A stretch of 64,000 nt of DNA, from the NCBI GenBank assembly GCA_965212505.1, contig OZ243123.1:4944313-5008312 (forward strand). Reading direction: 5' to 3'. The notes below the pieces were generated by a model. That model was not told the origin of the DNA. It was given only the letters and a program-made list of their open reading frames with translations, and made no database searches. The DNA is from Candidatus Multivoradales bacterium (GTDB taxonomy: Bacteria; Acidobacteriota; Thermoanaerobaculia; Multivoradales; JAHEKO01). Of the stretch, positions 1 through 64,000 are shown piece by piece (the stretch's first letter is position 1; each line of letters opens with the position of its first letter). Position numbers and translations under genes: made by a program.

Positions 1-971
1 TCCATCACCGTCGGAAAGACGTCGATCAGCGAGGCCGGCTCACTTCGCCGCCCCGACTCGAATCCGGGTCCCCACCAGATCATCGGGATCCGTAGAACCT
101 CGTCGTACAACGTGTGACCGTGTTCGAAGCCGCCGTGATCGCGGAACTCCTCACCGTGATCGGCGGTCAGCAGCACAATGCTCCGGTCTAGGTGCCCTCG
201 TCGGCGCAGTGCCTCGAAGAGACGGCCAACCTGCTGGTCGACGAAGGCGACCTCTTCGTCGTAGGCGCCGACAAGGAACTCCCAGTCGATCTCTTCGCCC
301 GCCTTGATCTTCTGGCGTAGCGGCTTGAGATCCATCAGCTCGTGGCGCTCGTCGTCCGCCATCGGCTCGCTCCACCGGTAGCGGAAGCCCTCCGGAGCGT
401 TGTACTTGAGATGAGGGTCGAAGAAGTGGAGCAGAAGGAAGAACTCTGAGTCGCCGTACTCGTCGAGCCATTCGAGCGCTCGGTCGACCACCTGGTCGGC
501 TCGGCGGATGCGCTTTCGGTTGCCGGCGACGTGGTCGTAGGTCTGGAAGCCGCGCGCGGTGCCGAAGCTAGGGTGGGTGAAGGCGTTGTTGATCACCGCC
601 CCGGTACGCATTCCCTGGTCGGCCAGAGCTTCGGCGATGGTCGTGAGGTCCGCCCGGATCGGCAGGAAGTCTTTCCCGCCGCTGCTGTCGCTGGGCCGGG
701 CACCGGCTCGGTGCTCGGCGGGAAGCGTCCCGGTGAAAAGCGACCCGAAGGAGGGCAGCGTCCAGGGAGAGGTTGCATAGGCGTGCTCGAAGAGCACCCC
801 GTCTCGAGCGAGCCGATCGATCTCCGGGCTCGTGTCGCGCTCGTATCCGTAGGCGCCGAGGTGGTCGGCACGCAAGGTGTCGACGACGACCATGACGACC
901 GACGGCGTCTCGGCGCGAGCGCACGCCAGGCTCAGCGCGATCGCCGGAAGCACGAGGAGACGCCATTTCAT
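1..971 (-). CDS. Secreted alkaline-phosphatase-superfamily hydrolase (sulfatase/phosphodiesterase-like); C-terminus cut by window edge
   Basis: ATG at 971..969 then signal peptide MKWRLLVLPAIALSLACARA. Motifs VVVDTLRADHLGAYG, ATSPWTLPSFGSLFTG and LLTADHGEEF read directly. Frame open to position 1 (absent from ORF track because no stop in window). No C-x-P-x-R formylglycine motif, so not a classical sulfatase. Confidence 0.6.
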   Translation of the reverse strand, partial: MKWRLLVLPAIALSLACARAETPSVVMVVVDTLRADHLGAYGYERDTSPEIDRLARDGVLFEHAYATSPWTLPSFGSLFTGTLPAEHRAGARPSDSSGGKDFLPIRADLTTIAEALADQGMRTGAVINNAFTHPSFGTARGFQTYDHVAGNRKRIRRADQVVDRALEWLDEYGDSEFFLLLHFFDPHLKYNAPEGFRYRWSEPMADDERHELMDLKPLRQKIKAGEEIDWEFLVGAYDEEVAFVDQQVGRLFEALRRRGHLDRSIVLLTADHGEEFRDHGGFEHGHTLYDEVLRIPMIWWGPGFESGRRSEPASLIDVFPTVM

Positions 972-1075
972 CGTTGGCGCTTCCGGAGGTTGTTCGGCGG
1001 GTGGTTCCTCATGGAGCGGCTCGCCGCCTGAGTACCACGGCGGCGGTCGGGTCGGCAACTCGCCGCCCCCTCGAC

Positions 1076-2680
1076 CTAGCGTCGTACGAGCGTGTATCCA
1101 GCCGAGCCGCGCCACGCCTGCCACATGTCGCCGCGCTTTTGCTCGGTGACGCAGTGGAGTCGATCGGAGCCGTCGAGGCGACAGCGATCGCGATACCGAA
1201 TCCACCCGCGCTCACGATCCTCTTCGTCGTGGAGCTCGTAGCCCTCTGGATAGGTGACGACGTACTCGCGCACGAAGCCGTCCTCCTGTGGCCGGAAGGT
1301 CGACTCGTAGAGGAAGTCGTTGCGCAGTTGGTAGCCGAGCGCGACGACCTCTCCGGTCCGCGGGTTGTACGTGACGAGGTTGTCGAGAATGCGCGCGCCG
1401 AAGTCGTCGTCCGGTACACCTTCGTAGAAGCGCAAGAGCTTCCGTTGGGGGTCGGCCCAGTCGAAGCGGAAGGTGGCGCTCGAAGCCAGCCATGGGTTGG
1501 CCCGAACCGCCTCGCTCTCCGGCGCCATGCCCCAGCTGCCGATGAAAGGCTCGAAGAAGCCCAACGGATTGTCGAGCTCGAGTTCGAGCTCCTCGAGAGC
1601 TCGTGTAGCTCGCTGATTCTCGGGGTCGAGGGCCAGGGCTCGATCGTATTCGCGCTGTGCCGAGGCCGGGCGACCGGCTCCTTCGTAGGCGCGACCCAGG
1701 CTGAGCGCAGATGTCGAACTGTCAGGGTGGTTGGTCGCGTTGCGTTTCAACAGGGCGACGGCGCTGTCGTGAGCTCCCATCTTCTGCATCTGGAACCCGA
1801 TCATCTCGATACCGTCGCGTGTTTCGACGTCGGGCTGCGCGCGCCGGAACGCCTCGTAGCTCCACATCACCGCCGAGGGGTCGGTGCGCTGTTGGTAGAG
1901 AGCCTCCAGGTGGCTCTGCAGGGGGCTGCGCTCGAACTCGGGCGGAGCGAACCAGGAGTCGGGCAGGTCGACGTTGGCTTCGACGCTGCCCCACTGGATG
2001 CTCGACTGCGGTTCACCCGTCGCGATGACGGTCTCCTCGTAGCGGTGTGCGATGAGTACCCCGGCAATCTCGCGATAGTCGCCGACGCGTGTTTCGGTGG
2101 TGATCGGATCGCCGAAGGCGTGGAAGGGCGCGGTCTTGCGTTGGGCGATGACGAGGTACGACTCTCGGTCGAAGAAATACTCCTGCTCGAATCCGTCACG
2201 GAGCGTCACGTGGAGCCGGTGCGCCGGCCGATCGCCGATCTCCTCGGGCTCACCTAGCCGGATGGCCGTGCCCTTCTCTCGGTAGTCGAGGAAGTGCCCT
2301 TCGAGGTCGGCGCCGTGACGCGAGGCGGCCGACGCCGCGCCCACGGTTCGAATGACGATGCCCGGATCGGCGAACCACTCCCAGGCGGAGCCGTCCCACC
2401 CTTCCATGAAGCCCCAGGAGGGGCTCTCCGGGTTGCCGACCACCTTGACGTGCGGTCGGCCGAGCGCCATGTAGGCGTCTCCGGCGCCAGTGAAGGCAGC
2501 CTCCTGGTAGAGACCCTGGCTATAGACGATGTTCCGCAGGGCACGCAACGCGGCCGCGCCGCCACGAGCCTCGATGTGTCGGTCGACGATCTGGTCGACG
2601 GTGAGCGCTGTCTCGGCGGTGAGGAGGCTCGGGATCAGGCAAACGAGTCCCAACACTACGACTCGGGTAGTTCTCTTCAT
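1076..2680 (-). CDS. Secreted hypothetical protein with TPR-like region
   Basis: Track ORF 1076..3010 trimmed to internal ATG at 2680 giving signal peptide MKRTTRVVVLGLVCLIPSLLTAETA. The upstream N-terminal extension is low-complexity. TPR-like helices (…SLGRAYEGAGRPASAQREYDRALALDPEN…). Confidence 0.6.
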   Translation of the reverse strand: MKRTTRVVVLGLVCLIPSLLTAETALTVDQIVDRHIEARGGAAALRALRNIVYSQGLYQEAAFTGAGDAYMALGRPHVKVVGNPESPSWGFMEGWDGSAWEWFADPGIVIRTVGAASAASRHGADLEGHFLDYREKGTAIRLGEPEEIGDRPAHRLHVTLRDGFEQEYFFDRESYLVIAQRKTAPFHAFGDPITTETRVGDYREIAGVLIAHRYEETVIATGEPQSSIQWGSVEANVDLPDSWFAPPEFERSPLQSHLEALYQQRTDPSAVMWSYEAFRRAQPDVETRDGIEMIGFQMQKMGAHDSAVALLKRNATNHPDSSTSALSLGRAYEGAGRPASAQREYDRALALDPENQRATRALEELELELDNPLGFFEPFIGSWGMAPESEAVRANPWLASSATFRFDWADPQRKLLRFYEGVPDDDFGARILDNLVTYNPRTGEVVALGYQLRNDFLYESTFRPQEDGFVREYVVTYPEGYELHDEEDRERGWIRYRDRCRLDGSDRLHCVTEQKRGDMWQAWRGSAGYTLVRR

Positions 2681-2780
2681 GCGTCCTGATACGTCCGGGA
2701 CGCACGATGGTTGGCTCGCGCTGAATGTTCGCGTCGGCGCCCGGGGGGGAGATGTCCCCGGGCGCACGATACGCCCTCGG

Positions 2781-4208
2781 CTACTCAGGCGGGAGACAGA
2801 CGTTTGTGCCTGGCGAGAAGCCGAAATCCTCGCCGACGTCTTTGGCGCACACCAGATCGTCGACGCAGTCCGAGTCGTTTCTGCAGTTCCCTTGACCGGC
2901 CCCACAGAGACCGCACTCGCGGCAGAACGCCTTGGCTCCCGGCACGACGGTTGTGCAGGGAGCCGCGAAGAACTCGGGGTCGTAGAGGTAGCGAATGCCG
3001 GCGAGATCATCGTCGCCCAGCGAGGCGCCTCGTGGGTCGACCAGACTGGCGCGCATCACCGCGTCGGACAGGAGTTCACTGCGACTGCAAGACGGTGCGC
3101 GGGCACCGCCGCACGAGTGGCCCAGACCCAGAGTGTGCCCGAGCTCGTGGGTGTAGACGTGCTCGAAGAGGGTCTCGGCGATGTCCGGAAACTCCTCGAC
3201 GAGGCAGCCGAGACCGTCGTTCATCACGATGTCCGCTTCGATGATCACGGCAACTCGAACGACGCCCTTCCAGTCTTGGGATTCGCTCGCTGTATTCGAG
3301 AATCCGCCCGCGGCGAGGACGCCGCCTTCGTCGCAGTCGTAGTCGCGGCCGATGAGTTCGTTGAGATCGCTGAAGAGAATGGTGGTCTTGCCGTCGGGGC
3401 GGAGCAGGCCGCCGTTGGCCGAGGTCTTACCGCCGTTGAGCAGCCGAACGGGAGTACCGCTCTGCTTGCGGCTCCAGGCCTGGCGCGCCTTTCGGAAGGC
3501 GACCGCACCGTTTTTGGTCAACCCGGGCTGACCGTCCTGGTGGCGGGACCATTTGAGCTTTCGCCCAGTGTCGAAGCGGAACCAGCGCGACGTACGCCCG
3601 AGGAGGGTGAACTTCGGCTCGATCGCTCTGAGTCGAGGAAGGACGTAGTCGGCCGTTCGCTCGATGCCCTGGCTTCGATCTCGAATCCAGCCTGCAAAGC
3701 GCTCACCGTCCCTCACGTCGGTCGGCTCGGGAGCACCGGCCTTGCGCTTCAGAAAGACGGCTCCCTCCGAGTCGACGAAGGGTCGGTGGAGGGTGCGCTC
3801 GCCGTCGAGTCGTTGCGCGAGGAAGAGCCCCTGATTGAGATGGAGAATCTGGTAGCTGCCATCCGGTCGAGCGGCGAGAAAGAGGAGGTACTCGCGGCCC
3901 GCGATGAGTGGGGGAATTCCGAAGACTCGAGCCTCGGCTCCGCTCGAGGGATCCACTCCGCCGGGAGCCCGCAACACGAGCCGCCCCTCGCGGGCGGCGC
4001 CCTTGAGCACCTCGGTGACGGCGGCGGGGGTATCGGTCGCGATGGCACCTCGGACTCTGTTCGACGAGGAGGCGCCGACGTTGGCCCAGACGATGAGGTC
4101 GGCGCTGTCGACGAGCGCCTCGTCCGAGACGACGACATAGGTCAGAGCCGAAGCGATGCCGGAACCGAGGAAGAGGCAGAGGAAGAGAACTGCGCTAGGA
4201 CGAAACAT
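2781..4208 (-). CDS. Secreted matrixin-like (M10 metzincin) zinc metalloprotease with Cys-rich C-terminal domain
   Basis: Signal peptide MFRPSAVLFLCLFLGSGIASA. Extended zinc-binding motif HELGHTLGLGHS (HExxHxxGxxH+S) and a cysteine-rich tail. Confidence 0.7.
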   Translation of the reverse strand: MFRPSAVLFLCLFLGSGIASALTYVVVSDEALVDSADLIVWANVGASSSNRVRGAIATDTPAAVTEVLKGAAREGRLVLRAPGGVDPSSGAEARVFGIPPLIAGREYLLFLAARPDGSYQILHLNQGLFLAQRLDGERTLHRPFVDSEGAVFLKRKAGAPEPTDVRDGERFAGWIRDRSQGIERTADYVLPRLRAIEPKFTLLGRTSRWFRFDTGRKLKWSRHQDGQPGLTKNGAVAFRKARQAWSRKQSGTPVRLLNGGKTSANGGLLRPDGKTTILFSDLNELIGRDYDCDEGGVLAAGGFSNTASESQDWKGVVRVAVIIEADIVMNDGLGCLVEEFPDIAETLFEHVYTHELGHTLGLGHSCGGARAPSCSRSELLSDAVMRASLVDPRGASLGDDDLAGIRYLYDPEFFAAPCTTVVPGAKAFCRECGLCGAGQGNCRNDSDCVDDLVCAKDVGEDFGFSPGTNVCLPPE

Positions 4209-4217
4209 GACGGACTC

Positions 4218-5531
4218 CTAGTTCTCGATGGGTGTGAGTACGACGGTCGTGAAACGGCCAACCTCGCCGGTGACGGTGACGACGATCTGGCCGCGATCGT
4301 TGAGCGCCAGCGCCTCGAACGCCTGCAGGTCGACGCCGGCCGCGTCGAGAAACGCCTGCACCGGTCGGAGTCCGAAGGCGGGGTCGAAGAGGAAGGGCAC
4401 CGACAGGTTGCTGCCGATGGCCATGTTCCCGAGCACTGCTGAGTTCTCGTTCATGGCCACGAGGTCGAGATCGTCGAAGCCGTCGTGTTCCTGATTCCGG
4501 GCCATCCGCGTGAAACGCCTGGGCTTGACCCTGCGCTCGGTCCCTCCCGGGCGGGTGGGTCGGATGTAGAGGATGTCGCTGCGTCGCTCGCTCTTCTTCG
4601 AGGCGAGCCCGCCGATGTCTCCGTTGTCGGTGAGGAAGGCGGAGAACGCCTGGATCGTCTTGGCGATCTCGAACGTTTCCACTCCGCCGGATGGGGTCCA
4701 GTAGGCGGGCACGAGGAGGTTGTCCTCGGTGAACAGCGAAACCGGCAGCTCGCCTCGGGAGTTGGGCTGACCGACAAAAAGAACGAGTGGGCCGACGTCT
4801 CCGAAGCTCAATATCTCGCCGCTGTCTCTCACGACGAGCGTCTCGAGACGGTTGACGAATCCGCCGAGCGGTAGGGGGCGCTCGGTGCCGAGGATCCGGC
4901 GAAACACGAGATCACCGTTGTCGTTGAACCCCTCCAGGGCGGCCTTCTCCAGCCGCGGGTCGAGAGGGCGAAGGTCTTCCCAGCCGATGTCCGGTGTGTA
5001 GAGGAGGGTCGCCTTACCCTTGCCGCCGAAGACCTGCCCGAGATTGTTCAAGCCGTTGATGATCAGGCGGTTTCCCTGCTCGGGTAGCCCGTTCTCCAAG
5101 TCGCTCAGACCTCCCTCGTCCGAGAAGAGAAAGGCTCCGCTGAGTCTGCCGTTGCTGTTGACGCGCCAGCCAGCGACGTCGCCACGTTCGTTGATGAACA
5201 GGGCGAGGGTCCTCAGGGTCCCCTCCGGATCGAATGTCAACGTTTCGCCGTCTGGCGAATGCCGGAACCCGACGACCTGCCCAAATCGGTTCTGTGCCCG
5301 GCCGGCGACCTGCCCGCTCTCGTTGATGGCCACTCCGGTCACCGTGGGCAGCTCGATGTCGCCAACGGTGACGGAGGGGAGGACCGCCACTTCGTATCTG
5401 GGCACCTTGCCGGCCCGTGCCGAGCCGCCGATCGCTAGACAGCCGATGAGCGCGGCGGATAGAAAAAGGTCTCTCCGACGGGCGGAGCGGTGCGTGTGCG
5501 CGGACTTCTGGTCGGTGAAAGATTCCCTCAT
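4218..5531 (-). CDS. Tat-secreted HAF-family-like extracellular repeat protein
   Basis: Twin-arginine motif SARRRDLFLSAALIGCLAIGG. Start chosen at ATG 5531 (GGGAG upstream); alternative ATG 5567. Seven or more repeats of the type INESGQVAG / INERGDVAGW / LNNLGQVFG / FNDNGDLVF / LNDRGQIVV and a GAFLF motif resemble the HAF repeat. Confidence 0.5.
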   Translation of the reverse strand: MRESFTDQKSAHTHRSARRRDLFLSAALIGCLAIGGSARAGKVPRYEVAVLPSVTVGDIELPTVTGVAINESGQVAGRAQNRFGQVVGFRHSPDGETLTFDPEGTLRTLALFINERGDVAGWRVNSNGRLSGAFLFSDEGGLSDLENGLPEQGNRLIINGLNNLGQVFGGKGKATLLYTPDIGWEDLRPLDPRLEKAALEGFNDNGDLVFRRILGTERPLPLGGFVNRLETLVVRDSGEILSFGDVGPLVLFVGQPNSRGELPVSLFTEDNLLVPAYWTPSGGVETFEIAKTIQAFSAFLTDNGDIGGLASKKSERRSDILYIRPTRPGGTERRVKPRRFTRMARNQEHDGFDDLDLVAMNENSAVLGNMAIGSNLSVPFLFDPAFGLRPVQAFLDAAGVDLQAFEALALNDRGQIVVTVTGEVGRFTTVVLTPIEN

Positions 5532-5594
5532 ATCGTCGTCACTCCCATCTGGTTCAGGTGCTCTCATCTGTACCTAACGGGTGTCGTTCGACCA

Positions 5595-6716
5595 TTGGTT
5601 TGGTCGGCCGTCGCGTCGACTACACTGGCAGCCGCTTTGGATCGGGCCTTTACGCAATTCGTGCTGCAGCTGGCCGACGCCGACGCCGCGCCGACGGTTC
5701 GAGATGTGGAGCGTGTTCTCGAAGCGCTCAAGCGGCTTCTCGTGCGGGAGCTGAGCCGGCGCGGCATTCTGGACAGCTCGCCTTCCTACCTGGGCGTCGT
5801 TGGCGAGTCGTGGGCGGAGGGGGGAGGCCCCGGCGCACTCAGCGAACTCGCCGAGGAGTGCTTCACCTACACCTTCGTCGAGCGACTTCAGACTCTGCGA
5901 GCGCAGGCGCAGGTGAAGCCCGACGTCGAAGGACTGGTGCGATTGAACGTGCGGCACTTCGTCTACGAGCGCCAGCGGCGAAGCGATCCGCTGGGAGCGC
6001 GTGTCTATCTCGCGTTCAAGGGTGCGGTCGAGAGCGCCATCGAGTCGGGGCGCCTGTTCCGACTTTCCGGTGCTGGGTCGCTTTCCAACGAGAACGTACT
6101 CGCCTTCCGGGTTCAGGCACTGACGGTCGCGGACGGTGAGTACATTCGCGAACAGGTCCGTCTCTGGTCACCCAAACTGTTGCCGGCGCTTGTCGTCGCT
6201 TCCGGAAGAGCTTGGACGGCGCTTCTCGGGCGACTGGTCGAGCTCATCTGCGCGCTCGAGGGCGAGGGCGTCGAGGCGTTTCGAGTGGGAGACGCCCTGC
6301 GGGAGTTCAAGTCGTCTGTGCGTGCGCACTGGGCGACGATCGTCGCTGCCGAGCTCGGCGCAACGGACGCCGGCGAGGTCCGCGTCGAGACGGAGGAGTC
6401 GGTGCTGCCCGCGCTCGGTTTTGAAGACCGCCAGGCGTTCGAGGCGCTCCGCCGCGAGGTTCGAGCTGCGCTCGGAGAGCTCGACGTCGACGAGAAGACT
6501 CGTGCCTACCTTCGCGACCTCTGGAGTTTTCTGGCCGACTCCGCCGCCTCGCCAGACCGCGAGGCGAGTCTTTCGCAGCGACGGATGGCGCGCGACGCGG
6601 GGGTCCCGCGGGGGCGTCTACCGGAACTCCTCGCGGTGCTCGCCGATCTGGTCTCTCGAGTTCGGTCGCAGCCGATTTCTCGACGGGGGCCGTTAGCCAT
6701 GGATGGAGATGAGTGA
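5595..6716 (+). CDS. Hypothetical protein, no in-frame ATG start; C-terminal segment resembles a sigma-70 region-4-like HTH
   Basis: GC3-rich frame from about 5583 to 6716. Only TTG/GTG start candidates (5595, 5637, 5661), none with a good RBS. C-terminus …LSQRRMARDAGVPRGRLPELLAVLADLVSRV resembles the EIAxxLGVSxGTVKSRL pattern of sigma region 4. Overlaps the next gene by 14 nt. Confidence 0.4.
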   Translation: MVWSAVASTTLAAALDRAFTQFVLQLADADAAPTVRDVERVLEALKRLLVRELSRRGILDSSPSYLGVVGESWAEGGGPGALSELAEECFTYTFVERLQTLRAQAQVKPDVEGLVRLNVRHFVYERQRRSDPLGARVYLAFKGAVESAIESGRLFRLSGAGSLSNENVLAFRVQALTVADGEYIREQVRLWSPKLLPALVVASGRAWTALLGRLVELICALEGEGVEAFRVGDALREFKSSVRAHWATIVAAELGATDAGEVRVETEESVLPALGFEDRQAFEALRREVRAALGELDVDEKTRAYLRDLWSFLADSAASPDREASLSQRRMARDAGVPRGRLPELLAVLADLVSRVRSQPISRRGPLAMDGDE

Positions 6717-7755
6717 CGTGAACGACTCGGCCGAGAAGTTGCTCCGAGCGAGCGTGACAGCGAGCGACAAGCTCGCCCGCCTGGCCGTGGTCGCTCCAGA
6801 GGTGGGCGATCTCTTCGTGCTCGAGGCAACTCGGGAGCAGCCGGTGCAATGGCTGCTCGTCGACCGGCGCGGGGAGTTGGATCTCGTGGCTCCGGTCGAC
6901 AGCTGCCCGTACCTGTCGACGACGGACGTTCGCGTGGAGGAGTCGACCACGCAGACACCTCTGGTGGCGCGGACCGCTTCCGCGACCTGGATTCCGCGAG
7001 GCTCCCTGACTCGCGACGGATGGTGCGGTCGGCTTGCGAAGGACGGCCTGGATGCTGTCTGCTCGCTGCGCCGAGAGATTGGTGAGCGCTCTGTCGAGTC
7101 GACTCCGCAAGACACGGTCGTGGCGAGCGAGTTGCGCGGATGGATCGAGCGGGTGGTGTCACCCGCATGTGACGCGCTCCCACGGGTCGAAGAGCGGCGC
7201 TCGCCACGTTACGCGCAGATGGCCTCTGCCGCACTGGTGCTCGTGGCGATCGGTCTGACGGGTCTCCTGCTTCGAGAGCGAGGCAGGGTAGAGCGGCTGC
7301 TGGCCGAGCGGGCCGGTTCCGAGAGCGTCGTCGAGTTGGGTGCGCCGAAGGAAGCCTCCGAGGCGCCGCCGCCGACTCGGGCGGCGGCGGAGGCCGTTCG
7401 CGCGGTGCCGTTGGTTCTGCTCACGCCCTGGGAGGCCGAGCGCGGAGGTCCGAGCGCCTTCCGAGCCGCAGCCGAGGAGCCGTCGCTCTTTGTGGCTCTC
7501 CAGCTCGATCCGCTGCGGTTGGTAGACCGCTACACGGTGCAGGTGGAGGAGCTGGCGACCGGGCTGGAGGTTTGGAGCGGTGGCGACTTCCGTCGCGAGG
7601 GTCGACTTCGAATCGACCTTTCGATTCCTGCTTCCTTGGTTCGGGCTGGCGAGTACCGGATTGTTCTCTACCCGGACGACGAGGGCGAGGTAGAGCGCGT
7701 GTCGTTCGGTGAGTATCGGTTCTCGGTGGCAGTCAACGGGTCGCGGGCGCCGTAG
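6703..7755 (+). CDS. Single-pass membrane protein, hypothetical (anti-sigma-like topology)
   Basis: ATG at 6703 overlaps the stop of the preceding gene (ATGGATGGAGATGAGTGA). One predicted TM (RYAQMASAALVLVAIGLTGLLL) near the middle. GC3-rich throughout. The 3' end overlaps the convergent CHAT gene by 88 nt. Confidence 0.45.
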   Translation: MEMSDVNDSAEKLLRASVTASDKLARLAVVAPEVGDLFVLEATREQPVQWLLVDRRGELDLVAPVDSCPYLSTTDVRVEESTTQTPLVARTASATWIPRGSLTRDGWCGRLAKDGLDAVCSLRREIGERSVESTPQDTVVASELRGWIERVVSPACDALPRVEERRSPRYAQMASAALVLVAIGLTGLLLRERGRVERLLAERAGSESVVELGAPKEASEAPPPTRAAAEAVRAVPLVLLTPWEAERGGPSAFRAAAEEPSLFVALQLDPLRLVDRYTVQVEELATGLEVWSGGDFRREGRLRIDLSIPASLVRAGEYRIVLYPDDEGEVERVSFGEYRFSVAVNGSRAP

Positions 7756-10700
7756 AGCTGGAAGGCGGCCCAGTAGTAGGGAGCTGCCGCGCGGTCGCCC
7801 CGTCGGATCAACTCGAGCTGTGCAGCCCGCAGCGCTTCGTCTTTGGGCGAGCCCGCGAGGAGGTGGCGGTAGAAGGCCTCCATCAGCTCGGGTGTGATGC
7901 GGTCGGACACCGACCACAAACTGGCCAGGATCGATCGCGCACCCGCGTACTGGAAGGCGCGGGCGAGCCCGTTCAGTCCATCCGTTCCGGAGTCGTCTCC
8001 CAGGGCGGACCCGCAGGCCGAGAGCACCACCAGCTCCGAGCGCAGACGAAGGCCGTCGAAGATCTCCCAGGTTTGGAGCAGGCCGTTGTCGCCGCCGTCA
8101 TCTCGACTCCGGGGAGGGCTCAAGACGATCGCGGAGTCCAGCGGCCGGTGCTCGTTCAACCGGACGTGGGTGGCGAAGTGCAGCACGCGTGCTTCGCGCA
8201 CCGTGTTCGATCTGGCGCGTTCCTCGGAGGCGTTGGCACCGAGAAGGGTGAGGGTTCGCGCGGCGGGGAACTGCGCCGCAACTCGCTCGACCTCGGAGCG
8301 CGTGTACGGCAGCGACTCCAGATCGTGGTGCGGGGATCGGCCGTCGCGCCGTAAAGAGAACGCAGGATCGCCGAAGGCCACCAGCAGGCTCTGAGTGCCG
8401 GCGGGAGCCTCCGCTGGGAAGTTCGATCTGGCGTTTCTAACGTAGGTCGACCCGGACATGGCGAGATGGATCGGCCGCCACTCCACGAGGTACTGAGGTC
8501 GGCTGTTTTCCACCTCTGGGTTGGCGGGTCGAAGCAGAGCGCCGAGCGGCAAGTACTGGAGCGGTCCGTCTGGAAGTACGAGAATCCGTTCGCCACGAGC
8601 GAGCACCGGCTCCAGGGGCGCAACCAGCTGCGTGTAGAGTTTTCTAGAGAGGCGGTTGAGATCGAGTCGCTGGCGCTCTGCGAAATCGGTGGGGCGGGCG
8701 GAGTCCTGAACCAGCTGTCGCCAGGCTTGGACCTGTTCGCGGAGGCTGCGCTCGGACATATCCACGACGTTGACCTCGAGCCCGCGCCCCTGCTCCCAAG
8801 CGAAGACGATCGTCTCGCCCTCGAAGACCGCAAATGCGAGAAGCGCGGTTCGATCGGGAAGCGAGCGCGCGATCTCGTCGAGCGTCAGAGGCTCCGGGTA
8901 GCGGATCGAAGCCAGACGCGGGGAGTCGCGGCGAATCTCCTCGATCAGTTCGCGACGTTCTCGCGCGAGCTCCTGGAGCCGTGAGGTGAGTTGATCGACC
9001 TGGTGGTCGTCGCTCCCGGCCGAGAGTGATGCCAGCCGGCTCTGCACTCGATCGTACTCGGCAGAAACGCGCCCCCTGGAGCGAGCCAGTTCGACGGACA
9101 GGCCCTGTTCGACGATCGCCTCCCGCTCGGCAATGCGGGCCAGGAAGCTACCGGCACGAAAACGCTCCAGCACGTCGAAGGCCTCTGCGGTACGTCCGGT
9201 GTCGAGGTACCCCAAAAGGAGGTCGCGATAGAGCTCGGCCGCCATGGCTCGAAGGCTGCCCTGTCGAACTCCGGCCAGGCGGCCGGCACTCTCCTCGAGC
9301 AGACGGATGCTGCGCTCGAAGTCGGGGAGCGCACCCTCGGTGGAGCCCGAGTCGCGCTCTAGCCGACCCCTGGCAGAGATGGCGGAGATGTGTTCGTCAG
9401 CTCCGGGAGCCAGCGTAGCGGCTCGCTCGAGAGCCAGCTCGAGCAGGGCGTGGCCCGCTCGGTACCGACCTCGCCGGGACTCGATCTCGGCCAGGCGCAC
9501 GAGGATCTCGCTGATGTCCAACGAACCGGGTGCAACCCTTTCGTAGTGAGAGAGAGCCCTTCCGAGGTAGTCCTCGGCTCTCTCGAGATCGTTACGGTCG
9601 AGGGCCAGTGTGCCGACGTTTGTGGCGACGGCACCCCAGTTGGTCGCCTCGGGAGCCTGCTGTTCATAGATGTCGAGCGCCTTGAGGTAGTGGGACTCGG
9701 CGCTCTCGGAGTCTCCTCGGCTGCGCGCGACGAGGGCCAGGCGGTTCAAGATGAGCGCTGAGAGGTGGGTCTCGCCAGCGCGCTGCTTCTCGAGCACCAG
9801 AGCCTGCTCGAGTAGCTGCTCGGCCTCCTGGAAGTCACCGACACGATGCGCCAGCGACGCCTTGTCGGAGAGGTTCAGGATTGTCCCTCGCCCACCGGGC
9901 TCGTAGCGCTGATTGAGGGCCAGGCTCTCGGAGAGATAGCGTCCGGCTGCGGCGAGGTCGCCGGTACGACTCGCGATGAAGGCGAGATTGCCGAGGACCT
10001 GGGCCCGCGGATGCGGCAGGCTGCCCTGCCAGCCGCTGCGTTCGAGCCGGAGGAAGTGATTCAGCGCGCCTCGAGCTAGATGCTCTGCAGAACGAAGATC
10101 GCCGCGAAAGACCGCGAGAATCGAGCGGTTGTGGCGGAGCGCCCCGACCATGTCTCCGTCCGGGGCGATCTCGATCGCCAGATCGTAGGCTCGTTCGTAG
10201 ACGCCCTCTGCCTCCTCGAGGCGCCCCTGACGTCGGGCGACGACCCCGAGTCTTCGAAGGCTGAGGGCAAGCGCCAGACTGCGCGGCGCTAGCGTCGATC
10301 GGACCTCGATCGCCCGCTCGTAGTCGGCGCGTGCGGCGTCGAGTCGCTCCTTGGCGAGAGCCAGCGAGCCGAGCTCGTGATGGAGGTGGGCGGCGGTGAG
10401 TTGCAAACCCTCTTCGTCGGCGACCGTGAGCGCCTCCCGGTAGGTTGTTTCTGCGTCGCCTAGGTTTGATGACTCGCTGAGAGCCGTGGCCTCGAGGCTC
10501 AGAGCGAGCGCTCGCGAGGCGGGCGAGTCGAGCATTGCCAACGCGCTCTCGAAAGCGTGCTCCGCGCGCTCGCTCTCGCCAGCTTCGAGACCGAGTCGAC
10601 CGAGCTCGAGGTACAACCACGCTCGAGCGGCGCTGCGCTCGCGCTCGTCGCTTGCGATCTCTTCCAACGCGGCCGCCGCCTCGGCGACACGTCCGGAGCG

Positions 10701-11138
10701 CAAGAGCCCTTCGGCTCTCAGGAAGGCGCGGCTCCCTCGCTGCGAGAGCCGCGGAAGCGCTGTGCTGTCCCATCCATCAACTTCGACGTGGAAGCGCACG
10801 GCGTGGCCGCTCCTCCAACCGTTGAGGACGATCGGTCCGGTGGCGGCCCCAGAGAGCTCGAGATGAAGCCAGTCGAGAGGCGATTCAAGTGTGTGGGACA
10901 GCGGACTGTCGGCCGAAGCGTGCTCCCACGAGACGATCAGATCGCCTCGACGAACGCCAGAATCAGCGAGGGAGGTGCCCGGCGACACACGTGTGACGAC
11001 GACGCCTTCGTCGATCCAAGGAGCTGGCGCGCGGGCGACGCTCGCGTAGACCGCCAGCGCGACGGCCGCTCCTAGAGCGGCGAGTTGCGACAGGCCGAGC
11101 CTCGGTGCTCGCCTCTCCTGCGCACTTTCAGGCCCCAT
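7668..11138 (-). CDS. TM-anchored PDZ-like + TPR repeat + CHAT (caspase-like) domain protein, 1156 aa
   Basis: N-terminal hydrophobic anchor LSQLAALGAAVALAVYASVA and a PDZ-like stretch GVVVTRVSPGTSLADSGVRRGDLIV. Long TPR array. C-terminal CHAT domain with His (HFATHVRLN) and Cys (LVVLSACGSALG) dyad and the YYWAAFQLYG end motif. Confidence 0.8.
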   Translation of the reverse strand: MGPESAQERRAPRLGLSQLAALGAAVALAVYASVARAPAPWIDEGVVVTRVSPGTSLADSGVRRGDLIVSWEHASADSPLSHTLESPLDWLHLELSGAATGPIVLNGWRSGHAVRFHVEVDGWDSTALPRLSQRGSRAFLRAEGLLRSGRVAEAAAALEEIASDERERSAARAWLYLELGRLGLEAGESERAEHAFESALAMLDSPASRALALSLEATALSESSNLGDAETTYREALTVADEEGLQLTAAHLHHELGSLALAKERLDAARADYERAIEVRSTLAPRSLALALSLRRLGVVARRQGRLEEAEGVYERAYDLAIEIAPDGDMVGALRHNRSILAVFRGDLRSAEHLARGALNHFLRLERSGWQGSLPHPRAQVLGNLAFIASRTGDLAAAGRYLSESLALNQRYEPGGRGTILNLSDKASLAHRVGDFQEAEQLLEQALVLEKQRAGETHLSALILNRLALVARSRGDSESAESHYLKALDIYEQQAPEATNWGAVATNVGTLALDRNDLERAEDYLGRALSHYERVAPGSLDISEILVRLAEIESRRGRYRAGHALLELALERAATLAPGADEHISAISARGRLERDSGSTEGALPDFERSIRLLEESAGRLAGVRQGSLRAMAAELYRDLLLGYLDTGRTAEAFDVLERFRAGSFLARIAEREAIVEQGLSVELARSRGRVSAEYDRVQSRLASLSAGSDDHQVDQLTSRLQELARERRELIEEIRRDSPRLASIRYPEPLTLDEIARSLPDRTALLAFAVFEGETIVFAWEQGRGLEVNVVDMSERSLREQVQAWRQLVQDSARPTDFAERQRLDLNRLSRKLYTQLVAPLEPVLARGERILVLPDGPLQYLPLGALLRPANPEVENSRPQYLVEWRPIHLAMSGSTYVRNARSNFPAEAPAGTQSLLVAFGDPAFSLRRDGRSPHHDLESLPYTRSEVERVAAQFPAARTLTLLGANASEERARSNTVREARVLHFATHVRLNEHRPLDSAIVLSPPRSRDDGGDNGLLQTWEIFDGLRLRSELVVLSACGSALGDDSGTDGLNGLARAFQYAGARSILASLWSVSDRITPELMEAFYRHLLAGSPKDEALRAAQLELIRRGDRAAAPYYWAAFQLYGARDPLTATENRYSPNDTRSTSPSSSG

Positions 11139-11170
11139 GCCGAGGTGTACGAGCCGCGCGCGGCCGCGGC

Positions 11171-12508
11171 TCAGTCGTCGGCCCGCCCAACCAACGCCAG
11201 CACCTCATCGAGCTCCTTGGGTACCGCCGAGCTGAGAATCTCGGGACCGTCCTCAGTAATCAGTACCGTGTCCTCGATGCGAATGTGGAGATCCTCGTCG
11301 ACGATCTCGATGATCGGTTCGACGGCGATCACCATGCCGACTTGGAACGGCAGCGAATAGTCGCCCACGTCGTGTACGGCCATGCCGACAAAATGGCCGG
11401 CGCCGTAGGCCGGCTGATCCTCGAATCCCCATTTGTCGAAGATCTCGCGATTGATGTCGCGCGTCTGCTGACGCGTGGCGCCGGGCTTCATGGCGGCGAT
11501 GATCGCCTTCTGCGCCTCGAGTGTTGCGCGGTAGGCGCGCTCCTGGAGTTCGTCGAACTCGCCCGACACCGGCCAGGTGCGTGTGATGTCCATCGTCTGG
11601 TAGGCGAACGAGGCGCCGTAGTCCATGACGATCAGCTCGCCGTTGGCGAGCTCCTTGCCGTTCGAGTTGTAGTGCCAGATGTTGACGTTTGGCCCGGAGC
11701 CGACGATCGCCGGATAGGCGGCGTGTTCCGCACCGTTTGCGAACATGTGGTGCGAGGCGACCGCCTCGAGCTCGTACTCGTAGCGCCCAGCGCCGGTGAG
11801 CTCGATCGACTTCTGAATCGCCTCGGCGCTGACGCGGCCGTTGTAGCGCAGCACCTCGATTTCGCGCGGCGTCTTGATCATCCGCTGGGCGTCGATCAAC
11901 GGGCTCACGTCGTGCAGCTCGTAGTAGGGATAGCGGAGTCGCATCTGCTCCACGCGCCAGGCGTCCTCGCTCGGTTGCGCACCCCAGGGGTTCACCATTC
12001 GGCGCGCCATGTAGATCGCCGCGTCGCCGCGCGAGTTGTCGATCACGTCGCGCTCCGACATGCGCAGGTAGAGCGGGTGACGACCGCTGGAGCGCCGGCG
12101 CCCCAGGAACTCCTCGAAGTAGTGGGAGCCCTTGATCTCCTCGAACCCCCACCGCTCGGCCGCTCCTTCCTGGTAGAGCCAGTTCCACCCGTCGCGACTC
12201 GCCTCACGTGCAGTCTGCGTCGGCAGGAAGAGCCAGGCCTGACAGCTCGTCGCGTCGATGACGGCGACTGCGTTCAGGTTCTCGTTGCCGGTCAGGTAGA
12301 AGAAGTCGTGATCCTGCCGGTAGCGGAGCCCCGCGAGTGGACTCGTGCCCGCGAAAAGGACGACCGTCGCCTCGTCGGTGATCGCCTCACAGAGCTTCGC
12401 CCGCCGTTCGGAGAACTCCTCGGGCGGGTAGTCGAAGCGGCCGGCGAGGCTCGGGGCGGCAAGCGGGACGAGACAGGCGGCGATCACGAGAAGTTTATGA
12501 ATCTGCAT
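11171..12508 (-). CDS. pepP: Secreted Xaa-Pro aminopeptidase (M24B family)
   Basis: Track ORF trimmed to ATG 12508 (GGAGGA RBS) giving signal peptide MQIHKLLVIAACLVPLAAPSLAG. M24 pita-bread fold motifs (…HGVGMAVHDVG…, …IEDTVLITEDG…). Confidence 0.8.
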   Translation of the reverse strand: MQIHKLLVIAACLVPLAAPSLAGRFDYPPEEFSERRAKLCEAITDEATVVLFAGTSPLAGLRYRQDHDFFYLTGNENLNAVAVIDATSCQAWLFLPTQTAREASRDGWNWLYQEGAAERWGFEEIKGSHYFEEFLGRRRSSGRHPLYLRMSERDVIDNSRGDAAIYMARRMVNPWGAQPSEDAWRVEQMRLRYPYYELHDVSPLIDAQRMIKTPREIEVLRYNGRVSAEAIQKSIELTGAGRYEYELEAVASHHMFANGAEHAAYPAIVGSGPNVNIWHYNSNGKELANGELIVMDYGASFAYQTMDITRTWPVSGEFDELQERAYRATLEAQKAIIAAMKPGATRQQTRDINREIFDKWGFEDQPAYGAGHFVGMAVHDVGDYSLPFQVGMVIAVEPIIEIVDEDLHIRIEDTVLITEDGPEILSSAVPKELDEVLALVGRADD

Positions 12509-12530
12509 CTTGGTTCCTCCGAGGGCAGCG

Positions 12531-14903
12531 TCAGGGGATGTCGGCGACGTTGCCGGTTCTGCAGTCGAAGTCGACTGCCTGCGCAGATCGGGCACACCAG
12601 CCCGCCGTCGCGGTGAAGGTGAACGTGGCCTCGCCAAAGCTGTCCGCGCTCAGAGTTTTCCAGCGTTGTGCGCCGGAGAGGTCCAGCTCGGTACCGGCAC
12701 AGGCTCCGTCTGCGATCTGTGTCGTCCCACCGCTTAGGCCGGCATAGACCGCCGCCGTCCGGTCAGGCCTCAAGTTCGAAAGGTTTGCGACGATCTCTCC
12801 GGGACAGGTGCCCGAGAAGATGAGTTGTGGCAGTGGGTCGAGGACGTAGTCGACCGTCACCACGTGGAAATCGACGTCGGGCATCGTGAGCGTGTTGGTC
12901 GGTCTGGTGGAGCTGTCGTTGTCGGTTCCGGTCCAGCCTCCGATCGCCCAGCCGTTCTGAGGGTCGGCGCCGAAGAACTGGATGAGCTCGCCCGGTACGT
13001 ACTGACGGTCGGGGCAGCCGGCGGAGTTTGCCGGCGTCGCCTGGGGGTTCGCCCCATTGCCGGTCTTCGACAGAGTGAGCGGTTTGCACACCTGGATGTA
13101 GTCGACCGACACCACGTGGGCCTCGGACGGCATGGTGAGCTCGTTGATCTCGGAGGTGGAACTGTCGTCGTCGGTTCCGTTCCACGAGCCGACCCCCCAA
13201 CCGGGAGAGGGGAAGGCGGTCAACGTCAAGACCTCACCTTCTAGATATCGGTTCGCGGTGCACTCCGCGGAGCTGGCCGGCTCGACGAGGGGGTTGGATC
13301 CCTCGCCGCTGTGGTTCGTGCCGAGGAAGTTGCAGACGTCGTCGATCTGCACGACCTTGGTGGTGACACAACTCGGCTCGGAGACGCCCTGAGCAAAACG
13401 GCCGCAGCTCTCCCGAGAGACGTCGATCGTCAGCGACCCGTCTCCCTGGCTGTCGGTCAAGAAGAGGCCGAGCGCTCGGGGACCCGTGACGCCGAACTCG
13501 GTTCCGGAGCAGGGGCCAGAGGGGACCAGAGACTCGCCGGGTTCCAAGCCCTCGAAGATCTTGACCCTCGAGCTGGGAGCGGCGCCACGAGTGGAGAAGA
13601 CGATGGGGCCCGGGCAATGACCCTCCACCGCGAGCACGTCCGCCCCGTTCTCGAACGCGCCCGCATCGCAGGCGCCGTCGTCGCGCAGGAAACCGCGCTG
13701 GTCGGTCGATACTGAACATGGATTGGTGTCGATCGCACTGCTGCCGTCGAGCAGGGCGTGGGTCGAGGTGGGGCCGCCATTGTCTTCGAGGTTGGGGTCG
13801 AGCCCGGTCATGAAGCCCCAGTCGTTGGCGCACGTGCTGTCGTCTTCGAAGTTCGCGCCGCTCGAATCGAGCTCGAGAACGTCGATCCCGCAGTTGCTGT
13901 CGGCGTTGCCGGCGATGATCGAGCTCTCTACCTCCAGGGGGGCAGCGCTGAAGTCCGAGGTCAGGTTGAACAGGCCGCCGCCGACTCCCGTGTCGGCGGT
14001 GTTGTCGGTGATGGTGGTGAATCGAATCGAGTTCGGTAGGTAGTTGCCCGTCAGGAGGTAGAGCCCGCCACCGGCGGTTGTGGCGTGGTTTCCCGAGATG
14101 GTGCTATTGGTGATGGTAAGCCCGCCGACCGCCCGAATGCCGCCGCCGTGGCTCGCGGTGTTGTCGTGGAACGTCGACTCCGCGACGGTTGCGAAACCAG
14201 GTTGGCCGAAGGGATACCAGCCGCCTGTTGTGCTGAGGCCCCCGCCCCTACCCGCAGAGATGTTGCCGGCGAGCGTCGAGGCGACCAGATCCAGGTAGCC
14301 CCCGTAGGCCTTGTAGATACCTCCGCCTCCGCCCGCAGCGTAGTTGTCGAAGAAGCGCGAGTGGGAGACTTCTACCTGTCCATAGCTGAGGTAGCCACCC
14401 TGGCCGATGAAGAGCCCGCCGCCCCTGCGCGCTCGATTGCCGGAGAGGGTGGTGTTGTTGAGAATCACCTCGGCCGACCGGGTGCGCACCGAGATCGCTC
14501 CGCCGTCGCCCGTCGGTAGCGAGCCGCCGGAGAGGGTCACGTTGACGAGTTCGACGCGCCCGTCGAACTCGCTGTCCGGCACCTCCAAGATGCGAAAGTC
14601 GTCCGATGTCGGCTCTCTGCTGATCTCGAACCCGTTGCCAACCAGAGTGATCCCGCTCGTCAGCCGCGGCAGTCCGTTCTGCCCGTCGAAGCTCTCCGTC
14701 AGGACGACGTCGGCGGTCAGGACGACCTCGTCGTTGCCCGAGCCCGCGGGGCAGTCGCCGACCGGCGCATCCTGATTCGCCGCCTCGATCGCGTCGACCA
14801 GCGTGCAATCACCCTCGACGACGATCTGCGTCGGAGTCAGCGGCGCGGCCGCCAGCAGTGCGAAGGCGAGAACCTGGAGGCGCCGCGGCGAAGTCGTCGG
14901 CAT
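12531..14903 (-). CDS. Secreted right-handed parallel beta-helix repeat protein with duplicated C-terminal modules
   Basis: Start trimmed to ATG 14903 (signal peptide MPTTSPRRLQVLAFALLAAAPLTP). Gly/Asn/Thr-rich beta-helix repeats (GGGL…, NTTLSGN, ITNSTISGNHA). Two homologous about 30-aa modules (NGTDDDSSTSEINELTMP…VSVDY and TGTDNDSSTRPTNTLTMP…VTVDY). Confidence 0.65.
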   Translation of the reverse strand: MPTTSPRRLQVLAFALLAAAPLTPTQIVVEGDCTLVDAIEAANQDAPVGDCPAGSGNDEVVLTADVVLTESFDGQNGLPRLTSGITLVGNGFEISREPTSDDFRILEVPDSEFDGRVELVNVTLSGGSLPTGDGGAISVRTRSAEVILNNTTLSGNRARRGGGLFIGQGGYLSYGQVEVSHSRFFDNYAAGGGGGIYKAYGGYLDLVASTLAGNISAGRGGGLSTTGGWYPFGQPGFATVAESTFHDNTASHGGGIRAVGGLTITNSTISGNHATTAGGGLYLLTGNYLPNSIRFTTITDNTADTGVGGGLFNLTSDFSAAPLEVESSIIAGNADSNCGIDVLELDSSGANFEDDSTCANDWGFMTGLDPNLEDNGGPTSTHALLDGSSAIDTNPCSVSTDQRGFLRDDGACDAGAFENGADVLAVEGHCPGPIVFSTRGAAPSSRVKIFEGLEPGESLVPSGPCSGTEFGVTGPRALGLFLTDSQGDGSLTIDVSRESCGRFAQGVSEPSCVTTKVVQIDDVCNFLGTNHSGEGSNPLVEPASSAECTANRYLEGEVLTLTAFPSPGWGVGSWNGTDDDSSTSEINELTMPSEAHVVSVDYIQVCKPLTLSKTGNGANPQATPANSAGCPDRQYVPGELIQFFGADPQNGWAIGGWTGTDNDSSTRPTNTLTMPDVDFHVVTVDYVLDPLPQLIFSGTCPGEIVANLSNLRPDRTAAVYAGLSGGTTQIADGACAGTELDLSGAQRWKTLSADSFGEATFTFTATAGWCARSAQAVDFDCRTGNVADIP

Positions 14904-14923
14904 GGATGACCCTTCGTGCGAGC

Positions 14924-16696
14924 TCATTCTCCAGTGAGAGTTCTCGCCGCCCCCACCGTGCCGCCCTTCGGGTGATGCGCCTTGATGTGAAGGGTGGTGC
15001 CGGCGGCAGCTCGCACGACCCACTCCACGTCACGCTCCGAGTGGCCGCCGATCACGCCGAGGTCGAGTCGCGCCTGGCCGGAGAGCACCTCGACGCCTTT
15101 GCCGCCGACCTTCACGCGCACTGGCGTCGCCCGTCCGTTCGCCGTTCGTACCGCGAGCTCGGTGGGAGAGAAGCCGTCGTTGGCCACCGTCGCCTCGATG
15201 CGGTAGACGTCGCCACCGAGGGCGATGGCTTCGAAGTTTCGAATCTCGAGATCGGGGGTATTGCGCGCCTGCATGAGGACAAACTCGACGTTGCGCTGGA
15301 CCTCCTCGTCCAGGTCCGCCGAGAGTGGGTTGTTCGCCCCGAACTTGCGCCAGCCGCCGATCTCGACGGTGCCCAGTTGTGGGTGTTCGAAGGACTCCCA
15401 CTCCTTGAAGACCGCTCCGCCGAGCTCTTCGTCGTCCCAGCGCAGCCTCTCGTGCTGCTCGATGCGGCCATCACCGTCGTCGTCCTCACCCATCTGGTAG
15501 ATCTCGTTGGCGAACGCCACCACGCCGAAGATCTCGTAGAGCGCGTCGATCGACCCACCGTAGGCGGCGTAGCCGTCGAGACGGCTCGGTCCGCCGTGCA
15601 GGTCGCCCTCCTTGTCGCGCCAGATCTGGCCGCCCTTCTTGTTGCCCGAGCCGCGCGGCCAGTTCCAGTCGTAGACCGACGTTGCCAGGTTGTAGCCGGT
15701 CACCTCGAGGCCGCGCTCGCCGAGCCGTTGATACAGCTCGAGATCGCCTCTCGGTAGCTTCCAGTCGGGTACTGATGGTGGCCGCAAGACGACGCCGCCG
15801 CTCGAATGGAAGTGCTGCGACGCCGCAATGTTCGGGTGTGCCACAGCGAAGTCCATGAGCGCGCGAACCTCGGTCTCGGAGCCAGCAAACGGGCCGTTGC
15901 CGCGCTGTCCGATGAACCAGTTTCCCGGGTAGTTTCGGTTCGGGTCGATGCCCCCGAGACGGTCCTCCTGGTACTCGCCGTCGTCGTCGTTGTCGACTCC
16001 TTCGGTCCACTGCTCGTAGAAGGGGCCGGTGTCGCCGGGCCGGCGCCGACGCATGAGGCGCGAGTCCTCCTCGCTCGCGGTCCAGTTGCCGATCGGCGAC
16101 TCGCGGCGCATGGTGAGCGCCTGGCTGTCGCCGTCGAGGTCCTCCGGTCCGTCCTCGTCGAGCCGCCCGTCGCCGTCGTCGTCCCAGGGCCGCTGCGTCG
16201 AGTCGCGCGGTCGCTCGGGAGTGCGCATGTGGAGCTCCGAGGTGTCGGGGATGACCGCCGGTGCGATGTAGAACGTCTTACGCCGAAGGAGGTCGGCGAT
16301 CTCGGGCTCGTCGGAGGTGAGGAGACGATGGATCACACCCAGCGCCGCCTCGATCGACACCACCTCGTCGGCGTCGACTCCGCCGTCGACCCAGATCGCC
16401 GGCTTCGATTCGGGCTCGCCCGTCGAAGGGTCGGTGATCGTCATCACCCAGAGATCGCGCCCCTGGTAGCTCTTGCCGATCGACTCGAGACTCGCGAGTT
16501 CCGGCCGGTGTTCCGCAGCGTCGCGCAGGAACTGTTCGACCTCGCCGAACTCTCGGTAGCAGTCGAACTCGAGCGCGGGTCCGAACGGGGCGCAGGCGTC
16601 GAAGTAGAGCTTCGGTCCGAGCTCCGAGTGGCTGGTCGCCTGCGCGGGTGCCACGTACAGCACGGCCAAGAGGGCGTAGGGCAGGGCTCGCTCCAT
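14924..16696 (-). CDS. Secreted M14-family zinc carboxypeptidase
   Basis: Signal peptide MERALPYALLAVLYVAPAQA with AAGGAG RBS. M14-like features IWVDGGVDADE and HFHSSGG. Lies 20 nt upstream of the beta-helix gene. Confidence 0.7.
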   Translation of the reverse strand: MERALPYALLAVLYVAPAQATSHSELGPKLYFDACAPFGPALEFDCYREFGEVEQFLRDAAEHRPELASLESIGKSYQGRDLWVMTITDPSTGEPESKPAIWVDGGVDADEVVSIEAALGVIHRLLTSDEPEIADLLRRKTFYIAPAVIPDTSELHMRTPERPRDSTQRPWDDDGDGRLDEDGPEDLDGDSQALTMRRESPIGNWTASEEDSRLMRRRRPGDTGPFYEQWTEGVDNDDDGEYQEDRLGGIDPNRNYPGNWFIGQRGNGPFAGSETEVRALMDFAVAHPNIAASQHFHSSGGVVLRPPSVPDWKLPRGDLELYQRLGERGLEVTGYNLATSVYDWNWPRGSGNKKGGQIWRDKEGDLHGGPSRLDGYAAYGGSIDALYEIFGVVAFANEIYQMGEDDDGDGRIEQHERLRWDDEELGGAVFKEWESFEHPQLGTVEIGGWRKFGANNPLSADLDEEVQRNVEFVLMQARNTPDLEIRNFEAIALGGDVYRIEATVANDGFSPTELAVRTANGRATPVRVKVGGKGVEVLSGQARLDLGVIGGHSERDVEWVVRAAAGTTLHIKAHHPKGGTVGAARTLTGE

Positions 16697-16816
16697 CGAG
16701 GTTCTCCTTTCGAGAGTCGAACCGCGAGCCTACCTCGCACGAGCACTCGACCGCGACGGGGCGCCCCCAGGGGAGCAGGCCCTGTCGTGAGATGAGTCGT
16801 CGGGCTGGAGCCGTCT

Positions 16817-17362
16817 CTAGCCGGTTTCGGCCGACTCGACCTGCACGGCCGGAGCTGGTGCCGCTGGCGGCGGCTTGAAGAGGGTCACCATGCAGCCGCC
16901 CAGGGCCGCGAGCAGGATGCCGGCGACAAACTGCCAGCGCAGCGCGCCGTACCCTCCGGCGGGCGGGTGGAGCAGCAGCGAGACGATCGCGTTCACGATC
17001 GGAGCGCCGGCGAAGATGATCGACATGACGACCGTCGGGCTGCCCTTGGCGCCGAAGGCGAGGAGCACGGCGAATGCGCCGGCAGCGCCGGCCAGGCCGG
17101 CCACCAGGGAGAGGCCCATCCCCTTGGCCGGGAGGTCCCAGCTTGCGCCTCGGGCGACGAGGAGGGCCAGTGGCGCCAGGACCGCGGTCAGGAAGTAGGC
17201 GATGCCGACGAAGAGGAACGCTTTGTAGCGACCGTTCTCGGGGTCGCCCATCTCGAGCTGACCGGCGTGCAGGAGGATGCCGTAGACCCCCCAGGTGAAG
17301 ACGGTCATCAAAGCGAAAATCAACCAGGTCAGTCCCGGTCCCTGTGCTGCGTCGGCTGCCAT
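16817..17362 (-). CDS. Small integral membrane protein (4-5 TM), hypothetical
   Basis: Track ORF trimmed to ATG 17362 (AAGGAGA RBS). MAADAAQGPGLTWLIFALMTVF… is strongly hydrophobic. Confidence 0.55.
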   Translation of the reverse strand: MAADAAQGPGLTWLIFALMTVFTWGVYGILLHAGQLEMGDPENGRYKAFLFVGIAYFLTAVLAPLALLVARGASWDLPAKGMGLSLVAGLAGAAGAFAVLLAFGAKGSPTVVMSIIFAGAPIVNAIVSLLLHPPAGGYGALRWQFVAGILLAALGGCMVTLFKPPPAAPAPAVQVESAETG

Positions 17363-17495
17363 GGGGTGTCTCCTTTGCGAGGCCGTAGCTCGAGCCTCGG
17401 AAGAATGAGGTCGCAGGTATATCACTCTGGGCGGGTGTGTCGGCGCGCTGGGCGGTGAGGGCGTAAGATCCCGAAACCCGAAAGGAGACTGAGCG

Positions 17496-18230
17496 ATGGA
17501 ATGGTTGGCCAACCCCGAGGCGTGGATCGCGCTGCTCACATTGACGGCGCTCGAGCTGGTGCTCGGAATCGACAACATCATCTTCATCACCATCCTGGCC
17601 GGCAAGCTGCCCGAGGAGCAACGGGGCAAGGCTCGGAACATCGGTCTCGCCCTGGCGATGCTCATGCGCATCGGCCTCCTGCTCACCCTGTCGTGGATCG
17701 TGCGCCTGACGGCGCCGCTATTCACAGCGTTCGGTAATGAGATCTCGGGCCGGGACCTCATCCTCCTGATCGGCGGTCTCTTCCTGATCGCCAAGAGCAC
17801 GCACGAGCTCCATCACAAACTGGAGGGCGAGGAGGGCAGCAAGTCACGCGCCGTTGCCGCTTCGATGGCCGCAGTGCTGACCCAGATCGTCATCCTCGAC
17901 ATCGTCTTCTCGCTCGACTCGGTGATCACCGCGGTAGGCATGGTCAAAGAGGTGCCGATCATGGTGACTGCGGTGGTCGTCTCGGTGATTCTGATGATGC
18001 TCTTTGCGAAGCCGGTCGGAGACTTCGTCGAGGTCCATCCGACGGTCAAGGTGCTGGCGCTCAGCTTCCTGCTCTTGATCGGCACGGCGCTCATCGCCGA
18101 CGGGCTCGACTTCCACATCCCCAAGGGCTACATCTACTTCGCCATGGGATTTGCCGTCTTCGTCGAGATGCTCAACCTGCGGGTGCGGGGCAAGCCGGTC
18201 GATCTTCGCGACCCGTACGTGCCCGAGTAG
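17496..18230 (+). CDS. TerC-family integral membrane protein
   Basis: AAAGGAGA RBS. TerC-like sequence (LALELVLGIDNIIFITIL…, …LIADGLDFHIPKGYIYFAMGFA). Confidence 0.8.
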   Translation: MEWLANPEAWIALLTLTALELVLGIDNIIFITILAGKLPEEQRGKARNIGLALAMLMRIGLLLTLSWIVRLTAPLFTAFGNEISGRDLILLIGGLFLIAKSTHELHHKLEGEEGSKSRAVAASMAAVLTQIVILDIVFSLDSVITAVGMVKEVPIMVTAVVVSVILMMLFAKPVGDFVEVHPTVKVLALSFLLLIGTALIADGLDFHIPKGYIYFAMGFAVFVEMLNLRVRGKPVDLRDPYVPE

Positions 18231-18323
18231 GAGTCGGTCTAGCCGGCCGAAAGTGAGCAAGATTCGGGTGGTTCGGGAGCCGGTTCGCAACCTATCGTAA
18301 GGCTCGAATCGAAGGAGACCGCG

Positions 18324-19181
18324 ATGACTTCAGACTACGACCGGGTCGCCCAGGCCATTCAGTTCATCGAAGCAAGCGCCGGTGAGCAGCCGACGCTCGA
18401 GGAGGTAGCGGAACAGGTCGGGTTGAGCCCGTTTCACTTCCAGCGCCTGTTCCGACGTTGGGCGGGAATCAGCCCGAAGCGTTTCCTGCAGTTTGTGACC
18501 GTCGAGCACGCCAAGAATCTCTTGAAGAGTTCCAACAGCGTGATGGAGACGGCGTTCGAAGTCGGACTGTCGGGCCCGGCGCGACTCCACGACCACTTCG
18601 TCGCCCTCGAGGCGGTCACCCCCGGCGAGTTCAAGTCCGGCGGGAGGGGTATTTCGATCGGCTACGGGGTGCAGAAGAGTCCGTTCGGACAGATGTTCCT
18701 GGCGACAACCGAGCGCGGAATCTGCGGCCTGCGTTTTGTCGATGGAGCTTCGAGTGAGGCGATCGACTGGCTACAGGAGTTGTGGCCCGAGGCCGAACTG
18801 CACGAGGACAAGGCCGGAACCCGCGAACTCGTCCAGCGAGTCTTCGAGCCCAATGACGAGCCGCTCAAGCTCTTCGTCCGCGGCACGAACTTTCAGGTGG
18901 CGGTGTGGAAGGCGCTGATCGAGATCCCTCCCGGGCAGCTGGTCGCCTACGAGCAGATCGCGCGCGCGATCGGCAAGCCGGGCGCCTCGCGGGCGGTGGG
19001 GACGGCGGTGGGAGCCAACCGGATCTCCTACCTGGTCCCTTGCCACCGGGTCATCCGCGGCTCTGGTGCCATGGGCGGCTACGCCTGGGGGACGCCGCGC
19101 AAGCGCGCGATGATCGGGTGGGAGGCGAGTTTCTCGGATCGCTCGATGGCCGAGACCGTGGAAGCGACCGGCAACTCCTAG
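18324..19181 (+). CDS. AraC-type HTH fused to methylated-DNA--protein-cysteine methyltransferase (Ada/Ogt-like)
   Basis: N-terminal AraC HTH (LEEVAEQVGLSPFHFQRLFRRWAGISPKRFL). C-terminal MGMT active site VPCHRVI preceded by the FQVAVWKAL…IPPGQLVAYEQIA DNA-binding region. Confidence 0.75.
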   Translation: MTSDYDRVAQAIQFIEASAGEQPTLEEVAEQVGLSPFHFQRLFRRWAGISPKRFLQFVTVEHAKNLLKSSNSVMETAFEVGLSGPARLHDHFVALEAVTPGEFKSGGRGISIGYGVQKSPFGQMFLATTERGICGLRFVDGASSEAIDWLQELWPEAELHEDKAGTRELVQRVFEPNDEPLKLFVRGTNFQVAVWKALIEIPPGQLVAYEQIARAIGKPGASRAVGTAVGANRISYLVPCHRVIRGSGAMGGYAWGTPRKRAMIGWEASFSDRSMAETVEATGNS

Positions 19182-19246
19182 CCGAGACGTCGTCGGCACC
19201 GGGTTATCCTGGGCGCAAACGGAACAGGATGCGAGGTGCGAAGGTG

Positions 19247-20545
19247 ATGTCGACGACTCGAATCTGCGCGGCAGCCGTCTTGTGGTTGCTCGCGAGCCAC
19301 TCGCCCCTGTTGGCGCTGACCGTTCATGCCGGCCGGCTGCTCGACGTCTCCAGCGGAACCTACCGAGAGAATGTCCGGATCCACCTGGAGGACGGGAAGA
19401 TCGCGAAGCTCGAGGCTCGCGAGGACGCCCGCGGTGCGGATATCGATCTCTCCGGCTACACGGTCCTGCCGGGCCTGATCGACGCGCACACCCACCTCTG
19501 TGATGCGACCTACATCGGGCGGGAATTCGACCCGTGGACCCTGGAGGCTCCCAGCTACGGCATTCTCGGCGTCGTGAACGCCCGTCGAACCCTGCGCGCG
19601 GGTTTCACCACCGTGAGGAACGTCTCCGAGCCGTACTATGCGGGCCTCGCGATCCGCGACGCGATCGCACACGGCTGGATCGAGGGCCCGAGGGTTCTGG
19701 CCAGCGGCCCGATGATCTCCATCACCGGAGGCCACGGTGACTGGGGCAATTGGATGGCGTCCCAACATCACGACGAGACTCCGGCCGAGTCGATCGCCGA
19801 TGGTGTCGATGCCGTTCGGCGGATCGCGCGCGAGCATCTGAAGCGGGGCGTCGACCTCCTCAAGATCGCCGCGACCGGAGGCTTCGCCAGCCACGGAACG
19901 GTTCCCGGTGCCGCCTCGTACACCGTGGAGGAGATTCGCGCGGCGGTCGACGAGGCCGCGAAGCGAGGCCTGGCGGTGGCGGCTCACGCCCACGGCGCCG
20001 ACGGCATTCGGAACGCGGTCCAAGCCGGCGTGCGGTCGATCGATCACGCCTCCTTGATCGACGAGGACGCGATCGCGCTCATGAAGGAGCGAGGCGTCTT
20101 TCTTGTGGCGGATCTGCTGGCCGCACACTACGACCTCGTGGAAATCGGTCGCGACATGACGGACAAGGGGATCGCCGACAACGAGAAGGAGTACCGCAGC
20201 TACGCCGCGCGGGTTCGGCGGGCCTACGACGCGGGGGTACGTCTCGCTTTCGGAACCGACGCCGGGATCTATCCCCACGGCCGGAACGCCGAGCAGTTCG
20301 CACTCTTGGTCGAGGCCGGAATCCCGCCGATCGACGCGATCCGTTCGGCCACCACCCTCGCCGCTGAGCTGCTCGGTCTCGAGGAGCTGGTGGGAGGCGT
20401 CGACCCCGGCAAGTCGGCCGATCTGATCGCTGTCGAGGGTGACCCGCTCACCGATGTCGGAGCGCTGACGCGGGTACGCTTCGTAATGAAGGAGGGCGTC
20501 GTCTATCTCGACCCCTCGGCCTCCACCGAGGCTCCTGGGTCGTGA
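19247..20545 (+). CDS. Secreted amidohydrolase-family metal-dependent hydrolase (imidazolonepropionase-related)
   Basis: Start at ATG 19247 (GAGGTG RBS); alternative ATG 19229. Signal peptide MSTTRICAAAVLWLLASHSPLLALTVHA. Amidohydrolase motifs PGLIDAHTHL, …AAHAHGADG…, …FGTDAG…. Confidence 0.7.
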   Translation: MSTTRICAAAVLWLLASHSPLLALTVHAGRLLDVSSGTYRENVRIHLEDGKIAKLEAREDARGADIDLSGYTVLPGLIDAHTHLCDATYIGREFDPWTLEAPSYGILGVVNARRTLRAGFTTVRNVSEPYYAGLAIRDAIAHGWIEGPRVLASGPMISITGGHGDWGNWMASQHHDETPAESIADGVDAVRRIAREHLKRGVDLLKIAATGGFASHGTVPGAASYTVEEIRAAVDEAAKRGLAVAAHAHGADGIRNAVQAGVRSIDHASLIDEDAIALMKERGVFLVADLLAAHYDLVEIGRDMTDKGIADNEKEYRSYAARVRRAYDAGVRLAFGTDAGIYPHGRNAEQFALLVEAGIPPIDAIRSATTLAAELLGLEELVGGVDPGKSADLIAVEGDPLTDVGALTRVRFVMKEGVVYLDPSASTEAPGS

Positions 20546-20882
20546 TTTGAACCGTCGTCGCTAGGGTCCGCCCTGCGAGCAGTCGGGGCGAAGCTCGAGC
20601 TGCAGGATGGTCGTCGGCTCGACCGGGTCGCTGGTGTCGATCTCGAGTCGGGCCGAGCCGTCGCTCGGGTCGCCTTCGCACCACTGGACGGTCAGCTCGA
20701 GCTCGGTGCCATCGAGAGGCAGAACCGCTGGTAGCGGTGGCCCTGTGGGTGGAACCAGTTGGAAGTTCGGCGGGTCGCCACGGCCGACCGACCGGTAGCC
20801 GTGAATCCTTCATGACGAGCGACCGATCGAGCTTGCTACACGCTCTGGAGCGGGCTCACTCGGGGGCGGATATCATCCGCGC

Positions 20883-21635
20883 ATGTCCGCGGACGGAACG
20901 CTCGAGCTGCGCCGGTCGCCGCTCGGGCTCTATCGAGTTCGCGGTCGGAGCGCGACGCGCCTCGAGGCGTTCAGCGATGCGGTGTTCGGTTTCTCGGCGA
21001 CGTTGCTCGTCGTCTCCCTCGAGGTACCCCAAACCTTCACCCAACTCGCCGCCAACCTGAAGGGCTTTGCGGCGTTCGGCCTGAGCTTCCTCGCCCTGGT
21101 CTTCATCTGGCTTGCCCACCGCGGGTTCTTTCGTCGGTACGGGCTGTCCGACTCGAGGACCACCTTCTTGAACATGGTGCTGCTCTTTGTCGTTCTCTTC
21201 TTCGTCTACCCGCTCAAGTTCATGAGCGTTGCGGTCGTCGGACAGCTGTTCGGGCTGTCCAGCGGCGTGGAGGGACAGGTGCCGGCACCGAGGTTCGCGT
21301 CGCACAGCGAGGTGGACGCGCTCTTCTTGATCTATGGTCTGGGCTTCGCGGCGGTCTTCCTCTGCTTTGCCCTGATGTATCGGCACGCCCGCGGCCGAAG
21401 CGCCGATCTTGAGCTCGACACCGGAGAGCTCTACGACGCAACAACGATCTTCTGGCACTACATGATCTTCGTGCTGGTAGCGGGGGTGTCGATGGCCCTG
21501 ACTGTGGGTGGCTTCGGTCGTGCGATGGGCGGAGTCGCCGGCTGGATCTACGGCCTACTCGGGCCGGTGATGACGATCTTCTGGATACGACGGGCTCGAC
21601 GCCACCCGCGACGGGGAGAGGCGCTTGCGGCGTAG
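20883..21635 (+). CDS. DUF1211 / TMEM175-like membrane protein (putative K+ channel family)
   Basis: Signature RLEAFSDAVFGFSATLLVV matches the TMEM175/DUF1211 helix-1 motif. Multiple TM segments. Confidence 0.65.
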   Translation: MSADGTLELRRSPLGLYRVRGRSATRLEAFSDAVFGFSATLLVVSLEVPQTFTQLAANLKGFAAFGLSFLALVFIWLAHRGFFRRYGLSDSRTTFLNMVLLFVVLFFVYPLKFMSVAVVGQLFGLSSGVEGQVPAPRFASHSEVDALFLIYGLGFAAVFLCFALMYRHARGRSADLELDTGELYDATTIFWHYMIFVLVAGVSMALTVGGFGRAMGGVAGWIYGLLGPVMTIFWIRRARRHPRRGEALAA

Positions 21636-23274
21636 CTGGGTCCTGACACTCTTGCTCGTCGGCTGGTCGACGGGGTCGATCGTCGTCGCGCAACCGGCCG
21701 ACATCGAGTCGTGGACGACCGTCCGCTCGGATCATTTCGAGATGCACTCGGACGCCGACGCCCGACGCGCGGCGGAAATTGTTGCCAGCCTCGAGCGCTT
21801 CCGAGCCGTCTTCGCCGGCCTGGCGCCGGAGCTCGAGCTGCGCTCTCCGGCACCGACTCGTATGTTCGCCTTCCGCGACTCCGAGTCGTACGCGCCCTAT
21901 ATGACGGGCGGCGGAGGCGCGGGCGTCAAGATCCTCGGGCAGTTCCTGAGCCATCGTGACGGCAACTACGTGACGCTCAACGCCGACCCGAGCTACCTGG
22001 GCTCGTTCACGGTGATCTTCCACGAGTACGTCCACTTCCTGGTGCAGAGCAACCTCCCGGGAGTGCCGCTCTGGTTCAACGAGGGGCTGGCCGAGTACTA
22101 CAGCACCTTCGTGACCGAGAACGACAAGGTCTACCTGGGGCAGCCGGTCGAGCGCCATCTGCGCTGGCTGCAGACCAACGGTGAGTTGGGCGTCGACGAG
22201 GTCCTACGGGTCACGCGTCAGAGCGCGGGCGATCACGACGCGCATGGCGCCGGGCGCTTCTACGCCGTCTCTTGGCTCCTCGTGCACTACCTACTCTCCA
22301 ACGAGTCGGACCAGAGTCAGGAGCTGGCGAACTACTTCTCCTCGCTGGCGCGCGGTGAGGACGCTCACGGCGCGTTTGTCGACGCCTTCGGCATCCGGCC
22401 GTCGGAATTGGAAGAGGCGCTCGTGGCCTACGTTCGCGAGGGGGCGCTGCCGGTGGCCGCCCTTCCGATCGAAGGGCTGCCCGATGAGCGTTGGGTAAAG
22501 ACCTTCGCAGCGGATCCGGCCGTTGTGCTCACCCAGCTCGGCGACCTGCTGGCGCACATGGGCCGAGAAGAGGAGGCCGCGCATCACATCCATCGCGCAC
22601 TCGAGTACGCACCCGAGTCCGGCGACGCCTGGGCGGCGCTGGCCTACGTCCGCGACCGTCAGCAGAGCTTGAGCGAGGCGCACACGATCTGGGAAGCGGC
22701 GATCGACCTGGTGCCTGTCACACCGACGAGTTACCTTCTGCACGGCCGGCATCTGATGACCCTCGTCGAAGGTGGAGGGCTGGTCGGCGACGGCAGCGAT
22801 CGTCTCGAGTTGGCGACCGCGGCGAGGCAAGCGCTCGCCACGGCGACCGAGCTCGACGCGACCTACGGCGAGGCGTGGGCCATGCGCGGCGTGGCCAACC
22901 TTCTTCCCGGAGGAGAGGTCGAGGAGGGGATTCGGCACATGCTCACCGCGCGCGATCTCCTGCCGGGGCGTAGCGACGTCCTTCTGCATCTCGTCCAGCT
23001 CTACGTTCGGGCGGGACGAGAGTCCGACGCGCGGGCGATCGCCGAGGGCGAGCTGAGTCGTATCGCAGAGCCGGAGGAGGTCGCCGCTGCCCAAGAGGAG
23101 ATCGAGCGGTGGGGTCTCGTCCGTTCGGCAAACGAAGCGCTGAGCGTGGGGGACTACGAGATTGGCCTCGATCTTTTCGACCAGGCGATCTCGGTGACCA
23201 GCGATCCCGATCTGCGTCGTCAGATGGAGGAGCGTCTGATCGACATGCGGCGGCGCTTCGAGGAGGAGCGCTAG
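21625..23274 (+). CDS. Secreted HEXXH zinc-dependent protein with TPR-like C-terminal region
   Basis: TTG start at 21625 overlaps the upstream stop by 11 nt. Signal peptide (M)RRSWVLTLLLVGWSTGSIVVAQP. HEYVH motif (IFHEYVHFLV) followed by NEGLAEYY. Helical repeat tail. Confidence 0.55.
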   Translation: MRRSWVLTLLLVGWSTGSIVVAQPADIESWTTVRSDHFEMHSDADARRAAEIVASLERFRAVFAGLAPELELRSPAPTRMFAFRDSESYAPYMTGGGGAGVKILGQFLSHRDGNYVTLNADPSYLGSFTVIFHEYVHFLVQSNLPGVPLWFNEGLAEYYSTFVTENDKVYLGQPVERHLRWLQTNGELGVDEVLRVTRQSAGDHDAHGAGRFYAVSWLLVHYLLSNESDQSQELANYFSSLARGEDAHGAFVDAFGIRPSELEEALVAYVREGALPVAALPIEGLPDERWVKTFAADPAVVLTQLGDLLAHMGREEEAAHHIHRALEYAPESGDAWAALAYVRDRQQSLSEAHTIWEAAIDLVPVTPTSYLLHGRHLMTLVEGGGLVGDGSDRLELATAARQALATATELDATYGEAWAMRGVANLLPGGEVEEGIRHMLTARDLLPGRSDVLLHLVQLYVRAGRESDARAIAEGELSRIAEPEEVAAAQEEIERWGLVRSANEALSVGDYEIGLDLFDQAISVTSDPDLRRQMEERLIDMRRRFEEER

Positions 23275-23275
23275 C

Positions 23276-24775
23276 TTGCGCCTCCGCCCTTTCGATTGGG
23301 TGCACACGGCATTCCACCAGCCGGGCACCTCGGTCTACCGCTCGGTGCAGACGGTGGTCTGGGTGGCGATCGCGCTGTCGGTCTCGCTCTTCCTCGTCGA
23401 TTTGAGTCTCGGACAGGGCTACCCCGGGTCTCGACTGCTGGCTCAGGTCGACCAGTTCCTCCTCTGGCTATTCGCCGTGGAGATCTCTCTTCGTATCCTG
23501 TCGTTCAGACCCCCCGCGCTCGAGGTCTTCAACTACTCGACCGGTCAACGGATCCGTCGACACGTCCTGGGGCGGCTGGGTTACTGCTTCCAGCCGATGA
23601 CCCTGATCGACATCCTGACCGTTGCGGCGCTGGTGCCAGCACTCCGCGGACTTCGGGCGCTTCGGTTGCTCCGGCTCCTCCGTACCGCGCGGATCTTCCG
23701 GTACAGCAACCCCTTCCGCGGGTTGGCTCGCTCCTTTGGTGAGAACTCGCTCCTGTTCGGACTGGCCTTTTCGTTTCTGGCGACGGCCGTTGTCCTGGGC
23801 GGGATGAGCATGTTTCTGATCGAGGGGCGGGAGAACCCGGGCATCGAGTCGACCTGGGACGGCATCTGGTGGGCGTTGGTCACGCTCACCACCGTGGGTT
23901 TTGGCGACATTACGCCGGTGACCGGACTCGGTCGGGTGGTGAGCGGCGTCCTGATGGTCGCCGGTATGTTTACCCTGGCCATGTTCGCCGGGGTCGTCGG
24001 CAACACCTTGCTCAAGAGCGTGCTCACGATTCGAGAGGAGCAATTCCGGATGAGCGGTTACTTCGATCATGTCGTCATCTGTGGCTATGAGCCGGGCGCG
24101 GATATGCTGCTTGGCAGCCTGCTGGAGGAGTTCGACCCAGAGGTCAAGCCACTGGTGGTCTTCGCCGAGGGGGAGCGTCCCCTGGAGCTACCACCGGAAT
24201 TCGTCTTCGTGAGTGGAGATGCCACCAAGGAGAGCGAGCTCGACAAGGTGCGGCTGTCGCAGGCGTCGGCAGCGATTGTGGTCGGCTCGCGCCACTCCCT
24301 GCCTCAAGATGCCGATGCGCGGACGATTTTGACCCTCTTCACCATCCGTTCCTACCTCGCTCGGCTCGAGAGGAAGCGCGAACGCAGGAAGCCGCTCTAC
24401 GCGGTCGCCGAGATCCTGGACGAAGAGAACGTGGCGCACGCCTATGCTGCCGGCGCGGACGAAGTGATCGAAACCCGGCGACTCGGCTTTTCGCTCCTCG
24501 GGCACGCGGTCTCGATGCCGGGCACCGCGGCGGTCCTGGCGAAGGTCGTCACTGCGGGTTCCCACAGCATGTTCATCGGCGAGCTGCCCGATCGGTTCGC
24601 CGAGGGCTGTACCTGTGGAGACGTCGCGCAGAGTCTCAAGGACGAGGAAGGCGTTCTGGTGATCGGCGTGCGGCGCCCGGGAGAAGAGGCGGACATCCTC
24701 AACCCGGCGGACCGGCTGAAGATCGGGCCGGGGGCGAAGCTCATTTACCTCGGCGAGTCGCCGGTGTTGGACTAA
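23276..24775 (+). CDS. Voltage-gated K+ channel with C-terminal RCK (TrkA-N) domain
   Basis: TTG start 1 nt after the upstream stop. S4-like LRALRLLRLLRTARIFR. Selectivity filter TTVGFGD. RCK/Rossmann segment HVVICGYEPGADMLL. Confidence 0.75.
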   Translation: MRLRPFDWVHTAFHQPGTSVYRSVQTVVWVAIALSVSLFLVDLSLGQGYPGSRLLAQVDQFLLWLFAVEISLRILSFRPPALEVFNYSTGQRIRRHVLGRLGYCFQPMTLIDILTVAALVPALRGLRALRLLRLLRTARIFRYSNPFRGLARSFGENSLLFGLAFSFLATAVVLGGMSMFLIEGRENPGIESTWDGIWWALVTLTTVGFGDITPVTGLGRVVSGVLMVAGMFTLAMFAGVVGNTLLKSVLTIREEQFRMSGYFDHVVICGYEPGADMLLGSLLEEFDPEVKPLVVFAEGERPLELPPEFVFVSGDATKESELDKVRLSQASAAIVVGSRHSLPQDADARTILTLFTIRSYLARLERKRERRKPLYAVAEILDEENVAHAYAAGADEVIETRRLGFSLLGHAVSMPGTAAVLAKVVTAGSHSMFIGELPDRFAEGCTCGDVAQSLKDEEGVLVIGVRRPGEEADILNPADRLKIGPGAKLIYLGESPVLD

Positions 24776-24794
24776 GGACCGGTCCCCGAGGGCG

Positions 24795-26039
24795 TCAGAA
24801 TCTGCGGCGCAACTTCTGGCGGCCGCGGATCGTCTGCTTGCGCTCGGTCCAGCCCTTGACGCCTTCGACCTCGCATCGGGGCAGCTGCTTGCCGATCGCC
24901 CGCTCGACCATCTTGATGGTCTCCTTGTCCTGCCAGGTGGCGACCGACGAGACGGTGCCTTCCATCGCTCCGCGGGCGGTGCGGCCTGCCCGGTGCACGT
25001 AGTCCTCGACCGCGTCGGGCATGCCGAAGTTGACGATGTGCTCGATCACCGGGATGTCGATGCCGCGTGCGGCGACGTTGGTGGCGATCAGCACACGGTG
25101 CCTCCCCTCCTGCAGCCCGCGCAGGGCGGAGACACGCTGCGCCTGTGTTCGGCCGGAGTGAATGCGCGCCACGGCGTGCCCTTCGAGTTCGAGTTGCCGG
25201 CACGCCCAGTCCGCGTCGACCTTGCGTCGCATGAAGACCAGCATGCTGCCCTTCTCCTCGGCCACCAGCTTCAGAAGACACTCCTTGGTGTCCTTTGGGT
25301 CGACGAGGTAGAGGCGATGCTCGATGCCGCTGGCGGTGAGCGTCTTGGGCCGTAGATCGATCAGCCCCGGCTTGCTCATGAAGCGGCGGGCGAGATTCTC
25401 GATCGTCGTCGGCATGGTGGCCGAGAACATGAAGGTCTGGCGCTCCGACGGCAGTGCGTCGAGGATGCGGGTGATCTGAGGCAGGAAGCCGAGGTCGAGC
25501 ATGTGGTCGGCCTCGTCCATCACCAAGCGGTCGATGTGATCGAAGCGCACGTTCCGGCGCTCGAAATGGTCCCAGAGTCGCCCGGGCGTTGCGACCACCA
25601 CGTCTGGCTTGCGGCGTAGGTCGTCGATCTGCGGACCCATACGGACGCCGCCGATGAGGCAGGCGGTCTTGATCTGCCGGTCCTGCCCCTGCCCTGCGGC
25701 GAGTTGCTTGCCGAAAGCGTCGATGAAGGCTCGAGTCTGCAGAGCGATCTCGCGCGTCGGGCAGAGGATCAGCCCACGCGCGCCGTCTTTCGACCGGAAG
25801 AGATGCTCGATGATGGGCAGCGAAAATGCGGCGGTCTTGCCCGAGCCGGTCTGGGCGAGCCCGACGATGTCGGCTCCACGCAGCGCGCGCGGAATGACCT
25901 CCGCCTGGATCGGAGTCGGGTGTTTGAAGCCGATCGCGTCGAGAGCTTCGACGATCGGTTCGCTGAGTCCGAGATCCTTAAACGTCGAGTCGGTCTGCGG
26001 AGGGCCTTGGTGTACTGCGCCGGTGAACATCGCGGGCAT
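24795..26039 (-). CDS. DEAD-box ATP-dependent RNA helicase
   Basis: Q-motif F..LGL…PTPIQ, Walker A AQTGSGKT, DEAD box VMDEADHMLDLGF, SAT, HRAGRTARG. Confidence 0.85.
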   Translation of the reverse strand: MPAMFTGAVHQGPPQTDSTFKDLGLSEPIVEALDAIGFKHPTPIQAEVIPRALRGADIVGLAQTGSGKTAAFSLPIIEHLFRSKDGARGLILCPTREIALQTRAFIDAFGKQLAAGQGQDRQIKTACLIGGVRMGPQIDDLRRKPDVVVATPGRLWDHFERRNVRFDHIDRLVMDEADHMLDLGFLPQITRILDALPSERQTFMFSATMPTTIENLARRFMSKPGLIDLRPKTLTASGIEHRLYLVDPKDTKECLLKLVAEEKGSMLVFMRRKVDADWACRQLELEGHAVARIHSGRTQAQRVSALRGLQEGRHRVLIATNVAARGIDIPVIEHIVNFGMPDAVEDYVHRAGRTARGAMEGTVSSVATWQDKETIKMVERAIGKQLPRCEVEGVKGWTERKQTIRGRQKLRRRF

Positions 26040-26105
26040 CCTATCCCGGACGCGAATCGGCCGGCTGCGCAGTGGCAGCCGACCGTGGGTCGCGCCCCAG
26101 GATGT

Positions 26106-27605
26106 CTAGGCGCCCCCCTGGAACATCGAGTCGACCGGAACGATGTCGAAGCTGCCGGCACCGATCGGTAGTCCCTCGATGCCTTTGTCCTCCTCGATGA
26201 CTTCGTCCTCGGGCGGCGCGTTGTACGGCATCGGACTCGGTGCGTCCGCCTCCAGGTACTCCTGCACGTCGGCGGCGCCGTTGGTCACCAGCACCGCGGC
26301 GAAGTTGTCGGCTTGGAAGTACTTCTCGATGGCGGCGTTGACGTCGTCGAGAGTGAGCGCCTGGAGTCGGTCGTCGACCTGGTCGATGTAGTAGCCGGCG
26401 CCGTAGAACTGGCTGTCCATCAGGAACCCGAGCCGGTTCGGCAAGGTCTGCGCCCAGAGCTTCGAGTAGTTCACCAGGAAGTCTCGGGTGAGCTCGAACT
26501 CCTCCTGCGTCATGCCACGCTCGATCAGCCGCTCGACCTCGTAGATGGCGTTGCGGAGCGCGAAGTGGGCGGTGTTCGGTACCACCGGGCGCACCCAGAC
26601 GGAGAAGTACTGCTGGCGCCGGGGCACGTTGGGCGTCGGAGAGTTGGTGAACGGCGGCTGGAAGTAGTACTCGATGTAGGAGTAGTCGCCGTAGTTGAGC
26701 CCCCGCTTGCCGCGAAGCTGCTGCATCAGCCGGCCGTGGAAGGTCCGGTGCTCGCCCAGGAAGCTGTTGGCGACCATCAACGGGTAGTAGTCGTCGTCGG
26801 CCCAGGTGACCGAAATCGGATAGCCGAAGTGGATGCCGACCGAGTTGGTCGCCTTCTCGACGAGGGTGAAGTTGCGGCCTTCGATCGCCGCGGGCTCGGG
26901 CAGGTCGACGATACTCGCCGTGCCCACCGGCAGCGCCGAGAGCGAGCTCGCCAGAGAGGCCACGAAGCCGTTCGGATAGCCGCCCGCAACTCCCAACATG
27001 AGGTTGGCCTGGGTGTAGTGCTGCTCGTAGAACGACTTCACGTCGTCGATTGTGATCGAGTCGAGGCCGGTGACCGTTCCCTGCGGGGCGTGGTCGTAGG
27101 GGTGTCCCTCGAACAGCACCTGCTGCATCGTCTCGAGTCCGAGCAGCTCGTCGTTCGAGGCGCGGAGCGTCGTCGTCAGGAAGGTCTTGAGCTGCTCTTT
27201 GTTACGCGTGAAGTCGCTCTCGGCAAAGCCGGGTCGGAGGACGACCTCTTCGAGCAGCTCGATGTACTCGGCGAGCTTCTCGCGGTGGATCTCGCCGGTG
27301 ATCGTGGTGACTTCGCGATCGGTGTTGACGCTGATCGAGGCCGCCATTGGATAGAGCCGGTCGACGATCTCGGAGTACTCGCGATCCGCGCTGCCGGCCT
27401 CTCCGACCATCAGGCCGGTGAGCGAGGCGAGACCTTCTTTGCCTGCGGGGTCGTGGATCGATCCAACCTTGAACATCAAGCGGACGGCGACCAGCGGCGA
27501 GTCGGGGCTCGGCAGGACAACCGACTCGATCGCCGACTGCGGGCTTCCCGAACACGAGACGCCCAACAGCGCGGCGAGGAGGAGGAGAGAGAGTGTTCTA
27601 CGCAT
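26106..27605 (-). CDS. M16-family (insulinase-like) peptidase lipoprotein, non-catalytic-type subunit
   Basis: Lipobox LLGVSCSG. M16 fold similarity; no HxxEH motif. Lies 4 nt from the neighbouring M16 gene. Confidence 0.7.
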   Translation of the reverse strand: MRRTLSLLLLAALLGVSCSGSPQSAIESVVLPSPDSPLVAVRLMFKVGSIHDPAGKEGLASLTGLMVGEAGSADREYSEIVDRLYPMAASISVNTDREVTTITGEIHREKLAEYIELLEEVVLRPGFAESDFTRNKEQLKTFLTTTLRASNDELLGLETMQQVLFEGHPYDHAPQGTVTGLDSITIDDVKSFYEQHYTQANLMLGVAGGYPNGFVASLASSLSALPVGTASIVDLPEPAAIEGRNFTLVEKATNSVGIHFGYPISVTWADDDYYPLMVANSFLGEHRTFHGRLMQQLRGKRGLNYGDYSYIEYYFQPPFTNSPTPNVPRRQQYFSVWVRPVVPNTAHFALRNAIYEVERLIERGMTQEEFELTRDFLVNYSKLWAQTLPNRLGFLMDSQFYGAGYYIDQVDDRLQALTLDDVNAAIEKYFQADNFAAVLVTNGAADVQEYLEADAPSPMPYNAPPEDEVIEEDKGIEGLPIGAGSFDIVPVDSMFQGGA

Positions 27606-27608
27606 GGA

Positions 27609-28970
<1,362 letters not shown>

Positions 28971-29046
28971 CTGGTTCCTCCTTGGGGTGGGTCGCTGGGG
29001 TTTCTGACTCGAGGCGCCGCGGTGTGGGTGGCGCCTGAGGGACGGT

Positions 29047-29355
29047 TTAGTCGAGGTCGATCGGCCGCGGAGGCGGGCCGTCGTCGGGGTCTTGCTTCGC
29101 CTGGCGAAGAGCCTCTTCGAAGCGCTCCTCCAAGAGCCGGTCGCGGTCGCGGTGCGCCTCCACCTCGCGCTCGAAGATCTCTTCCGCCTGGGATTTTTCT
29201 TCCTTCAACTCCTCGAGCAGCATGTCGAAATCACGATCCGCGCCGCTCGGGGCTTTTGCCTTCTTGTGGTAGAGCACCTCACCTGTCGTCGCGTCGACGA
29301 CCAGGTGAGATTCGCAGTCGGGGCACCGCAGGGTCAGTTTGCTCGGTTCCGCCAC
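29047..29355 (-). CDS. Small acidic hypothetical protein (102 aa) with single CPDC knuckle
   Basis: GTG start. GC3-rich frame. LTLRCPDCESHLVV. Charged coiled-coil-like tail. The antisense ORF 29092..29397 (+) is judged less protein-like. Confidence 0.4.
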   Translation of the reverse strand: MAEPSKLTLRCPDCESHLVVDATTGEVLYHKKAKAPSGADRDFDMLLEELKEEKSQAEEIFEREVEAHRDRDRLLEERFEEALRQAKQDPDDGPPPRPIDLD

Positions 29356-29477
29356 GGCGACATTCTAACCAACGGGCACGAAGCGCTTGTCTGGTGAGTC
29401 AAAGGTGGTAGGGTTAGTTAGGGTGTTCTGCCCTACCGAATAGTCTGTTTGGATCGAGAAGGAGGCGGTCGGAAGAC

Positions 29478-30647
29478 ATGCGACGCTATCTTTGGTTGGC
29501 CTTTCTGTCGATTGCGGTTCTCGGGTGCAATGAGGACGAAGCGATCCAGTTCGGTGCGGTACTCCCCCTCACGGGCCCATACGCAATCTACGGGCAATCG
29601 ATCAAGAAGGGCGTCGAGATCGCGGTCGAGGACATCGCCGCGAGAGACGGCTTCCCGTACGAGATCGAGATTCGTATCGAAGACTCGGAGGGTGATCCGG
29701 AGACGGCGCGCTCCCTGCTCGACCAGATGTTCGGCGACGGTGTCTTCGCCGTAGTCGGTGGCGTGACCACTGCCGAGGCGCTGGCCATGGTTGCCGAGGC
29801 GGACCGTTCTGAGCGGGTTCTGGTCTCGCCGTCGGCCTCCAGTCCGGAGCTCACCGGCATCTCCAAGAACTTCTATCGCGTCTTCCCGTCGGACTCGCGC
29901 GAAGGCACGACGATGGGGAACTTTGCGGCCCGGAAGCTGCAAATCGAGAACGTCGTCATCATCACCAAAGAGGACCCGTTCGCGCGTGGCATTCAGGAGG
30001 TCTTCAAGACCGAGTTCGAGCGCAATGGTGGCTCGGTTTCCGAGGTGATCGAGTACCCGCAGGGCGCTGCCGATTTCTCCGGCTTCATCGACCGGGTGAT
30101 GACCCTGGCTCCGCAGGCCGTCTACGTGGCGGCCTATGCCGAGGACACCGCCAAGATGATCCAGGCGCTGCGCGAGCGTCAGTTCGACGGCAACATCTTG
30201 ACCACGGCCGCCTTTGCGCTGCCTGAGGTCATCGAAAGAGTCGGTTCCGACGCGGAGAAGGTCTTCCTCACGCGAGCGGTCTTCGAGCTCGACAGTGAAG
30301 ACCCGGCGATCGGCAAGTTCGTCGAGTCGTACCGAACGAAGTTCGGCCTGTCGCCCGACCTCTACGCGGCCCATGGCTATGACTCGCTGATGGTGATGGC
30401 GGCCGGTCTCGAGGAGACGGGCCCCTTCCCTCGCGACCTCTGGAAGGGTGTACGAGGCATTCGCGACTTCCCGGGCGTGACCGGAACGATTCAGTTCGAC
30501 GAGAAGGGCGATGCGCAGAAGTTCCCGCGTGTCTACGTGGTCGAGAGCGGCAACCTCGTCGACTATGAGAAGGAAGTCGAACGCCGCCGGGCCGAGCTGC
30601 TCGAGCGCCTGCGACAGCTCGAAGAGCGGCAGCGCGACGGCGGGTAG
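29478..30647 (+). CDS. ABC-transporter substrate-binding lipoprotein (type-1 periplasmic binding protein, Liv-like)
   Basis: Lipobox AVLGCNE with GGAGG RBS. PBP1 fold sequence (AVLPLTGPYAIYG…, …GYDSLMVMA…). No permease or ATPase genes adjacent. Confidence 0.75.
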   Translation: MRRYLWLAFLSIAVLGCNEDEAIQFGAVLPLTGPYAIYGQSIKKGVEIAVEDIAARDGFPYEIEIRIEDSEGDPETARSLLDQMFGDGVFAVVGGVTTAEALAMVAEADRSERVLVSPSASSPELTGISKNFYRVFPSDSREGTTMGNFAARKLQIENVVIITKEDPFARGIQEVFKTEFERNGGSVSEVIEYPQGAADFSGFIDRVMTLAPQAVYVAAYAEDTAKMIQALRERQFDGNILTTAAFALPEVIERVGSDAEKVFLTRAVFELDSEDPAIGKFVESYRTKFGLSPDLYAAHGYDSLMVMAAGLEETGPFPRDLWKGVRGIRDFPGVTGTIQFDEKGDAQKFPRVYVVESGNLVDYEKEVERRRAELLERLRQLEERQRDGG

Positions 30648-30681
30648 TCGTCGCTCCGGTTGGTCTCGGTAGTCGCCGGGC

Positions 30682-31368
30682 GTGCGCTCGCGCTTTGAGA
30701 GGTGCCATCTGAAAGGCCGATCCAGGCTCGGGCTCGTTCTGCCTCTCTCGCTGGCTCTGTGGCTGCTCGCGCCGGTTGGCGCAAGAGCCCAGAAACCACC
30801 GCGGCCGCCGGCGAGCACCGGCGAGCTCGGGTCCTGGGCAGAAGGGCCGGTCCGCTGGCTCCTCCTCCCGGCGGAGCGGCAGGACCTGGCAAAGGCCTCG
30901 AGTCCTGCCGAGGCGTTGGGTTTTGTCGAGCGCTTCTGGGCGCGGCGCGACCCTGACCCGGCGACGCCGATCAATCCGTTCCGCGACACCTTCTACCAGA
31001 GGGTGGAGGCGGCGGACCTGCTCTATCGCGACGACGGCGATCGCGGCAGTTTGACGGTTCGGGGTCGAGCGCTGATTCTGCTCGGCTCGCCGACCGGTCT
31101 GCGGGTGACCAACTACGAAGCGCTCGAGTGGGACCCGTCAGCGGGCACGCCGGACAACGTGCGCGTTCGTCAGCTACCGATGGAGATCTGGTCGTATCAA
31201 CCCGGCGATCTACCGGTGTCGCTCCGGCAGGCGCTCGCGGCGACCGACGAGCAGGCGGAGTACCGGGTGAGCTTCGTGCGCGACGAGCGCGGCATGTCGC
31301 TGCGAGAAGGAGAGGAGTTGCTCGACTTGGCGCTGCGAACGGCGCTCGCCCTGGGTAGAGAAGAGTAG
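30682..31368 (+). CDS. Secreted hypothetical protein
   Basis: GTG start. Signal-like LGLVLPLSLALWLLAPVGARAQ. Motif FVERFWARRDPDPATPINPFRDTFYQRV loosely resembles the GWxTD-domain family (not asserted). Confidence 0.5.
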   Translation: MRSRFERCHLKGRSRLGLVLPLSLALWLLAPVGARAQKPPRPPASTGELGSWAEGPVRWLLLPAERQDLAKASSPAEALGFVERFWARRDPDPATPINPFRDTFYQRVEAADLLYRDDGDRGSLTVRGRALILLGSPTGLRVTNYEALEWDPSAGTPDNVRVRQLPMEIWSYQPGDLPVSLRQALAATDEQAEYRVSFVRDERGMSLREGEELLDLALRTALALGREE

Positions 31369-31398
31369 GATGACGCTCTCGACAACGGAGGTCTGAAC

Positions 31399-33072
<1,674 letters not shown>

Positions 33073-33074
33073 CG

Positions 33075-33638
33075 ATGAGCCGACGGATGGTTGCGACCGC
33101 GTGTTTTGCGGCACTCATGGCCGTCATTTCCGTAGCGGTGCGGTCGGCCACCACCAAAGCAGACTTCGACACCCTCGTGAGCTACTTCGCCGCCGGAAGC
33201 GCAACTTGGCAGCAGGACAACGCCGACCCTGGGGAGGGCAAAGCGACTCACTGGGTTCGCCGCCACACGGTGGACGGCGATCTATCGACGACTCGGGTCG
33301 TGGGGGTCTTCGCCGACGGCCGTTGCGAGCCGGTGACCACGATCGAACATCGCTGGTTTGTGGATGACAGCTCCATTCGAACGTCGTCAACCACGGCCGG
33401 TGGGCTGGCGTTCGGCGGCCACGTCGAGGCGCTCGATGACTCGCGCTTTCAAACGACCGCGGGCGGAACCCTGCCGGACGGCACGGAGCTCAAGATGCGC
33501 GACGTGACCGATCTGTCGGTGCCCGACTCGAGTCTGACGCGCGCCGAACGGTGGGCAGGCGACCGCTGGGTGCCGCTCGACACCGCGACCTGGCGCCGCG
33601 TAGCGGCGGACGCATGGTGCGGTGAATCGGAGGACTAG
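33075..33638 (+). CDS. Secreted hypothetical protein
   Basis: ATG 3 nt after the upstream stop (operonic). Signal peptide MSRRMVATACFAALMAVISVAVRSA. Confidence 0.5.
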   Translation: MSRRMVATACFAALMAVISVAVRSATTKADFDTLVSYFAAGSATWQQDNADPGEGKATHWVRRHTVDGDLSTTRVVGVFADGRCEPVTTIEHRWFVDDSSIRTSSTTAGGLAFGGHVEALDDSRFQTTAGGTLPDGTELKMRDVTDLSVPDSSLTRAERWAGDRWVPLDTATWRRVAADAWCGESED

Positions 33639-33798
33639 GGGTGTCGCCCGAGGTCGGGCTGCTGCGCGAGCACGCCGCGGGATCGGGCGTTCTCGAGTGC
33701 GCCAGAGCAAGCTAGTTTCCAGCGAGTCAACGGCGAAGACCCTGAGAGGTTCTACTTTGTCGCTTCTCCGGTTTCGATCACCAAGTCTTTGTCTCACG

Positions 33799-34287
33799 AT
33801 GCCGCTTGTCGCGGTGGCATTGGTATCCGCCGCATCGACGCTGAATGCCTGTGCCGCTGCAAACGTGCCGCATCCGACAGACGACGTGCTCAGCGTTGGT
33901 TACTCCGTTGGTATGGTCAGCTCCGAAGTCTTCTTCTTCGAGGACGGCACGATCAGCTATCGGGATCGAGGCAGGGTCTTGCGGACGAAGTCCCTTCGGC
34001 AGGAGGACCGGCAGCGGTTGAGACAAACTCTCTCCAGTCCGAGATTCGGCGCGGCGATCGAGGCTCTGAGAGCCTCGGGATACAGGCCTCACTGCTGTGA
34101 CATGCCCGAGGTCGAGGTCTTCCACCGAACTCGTGGCTACTCTGTGGGCTATGAGGTGTGCGAAGCGGGCGAGGAGCCGGAGGTTGGCTTCCTCGTGGAG
34201 TTGGTAAATGAGATCGGGGCACGCTATTACCCCAGGCGTTTCGAGCCCCTTCCGGCGCTGGCTTGCAAGAGCAATCAGTTTTCCTAG
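33799..34287 (+). CDS. Hypothetical lipoprotein in a lower-GC islet
   Basis: Track ORF trimmed to ATG 33799 (MPLVAVALVSAASTLNACAAA lipobox). Locally reduced GC and weak GC3 bias compared with flanks. Confidence 0.45.
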   Translation: MPLVAVALVSAASTLNACAAANVPHPTDDVLSVGYSVGMVSSEVFFFEDGTISYRDRGRVLRTKSLRQEDRQRLRQTLSSPRFGAAIEALRASGYRPHCCDMPEVEVFHRTRGYSVGYEVCEAGEEPEVGFLVELVNEIGARYYPRRFEPLPALACKSNQFS

Positions 34288-34493
34288 TGGGGCCCGCATT
34301 GGGTGCGCACTAGTGCCCCCGTTTCAGGCCGCGAAGATCTCCAAGTGACGGCTTACGACGAGGCCGACGATCTCAAAGTGATGATCCAGCACGCAGCCGG
34401 TGAGGATCCAGCAGGAGGTTGCGAATGTCTCCTTGCACGTGGGGTAGTCGTCGGACGTCCTCACGGCTCCAACCACCTCGAGGCTCCGTTTGC

Positions 34494-34871
34494 ATGAGAA
34501 CCCGGCTCATCTCGGTAGCGCTCGTTCTGGTCATGGGCTACCTGCTACGGCTCACGATGTCGGGAGCACGCTTGCGCGTTCACGTCGAAGCGGCACTTAC
34601 GTGGGCACCGTTGCTGTTTTTCTTGTCGGTCCTCGTTTTGACGGACAGCCTGAGTCGTAGGAAGAAGATTGCCCTGGTTGGCGCAGTCCTCGTTCTCGGT
34701 GGAGGAATCATGGCCTACACCGGTACTTTGGTCGTCATGAAGGCGACGTTCGACTCCTGGAGCTGGATCTGTAGTTCGTTGCTTCTGGCGGTTGGCCTGA
34801 CTGTCGTCCTGTACCTGTCTCGCATTCTCGAACGCGGGTTGAGACACATCGCGAACGACGGACCGAACTAG
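34494..34871 (+). CDS. Small membrane protein (3-4 TM) in lower-GC islet
   Basis: ATG 34494 in an ATGA overlap with the stop of a 64-aa upstream ORF (34303..34497). Hydrophobic MRTRLISVALVLVMGYLL…. Confidence 0.45.
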   Translation: MRTRLISVALVLVMGYLLRLTMSGARLRVHVEAALTWAPLLFFLSVLVLTDSLSRRKKIALVGAVLVLGGGIMAYTGTLVVMKATFDSWSWICSSLLLAVGLTVVLYLSRILERGLRHIANDGPN

Positions 34872-35001
34872 ACGTTCTGGCAGCGACTTGGTCCTGGGCG
34901 CGGAGTCCGCCGAAGCGCGCCAGGAGCGCCCGTCGCTCCTCCGTTGTGGCAAACTGCCCCCGACCGTGCCGAGCCCCGTCAAACGCAGCGGCCTCCTGGG
35001 C

Positions 35002-35799
35002 ATGTTGGAGGCCCTCTGGGTCTTTCGACGATTTGTCTTCGGGATGGTCGGTCGGGAGTTTCGCGGCCGTTATCTCGGCTCGCTGCTCGGCGGCGTCTGG
35101 GCGGTACTCACACCGCTCGCGACGATTCTGATCTACCTGATCGTCTTCTCGGCGGTCATGCGCGGCAAGCTGCCGGGGGTTGCCGGCGAGGCGGGTGACT
35201 CGCTCAGCTACGGGCTCTTCCTCTGCACGGGCATCCTCATCTGGGGATTCTTCGCCGAGGTGGTTGGGCGCTGTCAGGTGGTGTTCGTCGAGAGTGCGAA
35301 CCTGCTCAAGAAGATGAGTTTTCCGCGCATCACGCTGCCGGTGATCGTGCTGCTGTCGGCGGCGCTCAACTTCTTGCTGGTGGCGGTGATCTTTGTCGTT
35401 CTCTTGTTGGTCGTCGGGCGCTTCCCAGGCGAGGCGATGCTCGCGTTTCTGCCGCTCCTGGTTGTACAGCAGGGTTTCGCGATTGGACTCGGGATTCTGC
35501 TCGGCACGCTGCACGTCTTCTTCCGTGACGTCGGCCAGCTCTGGTCGGTGTTGCTCAATCTCTGGTTCTGGTCGACGCCGATCGTTTACCCGATCGCGAT
35601 TCTGCCGGAGCGCATTCGCGACGTTCTCTCCTGGAACCCGCTGACGCCGCTCTTTCTGAGCTATCAGCGCATTGTGCTCGACAACGCGTGGCCGAGCTGG
35701 ACGGAGCTCCGTTGGCCTCTGGTCGTGGCGGGCTTCTTTTTGATCGTGGGTCTGGTGGTCTTCCGCCGCCTGTCGCACGAGATGGTGGACGAGCTGTGA
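35002..35799 (+). CDS. ABC-2 type exporter permease (Wzm/TagG/KpsM-like)
   Basis: Trimmed to ATG 35002 (MLEALWVFRRFVFGMVGREFRGRY = ABC-2 N-terminal motif). Six TM segments. Confidence 0.75.
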   Translation: MLEALWVFRRFVFGMVGREFRGRYLGSLLGGVWAVLTPLATILIYLIVFSAVMRGKLPGVAGEAGDSLSYGLFLCTGILIWGFFAEVVGRCQVVFVESANLLKKMSFPRITLPVIVLLSAALNFLLVAVIFVVLLLVVGRFPGEAMLAFLPLLVVQQGFAIGLGILLGTLHVFFRDVGQLWSVLLNLWFWSTPIVYPIAILPERIRDVLSWNPLTPLFLSYQRIVLDNAWPSWTELRWPLVVAGFFLIVGLVVFRRLSHEMVDEL

Positions 35800-37043
35800 G
35801 CGAGATCACGATGCCGGGCGGCGAGATCCGCGCGGAGAGCCTCGGCAAGTGCTACAAGCGCTACCCTGCGCCGCGTCACCGGGCGCTCGAGTGGGCGACC
35901 TTCGGAGCGCTGCGCCGCCATCAGGAGCTCTGGGCGCTCCGCCAGGTCTCGTTCGAAGTTCACCGTGGAGAAGCGGTCGGCATCGTGGGGCAGAACGGGG
36001 CCGGCAAGTCGACACTCCTCAAACTGATTGTCGGCACCACTCGCGCCACCGAAGGGAACTTCTCGGTCAGCGGTCGGGTGTCGGCGCTGCTCGAGCTCGG
36101 GATGGGCTTTCACCCAGACTTCACGGGCAAGCAGAACGCCCTGATGGCGCTCCAGATGATGGGCATGGATGAGGCCGAGGCCGAGGGCTGCCTGCCTGAG
36201 ATCGCCCGCTTCTCGGAGCTCGACGGGGTGCTCGACCGGCCGTTGCGCACCTATTCGAGCGGCATGCAGATGCGCCTCGGCTTCTCGGTGGCGACCACCC
36301 ATCGCCCCGACGTCCTGATCGTCGACGAAGCGCTCTCCGTGGGCGATGCCTACTTCCAGCACAAGTGCATCGGCCGGATTCGTGAGTTCAAGGACGCGGG
36401 GACGACCATGCTCTTCGTCTCGCACGACCCGGCCGCGGTCAAGACGCTCTGCGATCGTGCGCTCCTGCTCGACCAGGGGCTGCTGGTCCGGGAAGGTCCG
36501 GCCGAAGCGATTCTCGACTACTACAACGCGATGATCGCGCAGCGCGAGAAGGAGGCCTCGATTCAACAGCTGGCCTCCGACGAACGGCGGGTACAAACGC
36601 GCTCGGGCGACGGCAAGGCGACGATTGCGGCGGTGCGCCTGACCGACCCCGAGGGCGTCGAGAGCGCCTCTTTCACGACCGGTGAGCAGGGCGTCTTCGA
36701 GGTCGACCTCGACTTCGGCGAAGACCTGGCCGACTACACCGTGGGCATCCTCCTTCGCGATCGCCTGGGCAACGAAGTCTTCGGCGCCAACACGACCTAC
36801 CTCGACGTGCCGACCCCGCCCGCTCGTGCCGGCGACCGCCGAACGGCGCGTTTTGCCGTCGACCTCGAGCTCGGCCACGGGCACTACTCGCTGACTGTTG
36901 CCGTGCACGCCCCGACCGGCCACGTGTCGGAGAACCACGACTGGATCGACAACGCGCTCTCCTTCCAGGTGATCCCGGGAGACAAGTATCGATTCGCGGG
37001 CGTCGCACGACTGCCGGTCGACGCTCGGTTCGAAGGGGAGTAG
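35796..37043 (+). CDS. ABC exporter ATP-binding protein (Wzt/TagH-like) with about 190-aa C-terminal extension
   Basis: GTG in a GTGA overlap with the permease stop (alternative ATG 35811). Walker A GQNGAGKST. Signature YSSGMQMRLGF. Walker B LIVDEALSVGD. C-terminal extra domain as in O-antigen-binding Wzt. Confidence 0.8.
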   Translation: MSEITMPGGEIRAESLGKCYKRYPAPRHRALEWATFGALRRHQELWALRQVSFEVHRGEAVGIVGQNGAGKSTLLKLIVGTTRATEGNFSVSGRVSALLELGMGFHPDFTGKQNALMALQMMGMDEAEAEGCLPEIARFSELDGVLDRPLRTYSSGMQMRLGFSVATTHRPDVLIVDEALSVGDAYFQHKCIGRIREFKDAGTTMLFVSHDPAAVKTLCDRALLLDQGLLVREGPAEAILDYYNAMIAQREKEASIQQLASDERRVQTRSGDGKATIAAVRLTDPEGVESASFTTGEQGVFEVDLDFGEDLADYTVGILLRDRLGNEVFGANTTYLDVPTPPARAGDRRTARFAVDLELGHGHYSLTVAVHAPTGHVSENHDWIDNALSFQVIPGDKYRFAGVARLPVDARFEGE

Positions 37044-37084
37044 TCGATCGATCCGAAGAGGGTCGAGCGCCGGATGAATCGCAA

Positions 37085-38470
37085 ATGAGCTTTGGACCCC
37101 GGCTGTTGCCGCCTGTCGTCTGCGCGACGTTCCTGCTCGCGAGCTCGGTCGTCGCTCAGGAGCCGATTCTCGAGGGAGCCGATCCTGCGGTTCGCAAGCG
37201 GATCGAGGCGGCAAAAAGCAGAACGGTGACGGAGCCCAAAGACGCCGTCGCATGGCTCGAGCTTGGACAGGTTCTCCACGCGCACGAGCTGACCGACCCG
37301 GCGCTCGACGCCTACCGTCGCGCTGCCGAGCTTGCACCCGAAACCGCCAGGGCCTGGTACCTCCAGGCGCTCACCCTGGCCGAACTGGGCGACCTCGAGG
37401 GCGCGCTTGCAACGCTCGACGACGTGGACGACCTGGTCACCAGCTACGCGCCGGCTCACTGGCGCCGTGGTCGCTGGCTCGCCGAGCTCGGGCGTGCCGA
37501 CGAGGCCGAGCTCGCGTTCCGGAGATCGGTCGACGTCGACCCCGCAGCCGCGGCCGGTTGGGTGGGTATCGCCCGCATTCTGCTCGAGCGCGGACAGCCG
37601 CGCGAGGTCATCGATCTCCTGACGCCGGTGCTCACGGCAGATCGCACCAACGGCGTGGCCGGTCAGCTGCTCGGTCGTGCTCTGGTTGCCGCCGGTGACG
37701 AGACCGCCGCTCGCCGCGTTCTCGGGATGAGTGCCGGAATGGGAGCGTACTTTCCCGACGAGTGGCACGAGGAGGTGCTCACCTCGGCCGCGGGCGTGGT
37801 CAACACGTTGCGGTTACTCAGCGCGCGCCTGGAGCGGGGTGAGGTCGACCGAGTCGTTCGAGAGCTTCAGGAGCTACGGCTCAGTCATCCCGACCACGTT
37901 GGGCTGCTGAATCAGCTCGCCGAGGCCCATCTGCAGCGGAGCGAGATACCCGCGGCTCTCGAAGCCCTCCAGGCGGCGCTCGTGGTCGACGCGAACGAGT
38001 TCCTGACGTTGGTTCACCTGGCGCAGGCGTATCGGTTCCGTGGCGAGGCGGCCACGGCGCTCACCTGGGCCGACCGGGCCGTCGAGGCGAACCCACGCCT
38101 CTGGCAGGGTCACTTCGAGCGCGCCTCGATCTTCCACGGCGCCGGGCGACTCGAGGAGGCCGTGGCGTCGCTCGAGCAGGCGATGCGCTCGGGGGCGCAC
38201 CAGAACCCCAACGCGTGGCTGATGCAGGGAGACGCGTACATCCGGCTGGGGTCGTGGCCCGAGGCGGAGCGTACCTTCGAACAGGCGACAAACCGCTTCC
38301 CCTTTCTGGGCCAGGCATGGGTGGGGCTCGCGGTTGCGCGTGTAGAACAGCGGCTCCTGGACGGCGCGCGCGAGGCGCTGGCGACCGCCGGCGAGCTTCA
38401 GGAAGAGGATGCGACGATGATCAAGATCCGCAACCGAATCCGAGAGTTCGAAGGGGAGGGAAACCGGTGA
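37085..38470 (+). CDS. Secreted TPR-repeat protein
   Basis: Signal peptide MSFGPRLLPPVVCATFLLASSVVAQ. Multiple TPR units. Confidence 0.65.
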   Translation: MSFGPRLLPPVVCATFLLASSVVAQEPILEGADPAVRKRIEAAKSRTVTEPKDAVAWLELGQVLHAHELTDPALDAYRRAAELAPETARAWYLQALTLAELGDLEGALATLDDVDDLVTSYAPAHWRRGRWLAELGRADEAELAFRRSVDVDPAAAAGWVGIARILLERGQPREVIDLLTPVLTADRTNGVAGQLLGRALVAAGDETAARRVLGMSAGMGAYFPDEWHEEVLTSAAGVVNTLRLLSARLERGEVDRVVRELQELRLSHPDHVGLLNQLAEAHLQRSEIPAALEALQAALVVDANEFLTLVHLAQAYRFRGEAATALTWADRAVEANPRLWQGHFERASIFHGAGRLEEAVASLEQAMRSGAHQNPNAWLMQGDAYIRLGSWPEAERTFEQATNRFPFLGQAWVGLAVARVEQRLLDGAREALATAGELQEEDATMIKIRNRIREFEGEGNR

Positions 38471-40122
38471 GGCAGGTTCTTGGACTCGCGTCGTTGCTCC
38501 TGCTCGCAGCCCTTCCGGTCGGCGCGGAGGAGCCCTGGTTCGAAGAGGTGGCGGCGGCGAGCGGTCTCGACTTCGTGCACGAGTCGGGGCACGAGCCGGG
38601 ACAATTCCTCTTTCCCGAGATTCACGCGGGCGGCGCAGCGCTCTTCGATGCCGATCAGGACGGCGACCTAGACGCCTATCTCGTGCAGGGTGGCAACCTG
38701 ACGACCCCTGCCGCCGAGCGCCCAGGAAATCGGCTCTTCCTGAACCGAGGCGACGGCACCTTCGAAGACGCGACCGAGAAGAGTGGTGCGGACGACCGAG
38801 GGTTCGGCATGGGCGTAGCCGCGGGCGACTACGACGGCGACGGCCGAACCGACCTCTACGTCACCAATGTCGGACCGAACGTCCTGCTGCGCAATCTCGG
38901 CGGTGGCAGGTTTGAAGACGTCACGACCACGGCCGGAGTCGGAGCCGACGGCTGGGGTTCGAGCGCGGCGTTTGTCGACTACGACCTCGACGGCGACCTC
39001 GACCTCTTCACGATCAACTACCTCCACTGGAGCGCGTCGGACGAGACCGAATGTTTCGACGCCACCGGTCGACGAACCTATTGCGGCCCGGCGAACTACA
39101 GCGCCCCCGCTCCCGACGTGCTCTACCGCAACGAGGGCGACGGTCGATTCACCGATGTCACTGTCCCGGCGGGAATGTCGGTCGCCTTCGGTACCGGTCT
39201 CGGCGTGGTCACCGGCGACTTCGACGCCAACGGCTGGCCTGACCTCTTTGTCGCCAACGACAACATGCTCGACCAGCTCTGGCTCAACCAGGGCGACGGC
39301 ACGTTCCGCGAAGAGGCGATCTTCCGAGGCGCAGCCGCAGACGCGAGCGGCAAGCCGAAGGCGGGTATGGGGGTGGCGGCGGCCGACGTCGACAGCGACG
39401 GTGATCTGGACCTGGTCGTCTGCAACCTCGCCGGCGAGAGCGACTCGCTCTTCCTGAACGACGGCGGCTACTTCTCCGATCGCACCGGTGCCAGCGGTCT
39501 CGGGGCCGTGTCGCGCGCTCTCACTCGGTTCGGTATGGGGTGGATCGACTTCGACAACGACGGCACGCTTGACCTCTACCAGGCGAACGGCGCCATCGCG
39601 CGGCAGGGGCGGATCTTTGTTGAGTCTGATCCGTTCGCAGAACCGAATCTAGTGATCCGGGGAAAGCCCGGTCCGAAGTACGAGGAGGTGACCCCGCGCG
39701 GCGGCACGGAGGAGCTGCTGATCGCGACGAGTCGCGCCGCGGCGTTCGGGGATGTCGACGGCGACGGAGGCATCGACGTCCTGGTGGTCAACCGCGACGG
39801 ACCGACCTACCTGCTCCGGAACCGGGCGCCCGGGCGAGGCGGAGCTCTGCGCGTCGACGTTCAGACGACCGCCGGTGCGCCAGCACTCGGTGCGGTTGTC
39901 TCAGCGACCGTCGGAGGGAACACGCTCTCTCGAGAGGTGCGCTCCGCGTACAGCTACCAGGCCTCGAACGAACCGACAGTTCACTTCGGGCTCGGTGCGC
40001 AGTCGAAGATAGAGGCGCTCGAGGTGAGTTGGCCTGACGGTACGCGTCGCTGCTTCGGCGAGCGGCCGGCCTCCCGGCTGGTCGTCAAGCCGACCGACGG
40101 GTCGCTCTGCCAAGGGGGCTGA
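38467..40122 (+). CDS. Secreted CRTAC1-family protein (FG-GAP/VCBS repeats + ASPIC/UnbV domain)
   Basis: GTG in a GTGA overlap with the TPR gene stop. Signal peptide (M)RQVLGLASLLLLAALPVGA. Repeated FDADQDGDLD / GDYDGDGRTDLY / GDFDANGWPDLF / DVDSDGDLDL / GDVDGDGGIDV motifs. C-terminal UnbV_ASPIC-like region. Confidence 0.75.
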   Translation: MRQVLGLASLLLLAALPVGAEEPWFEEVAAASGLDFVHESGHEPGQFLFPEIHAGGAALFDADQDGDLDAYLVQGGNLTTPAAERPGNRLFLNRGDGTFEDATEKSGADDRGFGMGVAAGDYDGDGRTDLYVTNVGPNVLLRNLGGGRFEDVTTTAGVGADGWGSSAAFVDYDLDGDLDLFTINYLHWSASDETECFDATGRRTYCGPANYSAPAPDVLYRNEGDGRFTDVTVPAGMSVAFGTGLGVVTGDFDANGWPDLFVANDNMLDQLWLNQGDGTFREEAIFRGAAADASGKPKAGMGVAAADVDSDGDLDLVVCNLAGESDSLFLNDGGYFSDRTGASGLGAVSRALTRFGMGWIDFDNDGTLDLYQANGAIARQGRIFVESDPFAEPNLVIRGKPGPKYEEVTPRGGTEELLIATSRAAAFGDVDGDGGIDVLVVNRDGPTYLLRNRAPGRGGALRVDVQTTAGAPALGAVVSATVGGNTLSREVRSAYSYQASNEPTVHFGLGAQSKIEALEVSWPDGTRRCFGERPASRLVVKPTDGSLCQGG

Positions 40123-40339
40123 GCGCCGCCAGGCACCAGGACGCCGCTAGCTGGCAAACGCGTTCGAATCCAGCTTGGGACACCAATGTCGCTGGAGGGG
40201 CGTGCGAGGTCTGCGAACTCTTCGACTGTGGTCGTCTAACCTTCTAGCAGTTGCGCGCGTCCCCCAGGCGGGAATGACTCGCGTGCCAACGACCTTCCGC
40301 CAGCAGGCGCAGAGCGTCTCAGGTAGAGAGGATGGGACT

Positions 40340-41284
40340 ATGGCAGCCGCGAAGACGCCACGTATCTGGTTTCGAGTGAAGGGGGCGTTCGAACAGGGAC
40401 TGGATGCGTCTGCTGTCCTCGGCGGAGAGTGCTGCCTGTTCGAGACGGAGACGGCTCGAGGAGTCGAGTGCTCGTGGAACGGAGAGCGACCCGCTTCGCT
40501 CAAATGTCCCTGCATGAGCGAACTGAGAGCGCTCGCCGTGCTTTGCTCAAGGGTGTACGGGAAGGCCGAGGCAAAGCAGATCGTTGCTCCCGAAGGATGG
40601 CAGCCTCTGCCGCTTCCGGAACTCAGTGCGAAACGTCGACGCCGGTGGACTCTTCCCGGACTGCATGCGGAACTCTGGTATCGAACACACCCTGGAGAAC
40701 TTGTCAGGGCTGTGCTCGTGTTCCGCGGCACAACCGGCTCCTGGGACTGGTTTGCGAACCTGCGGTGGTTCCGGTTCGTCACGCGGTTCTTCGTCTATGA
40801 CCACTATCACCAGACGAGAGATCTCATCAAGCCAGCGCTCGCATTGCTGGACGAGACTTTCGCGGGCAGGAAGCTCTTTGTCGAGGCTGCCGGTCACTCT
40901 CTAGGAGGAGGACTCGCCCAATACGCAGCGACGTCCTCTCCTCGAATTCGAACAGCGTACGCCTTCCATTCCTCGCCGGTAACTGGCTTCTTCGGAGTAC
41001 CAAAGCGAGAGCGCGACGAAAACGTGAAGGGGCTGACCACGTTTCGCGTCCATCAGAAAGGTGAGATCCTCGAGGCGGCGAGGCTCCTGCTTCGCCGCTT
41101 TGTCTTTGAAGGCATCCTCAGACCGTGGCGACCGAAGAACGTAGACCCGTGCGTGGCCGTTCTACGTGTCGATATTCCGATGAAGAAGGGTCCGATCGCT
41201 CGGCACGATATCGGTGTGTTCGCAGAGGCACTGAGCGCAGTCCCGAGGGTATCTCCAGAGCAGGAACCGGGGGACAGTTCTTAA
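40340..41284 (+). CDS. Lipase class 3 family alpha/beta-hydrolase, no signal peptide, in a lower-GC segment
   Basis: Trimmed to ATG 40340. VLVFRGTTGSWDWFANL and nucleophile elbow AAGHSLGGGLAQYAA (GxSxG) typical of Lipase_3. Cys-rich N-terminal 70 aa. Confidence 0.55.
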   Translation: MAAAKTPRIWFRVKGAFEQGLDASAVLGGECCLFETETARGVECSWNGERPASLKCPCMSELRALAVLCSRVYGKAEAKQIVAPEGWQPLPLPELSAKRRRRWTLPGLHAELWYRTHPGELVRAVLVFRGTTGSWDWFANLRWFRFVTRFFVYDHYHQTRDLIKPALALLDETFAGRKLFVEAAGHSLGGGLAQYAATSSPRIRTAYAFHSSPVTGFFGVPKRERDENVKGLTTFRVHQKGEILEAARLLLRRFVFEGILRPWRPKNVDPCVAVLRVDIPMKKGPIARHDIGVFAEALSAVPRVSPEQEPGDSS

Positions 41285-41329
41285 TTCTGCTGGGGGCGTG
41301 CTCGACCCTAACAACGGATGGAGCGAGAG

Positions 41330-42604
41330 CTAAGGAGTCACCGTCGGAGCCGGGTTCCGGTGCGCAACAACGCCGTTCTTGACTACCACCCGCACCAGGT
41401 TCACCCCGTAGTGGTAGGCGAGATGTAGCAGGTTGGGCGCGTCGAGGATCAGAAGGTCAGCGCGCTTGCCCTCTTCGACCGAGCCGATCGAGTCGCCCAT
41501 GCCGAGTGCGCAGGCGGCGTTGAGCGTCGCTCCGGTCAGCGCCTCTTCGATCGTCAGCCCGAGCTCGAAGACCGCGAGCACAAAGACCATGGGCATCGAC
41601 TCGGTGAACGACGAGCCCGGGTTGCAGTCGGTGGCCAGCGCGATTGGAACGCCGGCGTCGATCATGCGGCGGGCCGGGGCGTAGGTGTGCTTCATGAGGA
41701 AGAAGCTGGTGCCGGGGAGGAGGGTTGCGACCACTCCGCTGCCGGCGAGCGCCTCGATGCCGGCCTCCGAGATGGCGATGAGGTGGTCGGCGGAGAGCGC
41801 GCCGAGCTCGGCAGCCAGGCGAGCGCCGCCCGAGTCGACAAACTCGTCGGCGTGAAGCCGGGGCAGCATGCCGTGCTCGCGGGCTGCGACGAGCACACGC
41901 CTCGACTCGTCGACGGTGAAGACGCCGTGCTCACAGAAGACGTCCGAGAAGCGCGCCAGCTTCGATTCGGCCACGGCCGGCACGATCTCTTGGCAGACCA
42001 GGTCGATGTAGCGATCTCGGTCGTCGCGATACTCGGGTGGAATCTCGTGCGCGGCCATCAAGGTGGGCACGAGGTCGACGGGGTGTGCGTCGGACGCTGT
42101 GCGAATCGCGCGTAGCTGCTTGAGCTCGTCGTCGGTGGAGAGTCCGTAGCCGCTCTTGGCTTCGGCGGTGGTGGTGCCGGAGGTGAGCATCCAGTCGAGG
42201 CGCTTCGCGACCTGATCGTTCAGCTCACCCTCGGATGCCTCGCGGGTCGAGCGGACGGTCGAGAGGATGCCACCGCCCTCGGCGGCGATCTCCATATAGC
42301 TCTTGCCGGCGAGTCTCTGAGAGAACTCGTGCTCGCGACTTCCGGCCCACGGAAGGTGAGTGTGCGGGTCGACGAAGCCGGGCACCACGGTGCCGCCGTC
42401 GGCATCGAGTCGTGCGGCGCCCTCGAGCTCTCCGAAACGCTCGCGGCGCTCCTCGGGAGATCCCACGAATGCGATCTTGCCGTCTCGGCAGAGAACTTCG
42501 GGGCGCTCGATTCGGCGTACGCGCCCCTGCTCCGGTCCGCGAAGAGGTCCGGGGCCTGTCGGTGTCGCGACTTCGGCGACGTTGTGAATCAGAAGGTCGC
42601 TCAC
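41330..42604 (-). CDS. hutI: Imidazolonepropionase
   Basis: GTG start. Characteristic HutI sequence (GFVDPHTHLPWAGSREHEF…, …LHADEF…, …ALATDCNPGSS…). Confidence 0.8.
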   Translation of the reverse strand: MSDLLIHNVAEVATPTGPGPLRGPEQGRVRRIERPEVLCRDGKIAFVGSPEERRERFGELEGAARLDADGGTVVPGFVDPHTHLPWAGSREHEFSQRLAGKSYMEIAAEGGGILSTVRSTREASEGELNDQVAKRLDWMLTSGTTTAEAKSGYGLSTDDELKQLRAIRTASDAHPVDLVPTLMAAHEIPPEYRDDRDRYIDLVCQEIVPAVAESKLARFSDVFCEHGVFTVDESRRVLVAAREHGMLPRLHADEFVDSGGARLAAELGALSADHLIAISEAGIEALAGSGVVATLLPGTSFFLMKHTYAPARRMIDAGVPIALATDCNPGSSFTESMPMVFVLAVFELGLTIEEALTGATLNAACALGMGDSIGSVEEGKRADLLILDAPNLLHLAYHYGVNLVRVVVKNGVVAHRNPAPTVTP

Positions 42605-42669
42605 GTCGTCGAGTCTAGCCCGCGTTTCTCACTCGCGTCCGCTCGCGCGGCCAGCCGTTAGAGAGCGGG

Positions 42670-43335
42670 CTAGCCGCCCAGACCGACGCGTTCTCTCGCG
42701 AGACTACGAACTTCGCCAAAGAGCCAGCTCTCTACTTCTGCCCACGAAGGTCCGTCGACGAGCTGCGGCATCGGATCGCGCTCGACCAGAGAAAGGTCCG
42801 CCAACCCCTTGAGGGCTTGGAGCTGGAAGTCGCGAACGTGGCCGAACTTGTCTTCCGATCGATCGAGCACTTCTGCGATCTGGACGTTGCGGCAGAGGAG
42901 GTAGAGGTCGACAAAATCGCGACGGGTGCCGCGGCTGATGATGGCGCCCAGCTTCATCAGTGCCAGGTCGATCTCCGAGGCGACCGCCAAACCGTCGGCG
43001 CTCTCGTGGGGCTCGATCGAGGGGTAGGGGTAGTAGAAGAGTCGGAGGCCGACGCCGCTGCCGAGTCTGGCGAAGAGGTAGCCGTCGCGCGCGGTCTCGA
43101 CGCGGCTCGTTTCGTCCATCTCGAGTAGGTCGCCGAGCAGGTCACGGCGGTCGGCGCTCGCAAGACGATTGGTCGAGCTCATCAGGTCGAGGCCGCGCAC
43201 CACCCGGTGTCCGCGGTAGAGAGCCAACGCCGCTGAGCCGGCGAGATAGAAGTCGTCGGCCCACGAGCGGTTCGCCAGGCCGCGTAGCGCTTCGGCCGTC
43301 TCGTCGGTCAGGGTTCCTGGCAGCTGGATCGTCAC
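42670..43335 (-). CDS. AbiEii/DUF1814-like nucleotidyltransferase-fold protein
   Basis: Trimmed to GTG 43335, in a GTGA overlap with the upstream small ORF. N-terminal DFYLAGSAALALYRGHRVVRGLDL (compare LKGGTAL…R.SxDxD) and C-terminal RRDFVDLYLLC (compare RDlYDlyyll). Second Asp of DxD not conserved. Confidence 0.45.
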   Translation of the reverse strand: MTIQLPGTLTDETAEALRGLANRSWADDFYLAGSAALALYRGHRVVRGLDLMSSTNRLASADRRDLLGDLLEMDETSRVETARDGYLFARLGSGVGLRLFYYPYPSIEPHESADGLAVASEIDLALMKLGAIISRGTRRDFVDLYLLCRNVQIAEVLDRSEDKFGHVRDFQLQALKGLADLSLVERDPMPQLVDGPSWAEVESWLFGEVRSLARERVGLGG

Positions 43336-43607
43336 AGCAGCCAGAGCTCCTGCGAGGTTTCGCTGCGAGGCGAGAGCGGCACGTTCAGCACCAAGCTCCA
43401 GAAAGCTCGGCTGCGGTCGGAAAGGCGCCGAGCGCCTCGGCTCTCGAGCCACTCCGCAAGGCGGCTCTCCGAAACCTGCTCGGTCAGCCACCCGAGGTCG
43501 TGTCGATCGCCGTCCTCGAGGAGTCGCTCGAGGAGCTCGTTGTCGCTTGCGTCGAGTTCGGGCTCCGCGCCGGGGAAGAGGCGCCGGGTACCGGTCGGGA
43601 GCGTCAC
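43332..43607 (-). CDS. Hypothetical 91-aa protein translationally coupled between yggT and the AbiEii-like gene
   Basis: GTG 43607 overlaps the yggT stop (GTGA). Its own stop overlaps the downstream GTG (GTGA). The longer track ORF 43332..43787 is rejected because it overlaps yggT in another frame. Confidence 0.4.
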   Translation of the reverse strand: MTLPTGTRRLFPGAEPELDASDNELLERLLEDGDRHDLGWLTEQVSESRLAEWLESRGARRLSDRSRAFWSLVLNVPLSPRSETSQELWLL

Positions 43608-43852
43608 CAGCTGAGCCGAATGAGAACGTACTTGGCGATCTGGATCAGCACGATCGCCAGGATGGGAGAGATGTCGATGTTGCCGACGCCGCCCGGGGAG
43701 AGCACCTGGCGCAGCGGTCGGAGTACCGGCTCGGTCGCCGCGTGAAGGAAGCGAACGATCGGGTTGCGCAGGTCGTTGGAGACCCACGAGACCAGGGCGC
43801 GCGCGATGATGACCCAGGCGTAGAGGTTCAGCAGGAGGATCAGTAGGCGCAT
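43604..43852 (-). CDS. yggT: YggT-family membrane protein
   Basis: MRLLILLLNLYAWVIIARALVSW…TEPVLRPLRQVLSPGGVGNIDISPILAIVLI matches the YggT consensus. Confidence 0.75.
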   Translation of the reverse strand: MRLLILLLNLYAWVIIARALVSWVSNDLRNPIVRFLHAATEPVLRPLRQVLSPGGVGNIDISPILAIVLIQIAKYVLIRLSW

Positions 43853-43868
43853 CGCGGGCGCGATCCTC

Positions 43869-44549
43869 TCACGAGCGCTCGCCGAAGAGGAGCGTGCCGA
43901 CGCGCACGTGGGTCGCGCCCTCCTCGATGGCGATCTCGAAGTCGCCGCTCATACCCATCGAGAGCCAGCCGGGGAAGTCGGTCCAGTCCGGTTGTTCGCG
44001 AAGCTCGTCGCGCAGCGTTCTGAGTTGGGCGAACCAGCCGCGCGCCGCCGACTCATCCGACTCTCTCGGGGGAATTGCCATCAGTCCGACGATGCGTAGC
44101 GCCTCGAGACCCGCGAGCTCGCGAGCCGCCCCGATCACAGCATCGGGGTCGAAGCCATGTTTGGACGGCTCCCTCCCGAGGTTGACCTCGAGCAGGCCCT
44201 CGAGCGGTTGGTCGCGTTTCGCCGCCTCGCGGTCGAGGACACGTGCAATCTTGAGGCGATCGATGGAGTGGACCACCGAGAAGAGCTCGACCGCCTTCTT
44301 CGCCTTGTTGGATTGGAGTGGGCCGATCAGATGCCATTCGAGCCCGTCGAGATGCTCGCGCTTCGCCTGAGCCTCTTGAACGCGATTCTCACCCACCACT
44401 CGCAGGCCGGCGTCCCGAGCCGCCACGACCTTCTCGATCGGCTGGCGCTTGGCGGCGCCGACGAGGGTGACCTCGTCGGGCGAGCGTCCGGAGCGTCGAC
44501 AGGCTTCGGCGATTCGCGACCGGATGGTGGCGAGGCGCTCCTCGACCAT
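43869..44549 (-). CDS. yggS: YggS-family pyridoxal-phosphate homeostasis protein
   Basis: Trimmed to ATG 44549 (MVEERLATIRSRIAEA…). TLVGAAKRQP (PLP-lysine region). …HLIGPLQSNKAK…. The low-complexity N-terminal extension was rejected. Confidence 0.8.
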   Translation of the reverse strand: MVEERLATIRSRIAEACRRSGRSPDEVTLVGAAKRQPIEKVVAARDAGLRVVGENRVQEAQAKREHLDGLEWHLIGPLQSNKAKKAVELFSVVHSIDRLKIARVLDREAAKRDQPLEGLLEVNLGREPSKHGFDPDAVIGAARELAGLEALRIVGLMAIPPRESDESAARGWFAQLRTLRDELREQPDWTDFPGWLSMGMSGDFEIAIEEGATHVRVGTLLFGERS

Positions 44550-44556
44550 GGCGGAA

Positions 44557-45315
44557 CTAGCCTGCGGCTTCTTCGATGAAGAGGATGCGCTTGCAGCTGT
44601 CGCAGAAGACGATGCTGCCGTTGTTCGCAATCTCGACTACCGACTGCGGCCGCACCCGGTAGTGGCAGACGCTGCACGACCAGATTTGCGGTCCTTTACC
44701 GACGCGCTCGATCTTGCGCACTTCGGCGAGCGCGTTGCCGCCGTGACGCTGGACGACTCGCTCGAAGAGCGACAGGCTCGAGGCGGGGAGGCGCTCGCGC
44801 AGGACCGCGATTCGACCCTTGAGCGCCTCGACCTGCTTGGCGACACCCGGCTTCTCAGCCTCCCACTTCTCGAGCTCGGTCTGGTAGCGGCCGTCGAGCT
44901 CGCTGAAGTTCGACTCGAGCTCTTCGAGGGAGCTCTGTGACTCCTCCTGACGCTCGAGCGCCTCGAGCGCCTTCTCTTCGAGGGCCTTGATGGTGTCCTT
45001 GATGGTGTCCATCTCTTGCAGGAGCGCTCCGTACTCGCGCTGGTTGCGGACCGCGGCGATCTGCTCCTGGTAGGTCTGCAGCTTGAGTTGCGAGTCCTGA
45101 ACATCGGCCTCGGCCTGCCGGCGCTCGCTGGCCGCCTCTTCGATCAAGCCCTTGAGAGCCTCTATCTCGGCCTTGCGGCCCGAGTGCTCCTCGTGGAGCT
45201 CTTGCATCCAGTCGGGAATGCCGTGCAGTCGCTCGTCTGCTTGGCTCAGCTCACTCAGAGCCTTCTGCAGATCGATGACGCTGTCGAGAGGACGCTCCAT
45301 GCTTGTCGTGGTCAA
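44557..45315 (-). CDS. Coiled-coil zinc-ribbon protein (COG1579-like)
   Basis: Long heptad-repeat region followed by CSVCHYRV…FCDSCKRIL zinc ribbon. Confidence 0.65.
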   Translation of the reverse strand: MTTTSMERPLDSVIDLQKALSELSQADERLHGIPDWMQELHEEHSGRKAEIEALKGLIEEAASERRQAEADVQDSQLKLQTYQEQIAAVRNQREYGALLQEMDTIKDTIKALEEKALEALERQEESQSSLEELESNFSELDGRYQTELEKWEAEKPGVAKQVEALKGRIAVLRERLPASSLSLFERVVQRHGGNALAEVRKIERVGKGPQIWSCSVCHYRVRPQSVVEIANNGSIVFCDSCKRILFIEEAAG

Positions 45316-45363
45316 ATTGTACTCGCTCGATGCGTGAAGCCAGCCGTTAGGAGGACCCGCTCG

Positions 45364-45436
45364 CCAGGAGATGTGGGTCCACCTGGATTTGAACCAGGGA
45401 CCTGCCGGTTATGAGCCGGATGCTCTAACCGCTGAG
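45364..45436 (-). tRNA. tRNA-Met (anticodon CAT), elongator-type or possibly tRNA-Ile2
   Basis: Reverse complement GGGTCCATAGCTCAGCGGTTAGAGCATCCGGCTCATAACCGGCAGGTCCCTGGTTCAAATCCAGGTGGACCCA folds as a cloverleaf. G1:C72 and no GGG/CCC in the anticodon stem, so not the initiator. CCA not encoded. Confidence 0.8.
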
Positions 45437-45528
45437 CTATGGACCCGTGCCTCCCCGACGGGGGCAGCCAGTATATCCAGTCGCCCCCCGCACGTCACCC
45501 GCGGGAACTGAGTCGGACTACGGGCGAA

Positions 45529-47127
45529 CTACATGCCGAGGAGGTTCTCGTCGCCACCGGCGAGGATGCGGACGAGCGCCTCCTTGAAGTAGTCGTTTTC
45601 GGCGCGAATCTGGGAGTCGATGCGATCTTCGAAGATCTGCCGGGAGCGGTCGATGTCCTCTTGGAGGCGGCGATAGACGTCGCCACCGCGCCGGCCCTGG
45701 TCGACCTGCTCCTCGTTGTAGAGCTTGATCTCCGTCACCAGGAGCCGAGCGAGTCGACGCGCCTCCTCGTGGAGCGCTTCCGAGCCCGCCTCGTTGCCGA
45801 CCTCCTGGGTCGTGAAGGCCCAGCCCGGTCCGCGAACGTCATCTGGTGGCACGACCTGCGTGGAGGAGCCGTCCGCAGCGGGGGCTGGCGCCGCGGGCTC
45901 GGTCGCCGGCTCGGGATCGAGGGCGGGAGTGGGCTCAGCCTCGGCTGGCGCTGCCTCAACCACCGCGGCGGCCTCGGGCTCTGCCGGCTGGTCGAAGGTC
46001 GGCGGGGTCGACATGACGACCGTTTCACTCGCCGGCGGCTCGCTGGGAGTCTCCTCTTCGGCTTCGACACTCAGCTCCGGGAGAGGCTCGACCTCCGGCT
46101 CTGGTTCCGGCTCGGGCTCGACCTCGGGCTCCGGGTCGGCCAGGAGCTCGTCGACGGTCTCTACCGGCTCGGTCACCAGCGGCGCGAGATCTTCGGCCGA
46201 GAGCGTCGGTTCGGAAAGCGCCTCGATCGTCTCGGTGGTCGCCTCCGGTTCCACCGGCGGGTCGAGGTCCGCGATCGGCTCGATGTCGGGGATTTCCGGT
46301 TCCGGCTCGCTCGGCGCCGGCTCGGGCTCGGCGATGACCTCCGGCTCCGGAGTCGCCTCCGGCTCGGGGGCCGGGGGAGCAGGCGGCGGCGTGGGCTCGG
46401 CAGCCGGCGCACTCTCGGTCGCAGCTGCTTCCATGCCCGCGGCTGCCACCGTGAGCGTCGGCGTAGAGCTGCGCTTGCGGACCGGCAGCGTCTCGAGCGT
46501 CTGTCCGGCGACGAAGGTCAGAAGCTGGAGAGCGCTGATATTCAGATGCCCGTCGCCCACGCGGTCGGCGTACAGATAGCCGGCGACGTGATCGCCGAGC
46601 GACAGCGGCAGGAGGGCGCCGACCTGCGGGGCACTGGCGTCGAACTGCGCGCAGAAAGCGGCGCACTCGTCTGCCGAGAGGGCGCGCGTTCCGGCTCCAG
46701 CACGCACCTGGCCCCAAGCCGAGTTGCCGTTCGGTGCCGAGACCGTCGCTCCCTCGAGCGGTTTGCCTGCGTCCTCGAAGCCGAGGCTGCCCCAGCACTT
46801 CTCACCGTCGTCCCGTGTCAGAACAAAGGCGGCGCGCGAGCAGAACCGCCCCGCACCCTCCAGCAAGCCGGCGAGGATGGTCGCCTGTTTGGTCGATCGA
46901 TCGATCCCCGCCGCTGCGAGCTTGAGCTCCTCGAGCGGGTCGAGCTCTCTGCCTGTATCGCCGCCACCGGTACCGGCGGCCTGCGAGCCCCCGGAAGCCA
47001 GACTCTGGACGTCTCGACGCACGCCGTCTATCTGGCTGCTGATCTCAGCTTTCAACGCCTCGGTGACCTTGGCGAGCGGCTCAGCTATCTTGGGGTCCAG
47101 ATCCCGGAATATCTCAGAAGTTGACAT
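45529..47127 (-). CDS. Hypothetical protein with about 200-aa acidic Pro/Glu-rich low-complexity linker
   Basis: ATG 47127 with GGAGGG RBS. Globular N-terminal domain (about 200 aa). PEPEPE/EPEV repeats. Conserved-looking C-terminal about 90 aa (…EIKLYNEEQVDQGRRGGDVYRRLQEDIDRSRQIFEDRI…). The antisense 561-aa ORF is R/G/L-rich junk. Confidence 0.55.
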   Translation of the reverse strand: MSTSEIFRDLDPKIAEPLAKVTEALKAEISSQIDGVRRDVQSLASGGSQAAGTGGGDTGRELDPLEELKLAAAGIDRSTKQATILAGLLEGAGRFCSRAAFVLTRDDGEKCWGSLGFEDAGKPLEGATVSAPNGNSAWGQVRAGAGTRALSADECAAFCAQFDASAPQVGALLPLSLGDHVAGYLYADRVGDGHLNISALQLLTFVAGQTLETLPVRKRSSTPTLTVAAAGMEAAATESAPAAEPTPPPAPPAPEPEATPEPEVIAEPEPAPSEPEPEIPDIEPIADLDPPVEPEATTETIEALSEPTLSAEDLAPLVTEPVETVDELLADPEPEVEPEPEPEPEVEPLPELSVEAEEETPSEPPASETVVMSTPPTFDQPAEPEAAAVVEAAPAEAEPTPALDPEPATEPAAPAPAADGSSTQVVPPDDVRGPGWAFTTQEVGNEAGSEALHEEARRLARLLVTEIKLYNEEQVDQGRRGGDVYRRLQEDIDRSRQIFEDRIDSQIRAENDYFKEALVRILAGGDENLLGM

Positions 47128-47332
47128 GCTGATCCCTCCACGCCGACCGAACGCTGAAGAGCGGTCTGGGTCTGGTCGATTATTCTCGTCGGTTGGTCGG
47201 GTGTCAAGGACACTTGAGGCTACGAAAATCCTTCAATGACGCGGACTTAAGCCCTTCGGTGGACGCTGAAAATCGGCTGTGGTACCTTGGCTCGTCCCCA
47301 ATCTAGGACCTTTTCCATCTAGGAGAAACACC

Positions 47333-48109
47333 ATGCGTCGCACCACGAGCGTTTTGTCACTAGCGGTCACGGCCCTGGTTGTCCTGGGTCTCGTCGCCTG
47401 CGGGCCGAGCCAGGAGGAGCAGCTGGCAACCGCGCAGGCCGAGGCGGTCGCCCTGCTCGAAGAGGGCAAGGCGGGCCTCGAGGCCGCGCGTCAGGATTTG
47501 GCCGATGCAAAGGCGGCTCTGGCCGCAGCCATCGACGAGGGCGCTGAAGACGCCGCGGACCAGATCGCCGAGCTCGAAGCGAACGTCGAGCAGCTCGAGA
47601 ACGATGCGGCCAACAAGGCCGACGAGTTCAACGGCGCGATCGTCGACTTCATCAACGCCGATCCGCCGATCGAGGGTGAGCCGCTGACCGAGGCGCAGCT
47701 CGCCGGTATTCGCATGAAGAGTGCCGAGGACCTGATTGTCGCCCAGGAGCACATCGACAAGGGCGGCGACTACCGGCGCGCCATGGACATCTACAGCCAG
47801 GCGCTGATGGTCGATCCCGACAACGAGGACCTGAAGGCCGCGCTGGCCCTCGCCGAAGAGCTGCGGTACATGACTCAGGAGCGATTCGAGCAGGTCGAAA
47901 AGGGAATGAGCCAGGACGATGTCCGTGGACTCCTCGGCCAGCCGAACCTGCGCAACGTCCGGGAGTATCCGGAGCGCGGGGTGACGGCCTGGTTCTACCC
48001 GACCACCGAGGCGGGCGATGCGGCCGCCGTCTGGTTCCGCGGCGACGAGCCGAAGGCCTATCAGCTCAAGTTCGACGCGATCGTGAAGGAAGCCGAAGAG
48101 GCTTCGTAG
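47333..48109 (+). CDS. Lipoprotein with coiled-coil region and BamE-like (SmpA/OmlA) C-terminal domain
   Basis: Trimmed to ATG 47333 (AGGAGA RBS). Lipobox LGLVACG. C-terminal …MSQDDVRGLLGQPNLRNVREYPERGVTAWFY…. Confidence 0.55.
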   Translation: MRRTTSVLSLAVTALVVLGLVACGPSQEEQLATAQAEAVALLEEGKAGLEAARQDLADAKAALAAAIDEGAEDAADQIAELEANVEQLENDAANKADEFNGAIVDFINADPPIEGEPLTEAQLAGIRMKSAEDLIVAQEHIDKGGDYRRAMDIYSQALMVDPDNEDLKAALALAEELRYMTQERFEQVEKGMSQDDVRGLLGQPNLRNVREYPERGVTAWFYPTTEAGDAAAVWFRGDEPKAYQLKFDAIVKEAEEAS

Positions 48110-48251
48110 TCGGTTCGATCGGCAAGCCGCTCGATTGACATTCTGGCGGGGCTCGGCGAAACTATCGAGCCCCGCACGGGAGCGGCTCGCTCAATCGAGG
48201 GCCCCGTTGTCCGCGCCGGGAGTACATCCGAAGGCGAGGTGAGTACAGAAG

Positions 48252-48461
48252 TTGCCGGCAGTTCAGATTAGAGAAGAAGAGAGTTTCGAAAACGCACTGC
48301 GTCGCTTCAAGCGCAAGTGTGAGAAGTCGGGAGTGCTGACGGAGCTCAAGAAGCGCCAGCATTTCGAGAAGCCTTCGGTCAAGCGCAAGCGCAAGGCCAT
48401 GCAGGCCCGCAAGAAGGTCCTCCGCAAGATGGCGGAAGAGCGTCGCATGGGTCTGCGCTAA
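48252..48461 (+). CDS. rpsU: 30S ribosomal protein S21
   Basis: TTG start with GAGGTGA RBS. (M)[47 protein letters not shown] is a textbook S21. Confidence 0.9.
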
Positions 48462-48486
48462 GCGCGCGCGATCATCGAGCTATCGA

Positions 48487-48519
48487 GGAGCGGGGCTTGT
48501 CCCCGCTCCTTTTCGTTTT
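48487..48519 (+). terminator. Rho-independent terminator after rpsU
   Basis: GGAGCGGGG-cttgt-CCCCGCTCC hairpin followed by TTTTCGTTTT. Confidence 0.55.
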
Positions 48520-48546
48520 GGGTAGAGAAAGTAGACTGAGCAGAGC

Positions 48547-50961
48547 GTGACAACCGCTCGTTCCCCGGTGGCGACACCGGCGACTTTGGAAGCACTCGAG
48601 TTCGGTAGCTATCTCGAGATGCTGTCCGCTATGGCGGCGACCGATCTCGGCCGGGAGCGGGTTCGGTCGACCACTTGGGCTCCGCGTCTGGAGGTGCTCG
48701 ACCGGCGGCATCGCCGTTTCCACGAGGCGGCGAGCCTGCTGGAACACCAGCGTTTGGTGCCGTCGTTCGAGGAGCCGCTCGGCGCCGTTCTCGAGTCGCT
48801 GAGCCGGGGGGACAGCGAACTCGTCGGCATCGAGCTCAACCGCCTCGCCGCCGCGCTGCGGGCCGTCGAGGGGACGCGCAAGGCGATCGGAGCGGCCGAT
48901 CCGGAGTGCCCTGAACTGGCCGCCGAATCGGAGCGTCTCGACGACCTGCGCCGGCTGGTGCGTCGAATCGAAAGCACCCTCGACCGCCGCGGGCGGGTGC
49001 GCGACGACGCCAGCGATCGCTTGATGAGTTTGGGCGGCGACGTTCGCCGTTCGCGCGAAGCGATCTACGGTGAGCTTCGTAGCTACGGCAAGAAGCACAA
49101 AGACGACCTTGCCGAGGAGACCATGCCGCTGCACGACGGCCGGGTCGTCGTGCTCCTCAAGGCCGGCTCCAAGTCGCGCGGCGGCGGACTGGTCCATCGC
49201 GGGTCGGGTACCGGGCGGAGTGTCTACTTCGAGCCGCTCGAGGTGGTCGAGGCGAACAACCGCATGCGCGAGTCGCAGCAGCGCGAGCAGGAAGAGCGTC
49301 AGCGGTTGCTGAACGATCTGGTCGACGCAGCTCGCGAGGCGGTCGAGTCGATCGCTCTCCACCTCGACTTCCTCGCCCTGCTCGACCAGCAACAGGCGCT
49401 GTGTGACTTCGCGGAGCTCTGTGAAGCGCGGTTGGTAGAGATCACGGAGCGGCACTCCTTGCGGGTGAGCGGTGGCTACCATCCGCTGCTCGACCCGAGG
49501 TTGGCTTCGTTGAGGGAACGAGCGCTCGGTCACGCCGGCCACCTCGGCGAGGTCGTGCCGCTCGAACTCGAGCTCCTACCCGAACGGCGTGCGCTCGTCG
49601 TTACCGGACCGAACGCCGGCGGCAAGACGGCTGCGCTCAAGACGCTCGGGTTGATGGCGCTGGCGGCTCAGGTGGGCCTACCGTTTCCGGCCGCGGCCGG
49701 AAGTCGCTCACCGTGGCTCGAGTCGGTCGTCGCGACCGTTGGCGACGAGCAGGATCTGCTCGAAGACCGCTCGACCTTCAGCGGTCGTCTACTGCGGCTC
49801 CGAGAAGCCTGGGATGCGGCGGGTCCCGACAGCCTTCTGCTCCTCGATGAGCTCGGCTCGGGAACTGATCCGGAAGAGGGGAGCGCGCTCTCGATCGCGC
49901 TCCTCGAGGGGCTGCTCGAGCGGGGGTCGATGGCGATGATCACGACCCATCTGACGCCTCTCGCGGCGGCGGCGCTCGAGCAAGACGGAGCCACCTGCGC
50001 CGCGATGCAGTTCGACGCCTCGAGCCACAGACCCACGTTCGAGCTCCTGCCCGGCGCGCCCGCCGGTAGCGAGGCGATCTCTCTCGGTCGCCGGCTCGGC
50101 CTGCCGACAGAGTGGCTCGACCGAGCCGACAATCTGCTGGGCAGCGGCCATCGAGACCTTCGGCGCTTGCTTGCCGAAGTCGAGTCGATTCGTGCCGACC
50201 TCGAGCAGCGCAGCCACGATCTTGCCGACCGGAGCGCCGAGCTCGAAAACCGGAAGGAAGAGACCGAGCTCCTGCAGGCGTCTCTCGCGGAGGAGCGGGT
50301 CAAGGTGGGTGCGCGCGCTCGCAAGGACCTGGAGGCATTCCGACGCCAGGTGACCGAAGAGCTGCGAGAAGAGGTCGCGCGCATTCGAGAGGAGATGGAA
50401 GCGGGGCGCAAGCGTGGGCTCGCGGAGGCGGCGGTCGAGCGTGTCTTCGAAGAGGCGCCGGAGGTGGAGACCGGACAGGAGCCCGGGCCGGACGCAACCC
50501 TCGGCGACCGGGTCGAGCACCGTTCTCTCGGTTGGAAGGGGGTCGTCGAACGTGTCGACCGTGGCAAGGCCGAGGTCAACGTTCATGGCAAACGCATGCG
50601 TTGCGCCCTCGACGACCTGGAGGTCCTCGAGGAGGGTGCCGGCGCCGCGGTCTCGATGGATCGTGCGAAGTCGACCCCGACAGCGACCCCGACACCGAGA
50701 CCGGACGTCGATGCGGTGAGCTCCGAACTCAACCTGATCGGACATCGGGTCGAGGAGGCGCTGGAGCAGCTCGACAGCTACCTCGATCGGGCCCTCCTGT
50801 CGGCGGACGGCGAGGTGCGCATCATTCACGGGCACGGCACCGGGCGGCTGAGAAAGGCGATCCGGGAGCACCTGCGGAATCATCCGGCTGTGGCGGCTGT
50901 TCGGCCGGGTCGTGGCAATGAGGGCGGCGACGGTGCCACGATCGTCTCGCTCCGCGGGTAG
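48547..50961 (+). CDS. mutS2: Endonuclease MutS2 (MutS domain + C-terminal Smr)
   Basis: GTG start. Walker A GPNAGGKT. …LLLLDELGSGTDP…. C-terminal Smr (LNLIGHRVEEAL…GEVRIIHGHGTGRLR). Confidence 0.85.
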   Translation: MTTARSPVATPATLEALEFGSYLEMLSAMAATDLGRERVRSTTWAPRLEVLDRRHRRFHEAASLLEHQRLVPSFEEPLGAVLESLSRGDSELVGIELNRLAAALRAVEGTRKAIGAADPECPELAAESERLDDLRRLVRRIESTLDRRGRVRDDASDRLMSLGGDVRRSREAIYGELRSYGKKHKDDLAEETMPLHDGRVVVLLKAGSKSRGGGLVHRGSGTGRSVYFEPLEVVEANNRMRESQQREQEERQRLLNDLVDAAREAVESIALHLDFLALLDQQQALCDFAELCEARLVEITERHSLRVSGGYHPLLDPRLASLRERALGHAGHLGEVVPLELELLPERRALVVTGPNAGGKTAALKTLGLMALAAQVGLPFPAAAGSRSPWLESVVATVGDEQDLLEDRSTFSGRLLRLREAWDAAGPDSLLLLDELGSGTDPEEGSALSIALLEGLLERGSMAMITTHLTPLAAAALEQDGATCAAMQFDASSHRPTFELLPGAPAGSEAISLGRRLGLPTEWLDRADNLLGSGHRDLRRLLAEVESIRADLEQRSHDLADRSAELENRKEETELLQASLAEERVKVGARARKDLEAFRRQVTEELREEVARIREEMEAGRKRGLAEAAVERVFEEAPEVETGQEPGPDATLGDRVEHRSLGWKGVVERVDRGKAEVNVHGKRMRCALDDLEVLEEGAGAAVSMDRAKSTPTATPTPRPDVDAVSSELNLIGHRVEEALEQLDSYLDRALLSADGEVRIIHGHGTGRLRKAIREHLRNHPAVAAVRPGRGNEGGDGATIVSLRG

Positions 50962-50979
50962 AGTCGAGAGACGAGGCCC

Positions 50980-52761
50980 GTGGCGTTACGCAACATCCAA
51001 CTCAACCCGCAGCTCGTCCAAGCTGTCCGAGACGCTGTCGACATCGTCGACATCGCGTCGGAGTACACCAAGCTCACGAAGACCGGCAGGCGCTACAAGG
51101 GCCTCTGTCCGCTCCACAAGGAGAAGACGCCGTCGTTTAGTGTCGACGTCGACCAGGGCCTCTACTACTGCTTTGGCTGCGGGCAGGGCGGCGATGGGAT
51201 CAAACTCCATCAGGCGCTCTCCGGGGACGACTTCCCCGGCGCGATCGAAGCGCTCGCGCGGCGCTACGGCATTCCGCTTCCCGAACCGGTCGAGACACGT
51301 AGCGGTAAGACCGAGCCCGACCTCGAGCGGGTGCTCGAGGAGGCGGAGGGCTACTTCAAGGCGCAACTACAAAATGCGCCGCGGGTTCTCGACTACCTGT
51401 CGCGACGCCAGATTCCGACCGAGTTGATCGAGCGCTTTGGTCTCGGCTACGCCCCCGAGGGGTGGCGCAATCTGGTGGGCGCTCTCGGCACCCGTTTCCC
51501 GGCTCGCGAGCTCGAGGCCGCCGGTCTGTCTGCGCGCTCGGAGAAGGCTCCCGACAAGCCGTACGATCGATTCCGACATCGCCTCATGTTTCCGATTCGC
51601 AATGCCGCCGGCCGCCTGGTCGGATTTGGCGGTCGAGCGCTCGGCGACGACAAGGCGAAGTACGTCAATACAGCGGAGACCTCGCGCTTCCAGAAGAGCT
51701 ATCTTCTGTACGGCCTCGATCTGGCAAAGCGAGCGATTCGCGATGAACGGAAGGCCTTCCTGGTCGAAGGCTACTTCGACGTCATCGGCGCCGCCGCCGC
51801 GGGCGTCGAGACGAGCGTTGCCGGGATGGGCACTGCGCTCACTCCGGAGCAGGCGCGTCTGCTCAAGCGCTTCGCCGACGAGGTGTTGATCGGTTATGAC
51901 GGTGACCCGGCGGGAGAGACGGCGTTTCGGCGCTCCCTGCCCATCCTGCTCAGCGAGGGCATGACGGTGCGTCGGCCCGAGTTGCCCGAAGGGGAGGACC
52001 CGGACTCCCTCCGCCGAAAGCAGGGCGACGCCGCTCTGCTCGATCGACTCGAGAGCGCCGAGGACGCCGTGATGCTCGAGATCCGTCGCCAGGTGCCCGC
52101 CAACGTGCGGAGTGAACCGAGCGAGCAGGCGCGTGCGGCGCGCAGCGTCGCCGAGCTGCTGAAGCCGATTCCGGACGGCATTTTGCGCTACAGCTACGCT
52201 CGCGTAGCCGCGGATCGACTCGGCGTTCCGGTCGATCTGCTCTGGCGACGGGTGGGTGGAGACCGCGGCGGTGCGGTTCGTGAGGAGGCTCCTCAGCCGC
52301 GAGATGTCGTTCGCACGTTGGAGGAGCGTCTCCTCCAACTTCTGCTGGCGAGCGGCGTGGAATTGCCTCTGCCCGAGGAGATGCCTTCCGAGGAGGCGTT
52401 TTTAGATCAGGATTTGAGGAATATTTTCTCGATCTTTCTTGCTCTCTATTCTGAGGCCGGCGGTAGCCGGCCGGAGGTCAAGCAGGTGCTGGCGAAGGTC
52501 GGAACCGAGGGGAAGGCTGTTGACCAGCTAGCTAGACTTCTGTTAGAAGATCCTGTTGCCGCGGCGAAGGGCGAGCTTCAGCAGTCCCTCGCGAGACTGA
52601 AGCGCCGATGGCAGCAAAAGCGGTTGCGGGAGTTGTCGACAGAAATCAGCCGAGCCCAAAGCCTCGGAGACAACCAGAGTCTCGAGAGGCTCCTGCACGA
52701 GAAGAACACCATCAGCCGTGAACTACACGGCCGTCAAAACGGGTCTGAAGAGCGAGCCTAG
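50980..52761 (+). CDS. dnaG: DNA primase
   Basis: GTG start. Zinc-binding [13 protein letters not shown]…[17 protein letters not shown] region EGYFDVIGA. Confidence 0.85.
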
Positions 52762-52811
52762 TTCGCCTTGGGATCGAAGGTCAGAACCGGAATCGGCGTA
52801 GGAGAGTTCTG

Positions 52812-54524
<1,713 letters not shown>

Positions 54525-54553
54525 GGGTCGCTGGGCGCGACGAGACTCGAGTC

Positions 54554-55393
54554 GTGCCCAGCGTCCACGAGCACGTCTCCCTCGGCCAACTCCTCGTTCG
54601 CGAGGAGGTCGAGGGGCTGCGCTTCGAGCGCTCGTTGCATCGGGCGGGACGAGTGCTGCCACCTCATGCTCACCAACACGCCAACGTCCTGATGGTCGTG
54701 CGGGGCGGCCTGCTCCAGACGATCGGGCGTGACGCTCACTCGATCGGAGCCGGCGGGGTTGTAGCCAAAGGCCCCGGCGTTGTGCACTCGGATCACTTCG
54801 GCGGCCGCCCCACCGAGCTCTTCGGCGTCGAGGTGTTCCCGGAGCGACTGGAGAGCCTGGCGACGAAGGGCGATCCATTCCGGCGGCCGCTGGTTGTTCA
54901 CGAATCGGGCGTCACCGCGCTCGTTCGGGCGCTCCTCGACGAGTTCGCTACTCCGGATCAGGCGTCACAGCTGGCGCTCGAGGCGCTGGCTCTCGAGCTC
55001 GTCTCGGCGCTCAGAACGCGCCAGAGCCACCTCTCGGGCGATCGTCCGCCGACCTGGCTGCGCGCGGTTCGCGATCGGCTCGACGAGCAGGTCGCCGAGC
55101 GGCATGACTTGACGACGCTGGCCGATGCGGCGGGGGTACATCCGGCGCACCTGGCCCGAGCGTTCAAGCGTTGGCTCGGCCGGACGCCCGGTGGATACCT
55201 GCGCGAGAGGCGACTCGAAGAGGCGGCGCGTCTGCTCGCGACGACGGATCGAGAGATCGTCGACATCGCGCTCGACCTCGGCTTCTACGACCAGGCCCAC
55301 TTCACGCGGGTGTTTCGGCGTCCGCATGGCCTAACGCCCGCGCGCTTTCGGCGCGTCTGTCGCCGCGGCCCACTCAGCTGCGGCAGTAGCTGA
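54554..55393 (+). CDS. AraC-family transcriptional regulator (cupin-like N-domain + HTH)
   Basis: GTG start. C-terminal AraC HTH (…LADAAGVHPAHLARAFKRWLGRTPGGYL…, …DIALDLGFYDQAHFTRVFRR…). Confidence 0.75.
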   Translation: MPSVHEHVSLGQLLVREEVEGLRFERSLHRAGRVLPPHAHQHANVLMVVRGGLLQTIGRDAHSIGAGGVVAKGPGVVHSDHFGGRPTELFGVEVFPERLESLATKGDPFRRPLVVHESGVTALVRALLDEFATPDQASQLALEALALELVSALRTRQSHLSGDRPPTWLRAVRDRLDEQVAERHDLTTLADAAGVHPAHLARAFKRWLGRTPGGYLRERRLEEAARLLATTDREIVDIALDLGFYDQAHFTRVFRRPHGLTPARFRRVCRRGPLSCGSS

Positions 55394-56549
55394 GCGCGGT
55401 CTGAGCGAAGGCGTCGGAGCACGCGACCACCGAGTCCAGCTCGACCCACTCTTCGTCCGCGTGTGGACCGGCGCCGGTCGGACCGAAGACGACCGTGTCG
55501 ATTCCAGCAGCTCGAAGGAAGGCTGCGTCGGTCCAGAAGGGGACGCCGACGATCGACGGCTCCGCGCCGGTGGCCTCCGCCGAGGCCGCGCCGAGAGTCA
55601 ACGCAACGTCGCTCTGGGGCATCGCCTCGAAGGCGGGTCGCTCGAGCTTGTGCTCGAGATCGATCTGTCGGTCGGGGCGCCGCTCGCGGGCGCGTTCGAT
55701 GATGGCGGAGATCGCGACCAGGACCTCGTCTCGCGCTGGGCCGGGGATGGTGCGGAGCTCGATCTGTCCGCGACATCGCTCGGCGTAGATCGACGGTCCG
55801 TCGCCGCCCTCGAGCACCCCGAGGTGCAGGCTCATGGGTCCGAGAAGTGGGTGGGCTCGACCTTTCAAGAGCTGTCCCTGCAGCTCTGCCACCGGCCCGA
55901 GCGCACTCACCATGCCGAGGTTTGCATCGACACCTCGCGAGTAGTCGCTGCCGTGGTACGCGACCCCGTGGGTCGTGACCTCGAGCCAGAGGAAGCCCTT
56001 GTGGGCCAGGCACAGCCCCATGTCGGTCGGCTCGGCGACGATTGCACCGTCCGCCCGGTAGTGCTCGAGCACCTCCTGGGTGCCGAGGCTGCGGTCCTCT
56101 TCGTCTGCGACGAGGGCGACCACCAGGTCTCCCTCCAATCGGCCTGACCCGGTGGCGATCGCGTGGGCCGCGCCGAGGCAGGCGGCGACTCCGCCCTTCA
56201 TGTCATACGTGCCGCGCCCGTACATGCGGCCGCTCTCGGTGCGGGGTTCGAAAGGCGACTCCATGCGGCCCGGACCGACGGTGTCGATGTGGCCGTTGAG
56301 CATCAGGGATCGGCCACCGCCACTGCCTCGCAGCACACCCACGACACTGGGCCGCCCGGGCGTCGTCTCCAGGACGGTCGTTTCCATGCCCATCCCCTCG
56401 AGCATCTCGCGCCCGAGACGCGCGATTTCCCGCTCGCCCCGACCCGGTTCTCCCGAGGCGTAGGGGAAGAACGGATTGACGGAGTCGGTGGCGACGAGCC
56501 GCTCGAGTGCCTCGAGCGTCCATTCGGAATCGACGTGACGCGGTCTCAT
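55374..56549 (-). CDS. M20-family metallopeptidase (ArgE/DapE/CPG2-like deacylase)
   Basis: Trimmed to ATG 56549. …LMLNGHIDTVGPG… and …GRGTYDMKGG… M20 metal-binding motifs. The 3' end overlaps the AraC gene by 20 nt. Confidence 0.75.
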   Translation of the reverse strand: MRPRHVDSEWTLEALERLVATDSVNPFFPYASGEPGRGEREIARLGREMLEGMGMETTVLETTPGRPSVVGVLRGSGGGRSLMLNGHIDTVGPGRMESPFEPRTESGRMYGRGTYDMKGGVAACLGAAHAIATGSGRLEGDLVVALVADEEDRSLGTQEVLEHYRADGAIVAEPTDMGLCLAHKGFLWLEVTTHGVAYHGSDYSRGVDANLGMVSALGPVAELQGQLLKGRAHPLLGPMSLHLGVLEGGDGPSIYAERCRGQIELRTIPGPARDEVLVAISAIIERARERRPDRQIDLEHKLERPAFEAMPQSDVALTLGAASAEATGAEPSIVGVPFWTDAAFLRAAGIDTVVFGPTGAGPHADEEWVELDSVVACSDAFAQTALSYCRS

Positions 56550-56626
56550 GACGAGGAGTCTGGCTCGTCGGCGAGCGCGCGTCTTGCACGAATCGAACAT
56601 CGACCGATCGGTCGATGCGATTCGAG

Positions 56627-57112
56627 TCACTCGTCTTCGGTTGCTGCGGTCTCAGTGGATTGGACGCCACGCAGATACGCGAGCAGGTCCGCCAACTTCC
56701 TCTGCACGTCGTCTTCGGTCTGGCCGTCTTCGACCTGGAAGACGGCGCCCCAGATCGGCATGTCCCGACCGTGCAGCGGCACGCTGACCTCCCGACCGTC
56801 GATCGACTCGAGCACCCGTTCGGTTGGGAAGAGACCGTCGTTGCTGACCCGTAGCCGGGTGAGATCGGCAGGCGCGACCTTCAGGAACTTGGCGACGCTG
56901 CCGTCGCCCTTCGCACTCGTGCCGTGGCACGAGCGGCAATAGCGCTGGTAAAGGCCCCGGCCGACTCCGAAGCTGCCATCGATTTCGGCCGCTGAGACGG
57001 CCTCGGTGGGCACCTTCCCACTAGGGTCGGTTTCGGCGGCTGTCAGGGCGGCCGTGCCCAACGTTACGGCGAGCAGTCCGGCGAGAGCGAGAATCCAGAC
57101 CCTCTCTGTCAT
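56627..57112 (-). CDS. Secreted mono-haem c-type cytochrome
   Basis: Signal peptide MTERVWILALAGLLAVTLGTAALTA. Haem-binding CRSCH (CxxCH). Confidence 0.65.
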   Translation of the reverse strand: MTERVWILALAGLLAVTLGTAALTAAETDPSGKVPTEAVSAAEIDGSFGVGRGLYQRYCRSCHGTSAKGDGSVAKFLKVAPADLTRLRVSNDGLFPTERVLESIDGREVSVPLHGRDMPIWGAVFQVEDGQTEDDVQRKLADLLAYLRGVQSTETAATEDE

Positions 57113-57270
57113 CGTCGACCTCCTTGGCCATCAGCATACGTGCGTGCTGCGGGGCCACGACACGTCCGCGAAGGCTGGTGACGGCCCTCCCGAGGGGTGG
57201 GCGAAGAGCGATTGACAAAGACGAAACCCATCCCTAACATTCTCTGTTCGGCCCCTTGGGGCCGCACTGA

Positions 57271-57345
57271 TCCTGGGTAGCTCAGTGGTAGAGCGATCGG
57301 CTGTTAACCGATTGGTCGGGGGTTCAAATCCCTCCCCAGGAGCCA
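57271..57345 (+). tRNA. tRNA-Asn (anticodon GTT), CCA encoded
   Basis: TCCTGGGTAGCTCAGTGGTAGAGCGATCGGCTGTTAACCGATTGGTCGGGGGTTCAAATCCCTCCCCAGGAGCCA. Anticodon loop CTGTTAA. T-loop TTCAAAT. Confidence 0.85.
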
Positions 57346-57356
57346 TCGAAGATTCG

Positions 57357-57384
57357 AGCCGGCTTTCGAGCCGGCTCTTTCGTT
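57357..57384 (+). terminator. Rho-independent terminator after tRNA-Asn
   Basis: AGCCGGCT-ttcg-AGCCGGCT palindromic hairpin followed by CTTTCGTT. Confidence 0.45.
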
Positions 57385-57415
57385 AGCGGTGAGATTGAAG
57401 AGGCTCGGGGGTGCC

Positions 57416-59314
57416 CTAGGGCTCCCCTTTTGCGCGCTCGCTGCGACGCTTCTCGAACCAGGCGCGAGGCCGAACCAGCTTCCAGTCGCGTTCGGTGCCA
57501 TCGAGTTCGACAGCGCTCGACAGCGGGCCGAGGCGCAAGAAGAGAAGCCCGTCGCGATCTCCTCGGGAGATCTCGGCGTCGCCCAGGATCTCGAGCCGCC
57601 CTCCACGAATGTCGATCGACTGCAGCCCGAGACTGCGTGGCCGGGTGCTCACGCGAGCCTTGGCGACGACGTCTTTGACCGTCAAGACCCGGTCGATCAT
57701 CTGGACGAGTCTCCTCTTGCTGGCCACGAGTGCAACCACGGGGCCCGAGTCCCGCATCGTCGCGCGGAGGTCGGCCTGGGCCCACGCGGTCTTGTGCTGC
57801 CGGAGTTCTCCGTCGTCGATCACAATTTTCATCCACCACCCACTTCGAGGAGGGCGGTCGGCGTGCTCGCGCACCTCGACGTCTGTGAGTTCTATGGACG
57901 AGCCGGAGAGGTCGTAGCGTCGTTCGTCGAAGGCGGCGTCTTTGAGTTGCGCGCGAAACGCGAGGGCGCCTTCCAGATGAACGTCGCCCATCTGAGCCGA
58001 GATCCGATCCGCCGAAAGTTGGAGCTCGCCGTTTGCCGAGCGGTCCGCAACGGACGCCTCGAACCGCCCAGAGAGGAAGGCCGGTCCCCCGCCCAGCACG
58101 ACACTCTCGGCGCTGATGAGAAAGCCGTTGTAGTTGGCGAAATCATCTACGCGAGCGTCGTTGAGCTCCAAGACGGCCTGAAGGTCGGTGAAGGGAGCAT
58201 CGTGGAGCGCGAGTCGCCGACTCGAGGCGGTGAGTTGGAATCGAGCCTCTGCCGCGTGCGGCTCGTCGGCGCCCAGACGTCGCAGCTCGACCTCCTGGAG
58301 GTCGATCGCCATCGTGAGTAGATCGTCGCTCTCCACCAGGGCCTGCGCACTCCCTTTGCCGGCGACTCGGTTACCCGCGATGTCGAGGGCGACGCGCTCC
58401 GCGTCGATGTTCAGGAACGTGGGCGGGCGGATCTCACCGCGCTCGAGCTGCAGCTCTCCCTCGAGCTTTCCCGACGCGACCGCGTTGAGCCACTCGGCGC
58501 CGTGCAGGAACGGATCGAGGGCTGGGAGCTCGGCGGCGAGCGCCTTGGCTCTTGCGCTGCCGCTCATCTGCCTGAGTACCTCGGGCGCGGACATGCCGCG
58601 GGGCTCGAACGGTGCCAACTGAACCGAAAGGTCGAGGTCTAACTCTCGGGCCGCGGTCTCACCGGCGACGATCAGCTCGGCGCCCCGCGCGGTGAGCGCG
58701 CTCCCCTCGAGCTCGAGCTCGCGCCCCACCGTGAAGTCGAAGTCGGCTGAGAGGTCCCCGGCTCTGTCGACGAGCACCGAATCGATCCAAATCTGCCGCC
58801 CGCTTCGGAGCTTCAGGTCGAGCAGCTCGACCCGCCAGGGGCGCCCGCCGTCGGCCCTTTCGTACAGCTCTTCCGGAGGCGGCGCCGGCGGGTTGTCCAG
58901 ACCTGGAATCTCGGGCGCCCAACGCTTCAGCGCCTCGAGATCGGGAGGGTCGTCTTCGTCGAAGGCGTCGAGCCGTCGTCGGAGGCGGAAGTCGAGACCC
59001 GTGCCCCTCACCCCGGCGCTCTGGAAGCGCTTGAGAGGCAGGAGGTGAAGAGAGATCGGAACCTTTGCGCTCTCGATCTCCGCGCGCCACTGAACCTTGC
59101 GATTTTGCACTCGAATTCGAAGGCCCCGGACTTCAACGAGTCCTGGCACCCACGACCAGGCTCGCCGCCACTCGACCTCGAGCTTCTCAGGCTTGCGGTT
59201 GATGGTCCGCGGGCCGAGGTCGGTCGCCAGGAACAGGTTTGCGGCGAGAAGGTAGACCGACCAGAGCACCGCCACGACAGCGGTGAGCTGGAACAGCGTG
59301 CGGCGACGCGACAT
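57416..59314 (-). CDS. N-terminally anchored large hypothetical protein (AsmA-like topology)
   Basis: N-terminal TM (LFQLTAVVAVLWSVYLLAANLFLA) followed by about 600 aa of soluble, beta-rich-looking sequence. Family not recognised with certainty. Confidence 0.5.
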   Translation of the reverse strand: MSRRRTLFQLTAVVAVLWSVYLLAANLFLATDLGPRTINRKPEKLEVEWRRAWSWVPGLVEVRGLRIRVQNRKVQWRAEIESAKVPISLHLLPLKRFQSAGVRGTGLDFRLRRRLDAFDEDDPPDLEALKRWAPEIPGLDNPPAPPPEELYERADGGRPWRVELLDLKLRSGRQIWIDSVLVDRAGDLSADFDFTVGRELELEGSALTARGAELIVAGETAARELDLDLSVQLAPFEPRGMSAPEVLRQMSGSARAKALAAELPALDPFLHGAEWLNAVASGKLEGELQLERGEIRPPTFLNIDAERVALDIAGNRVAGKGSAQALVESDDLLTMAIDLQEVELRRLGADEPHAAEARFQLTASSRRLALHDAPFTDLQAVLELNDARVDDFANYNGFLISAESVVLGGGPAFLSGRFEASVADRSANGELQLSADRISAQMGDVHLEGALAFRAQLKDAAFDERRYDLSGSSIELTDVEVREHADRPPRSGWWMKIVIDDGELRQHKTAWAQADLRATMRDSGPVVALVASKRRLVQMIDRVLTVKDVVAKARVSTRPRSLGLQSIDIRGGRLEILGDAEISRGDRDGLLFLRLGPLSSAVELDGTERDWKLVRPRAWFEKRRSERAKGEP

Positions 59315-59476
59315 CAGGGAAATCCGGTGCTGTGGCGGTGGTTACGGACGTCGGCGCACGGTGAACACAGGCCGCACCTTATCTTCATGGTTGGCGACAG
59401 AGTAGCTCGCGACCGGTGTGCTAGCTTGCCGCTGCAGCGATCTCGCGCCAAGAGCGCCCGACGAGGAGTTCATCGC

Positions 59477-59803
59477 ATGTCACTAGCTGAGAAGGACTGT
59501 ATCCCCTGCAAGGGCGGCGTCCCGCCCCTCAAAGGCGAAGAGCTCACGACTCTCGATGCGCAGCTCGGCAACGGTTGGCAGGTTGTGGATGAGCATCACC
59601 TCGTCAAGGAGTTCCGCTTCTCGAACTTCCAAGAGGCGATGGATTTCACGGTGAAGGTTGGCGAGCTCGCGGAAGAGGTGAATCACCACCCCGAGATCTG
59701 TGTCACGTGGGGTCGGGCCACCATCACGCTCTGGACGCACAAGATCGACGGTCTCACCGAGAGCGACTTCGTCTGGGCCGCCAAGGCCGACCAGCTCGTC
59801 TGA
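59477..59803 (+). CDS. phhB: Pterin-4-alpha-carbinolamine dehydratase
   Basis: Trimmed to ATG 59477 (GAGGAG RBS). …FRFSNFQEAMDFTVKVGELAEEVNHHPEICVTWGRATITLWTHKIDGLTESD matches the PCD/DCoH signature [EDKH]-x(3)-H-[HN]-P. Confidence 0.8.
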   Translation: MSLAEKDCIPCKGGVPPLKGEELTTLDAQLGNGWQVVDEHHLVKEFRFSNFQEAMDFTVKVGELAEEVNHHPEICVTWGRATITLWTHKIDGLTESDFVWAAKADQLV

Positions 59804-59877
59804 CCTCCTGGGCCGCCCCTCAACCGGCTGCCGCTGAGGGTAAAGCTCTCGTGCCGCGCTACTTATAGCCGGCCGTC

Positions 59878-59930
59878 GATTTGTTTGAGGGTCGCCGCGA
59901 CAGCGACTACACTCAGCCCTCATACAAATC
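59878..59930. promoter_or_regulatory. 14-nt inverted repeat (GATTTGTTTGAGGG…CCCTCATACAAATC) with 25-nt spacer in the leader of the nuclease gene
   Basis: Read directly. One mismatch between arms. Lies 60 nt upstream of the ATG at 59991. Could be an RNA hairpin or a protein operator. Confidence 0.3.
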
Positions 59931-59990
59931 AGGTGTGGGTGCGAGAACCGTCGTCGACCGGTGAGCGGCCGGCGTGAGGGAGGAGGTCAG

Positions 59991-62900
59991 ATGTTTAGGG
60001 ATTGGAATCGCGTTGTAGGGCGTGCTGTCTTCGGGACGCTCGGAATTTGGATGGCGATGACCGGTGCGGCCTGGGCGGCCGGCGTCGGAGATGTCGTCAT
60101 CAACGAGATCATTCAGAACCCGAGCGCCGTCGGCGATAGCGACGGCGAGTGGTTCGAAGTGACAAACACGAGCGGTGTGGCCATCGATATCAACGGCTGG
60201 ACCATTCAAGACAACGACACCGACAGCCACGTGATCACCAACGGGGGTCCGCTCATGGTTCCCTCGAGTGGCTTCCTGGTGCTAGCAGACAACGGCGACG
60301 CGGGCGCCAACGGTGGCGTGACCGTCGACTATGTCTACAGCGGCATCACACTCGCCAACTCGAGCGACGAGCTGGTGTTGCTCGACAACGTGCTGGCCGA
60401 GATCGATCGCGTCGAGTGGGACGACGGTGCAACCTTCCCCGATCCGAACGGCGCGACCATGGCGTTGAGTGATCCGGCTCTCGACAACAACGTCGGCACC
60501 AACTGGTGCGAGGGTGCGACGCCGTTTGGCGACGGCGACCTCGGCACTCCCGGTGCGGCCAACGACTGCGGTGGCGGTCCGGTCGAGATCGTGATCAACG
60601 AGATCATCCAGAACCCGGACGCCGTCAGCGATGGCAACGGTGAGTGGTTCGAGGTCTTCAATCCGGGCGCTTCGGACGTCGACATCGAAGGTTGGACGAT
60701 TCAGGACAACGACTCCGACAGCCACGTGATCGCCAACGGCGGACCGCTCCTGGTTCCGGCCGGTGGGTTCGCGGTGCTGGGCGTCGACGGCGATCCGGGC
60801 ACCAACGGTGGTGTCACGGTCGACTACGTCTTCTCGAGCGTCTTCCTGAGCAATAGCTCCGACGAGTTGGTACTGCTCGATGGCGACCTCAACGAGATGG
60901 ACCGCGTCGAGTGGGACGACGGCGCAACCTTCCCCGACCCGACCGGCGCCTCGATGGCGTTGATCGATCCGGCGCTCGACAACAATGTCGGTGCCAACTG
61001 GTGCGAGGCGATCTCGCCCTTTGGCGACGGCGACCTCGGGACTCCTGGAGCTGCCAACGACTGTGGCGGCGATCCGGTCGAAGAGATCGTGATCAACGAG
61101 ATCGTGCAGAACCCTGACGCGGTTGGCGACGCTGACGGCGAGTGGTTCGAGGTCCACAACCCCGGAGCGACGGACGTCGACATCGATGGTTGGACCATCG
61201 AAGACAACGGCTCCGATAGCCACGTGATCACCAACGGTGGCCCGCTGCTGGTTGCGGCGGGCGGCTTCCTGGTGCTCGCCGACAATGGCGACGCGGGCCT
61301 CAACGGTGGGGTCACGGTCGACTACGTCTACTCAGGGATCACCCTGGCCAACGGAGACGACGAGTTGGTGCTCCTCGACGGAGACCTCAACGAGATCGAT
61401 CGCGTCGAGTACGACGGCGGGCCGAACTTCCCGGATCCGACCGGCGCCTCGATGTCGCTGATCGACCCGAGTCTCGACAACAACGTCGGTACGAACTGGT
61501 GCGAAGCCTCGACGCCCTTCGGCGACGGCGACCTCGGTACGCCGGGCGCGGCCAACGACTGTGTGCTCACCGCCGGTGAGCTGGTGATCAACGAGATCGA
61601 CTACGACCAGGACGGCACCGACGCCGCCGAGTTCGTCGAGCTCAAGAACGTCGGCGCGGGTCCGGTCGATCTGACCGGCTTTGCCCTCGAGTTCGTCAAC
61701 GGCTCGAGTGTGACGGTCTACGACACCATCGCGCTGCCGTCGGTCATGCTGGCCGCGGGTGACTACTACGTGGTGTGCGCCAACGCCGCCACGGTTTTCG
61801 ACTGCGACCTCGACGACGGGCCCGACACCAACTTCATTCAAAACGGTGCACCCGACGCGGTGGCCCTGATGTTCGGCGGCTCGATTGTCGACACGGTGAG
61901 CTACGAAGGTGACGTTGCCGGCTTCGTCGAAGGCTCGGGCTCTGGGCTCGAGGACGACTCGAACGACGACAACAGCGGCATCTCCCGTTTCCCCGACGGC
62001 GTCGATACCGACATGAACAACCTCGATCTCAGCCCGCGTTGCATCACGCCGGGCGCAGCGAACTCGTCGGCCGACACGAGCTGTCCGGTACCGGGTCCGC
62101 CGCAACTGGTGATCAACGAGATCGACTACGACCAACCGAGTGGCGACACCGCGGAGTTTGTGGAGATCTTCAACGCCGGCAACGGCGACGCCGATCTCAC
62201 CGGTGTGACGCTGGAACTGGTCAACGGCAACGACAACCTGCCGTACGACACGGTCGCTCTGCCGGCAATGACGCTGGCTTCGGGTGACTACTTCGTCGTC
62301 TGCGCCGACGCCCTAGTGGTGCCGGAGTGCGACCTCGAGGGCTTCAGCTCGATCCAGAACGGTGCGCCGGATGCCGTCGCCCTGATGTTCGAGGGCGGCA
62401 TTGTCGATACGGTCAGCTACGAAGGTGACGTTGTCGGCTTCGTCGAGGGCTCGGGTGTGGGTCTCGAAGACCCCGCCAGCGAGGACAACCGCGGCATCTC
62501 CCGCGTTCCGAACGGCGTCGATACCGACATGAACAACGTCGACCTGACGCTCGTCTGCGTCACTCCGGGGCGCGCGAACAGCTCGGTGGTCACCGGCTGC
62601 GGTCCGCAGGGTCCGATCTTCGAGATCTGGGCGCTTCAGGGCAGCGGCACAGTGATCAACTTCGAGGACGAAACGGTGACCACGGTCGACAATGTGGTCA
62701 CGGCGGTCGGCCTCGACGGCTTCTTCATTCAGACGCCGGATGCACGCACGGATGGCGACGTCGACACCTCCGACGGCATCTTCGTCTTCACCGGTGGTGC
62801 ACCGACGGTCGCCGAGGGTGACCATGTCGACGTCACCGGCACCGCGGAGGAGTTCTTCGACTTCTCCGAGCTTGGCGACTTCCCGTCGGTCACGGTCACC

Positions 62901-64000
62901 AGTTCGGGCAATCCGCTGCCGGCGATCGTCACGTTCGACGCCGCGACACCGTCGCCGGATCCGACCGCGCCGAGTTGCGCGATCGAGTTCGAGTGTTACG
63001 AGGGCATGCTGGTCGAGATCATTGGCGGCTCGGTGACCGGGCCCAACCAGGGCTTCGGTACCGACCCGATCGCCGAGGTGCACATCACCGCGGCGCCCAT
63101 GCGGACCTTCCGCGAGCCGGGCATCGAGTTCCCGGGCGAGGTGGGCTTCCCGGTTTGGGACGGTAACCCCGAGGTCTTCGAGCTCGACCCAGACGCTCTC
63201 GGACTGCCGAACGACATCATCCCGGGTGGTTCGAGTTTCGACGCTCAGGGTGTGATCGGGTTCGAGTTCGGTGGCTATGAGCTCTTCCCGAAGTCGCTCA
63301 CGGTGACGCCGGCAACGGTTCCCGATCCGGTTCGTCCACGTGAGGTCGGTGAGTTCACGGTCGGTTCGCTCAACCTCTTCCGCCTGTTCGACGACGTCGA
63401 CGACCCGTCGGACGTCAATTTCTTCGGTGACACCCGCAACGACACGGTCGTCGACGCGGCCGAGTACGCGCGGCGGCGGGCGAAGTTCGCCAGCTACATC
63501 GTCGACGTACTCGACTCGCCGGACATTCTGGCGGTGCAGGAGGCTGAGAAGCTGGGGGTCCTCGAGGATCTCGCGGCCGACATCACCGCGCTCGACGCGA
63601 CGGTGGTCTATACGGCCCACCTGATCGAGGGCAACGACATCGGTACGATCGATGTCGGCTTCCTCGTGCGCGACACCGTGGTGGTTGATGCGGTCACGCA
63701 GCTCGGTCTGACCGAGACCTACATCAATCCGGTCGACGGCCAGCCGGCCGTGCTCAACGATCGGCCGCCGCTTCAGATCGACGCGCGCTGTCAGATCGAC
63801 GGCGTCGAGACCCCGGTCACCGCGATCGTGGTCCACGGCCGCTCACTGAGCGGTATCGACGACGCCGACGGTCGCGTGCGTAGGAAGCGCTTCGAGCAGG
63901 CGCAATCGATCGCGCAGAAGATGCAGGATCTGCAGGTCGCCAATCCGCTCATCAATCTGATCGTGCTCGGAGACTTCAACGGCTTCGAGTTCACCGACGG
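59991..64000 (+). CDS. ExeM/NucH-type extracellular endonuclease with five N-terminal lamin-tail domains; 3' end beyond window
   Basis: ATG 59991 with GGGAGGAGG RBS. Signal peptide MFRDWNRVVGRAVFGTLGIWMAMTGAAWA. Frame translated codon by codon and found open to position 64000 (absent from the track because no stop). Three LTD copies (VINEIIQNP…GEWFEV…GWTIQDND…) and two of a second LTD type (LVINEIDYDQ…AEFVE…). ExeM-like IFEIWALQGSG…GFFIQTP…SDGIFVF. EEP nuclease motifs VGSLNLFRLFD and ILAVQEAE. Confidence 0.75.
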   Translation, partial: MFRDWNRVVGRAVFGTLGIWMAMTGAAWAAGVGDVVINEIIQNPSAVGDSDGEWFEVTNTSGVAIDINGWTIQDNDTDSHVITNGGPLMVPSSGFLVLADNGDAGANGGVTVDYVYSGITLANSSDELVLLDNVLAEIDRVEWDDGATFPDPNGATMALSDPALDNNVGTNWCEGATPFGDGDLGTPGAANDCGGGPVEIVINEIIQNPDAVSDGNGEWFEVFNPGASDVDIEGWTIQDNDSDSHVIANGGPLLVPAGGFAVLGVDGDPGTNGGVTVDYVFSSVFLSNSSDELVLLDGDLNEMDRVEWDDGATFPDPTGASMALIDPALDNNVGANWCEAISPFGDGDLGTPGAANDCGGDPVEEIVINEIVQNPDAVGDADGEWFEVHNPGATDVDIDGWTIEDNGSDSHVITNGGPLLVAAGGFLVLADNGDAGLNGGVTVDYVYSGITLANGDDELVLLDGDLNEIDRVEYDGGPNFPDPTGASMSLIDPSLDNNVGTNWCEASTPFGDGDLGTPGAANDCVLTAGELVINEIDYDQDGTDAAEFVELKNVGAGPVDLTGFALEFVNGSSVTVYDTIALPSVMLAAGDYYVVCANAATVFDCDLDDGPDTNFIQNGAPDAVALMFGGSIVDTVSYEGDVAGFVEGSGSGLEDDSNDDNSGISRFPDGVDTDMNNLDLSPRCITPGAANSSADTSCPVPGPPQLVINEIDYDQPSGDTAEFVEIFNAGNGDADLTGVTLELVNGNDNLPYDTVALPAMTLASGDYFVVCADALVVPECDLEGFSSIQNGAPDAVALMFEGGIVDTVSYEGDVVGFVEGSGVGLEDPASEDNRGISRVPNGVDTDMNNVDLTLVCVTPGRANSSVVTGCGPQGPIFEIWALQGSGTVINFEDETVTTVDNVVTAVGLDGFFIQTPDARTDGDVDTSDGIFVFTGGAPTVAEGDHVDVTGTAEEFFDFSELGDFPSVTVTSSGNPLPAIVTFDAATPSPDPTAPSCAIEFECYEGMLVEIIGGSVTGPNQGFGTDPIAEVHITAAPMRTFREPGIEFPGEVGFPVWDGNPEVFELDPDALGLPNDIIPGGSSFDAQGVIGFEFGGYELFPKSLTVTPATVPDPVRPREVGEFTVGSLNLFRLFDDVDDPSDVNFFGDTRNDTVVDAAEYARRRAKFASYIVDVLDSPDILAVQEAEKLGVLEDLAADITALDATVVYTAHLIEGNDIGTIDVGFLVRDTVVVDAVTQLGLTETYINPVDGQPAVLNDRPPLQIDARCQIDGVETPVTAIVVHGRSLSGIDDADGRVRRKRFEQAQSIAQKMQDLQVANPLINLIVLGDFNGFEFTD
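60099..61579 (+). repeat. Three diverged tandem DNA repeats (period 495/498 bp) encoding lamin-tail domains 1-3
   Basis: Unit starts (ATCAACGAGATC…) at 60099, 60594 and 61092. About 75-85% nt identity by eye. Confidence 0.7.
61580..62629 (+). repeat. Two tandem DNA repeats (period 525 bp) encoding lamin-tail domains 4-5
   Basis: CTGGTGATCAACGAGATCGACTACGACCA at 61580 and 62105. Both units end with …TPG(A/R)ANSS. Confidence 0.7.

Follow-up and report, generated by a model that had tools for sequence, protein, structure and literature searches.

[quoted passage not shown] The MazF-like domain of CalpT stays bound to the sigma factor CalpS, and the genes for the two proteins lie side by side (bioRxiv 10.1101/2024.05.08.593097).

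DdvA of Myxococcus xanthus, which works with the ECF sigma factor DdvS, is a transmembrane anti-sigma factor with a periplasmic TPR-CHAT region. It has been proposed that CHAT cuts first and that intramembrane proteolysis follows, and DdvA-like proteins are reported only from Myxococcota and one Comamonas (PMC11506125). In the type III-E Craspase, the TPR-CHAT protease Csx29 cleaves Csx30, freeing CASP-sigma (PMC10028731). IutY (ECF243) is a sigma factor fused to a membrane anti-sigma factor and is freed by proteolysis (PMC8999054).

The locus described here lies in a 64,000-nucleotide stretch of DNA, referred to as the window. Its core is made up of two genes, A and B, both genuine and conserved, which form an obligate pair, adjacent or fused. 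The A-B module is found in Acidobacteria and looks like a previously uncharacterised form of sigma/anti-sigma signalling gated by a protease. The main reading, with a probability of roughly 0.4, is that A-B regulates transcription as a module of the sigma/anti-sigma type, tethered to the membrane and gated by a protease. The features of the locus are the following.

4218..5567, minus strand: HAF-repeat secreted protein, divergent upstream neighbour (NCBIfam HAF_rpt, 8.8e-6)
5575..5599, plus strand: promoter-like bipartite motif TAACGGGTGTCGTTCGACCATTGGT, found by regex and PWM
5637..6716, plus strand: gene A, TTG start, 359 aa; cytoplasmic, all-helical, with a sigma-70-like predicted fold
6423..6668, plus strand: C-terminal four-helix domain of A, predicted by AF2
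6576-6668, plus strand: predicted HTH of A (AF2), its last two helices, peptide SQRRMARDAGVPRGRLPELLAVLADLVSRVRS
6671..6695, minus strand: the promoter-like motif again, inverted, TAACGGCCCCCGTCGAGAAATCGGC, within the last 15 codons of A
6703..7755, plus strand: gene B, 350 aa, single-pass membrane protein
6799..7086, plus strand: cytoplasmic MazF/PemK/CcdB-fold domain of B, aa ~33-128, from Foldseek
7219..7272, plus strand: transmembrane helix of B, MASAALVLVAIGLTGLLL, aa 173-190, inside the AF2 helix 168-205
7411..7734, plus strand: extracytoplasmic beta-sandwich (Ig-like) of B, aa 237-344, eight predicted strands
7668..11138, minus strand: TPR-CHAT protein, convergent partner gene, 1156 aa (Pfam CHAT 2.5e-66, TPR_12 8.4e-40)

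The pair diverges from the HAF-repeat gene, which is followed in its operon by a matrixin-like gene, and converges on the TPR-CHAT gene, as the initial annotation had it. The 3' ends of B and the TPR-CHAT gene share 88 nt. B begins on an ATG within the last codons of A, also as described earlier, either at the annotated start 6709 (348 aa) or at 6703, and overlaps the stop of A by 8 or 14 nt, respectively. The two had been called an ATG-less gene pair, a description that fits A, which lacks an ATG start, and does not fit B.

The open reading frame of A spans 5490-6716 on the plus strand. Its only in-frame ATGs lie at 6585 and 6699, 44 and 5 codons ahead of the stop, in line with the earlier remark that A lacks an ATG until near its end. 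The gene had been placed at 5595-6716; the frame and the stop hold, and the start is revised. TTG 5637 is more likely than TTG 5595, judging from the sequence, because it puts a conserved "FT" motif at residue 5, where it most often lies among family members (56/140), and because TTG 5595 falls within the conserved promoter-like motif at 5575-5599. The source annotation (protein P0001) begins at GTG 5661 and loses the FT motif. TTG is the sole possible in-frame start in about 20 related loci.

The family of A comprises at least 831 clusters, counted as representatives at 50% identity with a search threshold of E<=1e-3, and is mainly found in Thermoanaerobaculia. B comes after A in the same orientation in 54 of the 56 related loci with enough downstream DNA, and in 10 of these the two are a single ORF. 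Fused A-B polypeptides make up 44 of 155 family proteins. The cassettes are present in several paralogous copies per genome, adjoining ECF and kinase signalling genes.

A has no match in Pfam, NCBIfam, or PADLOC. Its AF2 model, built from only 7 sequences, has a pLDDT of 79.9 and a pTM of 0.60. A disordered acidic linker precedes the C-terminal domain, which is composed of helices 277-295, 300-318, 328-335, and 339-358 (numbering from 5595; pLDDT 74-93). The C-terminal peptide that had been likened to the HTH of sigma-70 region 4 is present and forms the last two of these helices. A C-terminal HTH is predicted, and its assignment to region 4 finds no match to the Sigma70_r4 profile.

Sigma factors are the best Foldseek matches of A in the PDB, led by sigma32 (E 0.16) and SigD (E 0.18), with SigH, sigmaA, sigmaS, SigL, RpoE, BldN, and SigI also among them. 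In BFVD, a phage sigma-E is on top (E 0.035, probability 0.91), and sigma-70 and SigK are also matched. These alignments are colinear over 190-350 columns and weak (E 0.035-0.2, global TM <=0.32). The structural comparison proposed for A ranks sigma factors first in both libraries, always at E > 0.03. The modelled fold of A looks most like sigma-70 proteins; A as a sigma factor is unproven.

At the sequence level, Sigma70 Pfam models match neither A nor 101 relatives, even at E<=10, which agrees with the earlier statements, taken at the level of sequence, that A lacks a clear region 2 and is region-4-like; A thus has no match to PF04542 or to PF04545/PF08281/PF07638. By hhalign, the A profile reaches a probability of 1.6% against 32 PF07638 ECF sigma factors and 0.2% against RpoE, and a PDB sequence-profile search with A returned no sigma factor among its matches. 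That no sequence-profile method ties A to sigma-70 region 2 or 4 counts against the main reading.

These profile results also bear on the idea of A as an ordinary transcription factor, one that binds DNA but not RNA polymerase. A GntR/IclR-like HTH would then sit on a large helical sensor domain, B would tether or inhibit A at the membrane, and the resemblance to sigma factors would be a by-product of helical content. The signals from sequence point only to winged-helix families: among A relatives there are weak Pfam matches to HTH_IclR (1.6e-5), HTH_24, Crp, GntR, and MarR, not to Sigma70_r4, and the HTH of A matches a GntR HTH in the PDB (sequence profile, E 0.28). The family consensus LPSxRxLAxxLGIPRxRL is GntR-HTH-like by eye. 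However, A ends after the recognition helix and so has no beta-wing. The motif upstream of A lacks symmetry and keeps a 17-nt spacer, which does not resemble the dyad operators that dimeric HTH factors use, and the sigma factors top the Foldseek lists of two libraries with colinear, full-length alignments. An ordinary HTH factor is considered improbable.

B had been described as a protein with one central transmembrane helix and no recognisable domain. The hydrophobic helix at aa 173-190 (nt 7219-7272) is indeed its only one and is conserved across the family alignment. Recognisable domains are missing at the sequence level but not at the fold level, where the N-terminal domain has a MazF/PemK/CcdB fold. 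With the AF2 model (pLDDT 73.3), this domain retrieves dozens of MazF chains from the PDB by Foldseek, with a best E of 2e-4 and a probability of 1.0; target-normalised TM is 0.6-0.76 and rmsd 2.6-4 Å over 105-120 aligned columns. A motif (V/I)P-x-(T/D)-T-Q, seen by eye, is a further likeness to these type II toxins. A profile of B-like proteins found 33 relatives in Acidobacteriota/Thermoanaerobaculia.

The N-terminus of B is inferred to lie inside, since there is no signal peptide and the fusions carry the cytoplasmic A at their N-terminus. B thus shows the layout of a membrane anti-sigma factor, with one transmembrane helix, an inner N-terminus, and an outer domain; its place next to a sigma factor presumes A or an ECF sigma as partner. 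The modelled N-terminal domain is a MazF-type beta-barrel and not a helical anti-sigma domain, and B has no match to zf-HC2 or to an RskA-type N-terminal domain. RskA_C is matched once, at E 0.54, in one of the 33 relatives. The outer domain, which is preceded by a stalk, has a weak profile similarity to CopC (E 1.4), single relatives have weak matches to MG2, FlgD_ig, and CBM_48 there, and a C-terminal motif, G-x-Y-R-(L/I), is conserved.

The MazF fold would also suit a toxin-antitoxin or defence module in which the MazF-like domain of B acts as an RNase toxin, A serves as HTH antitoxin and autorepressor, and CHAT is the trigger that destroys A. As in type II toxin-antitoxin operons, the HTH gene comes first and the next start overlaps its stop, and CHAT proteases work in defence systems, e.g., Craspase (PMC10028731). 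However, neither B nor its 33 relatives match the PemK/MazF profile (PF02452), and hhalign of B against E. coli MazF gave no match. By eye, in a mapping made by sequence and not by structure, the Arg29 loop is absent and an invariant Asp stands opposite Thr52. The catalytic Arg and Thr are thus apparently missing, and the domain is probably not a nuclease. Unlike MazF, PemK, and CcdB, B is membrane-anchored, carries a large outer domain, and has no MazE-like partner. A and B are often fused, some fusions (P0005, P0042, and P0146) are without the MazF-like domain, and paralogous cassettes adjoin signalling genes. PADLOC matches neither A, B, nor a fused relative, and assigns only a generic TPR model to the CHAT protein. 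A toxin-antitoxin or defence role is very unlikely.

The promoter-like motif has the family consensus TAAC(G/C)G-N15-(T)TGGC (TAAC-N17-TGGC), resembles the -35/-10 elements of ECF promoters, and ends 37 nt ahead of TTG 5637. Its regex is found in 32 of 63 non-redundant upstream regions of A; shuffled sequences give 1.4 and the reverse complement gives 2. Promoters of the sigma-70 type were not found between 5300 and 8000. The two best PWM matches of the window flank A: the upstream motif scores 15.9, and the antisense copy at the 3' end of A scores 16.2, the best of all. This antisense element is present in 11 loci at a score >=16 and in about 20 at >=8.8. Its reading frame differs between the window and locus L052, yet the element is kept. 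Rare codons are fixed at the site, with AAT in 12/12 compared with 24% overall and GTT in 17/17 compared with 11% overall. By these sequence measures, the copy is under nucleotide-level constraint, and it may serve as an antisense promoter or as a second binding site.

Genomic neighbours were counted in the 33 fully flanked loci. Within 10 kb of A, 22 of these encode a TPR-CHAT protease, 21 a PF07638 ECF sigma factor, and 31 at least one of the two. The pair had been suggested to regulate one of the two flanking secreted-protease operons. The link to CHAT is conserved, whereas the HAF/matrixin operon has no link to A-B in other genomes; the HAF gene is not conserved beside the pair, and the divergent neighbour in related loci is a secreted protein of ~170 aa instead.

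Roughly two thirds of the related loci carry a bona fide ECF sigma, usually beside a Ser/Thr kinase, so the partner of B could be the ECF and not A. On this explanation, A-B would serve as accessory regulator to the PF07638 ECF/Ser-Thr-kinase pair beside it and not itself be a sigma/anti-sigma pair. The MazF-like domain of B would sequester the ECF, in the manner of CalpT with CalpS, and A would be a sigma-like decoy, a partner-switching component (as PhyR), or an adaptor. Through the TAAC-N17-TGGC motif, as promoter at the head of an A-B-(CHAT)-ECF-kinase operon, the ECF would autoregulate. ECF sigma factors commonly autoregulate, and at locus L058 the motif heads an operon whose first gene is an ECF. 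In at least 13 loci the ECF gene is the next one after B, in about 10 others it comes after B-CHAT-C25-like peptidase, and a TPR Ser/Thr kinase follows it in 6 of 7 loci checked. Kinase-linked ECF groups have no known anti-sigma factor (PMC8999054).

However, the window has no PF07638 ECF in its 64 kb, and A and B stay together in the one third of loci that lack an ECF within 10 kb. Strict pairing and frequent fusion indicate that A is the constant partner of B, and a decoy fused to its own target would be hard to regulate. The ECF-accessory role is somewhat unlikely, and a true ECF, often directly after B, as possible partner of B and reader of the motif, weighs against the main reading.

In that main reading, of a membrane-tethered module gated by a protease, the MazF-like domain of B would hold A at the membrane, by analogy with the MazF-like part of CalpT that holds CalpS. 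The CHAT protein of the window has a hydrophobic N-terminal signal/anchor segment, followed by TPR repeats and a caspase-like CHAT protease domain with the His/Cys dyad motifs HFATH at aa 987 and LSACGS at aa 1039. Given this signal/anchor, it is likely located outside the cytoplasm. It would sense a signal through its TPR/PDZ-like part and cut the outer region of B, or a partner of B. B would then be degraded and A released to act on DNA as an alternative sigma-like subunit or a plain HTH factor. Targets of A would include TAAC-N17-TGGC sites, e.g., its own promoter, and the weak TTG start and the antisense motif copy would keep the amount of A below that of B. About half of the cassette CHAT proteins have no N-terminal hydrophobic segment, so extracellular cleavage cannot be a general rule. 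The fusions without a MazF-like domain also count against this mechanism.

The sigma/anti-sigma idea first proposed for the pair is partly supported: its layout and its logic stand up, given the pairing, the HTH, the sigma-like structural matches of A, the topology of B, the MazF-like precedent, and the conserved link to CHAT; the sigma identity of A is the part left unproven. A bolder and rather doubtful version takes A as a large sequence-orphan branch of sigma-70-like specificity factors, held at the membrane by a MazF-fold anti-sigma factor B, freed by TPR-CHAT, and reading TAAC-N17-TGGC promoters. If true, this branch would span over 800 clusters at 50% identity, its members being proteins of ~360 aa that contain sigma-2/3/4-like domains. 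They would often be one fused chain with B and would also read a self-limiting promoter on the antisense strand of their own gene.

Like CalpL-CalpT-CalpS, the locus combines a protease, a MazF-like protein, and a sigma-like neighbour (B beside A, often with an ECF), a likeness of fold and layout. CalpT is soluble and contains DUF2080, whereas B is in the membrane with an outer Ig-like domain, and neither B nor its 33 relatives match DUF2080. The protease at A-B is a TPR-CHAT protein and not a SAVED-Lon, and no CRISPR or cyclic-nucleotide link was noticed.

DdvA-DdvS shares with the locus an extracytoplasmic TPR-CHAT that is linked to an anti-sigma-type protein spanning the membrane once and to a transcription factor in the cytoplasm. 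In DdvA, the zinc anti-sigma domain, transmembrane helix, and TPR-CHAT are in one polypeptide; at A-B, CHAT is separate, with a short segment before its signal/anchor, and B contains neither TPR nor CHAT. B is also without a zinc anti-sigma domain, A is no recognisable ECF sigma, and the family is mainly found in Thermoanaerobaculia.

As in Craspase, a TPR-CHAT gene is linked in the genome with those of a sigma-like protein and of a candidate sigma-binding protein. Unlike Craspase, the system includes the membrane protein B; no gRAMP/Cas7-11 gene was noticed in passing in the contexts examined, and Csx30 is absent from the Foldseek PDB match lists of A and B.

IutY is a clear ECF sigma by sequence, which A is not, and in the window A and B are two genes. 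The fused members of the family resemble IutY in that a single polypeptide joins a cytoplasmic regulator to an outer domain through a transmembrane helix, and such chains, as IutY, would need proteolysis for release.

Gene A (plus strand) encodes a helix-turn-helix (HTH) protein, and gene B, directly downstream, encodes a single-pass membrane protein. The window has a G+C content of ~66% and holds the pair in the following setting.

2781-4208, minus strand: matrixin-like protein, upstream of A
4218-5567, minus strand: HAF-repeat protein, upstream of A
5490-6716, plus strand: open reading frame of gene A, the same open frame as in the initial annotation
6703-7755, plus strand: open reading frame of gene B, the next after A
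7668-11138, minus strand: TPR-CHAT protein of 1156 aa, convergent and downstream; its N-terminal segment is hydrophobic, and it has TPR repeats as well as a CHAT domain (2.5e-66 to Pfam CHAT)

A and B are real genes of a large, unannotated family, and neither matches a model in Pfam, NCBIfam, or PADLOC. A word-indexed search returned just 6 relatives of A (35-39% identity). An exhaustive profile search returned 831 cluster representatives at E<=1e-3 and 482 at E<=1e-30. Using an alignment of 11 members that have an HDPLG motif in common, a genome scan located 58 A loci, mostly in Thermoanaerobaculia MAGs, with a few in 'Ca. Multivoradales', one in Planctomycetia, and one in a 'Deltaproteobacteria' MAG. 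Several of these genomes carry more than one copy of A. The family protein P0041 (742 aa) is a tandem A-A protein, and at two related loci from other genomes, L016 and L024, the A-B cassette is present twice, the two copies facing opposite ways. Both observations point to local duplication of the module.

The pair was originally described as lacking ATG starts. This holds for A, whose in-frame ATGs lie at 6585 and 6699 only; B starts with an ATG (6703 or 6709) within the last codons of A. Candidate starts of A are GTG 5490/5496, TTG 5595, TTG 5637, and GTG 5661. The start first proposed, TTG 5595, falls within a promoter-like motif and was rejected. Relatives of A share an N-terminal FT(D/E) motif that is lost with the annotated start, GTG 5661 (source-record protein P0001). 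The Phe of this motif is residue 5 in 56 of 140 members, and TTG 5637 places it at exactly residue 5 (MDRAFTQ), supporting this codon as the start. At ~20 genomic loci, TTG is the sole in-frame start upstream of the FT motif, so a weak TTG start is a trait of the family and not peculiar to the genome of the window. Such starts seem to be missed systematically by annotation.

A and B form an obligate pair. HMMs for A, B, CHAT, and the cassette ECF sigma were run over the six-frame open reading frames of all loci. At 54 of the 56 loci with enough downstream DNA, B lies on the same strand as A and no more than 600 nt after it, and at 10 of those 54 a single open reading frame holds both. Full A-B fusions of 680-830 aa make up 44 of 155 family proteins. 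The idea that homologues of A and B might never be adjacent is clearly contradicted by these counts. Three more proteins (P0005, P0042, and P0146) have A fused to a transmembrane (TM) helix and beta-sandwich without the N-terminal domain of B. At locus L005 (4138-5979), A is fused to the TM and outer beta-sandwich without a MazF-like domain, and an ECF sigma gene overlaps the stop codon.

In the AlphaFold2 model of A (7 input sequences; pLDDT 79.9, pTM 0.60), the protein is helical apart from one small beta element. An acidic, disordered linker (aa 257-277) precedes a four-helix domain at the C-terminus, whose final two helices carry the peptide initially likened to sigma-70 region 4. An HTH at the C-terminus of A is thus well supported. 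Foldseek comparison with the PDB gives nothing below E 1e-3, and sigma-70 proteins top and dominate the list: sigma32 (E 0.16), SigD (0.18), then SigH, sigmaA, sigmaS, SigL, RpoE, BldN, and SigI. These alignments are colinear over 180-400 columns. The independent BFVD library agrees: a phage sigma-E factor ranks first (E 0.035, probability 0.91), and further sigma factors are found at ranks 3, 11, 13, 14, and 20.

All sequence comparisons with sigma factors were negative. Sigma70 models matched 0 of 101 A relatives, and hhalign of A was null against both ECF sets (three from cassettes and 32 from the fetched loci) and against E. coli RpoE. Winged-helix families gave sporadic weak matches among the same 101 relatives (best, HTH_IclR, 1.6e-5), and the A profile against PDB sequences gave only a non-significant GntR HTH at E 0.28. 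These matches would suit a plain HTH factor, a reading that is unlikely beside the sigma factors leading both structural lists. A sigma-like fold is the best reading of the model; it is unproven, and membership of A in the sigma-70 family is not established.

B was originally thought to have no recognisable domain. A search with B alone found no relative besides B itself, and a profile built from genes downstream of A relatives gathered 33 members, from Acidobacteriota/Thermoanaerobaculia where the source names an organism. The structure model built from these 33 sequences (pLDDT 73.3) opens with a helix, followed by a beta-barrel plus helix at aa ~33-128 and by more helices. A long TM helix, with its hydrophobic core at aa 173-190, comes next, and a disordered stretch separates it from a beta-sandwich of eight strands. 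In a Foldseek search, dozens of MazF/PemK structures match the N-terminal domain, the best at E 2e-4 with probability 1.0 (target-normalised TM 0.6-0.76, rmsd 2.6-4 A); the earlier view holds for the sequence but not for the fold. Sequence profiles fail to detect this likeness, and hhalign of the domain against E. coli MazF was null. The C-terminal domain has faint Ig-like similarity to CopC, MG2, and FlgD_ig, and the only match of the B profile to PDB sequences was a non-significant one to CopC. Because B has no signal peptide and the fusions have A at the N-terminus, its topology follows as N-in, C-out.

A MazF fold next to an HTH protein could also describe a toxin-antitoxin or defence module. 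In a by-eye alignment, the loop with the MazF catalytic Arg29 is absent from B and Thr52 is replaced by an invariant Asp (VPCTTQ vs (I/V)PADTQ). B is therefore expected to have no nuclease activity, as far as a residue mapping inferred by eye, not from a structure-based alignment, can indicate. Such a module is very improbable here.

The pair belongs to a wider cassette. Of the 33 loci with ~10 kb on both sides, 22 have a CHAT gene within 10 kb, 21 have a PF07638-type ECF sigma, and 31 have at least one of the two. Common gene orders are A-B-ECF-kinase, A-B-(TPR-CHAT)-(C25-like peptidase)-ECF-kinase, and CHAT-A-B. At 6 of 7 loci checked, the ECF is followed by a Ser/Thr kinase gene, whose product in most cases has TPR repeats. 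At L009 (12156-13577) and L010 (12382-13818), a ~475-aa protein with a C-terminal Peptidase_C25 (gingipain-like) match of 4e-7 lies between the TPR-CHAT and ECF sigma genes, a second caspase-fold protease in the cassette.

The window keeps the A-B-CHAT core with CHAT convergent, and an HMM scan of its 64 kb found no PF07638-type ECF. B and the CHAT gene converge and share 88 nt at their 3' ends (7668-7755). The CHAT HMM match stops at 7734, and the last ~22 codons of the gene may be a non-conserved tail. The CHAT protein keeps its His and Cys motifs and should sit outside the cytoplasm because of its N-terminal signal/anchor. By a simple hydropathy test, about half of the cassette CHAT proteins have no N-terminal hydrophobic segment. 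Beyond the CHAT gene (11171-16696, minus strand) lies a secreted/peptidase run of M24 aminopeptidase P, a beta-helix/PMP-repeat protein, and M14 carboxypeptidase; other genomes showed no link between this run and the A-B module. In one subgroup, the conserved divergent neighbour of A is a secreted protein of ~170 aa whose end is pre-peptidase-C-terminal-like (GxYxLxI/V); the HAF-repeat and matrixin-like genes occupy its position in the window.

L001, 9283-9807, minus strand: ~170-aa secreted protein
L006, 117-617, minus strand: ~170-aa secreted protein
L007, 6054-6575, minus strand: ~170-aa secreted protein
L010, 6083-6595, minus strand: ~170-aa secreted protein

Upstream of A is a bipartite, asymmetric motif of 25 nt in total, with consensus TAAC(G/C)G-N15-(T)TGGC. 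It is present in 32 of 63 non-redundant A upstream regions (1.4 in shuffles, 2 for the reverse complement) and ends 27-50 nt before the start codon. The motif has the 'AAC' block and 17-nt spacing of ECF-type promoters. A sigma-54 reading of the TGGC block was rejected, there being no TTGC at the -12 position. No sigma-70-type promoter was found upstream of A and no Rfam family at the locus. At ten related loci, another conserved element, TGTGAT-N2-AAT(A/G)G, follows the motif at ~9-14 nt upstream of the TTG/GTG start of A; it may serve as a translation signal or as an extended -10-like element. In a PWM scan of the whole window, the two best copies of the 25-nt motif flank A in inverted orientation, and the rest are at noise level.

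5575-5599, plus strand: motif upstream of A, score 15.9
6671-6695, minus strand: antisense copy at the 3' end of A, score 16.2; also in L013, L017, L022, L025, L027, L029, L032, L034, L036, L052, L059, and L067
L015, L014, L016, L006, L001, L013, L019, L024, L029, and L064: TGTGAT-N2-AAT(A/G)G element, missing from the window

The antisense copy is embedded in the A coding sequence at 11 loci with a score of at least 16 and ~20 with at least 8.8. It usually encodes ANSGKxAV. Rare codons are fixed there (AAT in 12/12, GTT in 17/17); in the rest of the A genes their shares are 24% and 11%. GTT is always followed by the base A. In the window and L052, the DNA motif is preserved in other reading frames. 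The pattern indicates nucleotide-level constraint. The two copies share only two short end blocks and no long identical repeat, so an invertible element (inverton) was rejected, and no recombinase occurs in the inspected gene lists. Long-range RNA pairing of the copies is unlikely for the same reason. Most simply, A would be read from a sense promoter and, in the opposite direction, from an antisense one, or the antisense copy would be another binding site; the copy at 6671-6695 is a possible antisense promoter.

Single further copies precede an ECF gene (L058) and a TTG-start open reading frame with CHAT only (L060). In L060, the motif lies at 8361-8384, and the frame, 25 nt downstream, encodes a 231-aa protein with a CHAT domain alone. 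A and the PF07638 ECF are both candidate readers of the motif. The main rival account builds on the ECF: it would be the true partner of B, A would be a sigma-like decoy or adaptor, and the motif would be the autoregulated promoter of the ECF. The motif copy at L058 fits this account, as does the ECF at 21 of 33 loci; the motif in the window stands with no such gene in 64 kb. The account is judged rather doubtful.

The initial annotation was largely correct, with the start of A now corrected and folds assigned to A and B. Its sigma/anti-sigma interpretation is partly supported: pairing, topology, the protease link, and structural hints speak for it, but A fails all sigma-70 sequence tests and a bona fide ECF sigma competes. 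The A-B family and cassette appear undescribed, with no matching model in Pfam, NCBIfam, or PADLOC and no paper on them in the literature searches. Should A prove to be a true sigma, its family is one that every sequence-based sigma census has overlooked. Otherwise, the kinase-linked ECF sigmas, which have no known anti-sigma (PMC8999054), still have in the pair a widespread partner that is unannotated. Defining the family would improve the annotation of hundreds of 'hypothetical' genes and correct their start calls, because TTG starts are missed by annotation.

The release of sigma factors by proteases has recently come up as a theme of signalling when bacteria respond to stress or viruses (CalpL/T/S, Craspase-Csx30, and DdvA/S). 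The closest characterised systems to the cassette are all of this kind. In CalpL-CalpT-CalpS, the MazF-like domain of the anti-sigma CalpT stays on the sigma until degraded (bioRxiv 10.1101/2024.05.08.593097). In DdvA-DdvS, the anti-sigma DdvA crosses the membrane once and carries a TPR-CHAT in the periplasm; it has been proposed to cleave itself before RseP acts (PMC11506125). Craspase-Csx30-CASP-sigma is a further protease-released system (PMC10028731), and IutY is a sigma fused to its own membrane anti-sigma (PMC8999054). The combination of parts in the cassette favours, at a probability of roughly 40%, a model in which A is a tethered regulator. B would keep A membrane-bound until B is proteolysed in a CHAT-dependent way, and A, once freed, would act on transcription. 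The antisense element, together with the weak start codon TTG, would hold the amount of A below that of B. The cassette would be a variant of protease-gated sigma/anti-sigma signalling, in an apparently CRISPR-free setting, with several copies per genome and in a poorly studied phylum. Its TPR-CHAT protein is separate, its membrane protein has a MazF-fold inner domain, and its sigma-like HTH protein adjoins or is fused to that protein. It unites parts of CalpL/T/S, Craspase-Csx30, and DdvA/S: the protease is of the CHAT type, the holder has a MazF fold, and the anchor is in the membrane.

Follow-up and report, generated by a model that had tools for sequence, protein, structure and literature searches.

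A DUF1814 nucleotidyltransferase and its DUF6922-like partner in the yggS operon of Thermoanaerobaculia: a candidate domesticated module

In the 64,000-nucleotide stretch of DNA analyzed here (the window), a gene for an AbiEii/DUF1814-family nucleotidyltransferase (NTase) and a gene for a small DUF6922-like protein are joined by overlapping codons to an operon that includes yggS and yggT. The pair is found in the same place in related Thermoanaerobaculia, is under strong purifying selection and carries active-site changes specific to its clade. On balance, we lean towards the view that it is a domesticated DUF1814 NTase with its DUF6922 partner, captured once and inherited vertically within the yggS operon.

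Results

Organization of the locus and gene models

The genes form a chain on the minus strand in the order yggS, yggT, a 91-aa ORF and a 221-aa ORF, with the tetranucleotide GTGA at the last two junctions. All the ORFs named in the first-pass annotation, which had been made from the letters of the DNA alone, were found on this strand at the positions it gave. The features are listed below in the direction of transcription.

45470–45498, minus strand: sigma-70-like promoter match 5′ of the Zn-ribbon gene, possible operon promoter (consensus match only, 9/12)
44557–45315, minus strand: CT398-like coiled-coil and C4 zinc-ribbon (Zn-ribbon) protein, 252 aa (PF02591, 38.3 bits; PF24481, 37 bits)
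43869–44549, minus strand: yggS, PLP-binding YggS family, 226 aa, ATG at 44549 (TIGR00044, 189.8 bits; PF01168, 77 bits)
43604–43852, minus strand: yggT, YGGT-family membrane protein, 82 aa (PF02325, 84.1 bits)
43604–43607, minus strand: GTGA overlap of the yggT stop TGA (43606–43604) and the GTG of the DUF6922 gene (43607–43605), by direct reading
43332–43607, minus strand: probable divergent DUF6922 protein, 91 aa, predicted to bind or regulate the NTase (conservation, GC3 and profile homology)
43332–43335, minus strand: GTGA overlap of the DUF6922 gene stop TGA (43334–43332) and the GTG of the NTase gene (43335–43333), by direct reading
42670–43335, minus strand: AbiEii/DUF1814 (MenT-like) protein with a predicted nucleotidyltransferase fold, 221 aa (PF08843, AF2 model and Foldseek)
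41330–42604, minus strand: amidohydrolase-family protein, 424 aa, downstream syntenic neighbor (PF01979, 86.9 bits)

Both GTGA overlaps had been described in the first-pass annotation and were seen again in this reading, at 43604–43607 and at 43332–43335. The stop codon of the Zn-ribbon gene is just 7 nt away from yggS, and the 16-nt spacer between yggS and yggT includes GAGAGGA. As in the yggS-yggT (ylmE-ylmG) division cluster, the two genes are adjacent and co-directional, and divIVA is present in relatives. The amidohydrolase gene begins 65 nt after the stop of the NTase gene in the window; in other loci the spacing differs or further genes intervene. The region has two sigma-70-like sites, where 0.3 would be expected. 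A terminator-like hairpin within the NTase gene (42918–42933) was rejected as no more than chance expectation.

Two longer ORFs, one of 151 aa (43332–43787) ending with the 91-aa frame and one of 273 aa ending with the 221-aa frame, do exist mechanically. However, the 151-aa ORF collides with the Pfam-validated yggT, an argument that the first-pass annotation had already given for the 91-aa version. More than 1,300 homologues of the NTase were found; the 120 listed are 192–244 aa long, almost all of them about 221–235 aa, and they span only about 70–86% of the 273-aa ORF, never its extension. Homologues of the 91-aa ORF have 90–96 aa and 50–62% identity, and 25 residues of the frame are invariant across orthologues; the lack of conservation that would have told against the earlier proposal was not seen. 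GC3 is 0.83 in the 91-aa gene and 0.80 in the 221-aa gene, but the additional 5′ part of the 151-aa ORF has just 0.40 and that of the 273-aa ORF 0.54. Homologue lengths, GC3 and the yggT overlap rule out both longer gene models, and the notion that the 91-aa frame is open merely by chance in a GC-rich genome, the real gene being the 273-aa or the 151-aa ORF, deserves practically no credence. Two matches were attributed to chance: a weak one to Cas3_C on the spurious N-terminal extension, whose 21.4 bits fall short of the cut-off of 27, and one of the 91-aa ORF to Cas11e (E 0.005).

The small protein is DUF6922-like

The Pfam family DUF6922 (PF21956) matched 13/13 orthologues of the 91-aa protein at E ≤ 1, with 14.7–27.8 bits, only the best of which is above the cut-off of 27. 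The copy in the window had no match to PF21956 at E ≤ 1. A profile of the clade, however, reached bona fide DUF6922 proteins (38–49 bits on PF21956) along almost their whole length, with E between about 1e-12 and 1e-14, so the homology of the window protein to DUF6922 is supported transitively only. Alignment of the clade profile with single small proteins of Hymenobacter and Aquifex by hhalign (single-sequence targets) brought the expected motifs together. The gene is real and conserved, and the 91-aa protein is probably a divergent DUF6922 protein.

The AF2 model of the protein is a helical bundle (pLDDT 88) that had no match in a fold search against the PDB, and comparison with PDB chains by profile and fold, including MenA1 (8an5), gave nothing significant. 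A weak profile match to a homeobox helix (E 0.16) was not taken as evidence of DNA binding. The first-pass annotation had looked to AbiEi_4/COG5340 for the identity of the partner; AbiEi/COG5340 was absent from the Pfam, NCBIfam and PADLOC results, and the protein is DUF6922-like instead. A literature search on DUF6922 found no paper mentioning the family. The gene lies directly 5′ of an AbiEii-family NTase gene in the window, in 66 orthologous loci, on a Hymenobacter plasmid (where the DUF6922 protein scores 64.8 bits) and in about 60/80 metagenomic loci. Gene linkage and co-variation suggest that the DUF6922 protein may bind the NTase.

The NTase and its active site

The 221-aa protein matched PF08843 (AbiEii) with 30.3 bits (gathering score 22.5) and E 5.1e-7, residues 16–188 aligning with positions 2–210 of the 238 in the model. 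This score and the fold matches to MenT1 and JHP933 support its earlier assignment, made from motifs, to the AbiEii/DUF1814 family. The PADLOC AbiEii models matched weakly (E about 0.02–0.06), and an exact-sequence lookup of the 91-aa and 221-aa proteins returned no matching record. The AF2 model of the NTase (pLDDT 86, pTM 0.85) was closest in Foldseek to JHP933 and MenT1 among PDB entries (E 2.5e-5 to 1.5e-3, probability 1.00, TM 0.45–0.59). JHP933 (4o8s, 4ok0), a Helicobacter pylori DUF1814 NTase of similar length and fold, was the top match (E 2.5e-5); its identity to the window protein is 16–17%, and it is located in a mobile plasticity zone, whereas the window gene is in a conserved core operon. 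The MenT1 structures (8an4, 8an5) were also among the best matches, with E 6e-5 to 1.5e-3 and TM of about 0.5. The model has a Pol-beta-type fold like that of the solved DUF1814 proteins, with a moderate structural match. When both window proteins and the Hymenobacter NTase were compared by sequence with PDB chains, no meaningful match emerged, and therefore the mapping of motifs between the window NTase and MenT1 rests on the R-x-S/T-x-D-x-D pattern and the literature. The two motifs of interest were read from the translation.

43180–43239, minus strand: motif I, G33-S34...R44-V45-V46-R47-G48-L49-D50-L51-M52
42907–42954, minus strand: motif III, K128-LGAIIS-R135-GT-R138-R139-D140-FV-D143

The MenT1 equivalents of the motif I residues are T39, D41 and D43 (PMC11375011). 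The pattern hG[GS]...D-h-D is broken in the window, where codon 48 is GGC (43192–43194) and Gly replaces the first Asp of DxD. The first-pass annotation had taken the second Asp as the one replaced, and this must be corrected, because the family motif is D48-L49-D50 and the window has G48, while D50 is present in 66/66 species. Of the 66 species, 55 have D at position 48, five have E, five have G and one has A; the DxD is thus intact in 55/66 orthologues and ExD in 5 more. The phospho-acceptor Ser/Thr located two residues before DxD (T39 in MenT1, S78 in MenT3) is also absent from the window protein, which has Val46. This position is V in 59 species, A in 3, and I, L, P and S in one each, so that a single clade member has Ser/Thr, in contrast to Ser in 38/38 mobile relatives. 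Motif III agrees with K-x2-A-x3-R-x3-R-D-x2-D, is near-invariant in the 66 species and is common to the mobile relatives. The residues G33, D50, E80 and D123 are invariant in the 66 species, and D84, K128, R135, R139 and D140 are found in 65/66.

In MenT1, the substitution D41A abolishes nucleotide binding and transfer, and T39 is the phospho-acceptor (PMC10435456, PMC11375011). Since the first metal-binding Asp is Gly in the window genome, its NTase is probably a poor transferase or an inactive one, and would then act mainly through binding. Across the family, position 48 is other than Asp in 11/66 species, and Gly or Ala in 6, which counts against an essential catalytic role.

One may go further and regard the NTase as a catalytically dead structural or regulatory subunit, for example an adaptor that binds RNA or nucleotides, depends on DUF6922 as an obligate partner and takes part in division or envelope growth together with DivIVA, YggT or YggS. 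The six species with Gly or Ala at position 48, including that of the window, belong to several separate lineages in which the rest of the NTase is highly conserved; the phospho-switch Ser is gone, and the pair is closely and consistently linked to division genes, all of which agrees with a pseudo-enzyme. Nonetheless, the invariant and near-invariant residues listed above and the canonical DxD, or ExD, of most species make up an intact metal- and phosphate-binding set that argues for catalysis in most lineages, and we think this explanation unlikely.

Synteny and vertical inheritance

The 70 loci that we compared were retrieved with motifs drawn from the same clade, and among these pair-bearing loci, to which all the synteny figures refer, 70/70 Thermoanaerobaculia species have the pair in one identical slot: Zn-ribbon gene, yggS, (yggT), (divIVA), DUF6922 gene and NTase gene. 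The conservation in related genomes that the earlier reading had proposed to check was observed, in each case within the yggS cluster. The Zn-ribbon gene opens the conserved cluster and precedes yggS in 64 orthologous loci, a DivIVA gene (PF05103) fills the slot just before the DUF6922 gene in most relatives, and the amidohydrolase gene follows the NTase gene in most orthologous loci.

The small gene has a 4-nt overlap with whatever gene is upstream (yggT, divIVA or yggS) in about 38/70 loci. The overlap of the NTase gene with the small gene is 13 nt in about 50/70 loci and 4 nt in the window. The overlaps are conserved across orthologous loci and are not due to chance. Of the translational coupling to yggT proposed earlier, the coupling itself fits the chained overlaps, but yggT has no special part in it, as the small gene would be coupled to whichever gene is upstream. 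Apparent gene fusions were considered unreliable, because two of them (P0343 and P0387) look frameshifted and in a third (L154) the base at the junction is read as N.

Pairwise identity averages 0.70 in the NTase, compared with 0.65 in YggS and 0.60 in the Zn-ribbon protein. The NTase diverges together with its neighbors (Spearman 0.69–0.82), and the syntenic clade is monophyletic in a neighbor-joining tree. The single slot, the monophyly, the co-divergence and a conservation higher than that of YggS indicate core-like vertical inheritance rather than that of a mobile toxin–antitoxin (TA) or abortive infection cassette; the patchy, horizontally mobile distribution typical of TA and defense loci was not found among the 70 loci.

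Mobile relatives and known toxin–antitoxin systems

Pairs of the same families and with the same two-gene architecture are found on Hymenobacter plasmids (NZ_CP141185, NZ_CP095054) and on many metagenome contigs. NTase identity is 27–37%, and a profile (A3) scores the NTases of these pairs at E down to 5e-55. Motif I is GHRxSxDLD[FW]FS, with Ser, in the mobile pairs and GHRPVxDLDLMS in the clade of the window. The contexts of the mobile pairs are varied, and none of the 80 loci outside the clade has yggS, yggT, divIVA or the Zn-ribbon gene, whereas the clade is fixed in one operon. A tblastn search of plasmids found relatives in Aquifex and Hymenobacter only, and a scan of viral contigs with the NTase motifs found none. 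Relatives on plasmids neighbor other TA genes (Fic/VbhA, PIN/AbrB), and restriction or methylase genes as well as a further AbiEii gene are also among the neighbors of relatives.

MenAT1 (Rv0078B/Rv0078A) of Mycobacterium tuberculosis consists of a DUF1814 tRNA nucleotidyltransferase toxin and a short protein antitoxin. AbiE (AbiEi-AbiEii) of Streptococcus agalactiae and Lactococcus is an abortive infection system classified as a type IV, and now proposed as a type VII, TA system. Like MenAT1, the window pair has a small NTase (about 190–220 aa in the two systems) whose gene follows that of a short partner with fewer than 100 aa, and MenT1 and the DUF6922-linked NTases have in common the R-x-[T/S]-x-D-x-D pattern and the motif III Lys (PMC11375011). 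The differences are that the NTase has no detectable sequence similarity to MenT1, that the partner is a 91-aa DUF6922 protein, predicted to be a helical bundle, which matches no PDB chain (MenA1 included) in sequence or fold, that in the window genome the phospho-acceptor Thr/Ser is Val and the first Asp is Gly, and that the pair is part of a conserved housekeeping operon, whereas MenAT1 is a stand-alone TA locus. Like AbiE, the pair is bicistronic and overlapping with the small gene first, and its NTase passes the Pfam AbiEii threshold. Unlike AbiE, it has no AbiEi/COG5340 winged-helix antitoxin, its PADLOC AbiEii match is weak, and it is syntenic and vertically inherited where AbiE is patchy and mobile. 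AbiEii is neutralized as MenT1 is, by binding and by antitoxin-induced auto-phosphorylation, and the window NTase has no Ser for the latter reaction (bioRxiv 10.64898/2026.01.19.700257).

The description of the genes as a toxin–antitoxin-like pair therefore holds in part: an AbiEii-family NTase does have a conserved small partner, but the fixed locus, the monophyly and the co-divergence are unlike those of mobile TA systems. The family, the gene order and the company kept by the plasmid and other relatives would suit an ordinary, functional TA or abortive infection cassette, with an AbiE/MenAT-type toxin and DUF6922 as antitoxin, that lies behind yggT by chance and serves addiction or phage defense. 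We consider this rather unlikely in view of the single locus in 70/70 species and the monophyletic clade, the co-divergence with housekeeping neighbors and a conservation above that of YggS, the clade-wide loss of the regulatory Ser and the loss of the first catalytic Asp in the window genome, the weak PADLOC matches and the absence of relatives in the scan of viral contigs.

Discussion

The target of the NTase could also be a protein or a small molecule instead of RNA. Foldseek matched the NTase model to ANT(2′′)-Ia (E 4.7e-3, TM 0.46/0.54) and to LnuA as well, and the amidohydrolase is a near-constant downstream neighbor, so an ANT-type enzyme with a metabolic role tied to YggS (PLP homeostasis) and the amidohydrolase can be envisaged. 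However, the best structural matches are the DUF1814 proteins JHP933 and MenT1, the Lys/Arg cluster typical of DUF1814 motif III is kept, and the amidohydrolase gene stands apart at 65 nt in the window and at variable distances, or beyond inserted genes, elsewhere. This role is quite improbable.

According to the domestication model that we favor, the module would descend from a widespread, mobile, TA-like two-gene cassette. A Thermoanaerobaculia ancestor would have captured it a single time, and it would then have been fixed as a part of the operon Zn-ribbon gene, yggS, (yggT), (divIVA), DUF6922 gene, NTase gene. Termination and reinitiation at the overlapping stop and start codons may keep the proportion of DUF6922 to NTase fixed. 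We infer the biochemical function of the pair as follows. The DUF6922 protein would bind the NTase and restrain or direct its activity, by analogy with MenA1, an antitoxin of 68 aa that binds MenT1 and induces its auto-phosphorylation (PMC10435456, PMC11375011). As the Ser/Thr needed for inhibitory auto-phosphorylation is replaced by Val in the clade, control would have to be by binding alone. The NTase may extend the 3′ ends of RNA by nucleotides, with the acceptor ends of tRNA as the most likely target, a substrate extrapolated from MenT and AbiEii. Such an activity would tie the capacity for translation to how strongly the division operon is expressed.

A bolder version of the domestication model, which we put forward tentatively and consider doubtful, is that a mobile DUF1814 toxin and DUF6922 were converted throughout the class into an essential component, co-translated in fixed stoichiometry, of the yggS-yggT-divIVA cluster. 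The phospho-switch Ser of every characterized member (MenT1, MenT3 and AbiEii) would have been discarded, and the pair would have become either an RNA 3′-end modifier coupled to growth or division or a regulator that binds RNA or nucleotides and is catalytically silent. In that case, DUF6922 proteins would be a new, independent class of regulators of DUF1814 enzymes.

The DUF1814 enzymes (AbiEii, MenT) have been studied as growth-arrest toxins, in phage defense and in M. tuberculosis. In the current view, antitoxin-induced phosphorylation of a Ser/Thr in the active site is their common off-switch. The locus described here adds a partner family, DUF6922, that is linked to DUF1814 NTases across many environments and that the literature search found described in no paper, a toxin-type gene fixed over a class-level time span within a cell-division and PLP-homeostasis operon with a conservation higher than that of YggS, and a lineage that does not have the off-switch residue. 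These three features make the locus a natural test case for the taming of a toxin into a housekeeping role, and it could offer a lead on the roles of the YggS, YggT and DivIVA neighborhoods.

Organization of the genes in the window

The nucleotidyltransferase (NTase) gene belongs to a closely packed set of genes, all of them on the minus strand:

44557-45315, minus strand: CT398-like coiled-coil and zinc-ribbon gene (PF02591, PF24481)
43869-44549, minus strand: yggS (TIGR00044, 189.8 bits)
43604-43852, minus strand: yggT (PF02325, 84.1 bits)
43332-43607, minus strand: 91-aa ORF, probable divergent DUF6922 (homology through orthologues and clade profile)
42670-43335, minus strand: 221-aa ORF, NTase (Pfam AbiEii (DUF1814), 30.3 bits)
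41330-42604, minus strand: amidohydrolase gene, 65 nt beyond the NTase gene

From the zinc-ribbon gene through yggS, yggT and DUF6922 to the NTase, the spacings are 7 nt, 16 nt, -4 nt and -4 nt in turn, and both -4 junctions (yggT/DUF6922 and DUF6922/NTase) do read GTGA, as the first-pass annotation had stated. Two longer ORFs were rejected as genes. The 151-aa ORF (43332-43787) traverses the Pfam-validated yggT, and homologues of the small protein have 90-96 aa; the N-terminal extension of the 273-aa ORF (42670-43491) is not covered by any listed NTase homologue, nearly all of those among the matches listed being about 221-235 aa long. The GC content at codon position 3 was 0.83 in the 91-aa gene and 0.80 in the 221-aa gene, compared with 0.40 and 0.54 in the 151-aa and 273-aa extensions, respectively.

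Directly upstream of the zinc-ribbon gene, a 532-aa protein (45529-47127, minus strand) with a long Pro/Glu/Ala-rich low-complexity center matched no Pfam family; a sigma-70-like promoter match is located between both genes (45470-45498). At the orthologous locus L001, a 438-aa protein without any Pfam family occupies the same place. A 369-aa ORF (40175-41284, plus strand) has a GHSLGG serine-hydrolase motif and scored 21 bits for class-3 lipase (Pfam cut-off, 22). A terminator-like hairpin with a T-run is found at 42918-42933 (minus strand), within the NTase coding sequence. The terminator-like sites in the region (4, versus 3.1 +/- 2.0 expected from shuffles) are at chance level.

Identity of the two proteins

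The score of the 221-aa protein against AbiEii exceeds the gathering score of 22.5, which upholds the AbiEii-like identity first proposed; by the Pfam criterion it is a member of this family. No NCBIfam model matched, PADLOC AbiEii models gave only marginal matches, and a profile search against PDB sequences found nothing. The AlphaFold model was confident (pLDDT 86, pTM 0.85) and had its best structural matches in JHP933 from H. pylori and MenT1 from M. tuberculosis (E 2.5e-5 to 1.5e-3, TM about 0.5), followed by more distant polymerase-beta-type nucleotidyltransferases.

The 91-aa protein had no match of its own in the Pfam, NCBIfam or PADLOC libraries. Across 14 aligned sequences 25 residues are invariant, the motifs RLLEDGD and RSRAFW among them, so that the protein is clearly genuine and conserved. 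Against Pfam DUF6922, each of the 13 orthologues gave a match with E<=1; the top score was 27.8 bits and the rest stayed under the cut-off of 27. A clade profile of the small protein reached 850 cluster representatives at E<=0.001, some of which have DUF6922 scores of 38-49 bits. Through these intermediates, the small gene is probably a divergent member of DUF6922, even with the window copy itself lacking a match. The 91-aa protein is modelled as a small bundle of helices (pLDDT 88) without significant match among solved and viral structures. AbiEi/COG5340, entertained at first as the partner's family, gave no match in Pfam, NCBIfam or PADLOC.

Active site of the NTase

We compared motif I of the NTases that occupy this slot in Thermoanaerobaculia (the syntenic clade) and of non-syntenic DUF6922-NTase pairs on plasmids and metagenome contigs (mobile relatives). 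All mobile relatives have the canonical DUF1814 motif I, LAGGTAL...GHR-x-S-x-D-L-D-[F/W]-F-S, and the clade has LAGSAAL...GHR-P-V-x-D-L-D-L-M-S. The MenT1 equivalents, R37, T39 and D41-x-D43, were assigned by motif correspondence rather than residue-level structural superposition. In MenT1, D41 binds Mg2+, and a D41A mutant neither binds nor transfers nucleotides; under the action of the antitoxin, the toxin is made to phosphorylate itself at T39, or at S78 in MenT3 (PMC11375011, PMC10435456). AbiEii itself has now been reported to be under the same control (bioRxiv 10.64898/2026.01.19.700257). The position of the phospho-acceptor Ser is occupied by Val in 59 of the 66 clade species and by Ser in only one: the acceptor has been lost across the clade.

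The first-pass annotation had the second Asp of the DxD motif replaced, which named the wrong residue: D50 is invariant in the 66 species, and it is the first metal-binding Asp, position 48, that is lost in the window (Gly; codon GGC at 43192-43194). Most species (55) have D at position 48; 5 have E, 5 have G and 1 has A. This variability would suit an NTase that serves as a catalytically dead scaffold, an explanation we consider unlikely, since the active site is otherwise intact: E80, D123 and G33 are invariant, D84, K128, R135, R139 and D140 are kept in 65 of 66 species, and D143 in 63, the G48 lineages included.

A fixed locus in Thermoanaerobaculia

A scan of one genome per species with small-protein motifs taken from this clade yielded 70 species, nearly all carrying the label Thermoanaerobaculia or Acidobacteriota. 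All 70 have, on one strand and in this order, zinc-ribbon, yggS, [yggT], [divIVA], DUF6922 and NTase, usually followed by the amidohydrolase. Most loci have divIVA only, some have both optional genes and few have neither; the closest relatives of the window have yggT only. In the window's sub-lineage (with L001, L005 and L006) yggT precedes DUF6922, a place taken by divIVA in most relatives across loci L003-L074, and the 64-kb window has no divIVA homologue. The overlapping junctions are conserved within this division/PLP-homeostasis operon. The DUF6922 start overlaps the stop of the upstream gene, whichever it is, by 4 nt in about 38 of the 70 loci. Between the DUF6922 end and the NTase start, the overlap measures 13 nt in about 50 loci, against 4 nt in the window. 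Gene calls and Pfam searches were made for two example orthologous loci.

In some gene calls from the clade-profile search (P0343, P0387), DUF6922 is attached to the end of DivIVA or YggS, with middle parts that seem frameshifted, and at L154 (1886-2803) DUF6922 and the NTase form a single ORF whose junction contains an N. These apparent fusions are probably assembly or calling artefacts from overlapping junctions.

DUF6922-NTase pairs outside the clade

Among plasmids, the closest relatives of the NTase occur on Aquifex aeolicus ece1 and a Hymenobacter plasmid, both with a small gene directly upstream. The Hymenobacter small gene is a canonical DUF6922 (64.8 bits), and the genes around it include Fic/VbhA antitoxin pairs and conjugative-transposon genes. 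On ece1 (L075 2311-3115) the upstream gene overlaps the NTase by 65 nt, and its 82-aa product has no Pfam match, yet contains RAFW, a motif of the DUF6922 clade. CopG, AbrB and PIN-type toxin-antitoxin genes surround the ece1 pair.

Distant DUF6922 proteins used as seeds for a metagenome scan gave 80 loci; in about 60 a related NTase begins at or overlaps the end of the DUF6922 gene, and none of the 80 has yggS, yggT, divIVA or the zinc-ribbon gene. The neighborhoods are mutually unrelated. Pairs adjoin a ResIII helicase, or transketolase or MFS transporter genes. One (L130 2893-6614) has a second, canonical AbiEii gene (94.6 bits) immediately before it and an N6 DNA-methylase fragment after it, a setting that looks like a defence island. 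Another (L140 2128-5922) has aconitase-family (leuC/D-like) genes on one side and an isopropylmalate-dehydrogenase-like (leuB-like) gene on the other, an insertion within a different housekeeping operon. Such patchy spread is expected of a mobile toxin-antitoxin-like cassette.

Vertical inheritance of the pair

The amidohydrolase had the highest mean pairwise identity (0.74), followed by the NTase (0.70), YggS (0.65), the zinc-ribbon protein (0.60) and DUF6922 (0.56). Distances between NTases follow those of each neighbor (Spearman 0.69-0.82), and housekeeping genes compared with one another correlate no better (0.61-0.77). A neighbor-joining tree, a simple distance tree, groups all 66 syntenic NTases in a single clade from which mobile relatives are absent, and viral contigs scanned with NTase motifs had no relatives. 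These results speak for vertical inheritance with strong purifying selection and indicate that the pair was captured once and then descended vertically. Mobile defence or addiction modules are not fixed and vertically inherited in such manner. That the window holds an ordinary toxin-antitoxin or Abi cassette is quite unlikely, contradicted as it is by synteny, monophyly and co-divergence.

Relation to known systems and proposed function

The NTase gene itself is not new because automatic annotation already names it 'AbiEii/AbiGii toxin family'. The literature searched had no mention of DUF6922, and no description was found of its partnership with an NTase, of class-wide fixation in a yggS-yggT/divIVA operon or of loss of the regulatory Ser. 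The pair is not an AbiE system, as it has neither an AbiEi/COG5340 antitoxin nor a mobile distribution. Its working mode would be most like that of MenAT1, a short partner with a DUF1814 NTase, although the partner in the window is not MenA1-like.

Taken together, we somewhat favor a domesticated DUF6922-NTase pair, an account that is far firmer on genes and evolution than on biochemistry. Termination-reinitiation at the overlapping codons would produce the two proteins in fixed proportion. DUF6922 may bind the NTase and limit or direct it, like the 68-aa MenA1 on MenT1; because the phospho-switch is gone, control would be by binding alone. To our knowledge, every characterized family member acts on RNA 3' ends, and by analogy the NTase may do so too, most likely on tRNA acceptor ends. 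A small-molecule or protein nucleotidyltransferase linked to YggS or the amidohydrolase is improbable. Within the domesticated pair, the G48 form found in the window is expected to catalyze poorly and may work chiefly through binding.

Follow-up and report, generated by a model that had tools for sequence, protein, structure and literature searches.

Five lamin-tail domains in the gene for an ExeM/NucH-like, predicted extracellular nuclease

What kind of protein is encoded by a long open frame that runs off the 3' end of a 64-kb stretch of DNA (64,000 nucleotides; hereafter, the window), and is its array of tandem lamin-tail domains (LTDs) an unusual and unstable expansion? The first-pass annotation had proposed an ExeM/NucH-like secreted nuclease, with a stop-free frame from ATG 59991 to the window end. 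This frame does continue on the plus strand to base 64000, spanning 1336 codons with zero stops, and the nearest in-frame stop 5' of the ATG lies at 59886-59888. A Shine-Dalgarno-like AGGGAGGAGG (59977..59986, +), read from the sequence, precedes the ATG with a 4-nt spacer; a scan of 59300-60100 yielded neither a sigma-70-like promoter nor an intrinsic terminator. The GC3 of the sense frame (0.84) resembles that of rpoD (0.87). In addition, a public protein of 1544 aa (P0001), encoded on a 5.12-Mb contig, is 100% identical, and the part within the window (59991-64000) represents the first 87% of this 1544-codon gene. Given the LTD match (E-value 6e-82), the rpoD-like GC3, and the identical public protein, ORF 59991-64000 is confirmed as a real gene, far beyond chance. 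P0001 adds 208 residues beyond base 64000, comprising the rest of the EEP nuclease domain and a ~100-aa tail, and thereby supplies the C-terminus that the earlier annotation had wished to see recovered. That annotation had also considered a stop or decay shortly past base 64000; there is none, and both the LDH and SDH motifs are intact in the full-length protein, as is every conserved EEP residue.

The start codon opens a signal-peptide-like N-terminus (aa 1-29, MFRDWNRVVGRAVFGTLGIWMAMTGAAWA followed by AG; 59991..60077, +). By inspection, it has a basic n-region with three Arg residues, a hydrophobic core, and an AWA-A motif, and we regard it as a putative cleavable Sec signal peptide. It is followed on the plus strand by five immunoglobulin-like LTD units, each delineated by Pfam LTD, a family HMM, and unit alignment. 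These are A1 (aa 31-195, 60081..60575), A2 (aa 196-361, 60576..61073), A3 (aa 362-526, 61074..61568, which holds the best Pfam stretch at aa 364-474), B1 (aa 527-701, 61569..62093), which is of a second type and has four Cys, and B2 (aa 702-876, 62094..62618). The Pfam LTD model (PF00932) matched in five separate stretches with 271.5 bits against a cutoff of 34.3, and the family-specific HMM recovered five full-length units. Hence, the claimed AAABB order, with three type A units of 165-166 aa and two type B units of 175 aa, is borne out. TRF reported a period of 495/498 nt with 3.0 copies and 78% matches at 60094-61598; its period limit of 500 nt is below the 525 nt of the B pair, which was confirmed by alignment.

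We then asked how old these repeats are. The A units share 76-78% nucleotide and 74-76% amino acid identity pairwise, at the low end of the 75-85% nucleotide identity previously estimated, and B1 and B2 share 71% and 65%, respectively. A and B units are 28-40% identical at the amino acid level. Between units, 22-29% of bases differ, the longest exact shared runs are 20-29 nt, dS is 0.7-0.8, and dN/dS is 0.22-0.33. The units are old and under purifying selection, and a recent repeat expansion was rejected. With such old units and such short identical runs, recent instability or assembly collapse is unlikely, so the earlier suggestion of a locus liable to change its copy number and to collapse in assembly finds no support on short time scales. 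An independent JGI metagenome assembly (79% amino acid identity) has the same five-unit AAABB layout, and compared with this orthologue the array (80-83% nucleotide identity) has diverged as fast as the catalytic module (79%). In that comparison, only values within a unit type were used, since free end gaps made the nucleotide identities of A with B units meaningless.

The array had also been called unusually expanded, which proved to be an overstatement. A search for relatives returned 2664 proteins at E<=1e-10, several of them labelled 'predicted extracellular nuclease'. LTDs were counted with a family HMM built from 358 units, since HMMs derived from this protein alone missed divergent LTDs. 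In 70 species-representative loci the counts range from 0 to 4, none reaching five, whereas among the best 120 of the 2664 relatives nine have five LTDs and one has seven; close relatives most often have four. Five LTDs are therefore the upper end of a continuum, at the top of the family's normal range, and no oddity. Between species, LTD copy number does differ, from 0 to 7. No further LTD or tail domains were found elsewhere in the 64-kb window, and a PDB search with one LTD unit gave only a spurious match to a nanobody linker.

The composition of the units bears on what they might do, the earlier annotation having taken them for a DNA/matrix-binding array. Each contains 28-33 D+E residues versus 1-3 K+R, the mature protein has 265 versus 44, and the OB-like barrels described below are also extremely acidic. 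Because the units are so acidic, direct DNA binding by the LTDs is doubtful. Such extreme acidity is unusual for a DNA binder and suggests that any DNA contact would be cation-mediated. ExeM and Xds degrade DNA without needing their LTD (PMC6085458, PMC6746945).

Downstream of the array, the beta-barrel region and the EEP domain follow in the order first proposed, as seen both in the AF2 model and in the match to NF033681, and the peptides quoted earlier (IFEIWALQG, GFFIQTP, SDGIFVF, VGSLNLFRLFD, and ILAVQEAE) were each found in the translation. The first barrel is OB3-like (aa 877-973; 62619..62909, +): NF033681 positions 4-108 correspond to aa 902-1010, the barrel aligns with residues 6-82 (OB3) of the SpnA cryo-EM chain 9sf8_A, and it is modelled by AF2 with five strands at a pLDDT of about 90. 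A second, OB4-like beta domain (aa 974-1118; 62910..63344, +), visible as AF2 strands 134-233 in model numbering, is probably the positional equivalent of SpnA OB4. The EEP nuclease domain (aa 1119-1445) is cut by the window end, so that its N-terminal two thirds (aa 1119-1336) occupy 63345..64000 (+). Its match to PF19580 (Exo_endo_phos_3) is marginal (28.5 bits for the window part and 29.0 for the full length, with a cutoff of 27), and PF03372 is matched by relatives. In an alignment of 62 relatives, N1128 (63372), E1184 (63540), H1282 (63834), D1328 (63972), and N1330 (63978), all encoded on the plus strand of the window, are invariant, as are D1396, N1417, D1419, D1436, and H1437; H1397 is nearly invariant (>=90%). 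Six of these 11 residues lie beyond the window and were read from P0001. The AF2 model of the nuclease module (pLDDT 91.8, pTM 0.90) comprises two barrels and then the EEP domain. Foldseek matched it with a probability of 1.0 to DNase I, TDP2, nocturnin, and bacterial EEP proteins, and the target-normalised TM-score was 0.72 for both human and bovine DNase I, with 0.68-0.73 for TDP2. The EEP domain is thus modelled with the four-layer alpha/beta sandwich fold of DNase I.

The C-terminal domain of ~100 aa, available from P0001, has a TSP3-type calcium loop and four invariant Cys, and no Pfam or NCBIfam model matches it. Of 106 relatives, 83 have this domain, and it recurs in about 1,500 clusters of secreted proteins that are otherwise unrelated, where it accompanies SdrD_B, FG-GAP, Laminin_G_3, and Lcl_C domains of adhesin-like and lectin-like proteins.

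How close, then, is this protein to characterized nucleases? Its architecture is ExeM/Xds/NucH/SpnA-like, and NF033681 is covered nearly end to end (positions 4-108 and 190-542 of 546). The likeness to ExeM/NucH thus stands, but membership does not: with NF033681 the window part reaches 89.2 bits and full-length P0001 113.8 bits against a cutoff of 300, NF033680 (exonuc_ExeM-GG) scores 48 bits against 1300, and the GlyGly-CTERM signal for rhombosortase (GG, hydrophobic helix, basic cluster) is missing. The final 60 aa contain no GG, and the Kyte-Doolittle value of a 19-mer peaks at 0.88 within the final 150 aa. An LPx[TSA]G motif is likewise absent from the whole of P0001. ExeM (Shewanella oneidensis SO_1066) and Xds (Vibrio cholerae) begin with a signal peptide, as the present protein putatively does, and share with it an N-terminal LTD, an OB-like region, and a C-terminal EEP domain with the same set of metal- and phosphate-binding residues. 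However, those gammaproteobacterial enzymes have one LTD and about 870 aa, whereas the present protein, from an Acidobacteriota host, has five LTDs and 1544 aa, together with the extra TSP3/Cys tail, and lacks a transmembrane anchor. Both ExeM and Xds act outside the cell and degrade DNA in a Mg2+/Ca2+-dependent manner, for which the OB region and the EEP domain are needed (PMC6085458, PMC6746945). Streptococcus pyogenes nuclease A (SpnA; PDB 9SF8/9SF9) has the OB3-OB4-EEP core in common; by sequence alignment the shared part is the first barrel and the LGDFNxFEFT motif, in a weak and partial match (E 1.5e-6). SpnA differs in carrying two more OB domains where the LTDs sit here and in its LPXTG wall anchor; its OB domains are required for catalysis, and the enzyme needs Mg2+ to be active and Ca2+ to be stable (PMC13601614). 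DNase I and the EEP superfamily (PF03372, PF19580) share fold and catalytic residues, but DNase I is a single domain that needs no OB modules, and sequence identity is 13-17%.

We put the probability at roughly 0.8 that the gene encodes an extracellular DNase of the LTD/OB/EEP type, alongside ExeM, Xds, NucH, and SpnA, that is exported via Sec, depends on divalent cations, and serves eDNA scavenging. After export, the OB-like barrels would hold the DNA substrate while the EEP site cuts phosphodiester bonds, with E1184 and N1128 predicted to bind Mg2+ and H1282, D1328, N1330, D1396, and D1436/H1437 to take part in catalysis and phosphate binding. Cleavage would free nucleotides from environmental DNA, allowing phosphorus, nitrogen, and carbon to be scavenged. 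The acidic LTD array would most likely be a spacer, or else a cation-bridged attachment or solubility module, a direct DNA clamp being unlikely, and the C-terminal domain may be a reusable extracellular module that tethers or stabilises the enzyme.

Could the protein instead be mainly a surface- or matrix-attached factor, with the LTDs and tail fixing it to the envelope, biofilm matrix, or minerals for local eDNA remodelling rather than nutrition? ExeM and Xds affect biofilms and remain cell-associated, the tail domain is found on adhesin-like and lectin-like proteins, and an LTD number of 0-7 between orthologues is what a length or avidity module might show. We nevertheless consider this rather unlikely, since the LTD of Xds is unneeded for its membrane association, P0001 has no LPxTG, GlyGly- or PEP-CTERM, or hydrophobic C-terminus, and no biofilm genes lie nearby in the window. 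This reading overlaps the eDNA-scavenging DNase and does not exclude it. A more speculative and somewhat less likely proposal is that the array forms a copy-number-tunable polyanionic stalk (0-7 units, each with a net charge of about -20 to -30) that would dock the nuclease via Ca2+/Mg2+ bridges on mineral- or matrix-bound sediment DNA, or maintain its solubility and activity in seawater, the tail being an undescribed surface-tethering or dockerin-like module. If so, these proteins would be a class of their own, 'sediment eDNA-foraging' nucleases.

The domain scores count against the DNase reading, with NF033681 well under its cutoff (113.8 vs 300) and the Pfam EEP match barely over. EEP domains also comprise phosphatases and lipid phosphodiesterases. 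The substrate might accordingly be RNA, a phospholipid or sphingomyelin-like head group, or an inositol or sugar phosphate, in which case 'nuclease' would be a misnomer. The breadth of the superfamily, the low Pfam and NCBIfam scores, the acidity of the protein, and the presence of nocturnin (an NADPH phosphatase) and TDP2 beside DNase I among the top Foldseek matches all fit this idea, but it seems very unlikely: the sole family-level matches are ExeM/NucH and SpnA, including the OB3 that those enzymes need for DNA cleavage, DNase I has the highest target-normalised TM-score (0.72) among the DNA enzymes, and the GDFN and SDH motifs agree with nucleases. Least credible of all is that the array of five units arose in assembly, by repeat expansion or as a chimera, or that the gene is a decaying pseudogene. 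Several short-read MAG contigs do end within LTD arrays (e.g., L001 and L006), and a syntenic orthologue (L047) lacks LTDs, though its N-terminus may be frameshifted. Yet units this diverged, sharing exact runs of at most 29 nt, allow reads to be placed uniquely, the independent JGI assembly shows the same AAABB order, and the contig of P0001 spans megabases. The pseudogene candidate was rejected given the frame intact across 1544 codons and the purifying selection seen between units.

The eDNA-scavenging DNase can also be viewed in the context of its family and genomic neighbourhood. Relatives are hosted by sediment Thermoanaerobaculia, Woeseiaceae, Lysobacterales, and Wenzhouxiangella, and the best match in a GTDB contig search (83% identity) was to the Acidobacteriota MAG OFTM233. 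The sediment-MAG multi-LTD proteins among them (e.g., P0002-P0120), annotated as 'predicted extracellular nuclease' or 'lamin tail domain-containing protein', share the architecture at 45-79% identity and have both A and B unit types, but mostly carry 2-4 LTDs instead of five. The gene sits in a conserved position, after a pterin dehydratase gene and downstream of mutS2-dnaG-rpoD, which argues for vertical inheritance; this synteny and the identity of RpoD and DnaG to Thermoanaerobaculia MAG loci suggest that the host genome is Thermoanaerobaculia-like Acidobacteriota. A phosphate-regulon operon context was rejected, as no phosphate-regulon or nucleotide-uptake genes adjoin the gene within the 64-kb window.

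To our knowledge, the nucleases of abundant sediment lineages (Thermoanaerobaculia and Woeseiaceae) are unstudied, and our literature search found no experimental study of multi-LTD sediment nucleases. In marine sediment, eDNA is a major phosphorus source (PMC8289736). The gene is a clean representative, at full length, of a very large, uncharacterised family (>2,600 relatives at E<=1e-10), in which LTD arrays of variable size and a new module at the C-terminus are added to the ExeM/Xds plan. Its natural series of 0-7 LTDs could be used to probe the role of bacterial lamin tails, which the ExeM/Xds studies left open. A fitting product name is 'LTD-containing extracellular nuclease, ExeM/NucH-like', not ExeM.

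Three ORFs on the minus strand (60282-61223, 61332-62135, and 62313-63836) overlap the gene and had already been dismissed as artefacts. We agree: GC1 in these ORFs (0.83-0.86) is a reflection of GC3 in the sense frame (0.84), all three lie in the same mirror frame, and a Pfam search with them returned no matches. These antisense shadow ORFs should be dropped from the genome annotation, and the sense gene kept as real.

The gene under study starts at an ATG at position 59991 on the forward strand, and its frame stays open over all 1336 codons up to the window end at 64000. The closest upstream in-frame stop lies at 59886-59888, and a strong Shine-Dalgarno-like sequence, AGGGAGGAGG, ends 4 nt upstream of the ATG. 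Tandem Repeats Finder reported a repeat at 60094-61598 (period 495/498 nt, 3.0 copies, 78% matches), and codon-level alignment set the borders of five lamin-tail domain (LTD, PF00932) units, all on the forward strand: A1 (60081-60575), A2 (60576-61073), A3 (61074-61568), B1 (61569-62093), and B2 (62094-62618). The A units, of 165-166 aa each, share 76-78% nt and 74-76% aa identity in pairwise comparisons, and the two B units, of 175 aa each, share 71% nt and 65% aa identity; between the A and B types, aa identity is just 28-40%. In Pfam, the product scored 271.5 bits for LTD in five stretches (cutoff 34.3), and Exo_endo_phos_3 was marginally over its cutoff. The first-pass annotation had therefore described the open frame, the unit layout, and the domains accurately.

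The remainder of the protein is provided by P0001, a public protein of 1544 aa, encoded on a contig of 5.12 Mb deposited at NCBI and ENA, that is 100% identical across the entire window-encoded query. Its final 208 residues comprise the rest of the DNase I-like nuclease (EEP) domain, with the motifs LDHALVS, GNADGAE, and SSDHDG, and a tail of ~100 aa. In an alignment of 62 nuclease modules, the invariant residues are N1128, E1184, H1282, D1328, and N1330, encoded inside the window, and D1396, N1417, D1419, D1436, and H1437, known from P0001, as is H1397, which at least 90% of the modules share. The possibility raised earlier that a stop or a decayed EEP domain lies just past 64000 can be set aside, because P0001 completes the domain with its conserved residues intact.

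AlphaFold2 modeled residues 874-1544 (mean pLDDT 91.8, pTM 0.90) as two beta-barrels, an alpha/beta EEP domain, and a small three-helix tail. A Foldseek search of the PDB with this model returned EEP enzymes at probability 1.0, with DNase I at a TMt of 0.72, and further matches to TDP2, nocturnin, and Bacteroides EEP proteins. Sequence comparison with the PDB found relatives in 9SF8 and 9SF9 only, two cryo-EM entries for Streptococcus pyogenes nuclease A (SpnA) in which OB3, OB4, and the nuclease are resolved; OB3 of SpnA aligns with the first barrel of the window protein, and its LGDFNDFEFT aligns with LGDFNGFEFT. Judging from its sequence, the gene is real and intact and encodes a predicted LTD-OB-OB-EEP extracellular nuclease.

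The proposal of an ExeM/NucH-like secreted nuclease stood as to likeness and fell short as to curated membership. Nearly the whole NCBIfam profile NF033681 (ExeM/NucH) was matched (positions 4-108 and 190-542 of 546), with a score of 113.8 bits vs a cutoff of 300; the ExeM-GG model scored 48 vs a cutoff of 1300. The C-terminus carries no GG-helix-basic signal, LPxTG, PEP motif, or hydrophobic segment. Because the profile is near-complete but under its cutoff and the C-terminal GG signal is absent, the protein appears to resemble ExeM, Xds, NucH, and SpnA in its predicted mode of action; by curated criteria, it lies outside ExeM/NucH. The core of the earlier interpretation, a real and intact gene for an LTD-bearing nuclease of this kind, is right.

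The LTD array had been regarded as unusually expanded, and the counts in relatives do not support this. Among 70 N-terminally complete loci from species-representative genomes, chosen by the nuclease module only, 15 have no LTD, 21 have one, 11 have two, 13 have three, 10 have four, and none has five. Among the 120 best database matches, a set skewed toward LTD-rich proteins, 18 have two, 33 have three, 59 have four, 9 have five, and 1 has seven; unit combinations include AAAB, AAAA, BBBB, and AAB, among others. Five LTDs thus lie at the high end of a continuum, one above the commonest state in close relatives, and the window nuclease is a high-copy-LTD form of a known type, within a very large unstudied sediment family.

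Short-term instability of the repeats had also been anticipated, and their divergence does not support it. LTD units differ from one another with a dS of 0.70-0.82 and a dN/dS of 0.22-0.33, the longest exact shared match is only 20-29 nt, and the same AAABB layout is encoded on L081, an independent JGI metagenome contig, in P0002, a relative with 79% aa identity. The duplications that gave rise to the units are old, and purifying selection acts on the units, which make poor substrates for homologous recombination and assemble easily. Orthologous units (80-83% nt identity) and the catalytic module (79%) diverge at an equal rate. Within the L081 array (8001-12575), units 2 and 3 are 86% identical in nt sequence and each is nearest to window unit A2 (83%), which is evidence of one conversion or unit-replacement event in the sister lineage. 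Elsewhere, LTD repeats do fragment assemblies, as several short-read MAG contigs end inside arrays (L001, L006, L019, and L045), though no collapse was seen here.

Another suggestion was that the array binds DNA or matrix. In ExeM, LTD deletion slows the in vitro reaction and scarcely alters extracellular DNA clearance (PMC6085458), and Xds needs its LTD neither for activity nor for membrane association (PMC6746945). DNase-fused LTDs have been proposed to add DNA binding at high salt, in work where the LTDs themselves were untested (PMC4486849). Each window unit has 28-33 Asp+Glu vs 1-3 Lys+Arg, the OB-like barrels are acidic as well, and the mature protein has 265 acidic vs 44 basic residues (-14.2 charges per 100 aa). 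Averaged over the family, the charge is -11.4 per 100 aa, LTD units from relatives have a mean net charge of -22 (n = 358), and the products of neighboring window genes range from -8.5 to +1.8 per 100 aa. Given how acidic the units and the whole protein are, direct electrostatic DNA binding by the LTDs is unlikely, and the DNA/matrix-binding reading is not supported. We infer that the array is better explained as a spacer, as an attachment module bridged by cations, or as an aid to solubility in salt.

Upstream, the window carries mutS2, dnaG, rpoD, and genes for an AraC-type regulator, an M20 peptidase, cytochrome c, a 632-aa membrane protein, and pterin-4a-carbinolamine dehydratase. The 632-aa ORF (57416-59314, reverse strand), between the cytochrome c and dehydratase genes, has a transmembrane-like segment at its N-terminus and belongs to no obvious family. 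The order mutS2-dnaG-rpoD ... dehydratase-nuclease (48547-59803 plus the nuclease) is shared with MAGs of Thermoanaerobaculia and Ca. Multivoradales (L047, L005, L079, L021, L035, L033, L002, L003, and L081). Because of this recurrence, the window is assigned to a Thermoanaerobaculia-like acidobacterium, and the nuclease gene appears to be vertically inherited at a dehydratase-adjacent site. The closest syntenic orthologue, in the Thermoanaerobaculia MAG locus L047 (RpoD 93% and DnaG 79% identical), lacks both LTD and tail, so accessory domains probably turn over fast, even among close relatives. Its nuclease ORF (9983-11749) is preceded, in other frames, by a signal-peptide ORF (9197-9535) and an unrelated ORF (9477-9905); the region 9197-11749 is either a frameshifted gene or one with a different N-terminal domain. 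On L081, the dehydratase-nuclease pair is preceded (1-6273) by genes for a Porin_O_P phosphate-selective porin, two sulfatase/alkaline-phosphatase-superfamily proteins, and an NMT1_3 binding protein, which may form a phosphorus-scavenging neighborhood; this set is absent from the window.

The tail (P0001 residues 1446-1544, past the window end) has, in an alignment of 30 tails, a TSP3-like calcium loop, DxDxDGxxDxxDxC, four invariant Cys, and the motif DTAGCSCEQII...GHxKFGCSxGxMxxWV. No Pfam or NCBIfam model covers it, and its AlphaFold2 model (pLDDT 93.5 for the tail alone) matched no PDB structure in Foldseek. When 1.84 billion cluster representatives were searched with a tail profile, 1476 proteins matched at E<=1e-10, with the tail nearly always at the extreme C-terminus. 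Across 107 tail-bearing proteins, we found 56 Pfam families, including FG-GAP, Laminin_G_3, DUF11, Lcl_C, Kelch, subtilase, and EEP; 4 of the 107 also have a T9SS sorting domain, and one tail-bearing protein has a choice-of-anchor Q domain. The tail is a promiscuous extracellular module.

The three minus-strand ORFs dismissed as artefacts in the first-pass annotation do occur, all in one mirror frame. Their first-codon-position GC of 0.83-0.86 is the shadow of the sense third position (GC3 of 0.84 in the window gene vs 0.87 in rpoD), and a Pfam search of the three gave no matches; all three are artefacts created by a GC-rich coding strand. A 17-nt tandem repeat in the EEP coding region (63759-63798; 2.3 copies, score 52) is probably due to chance.
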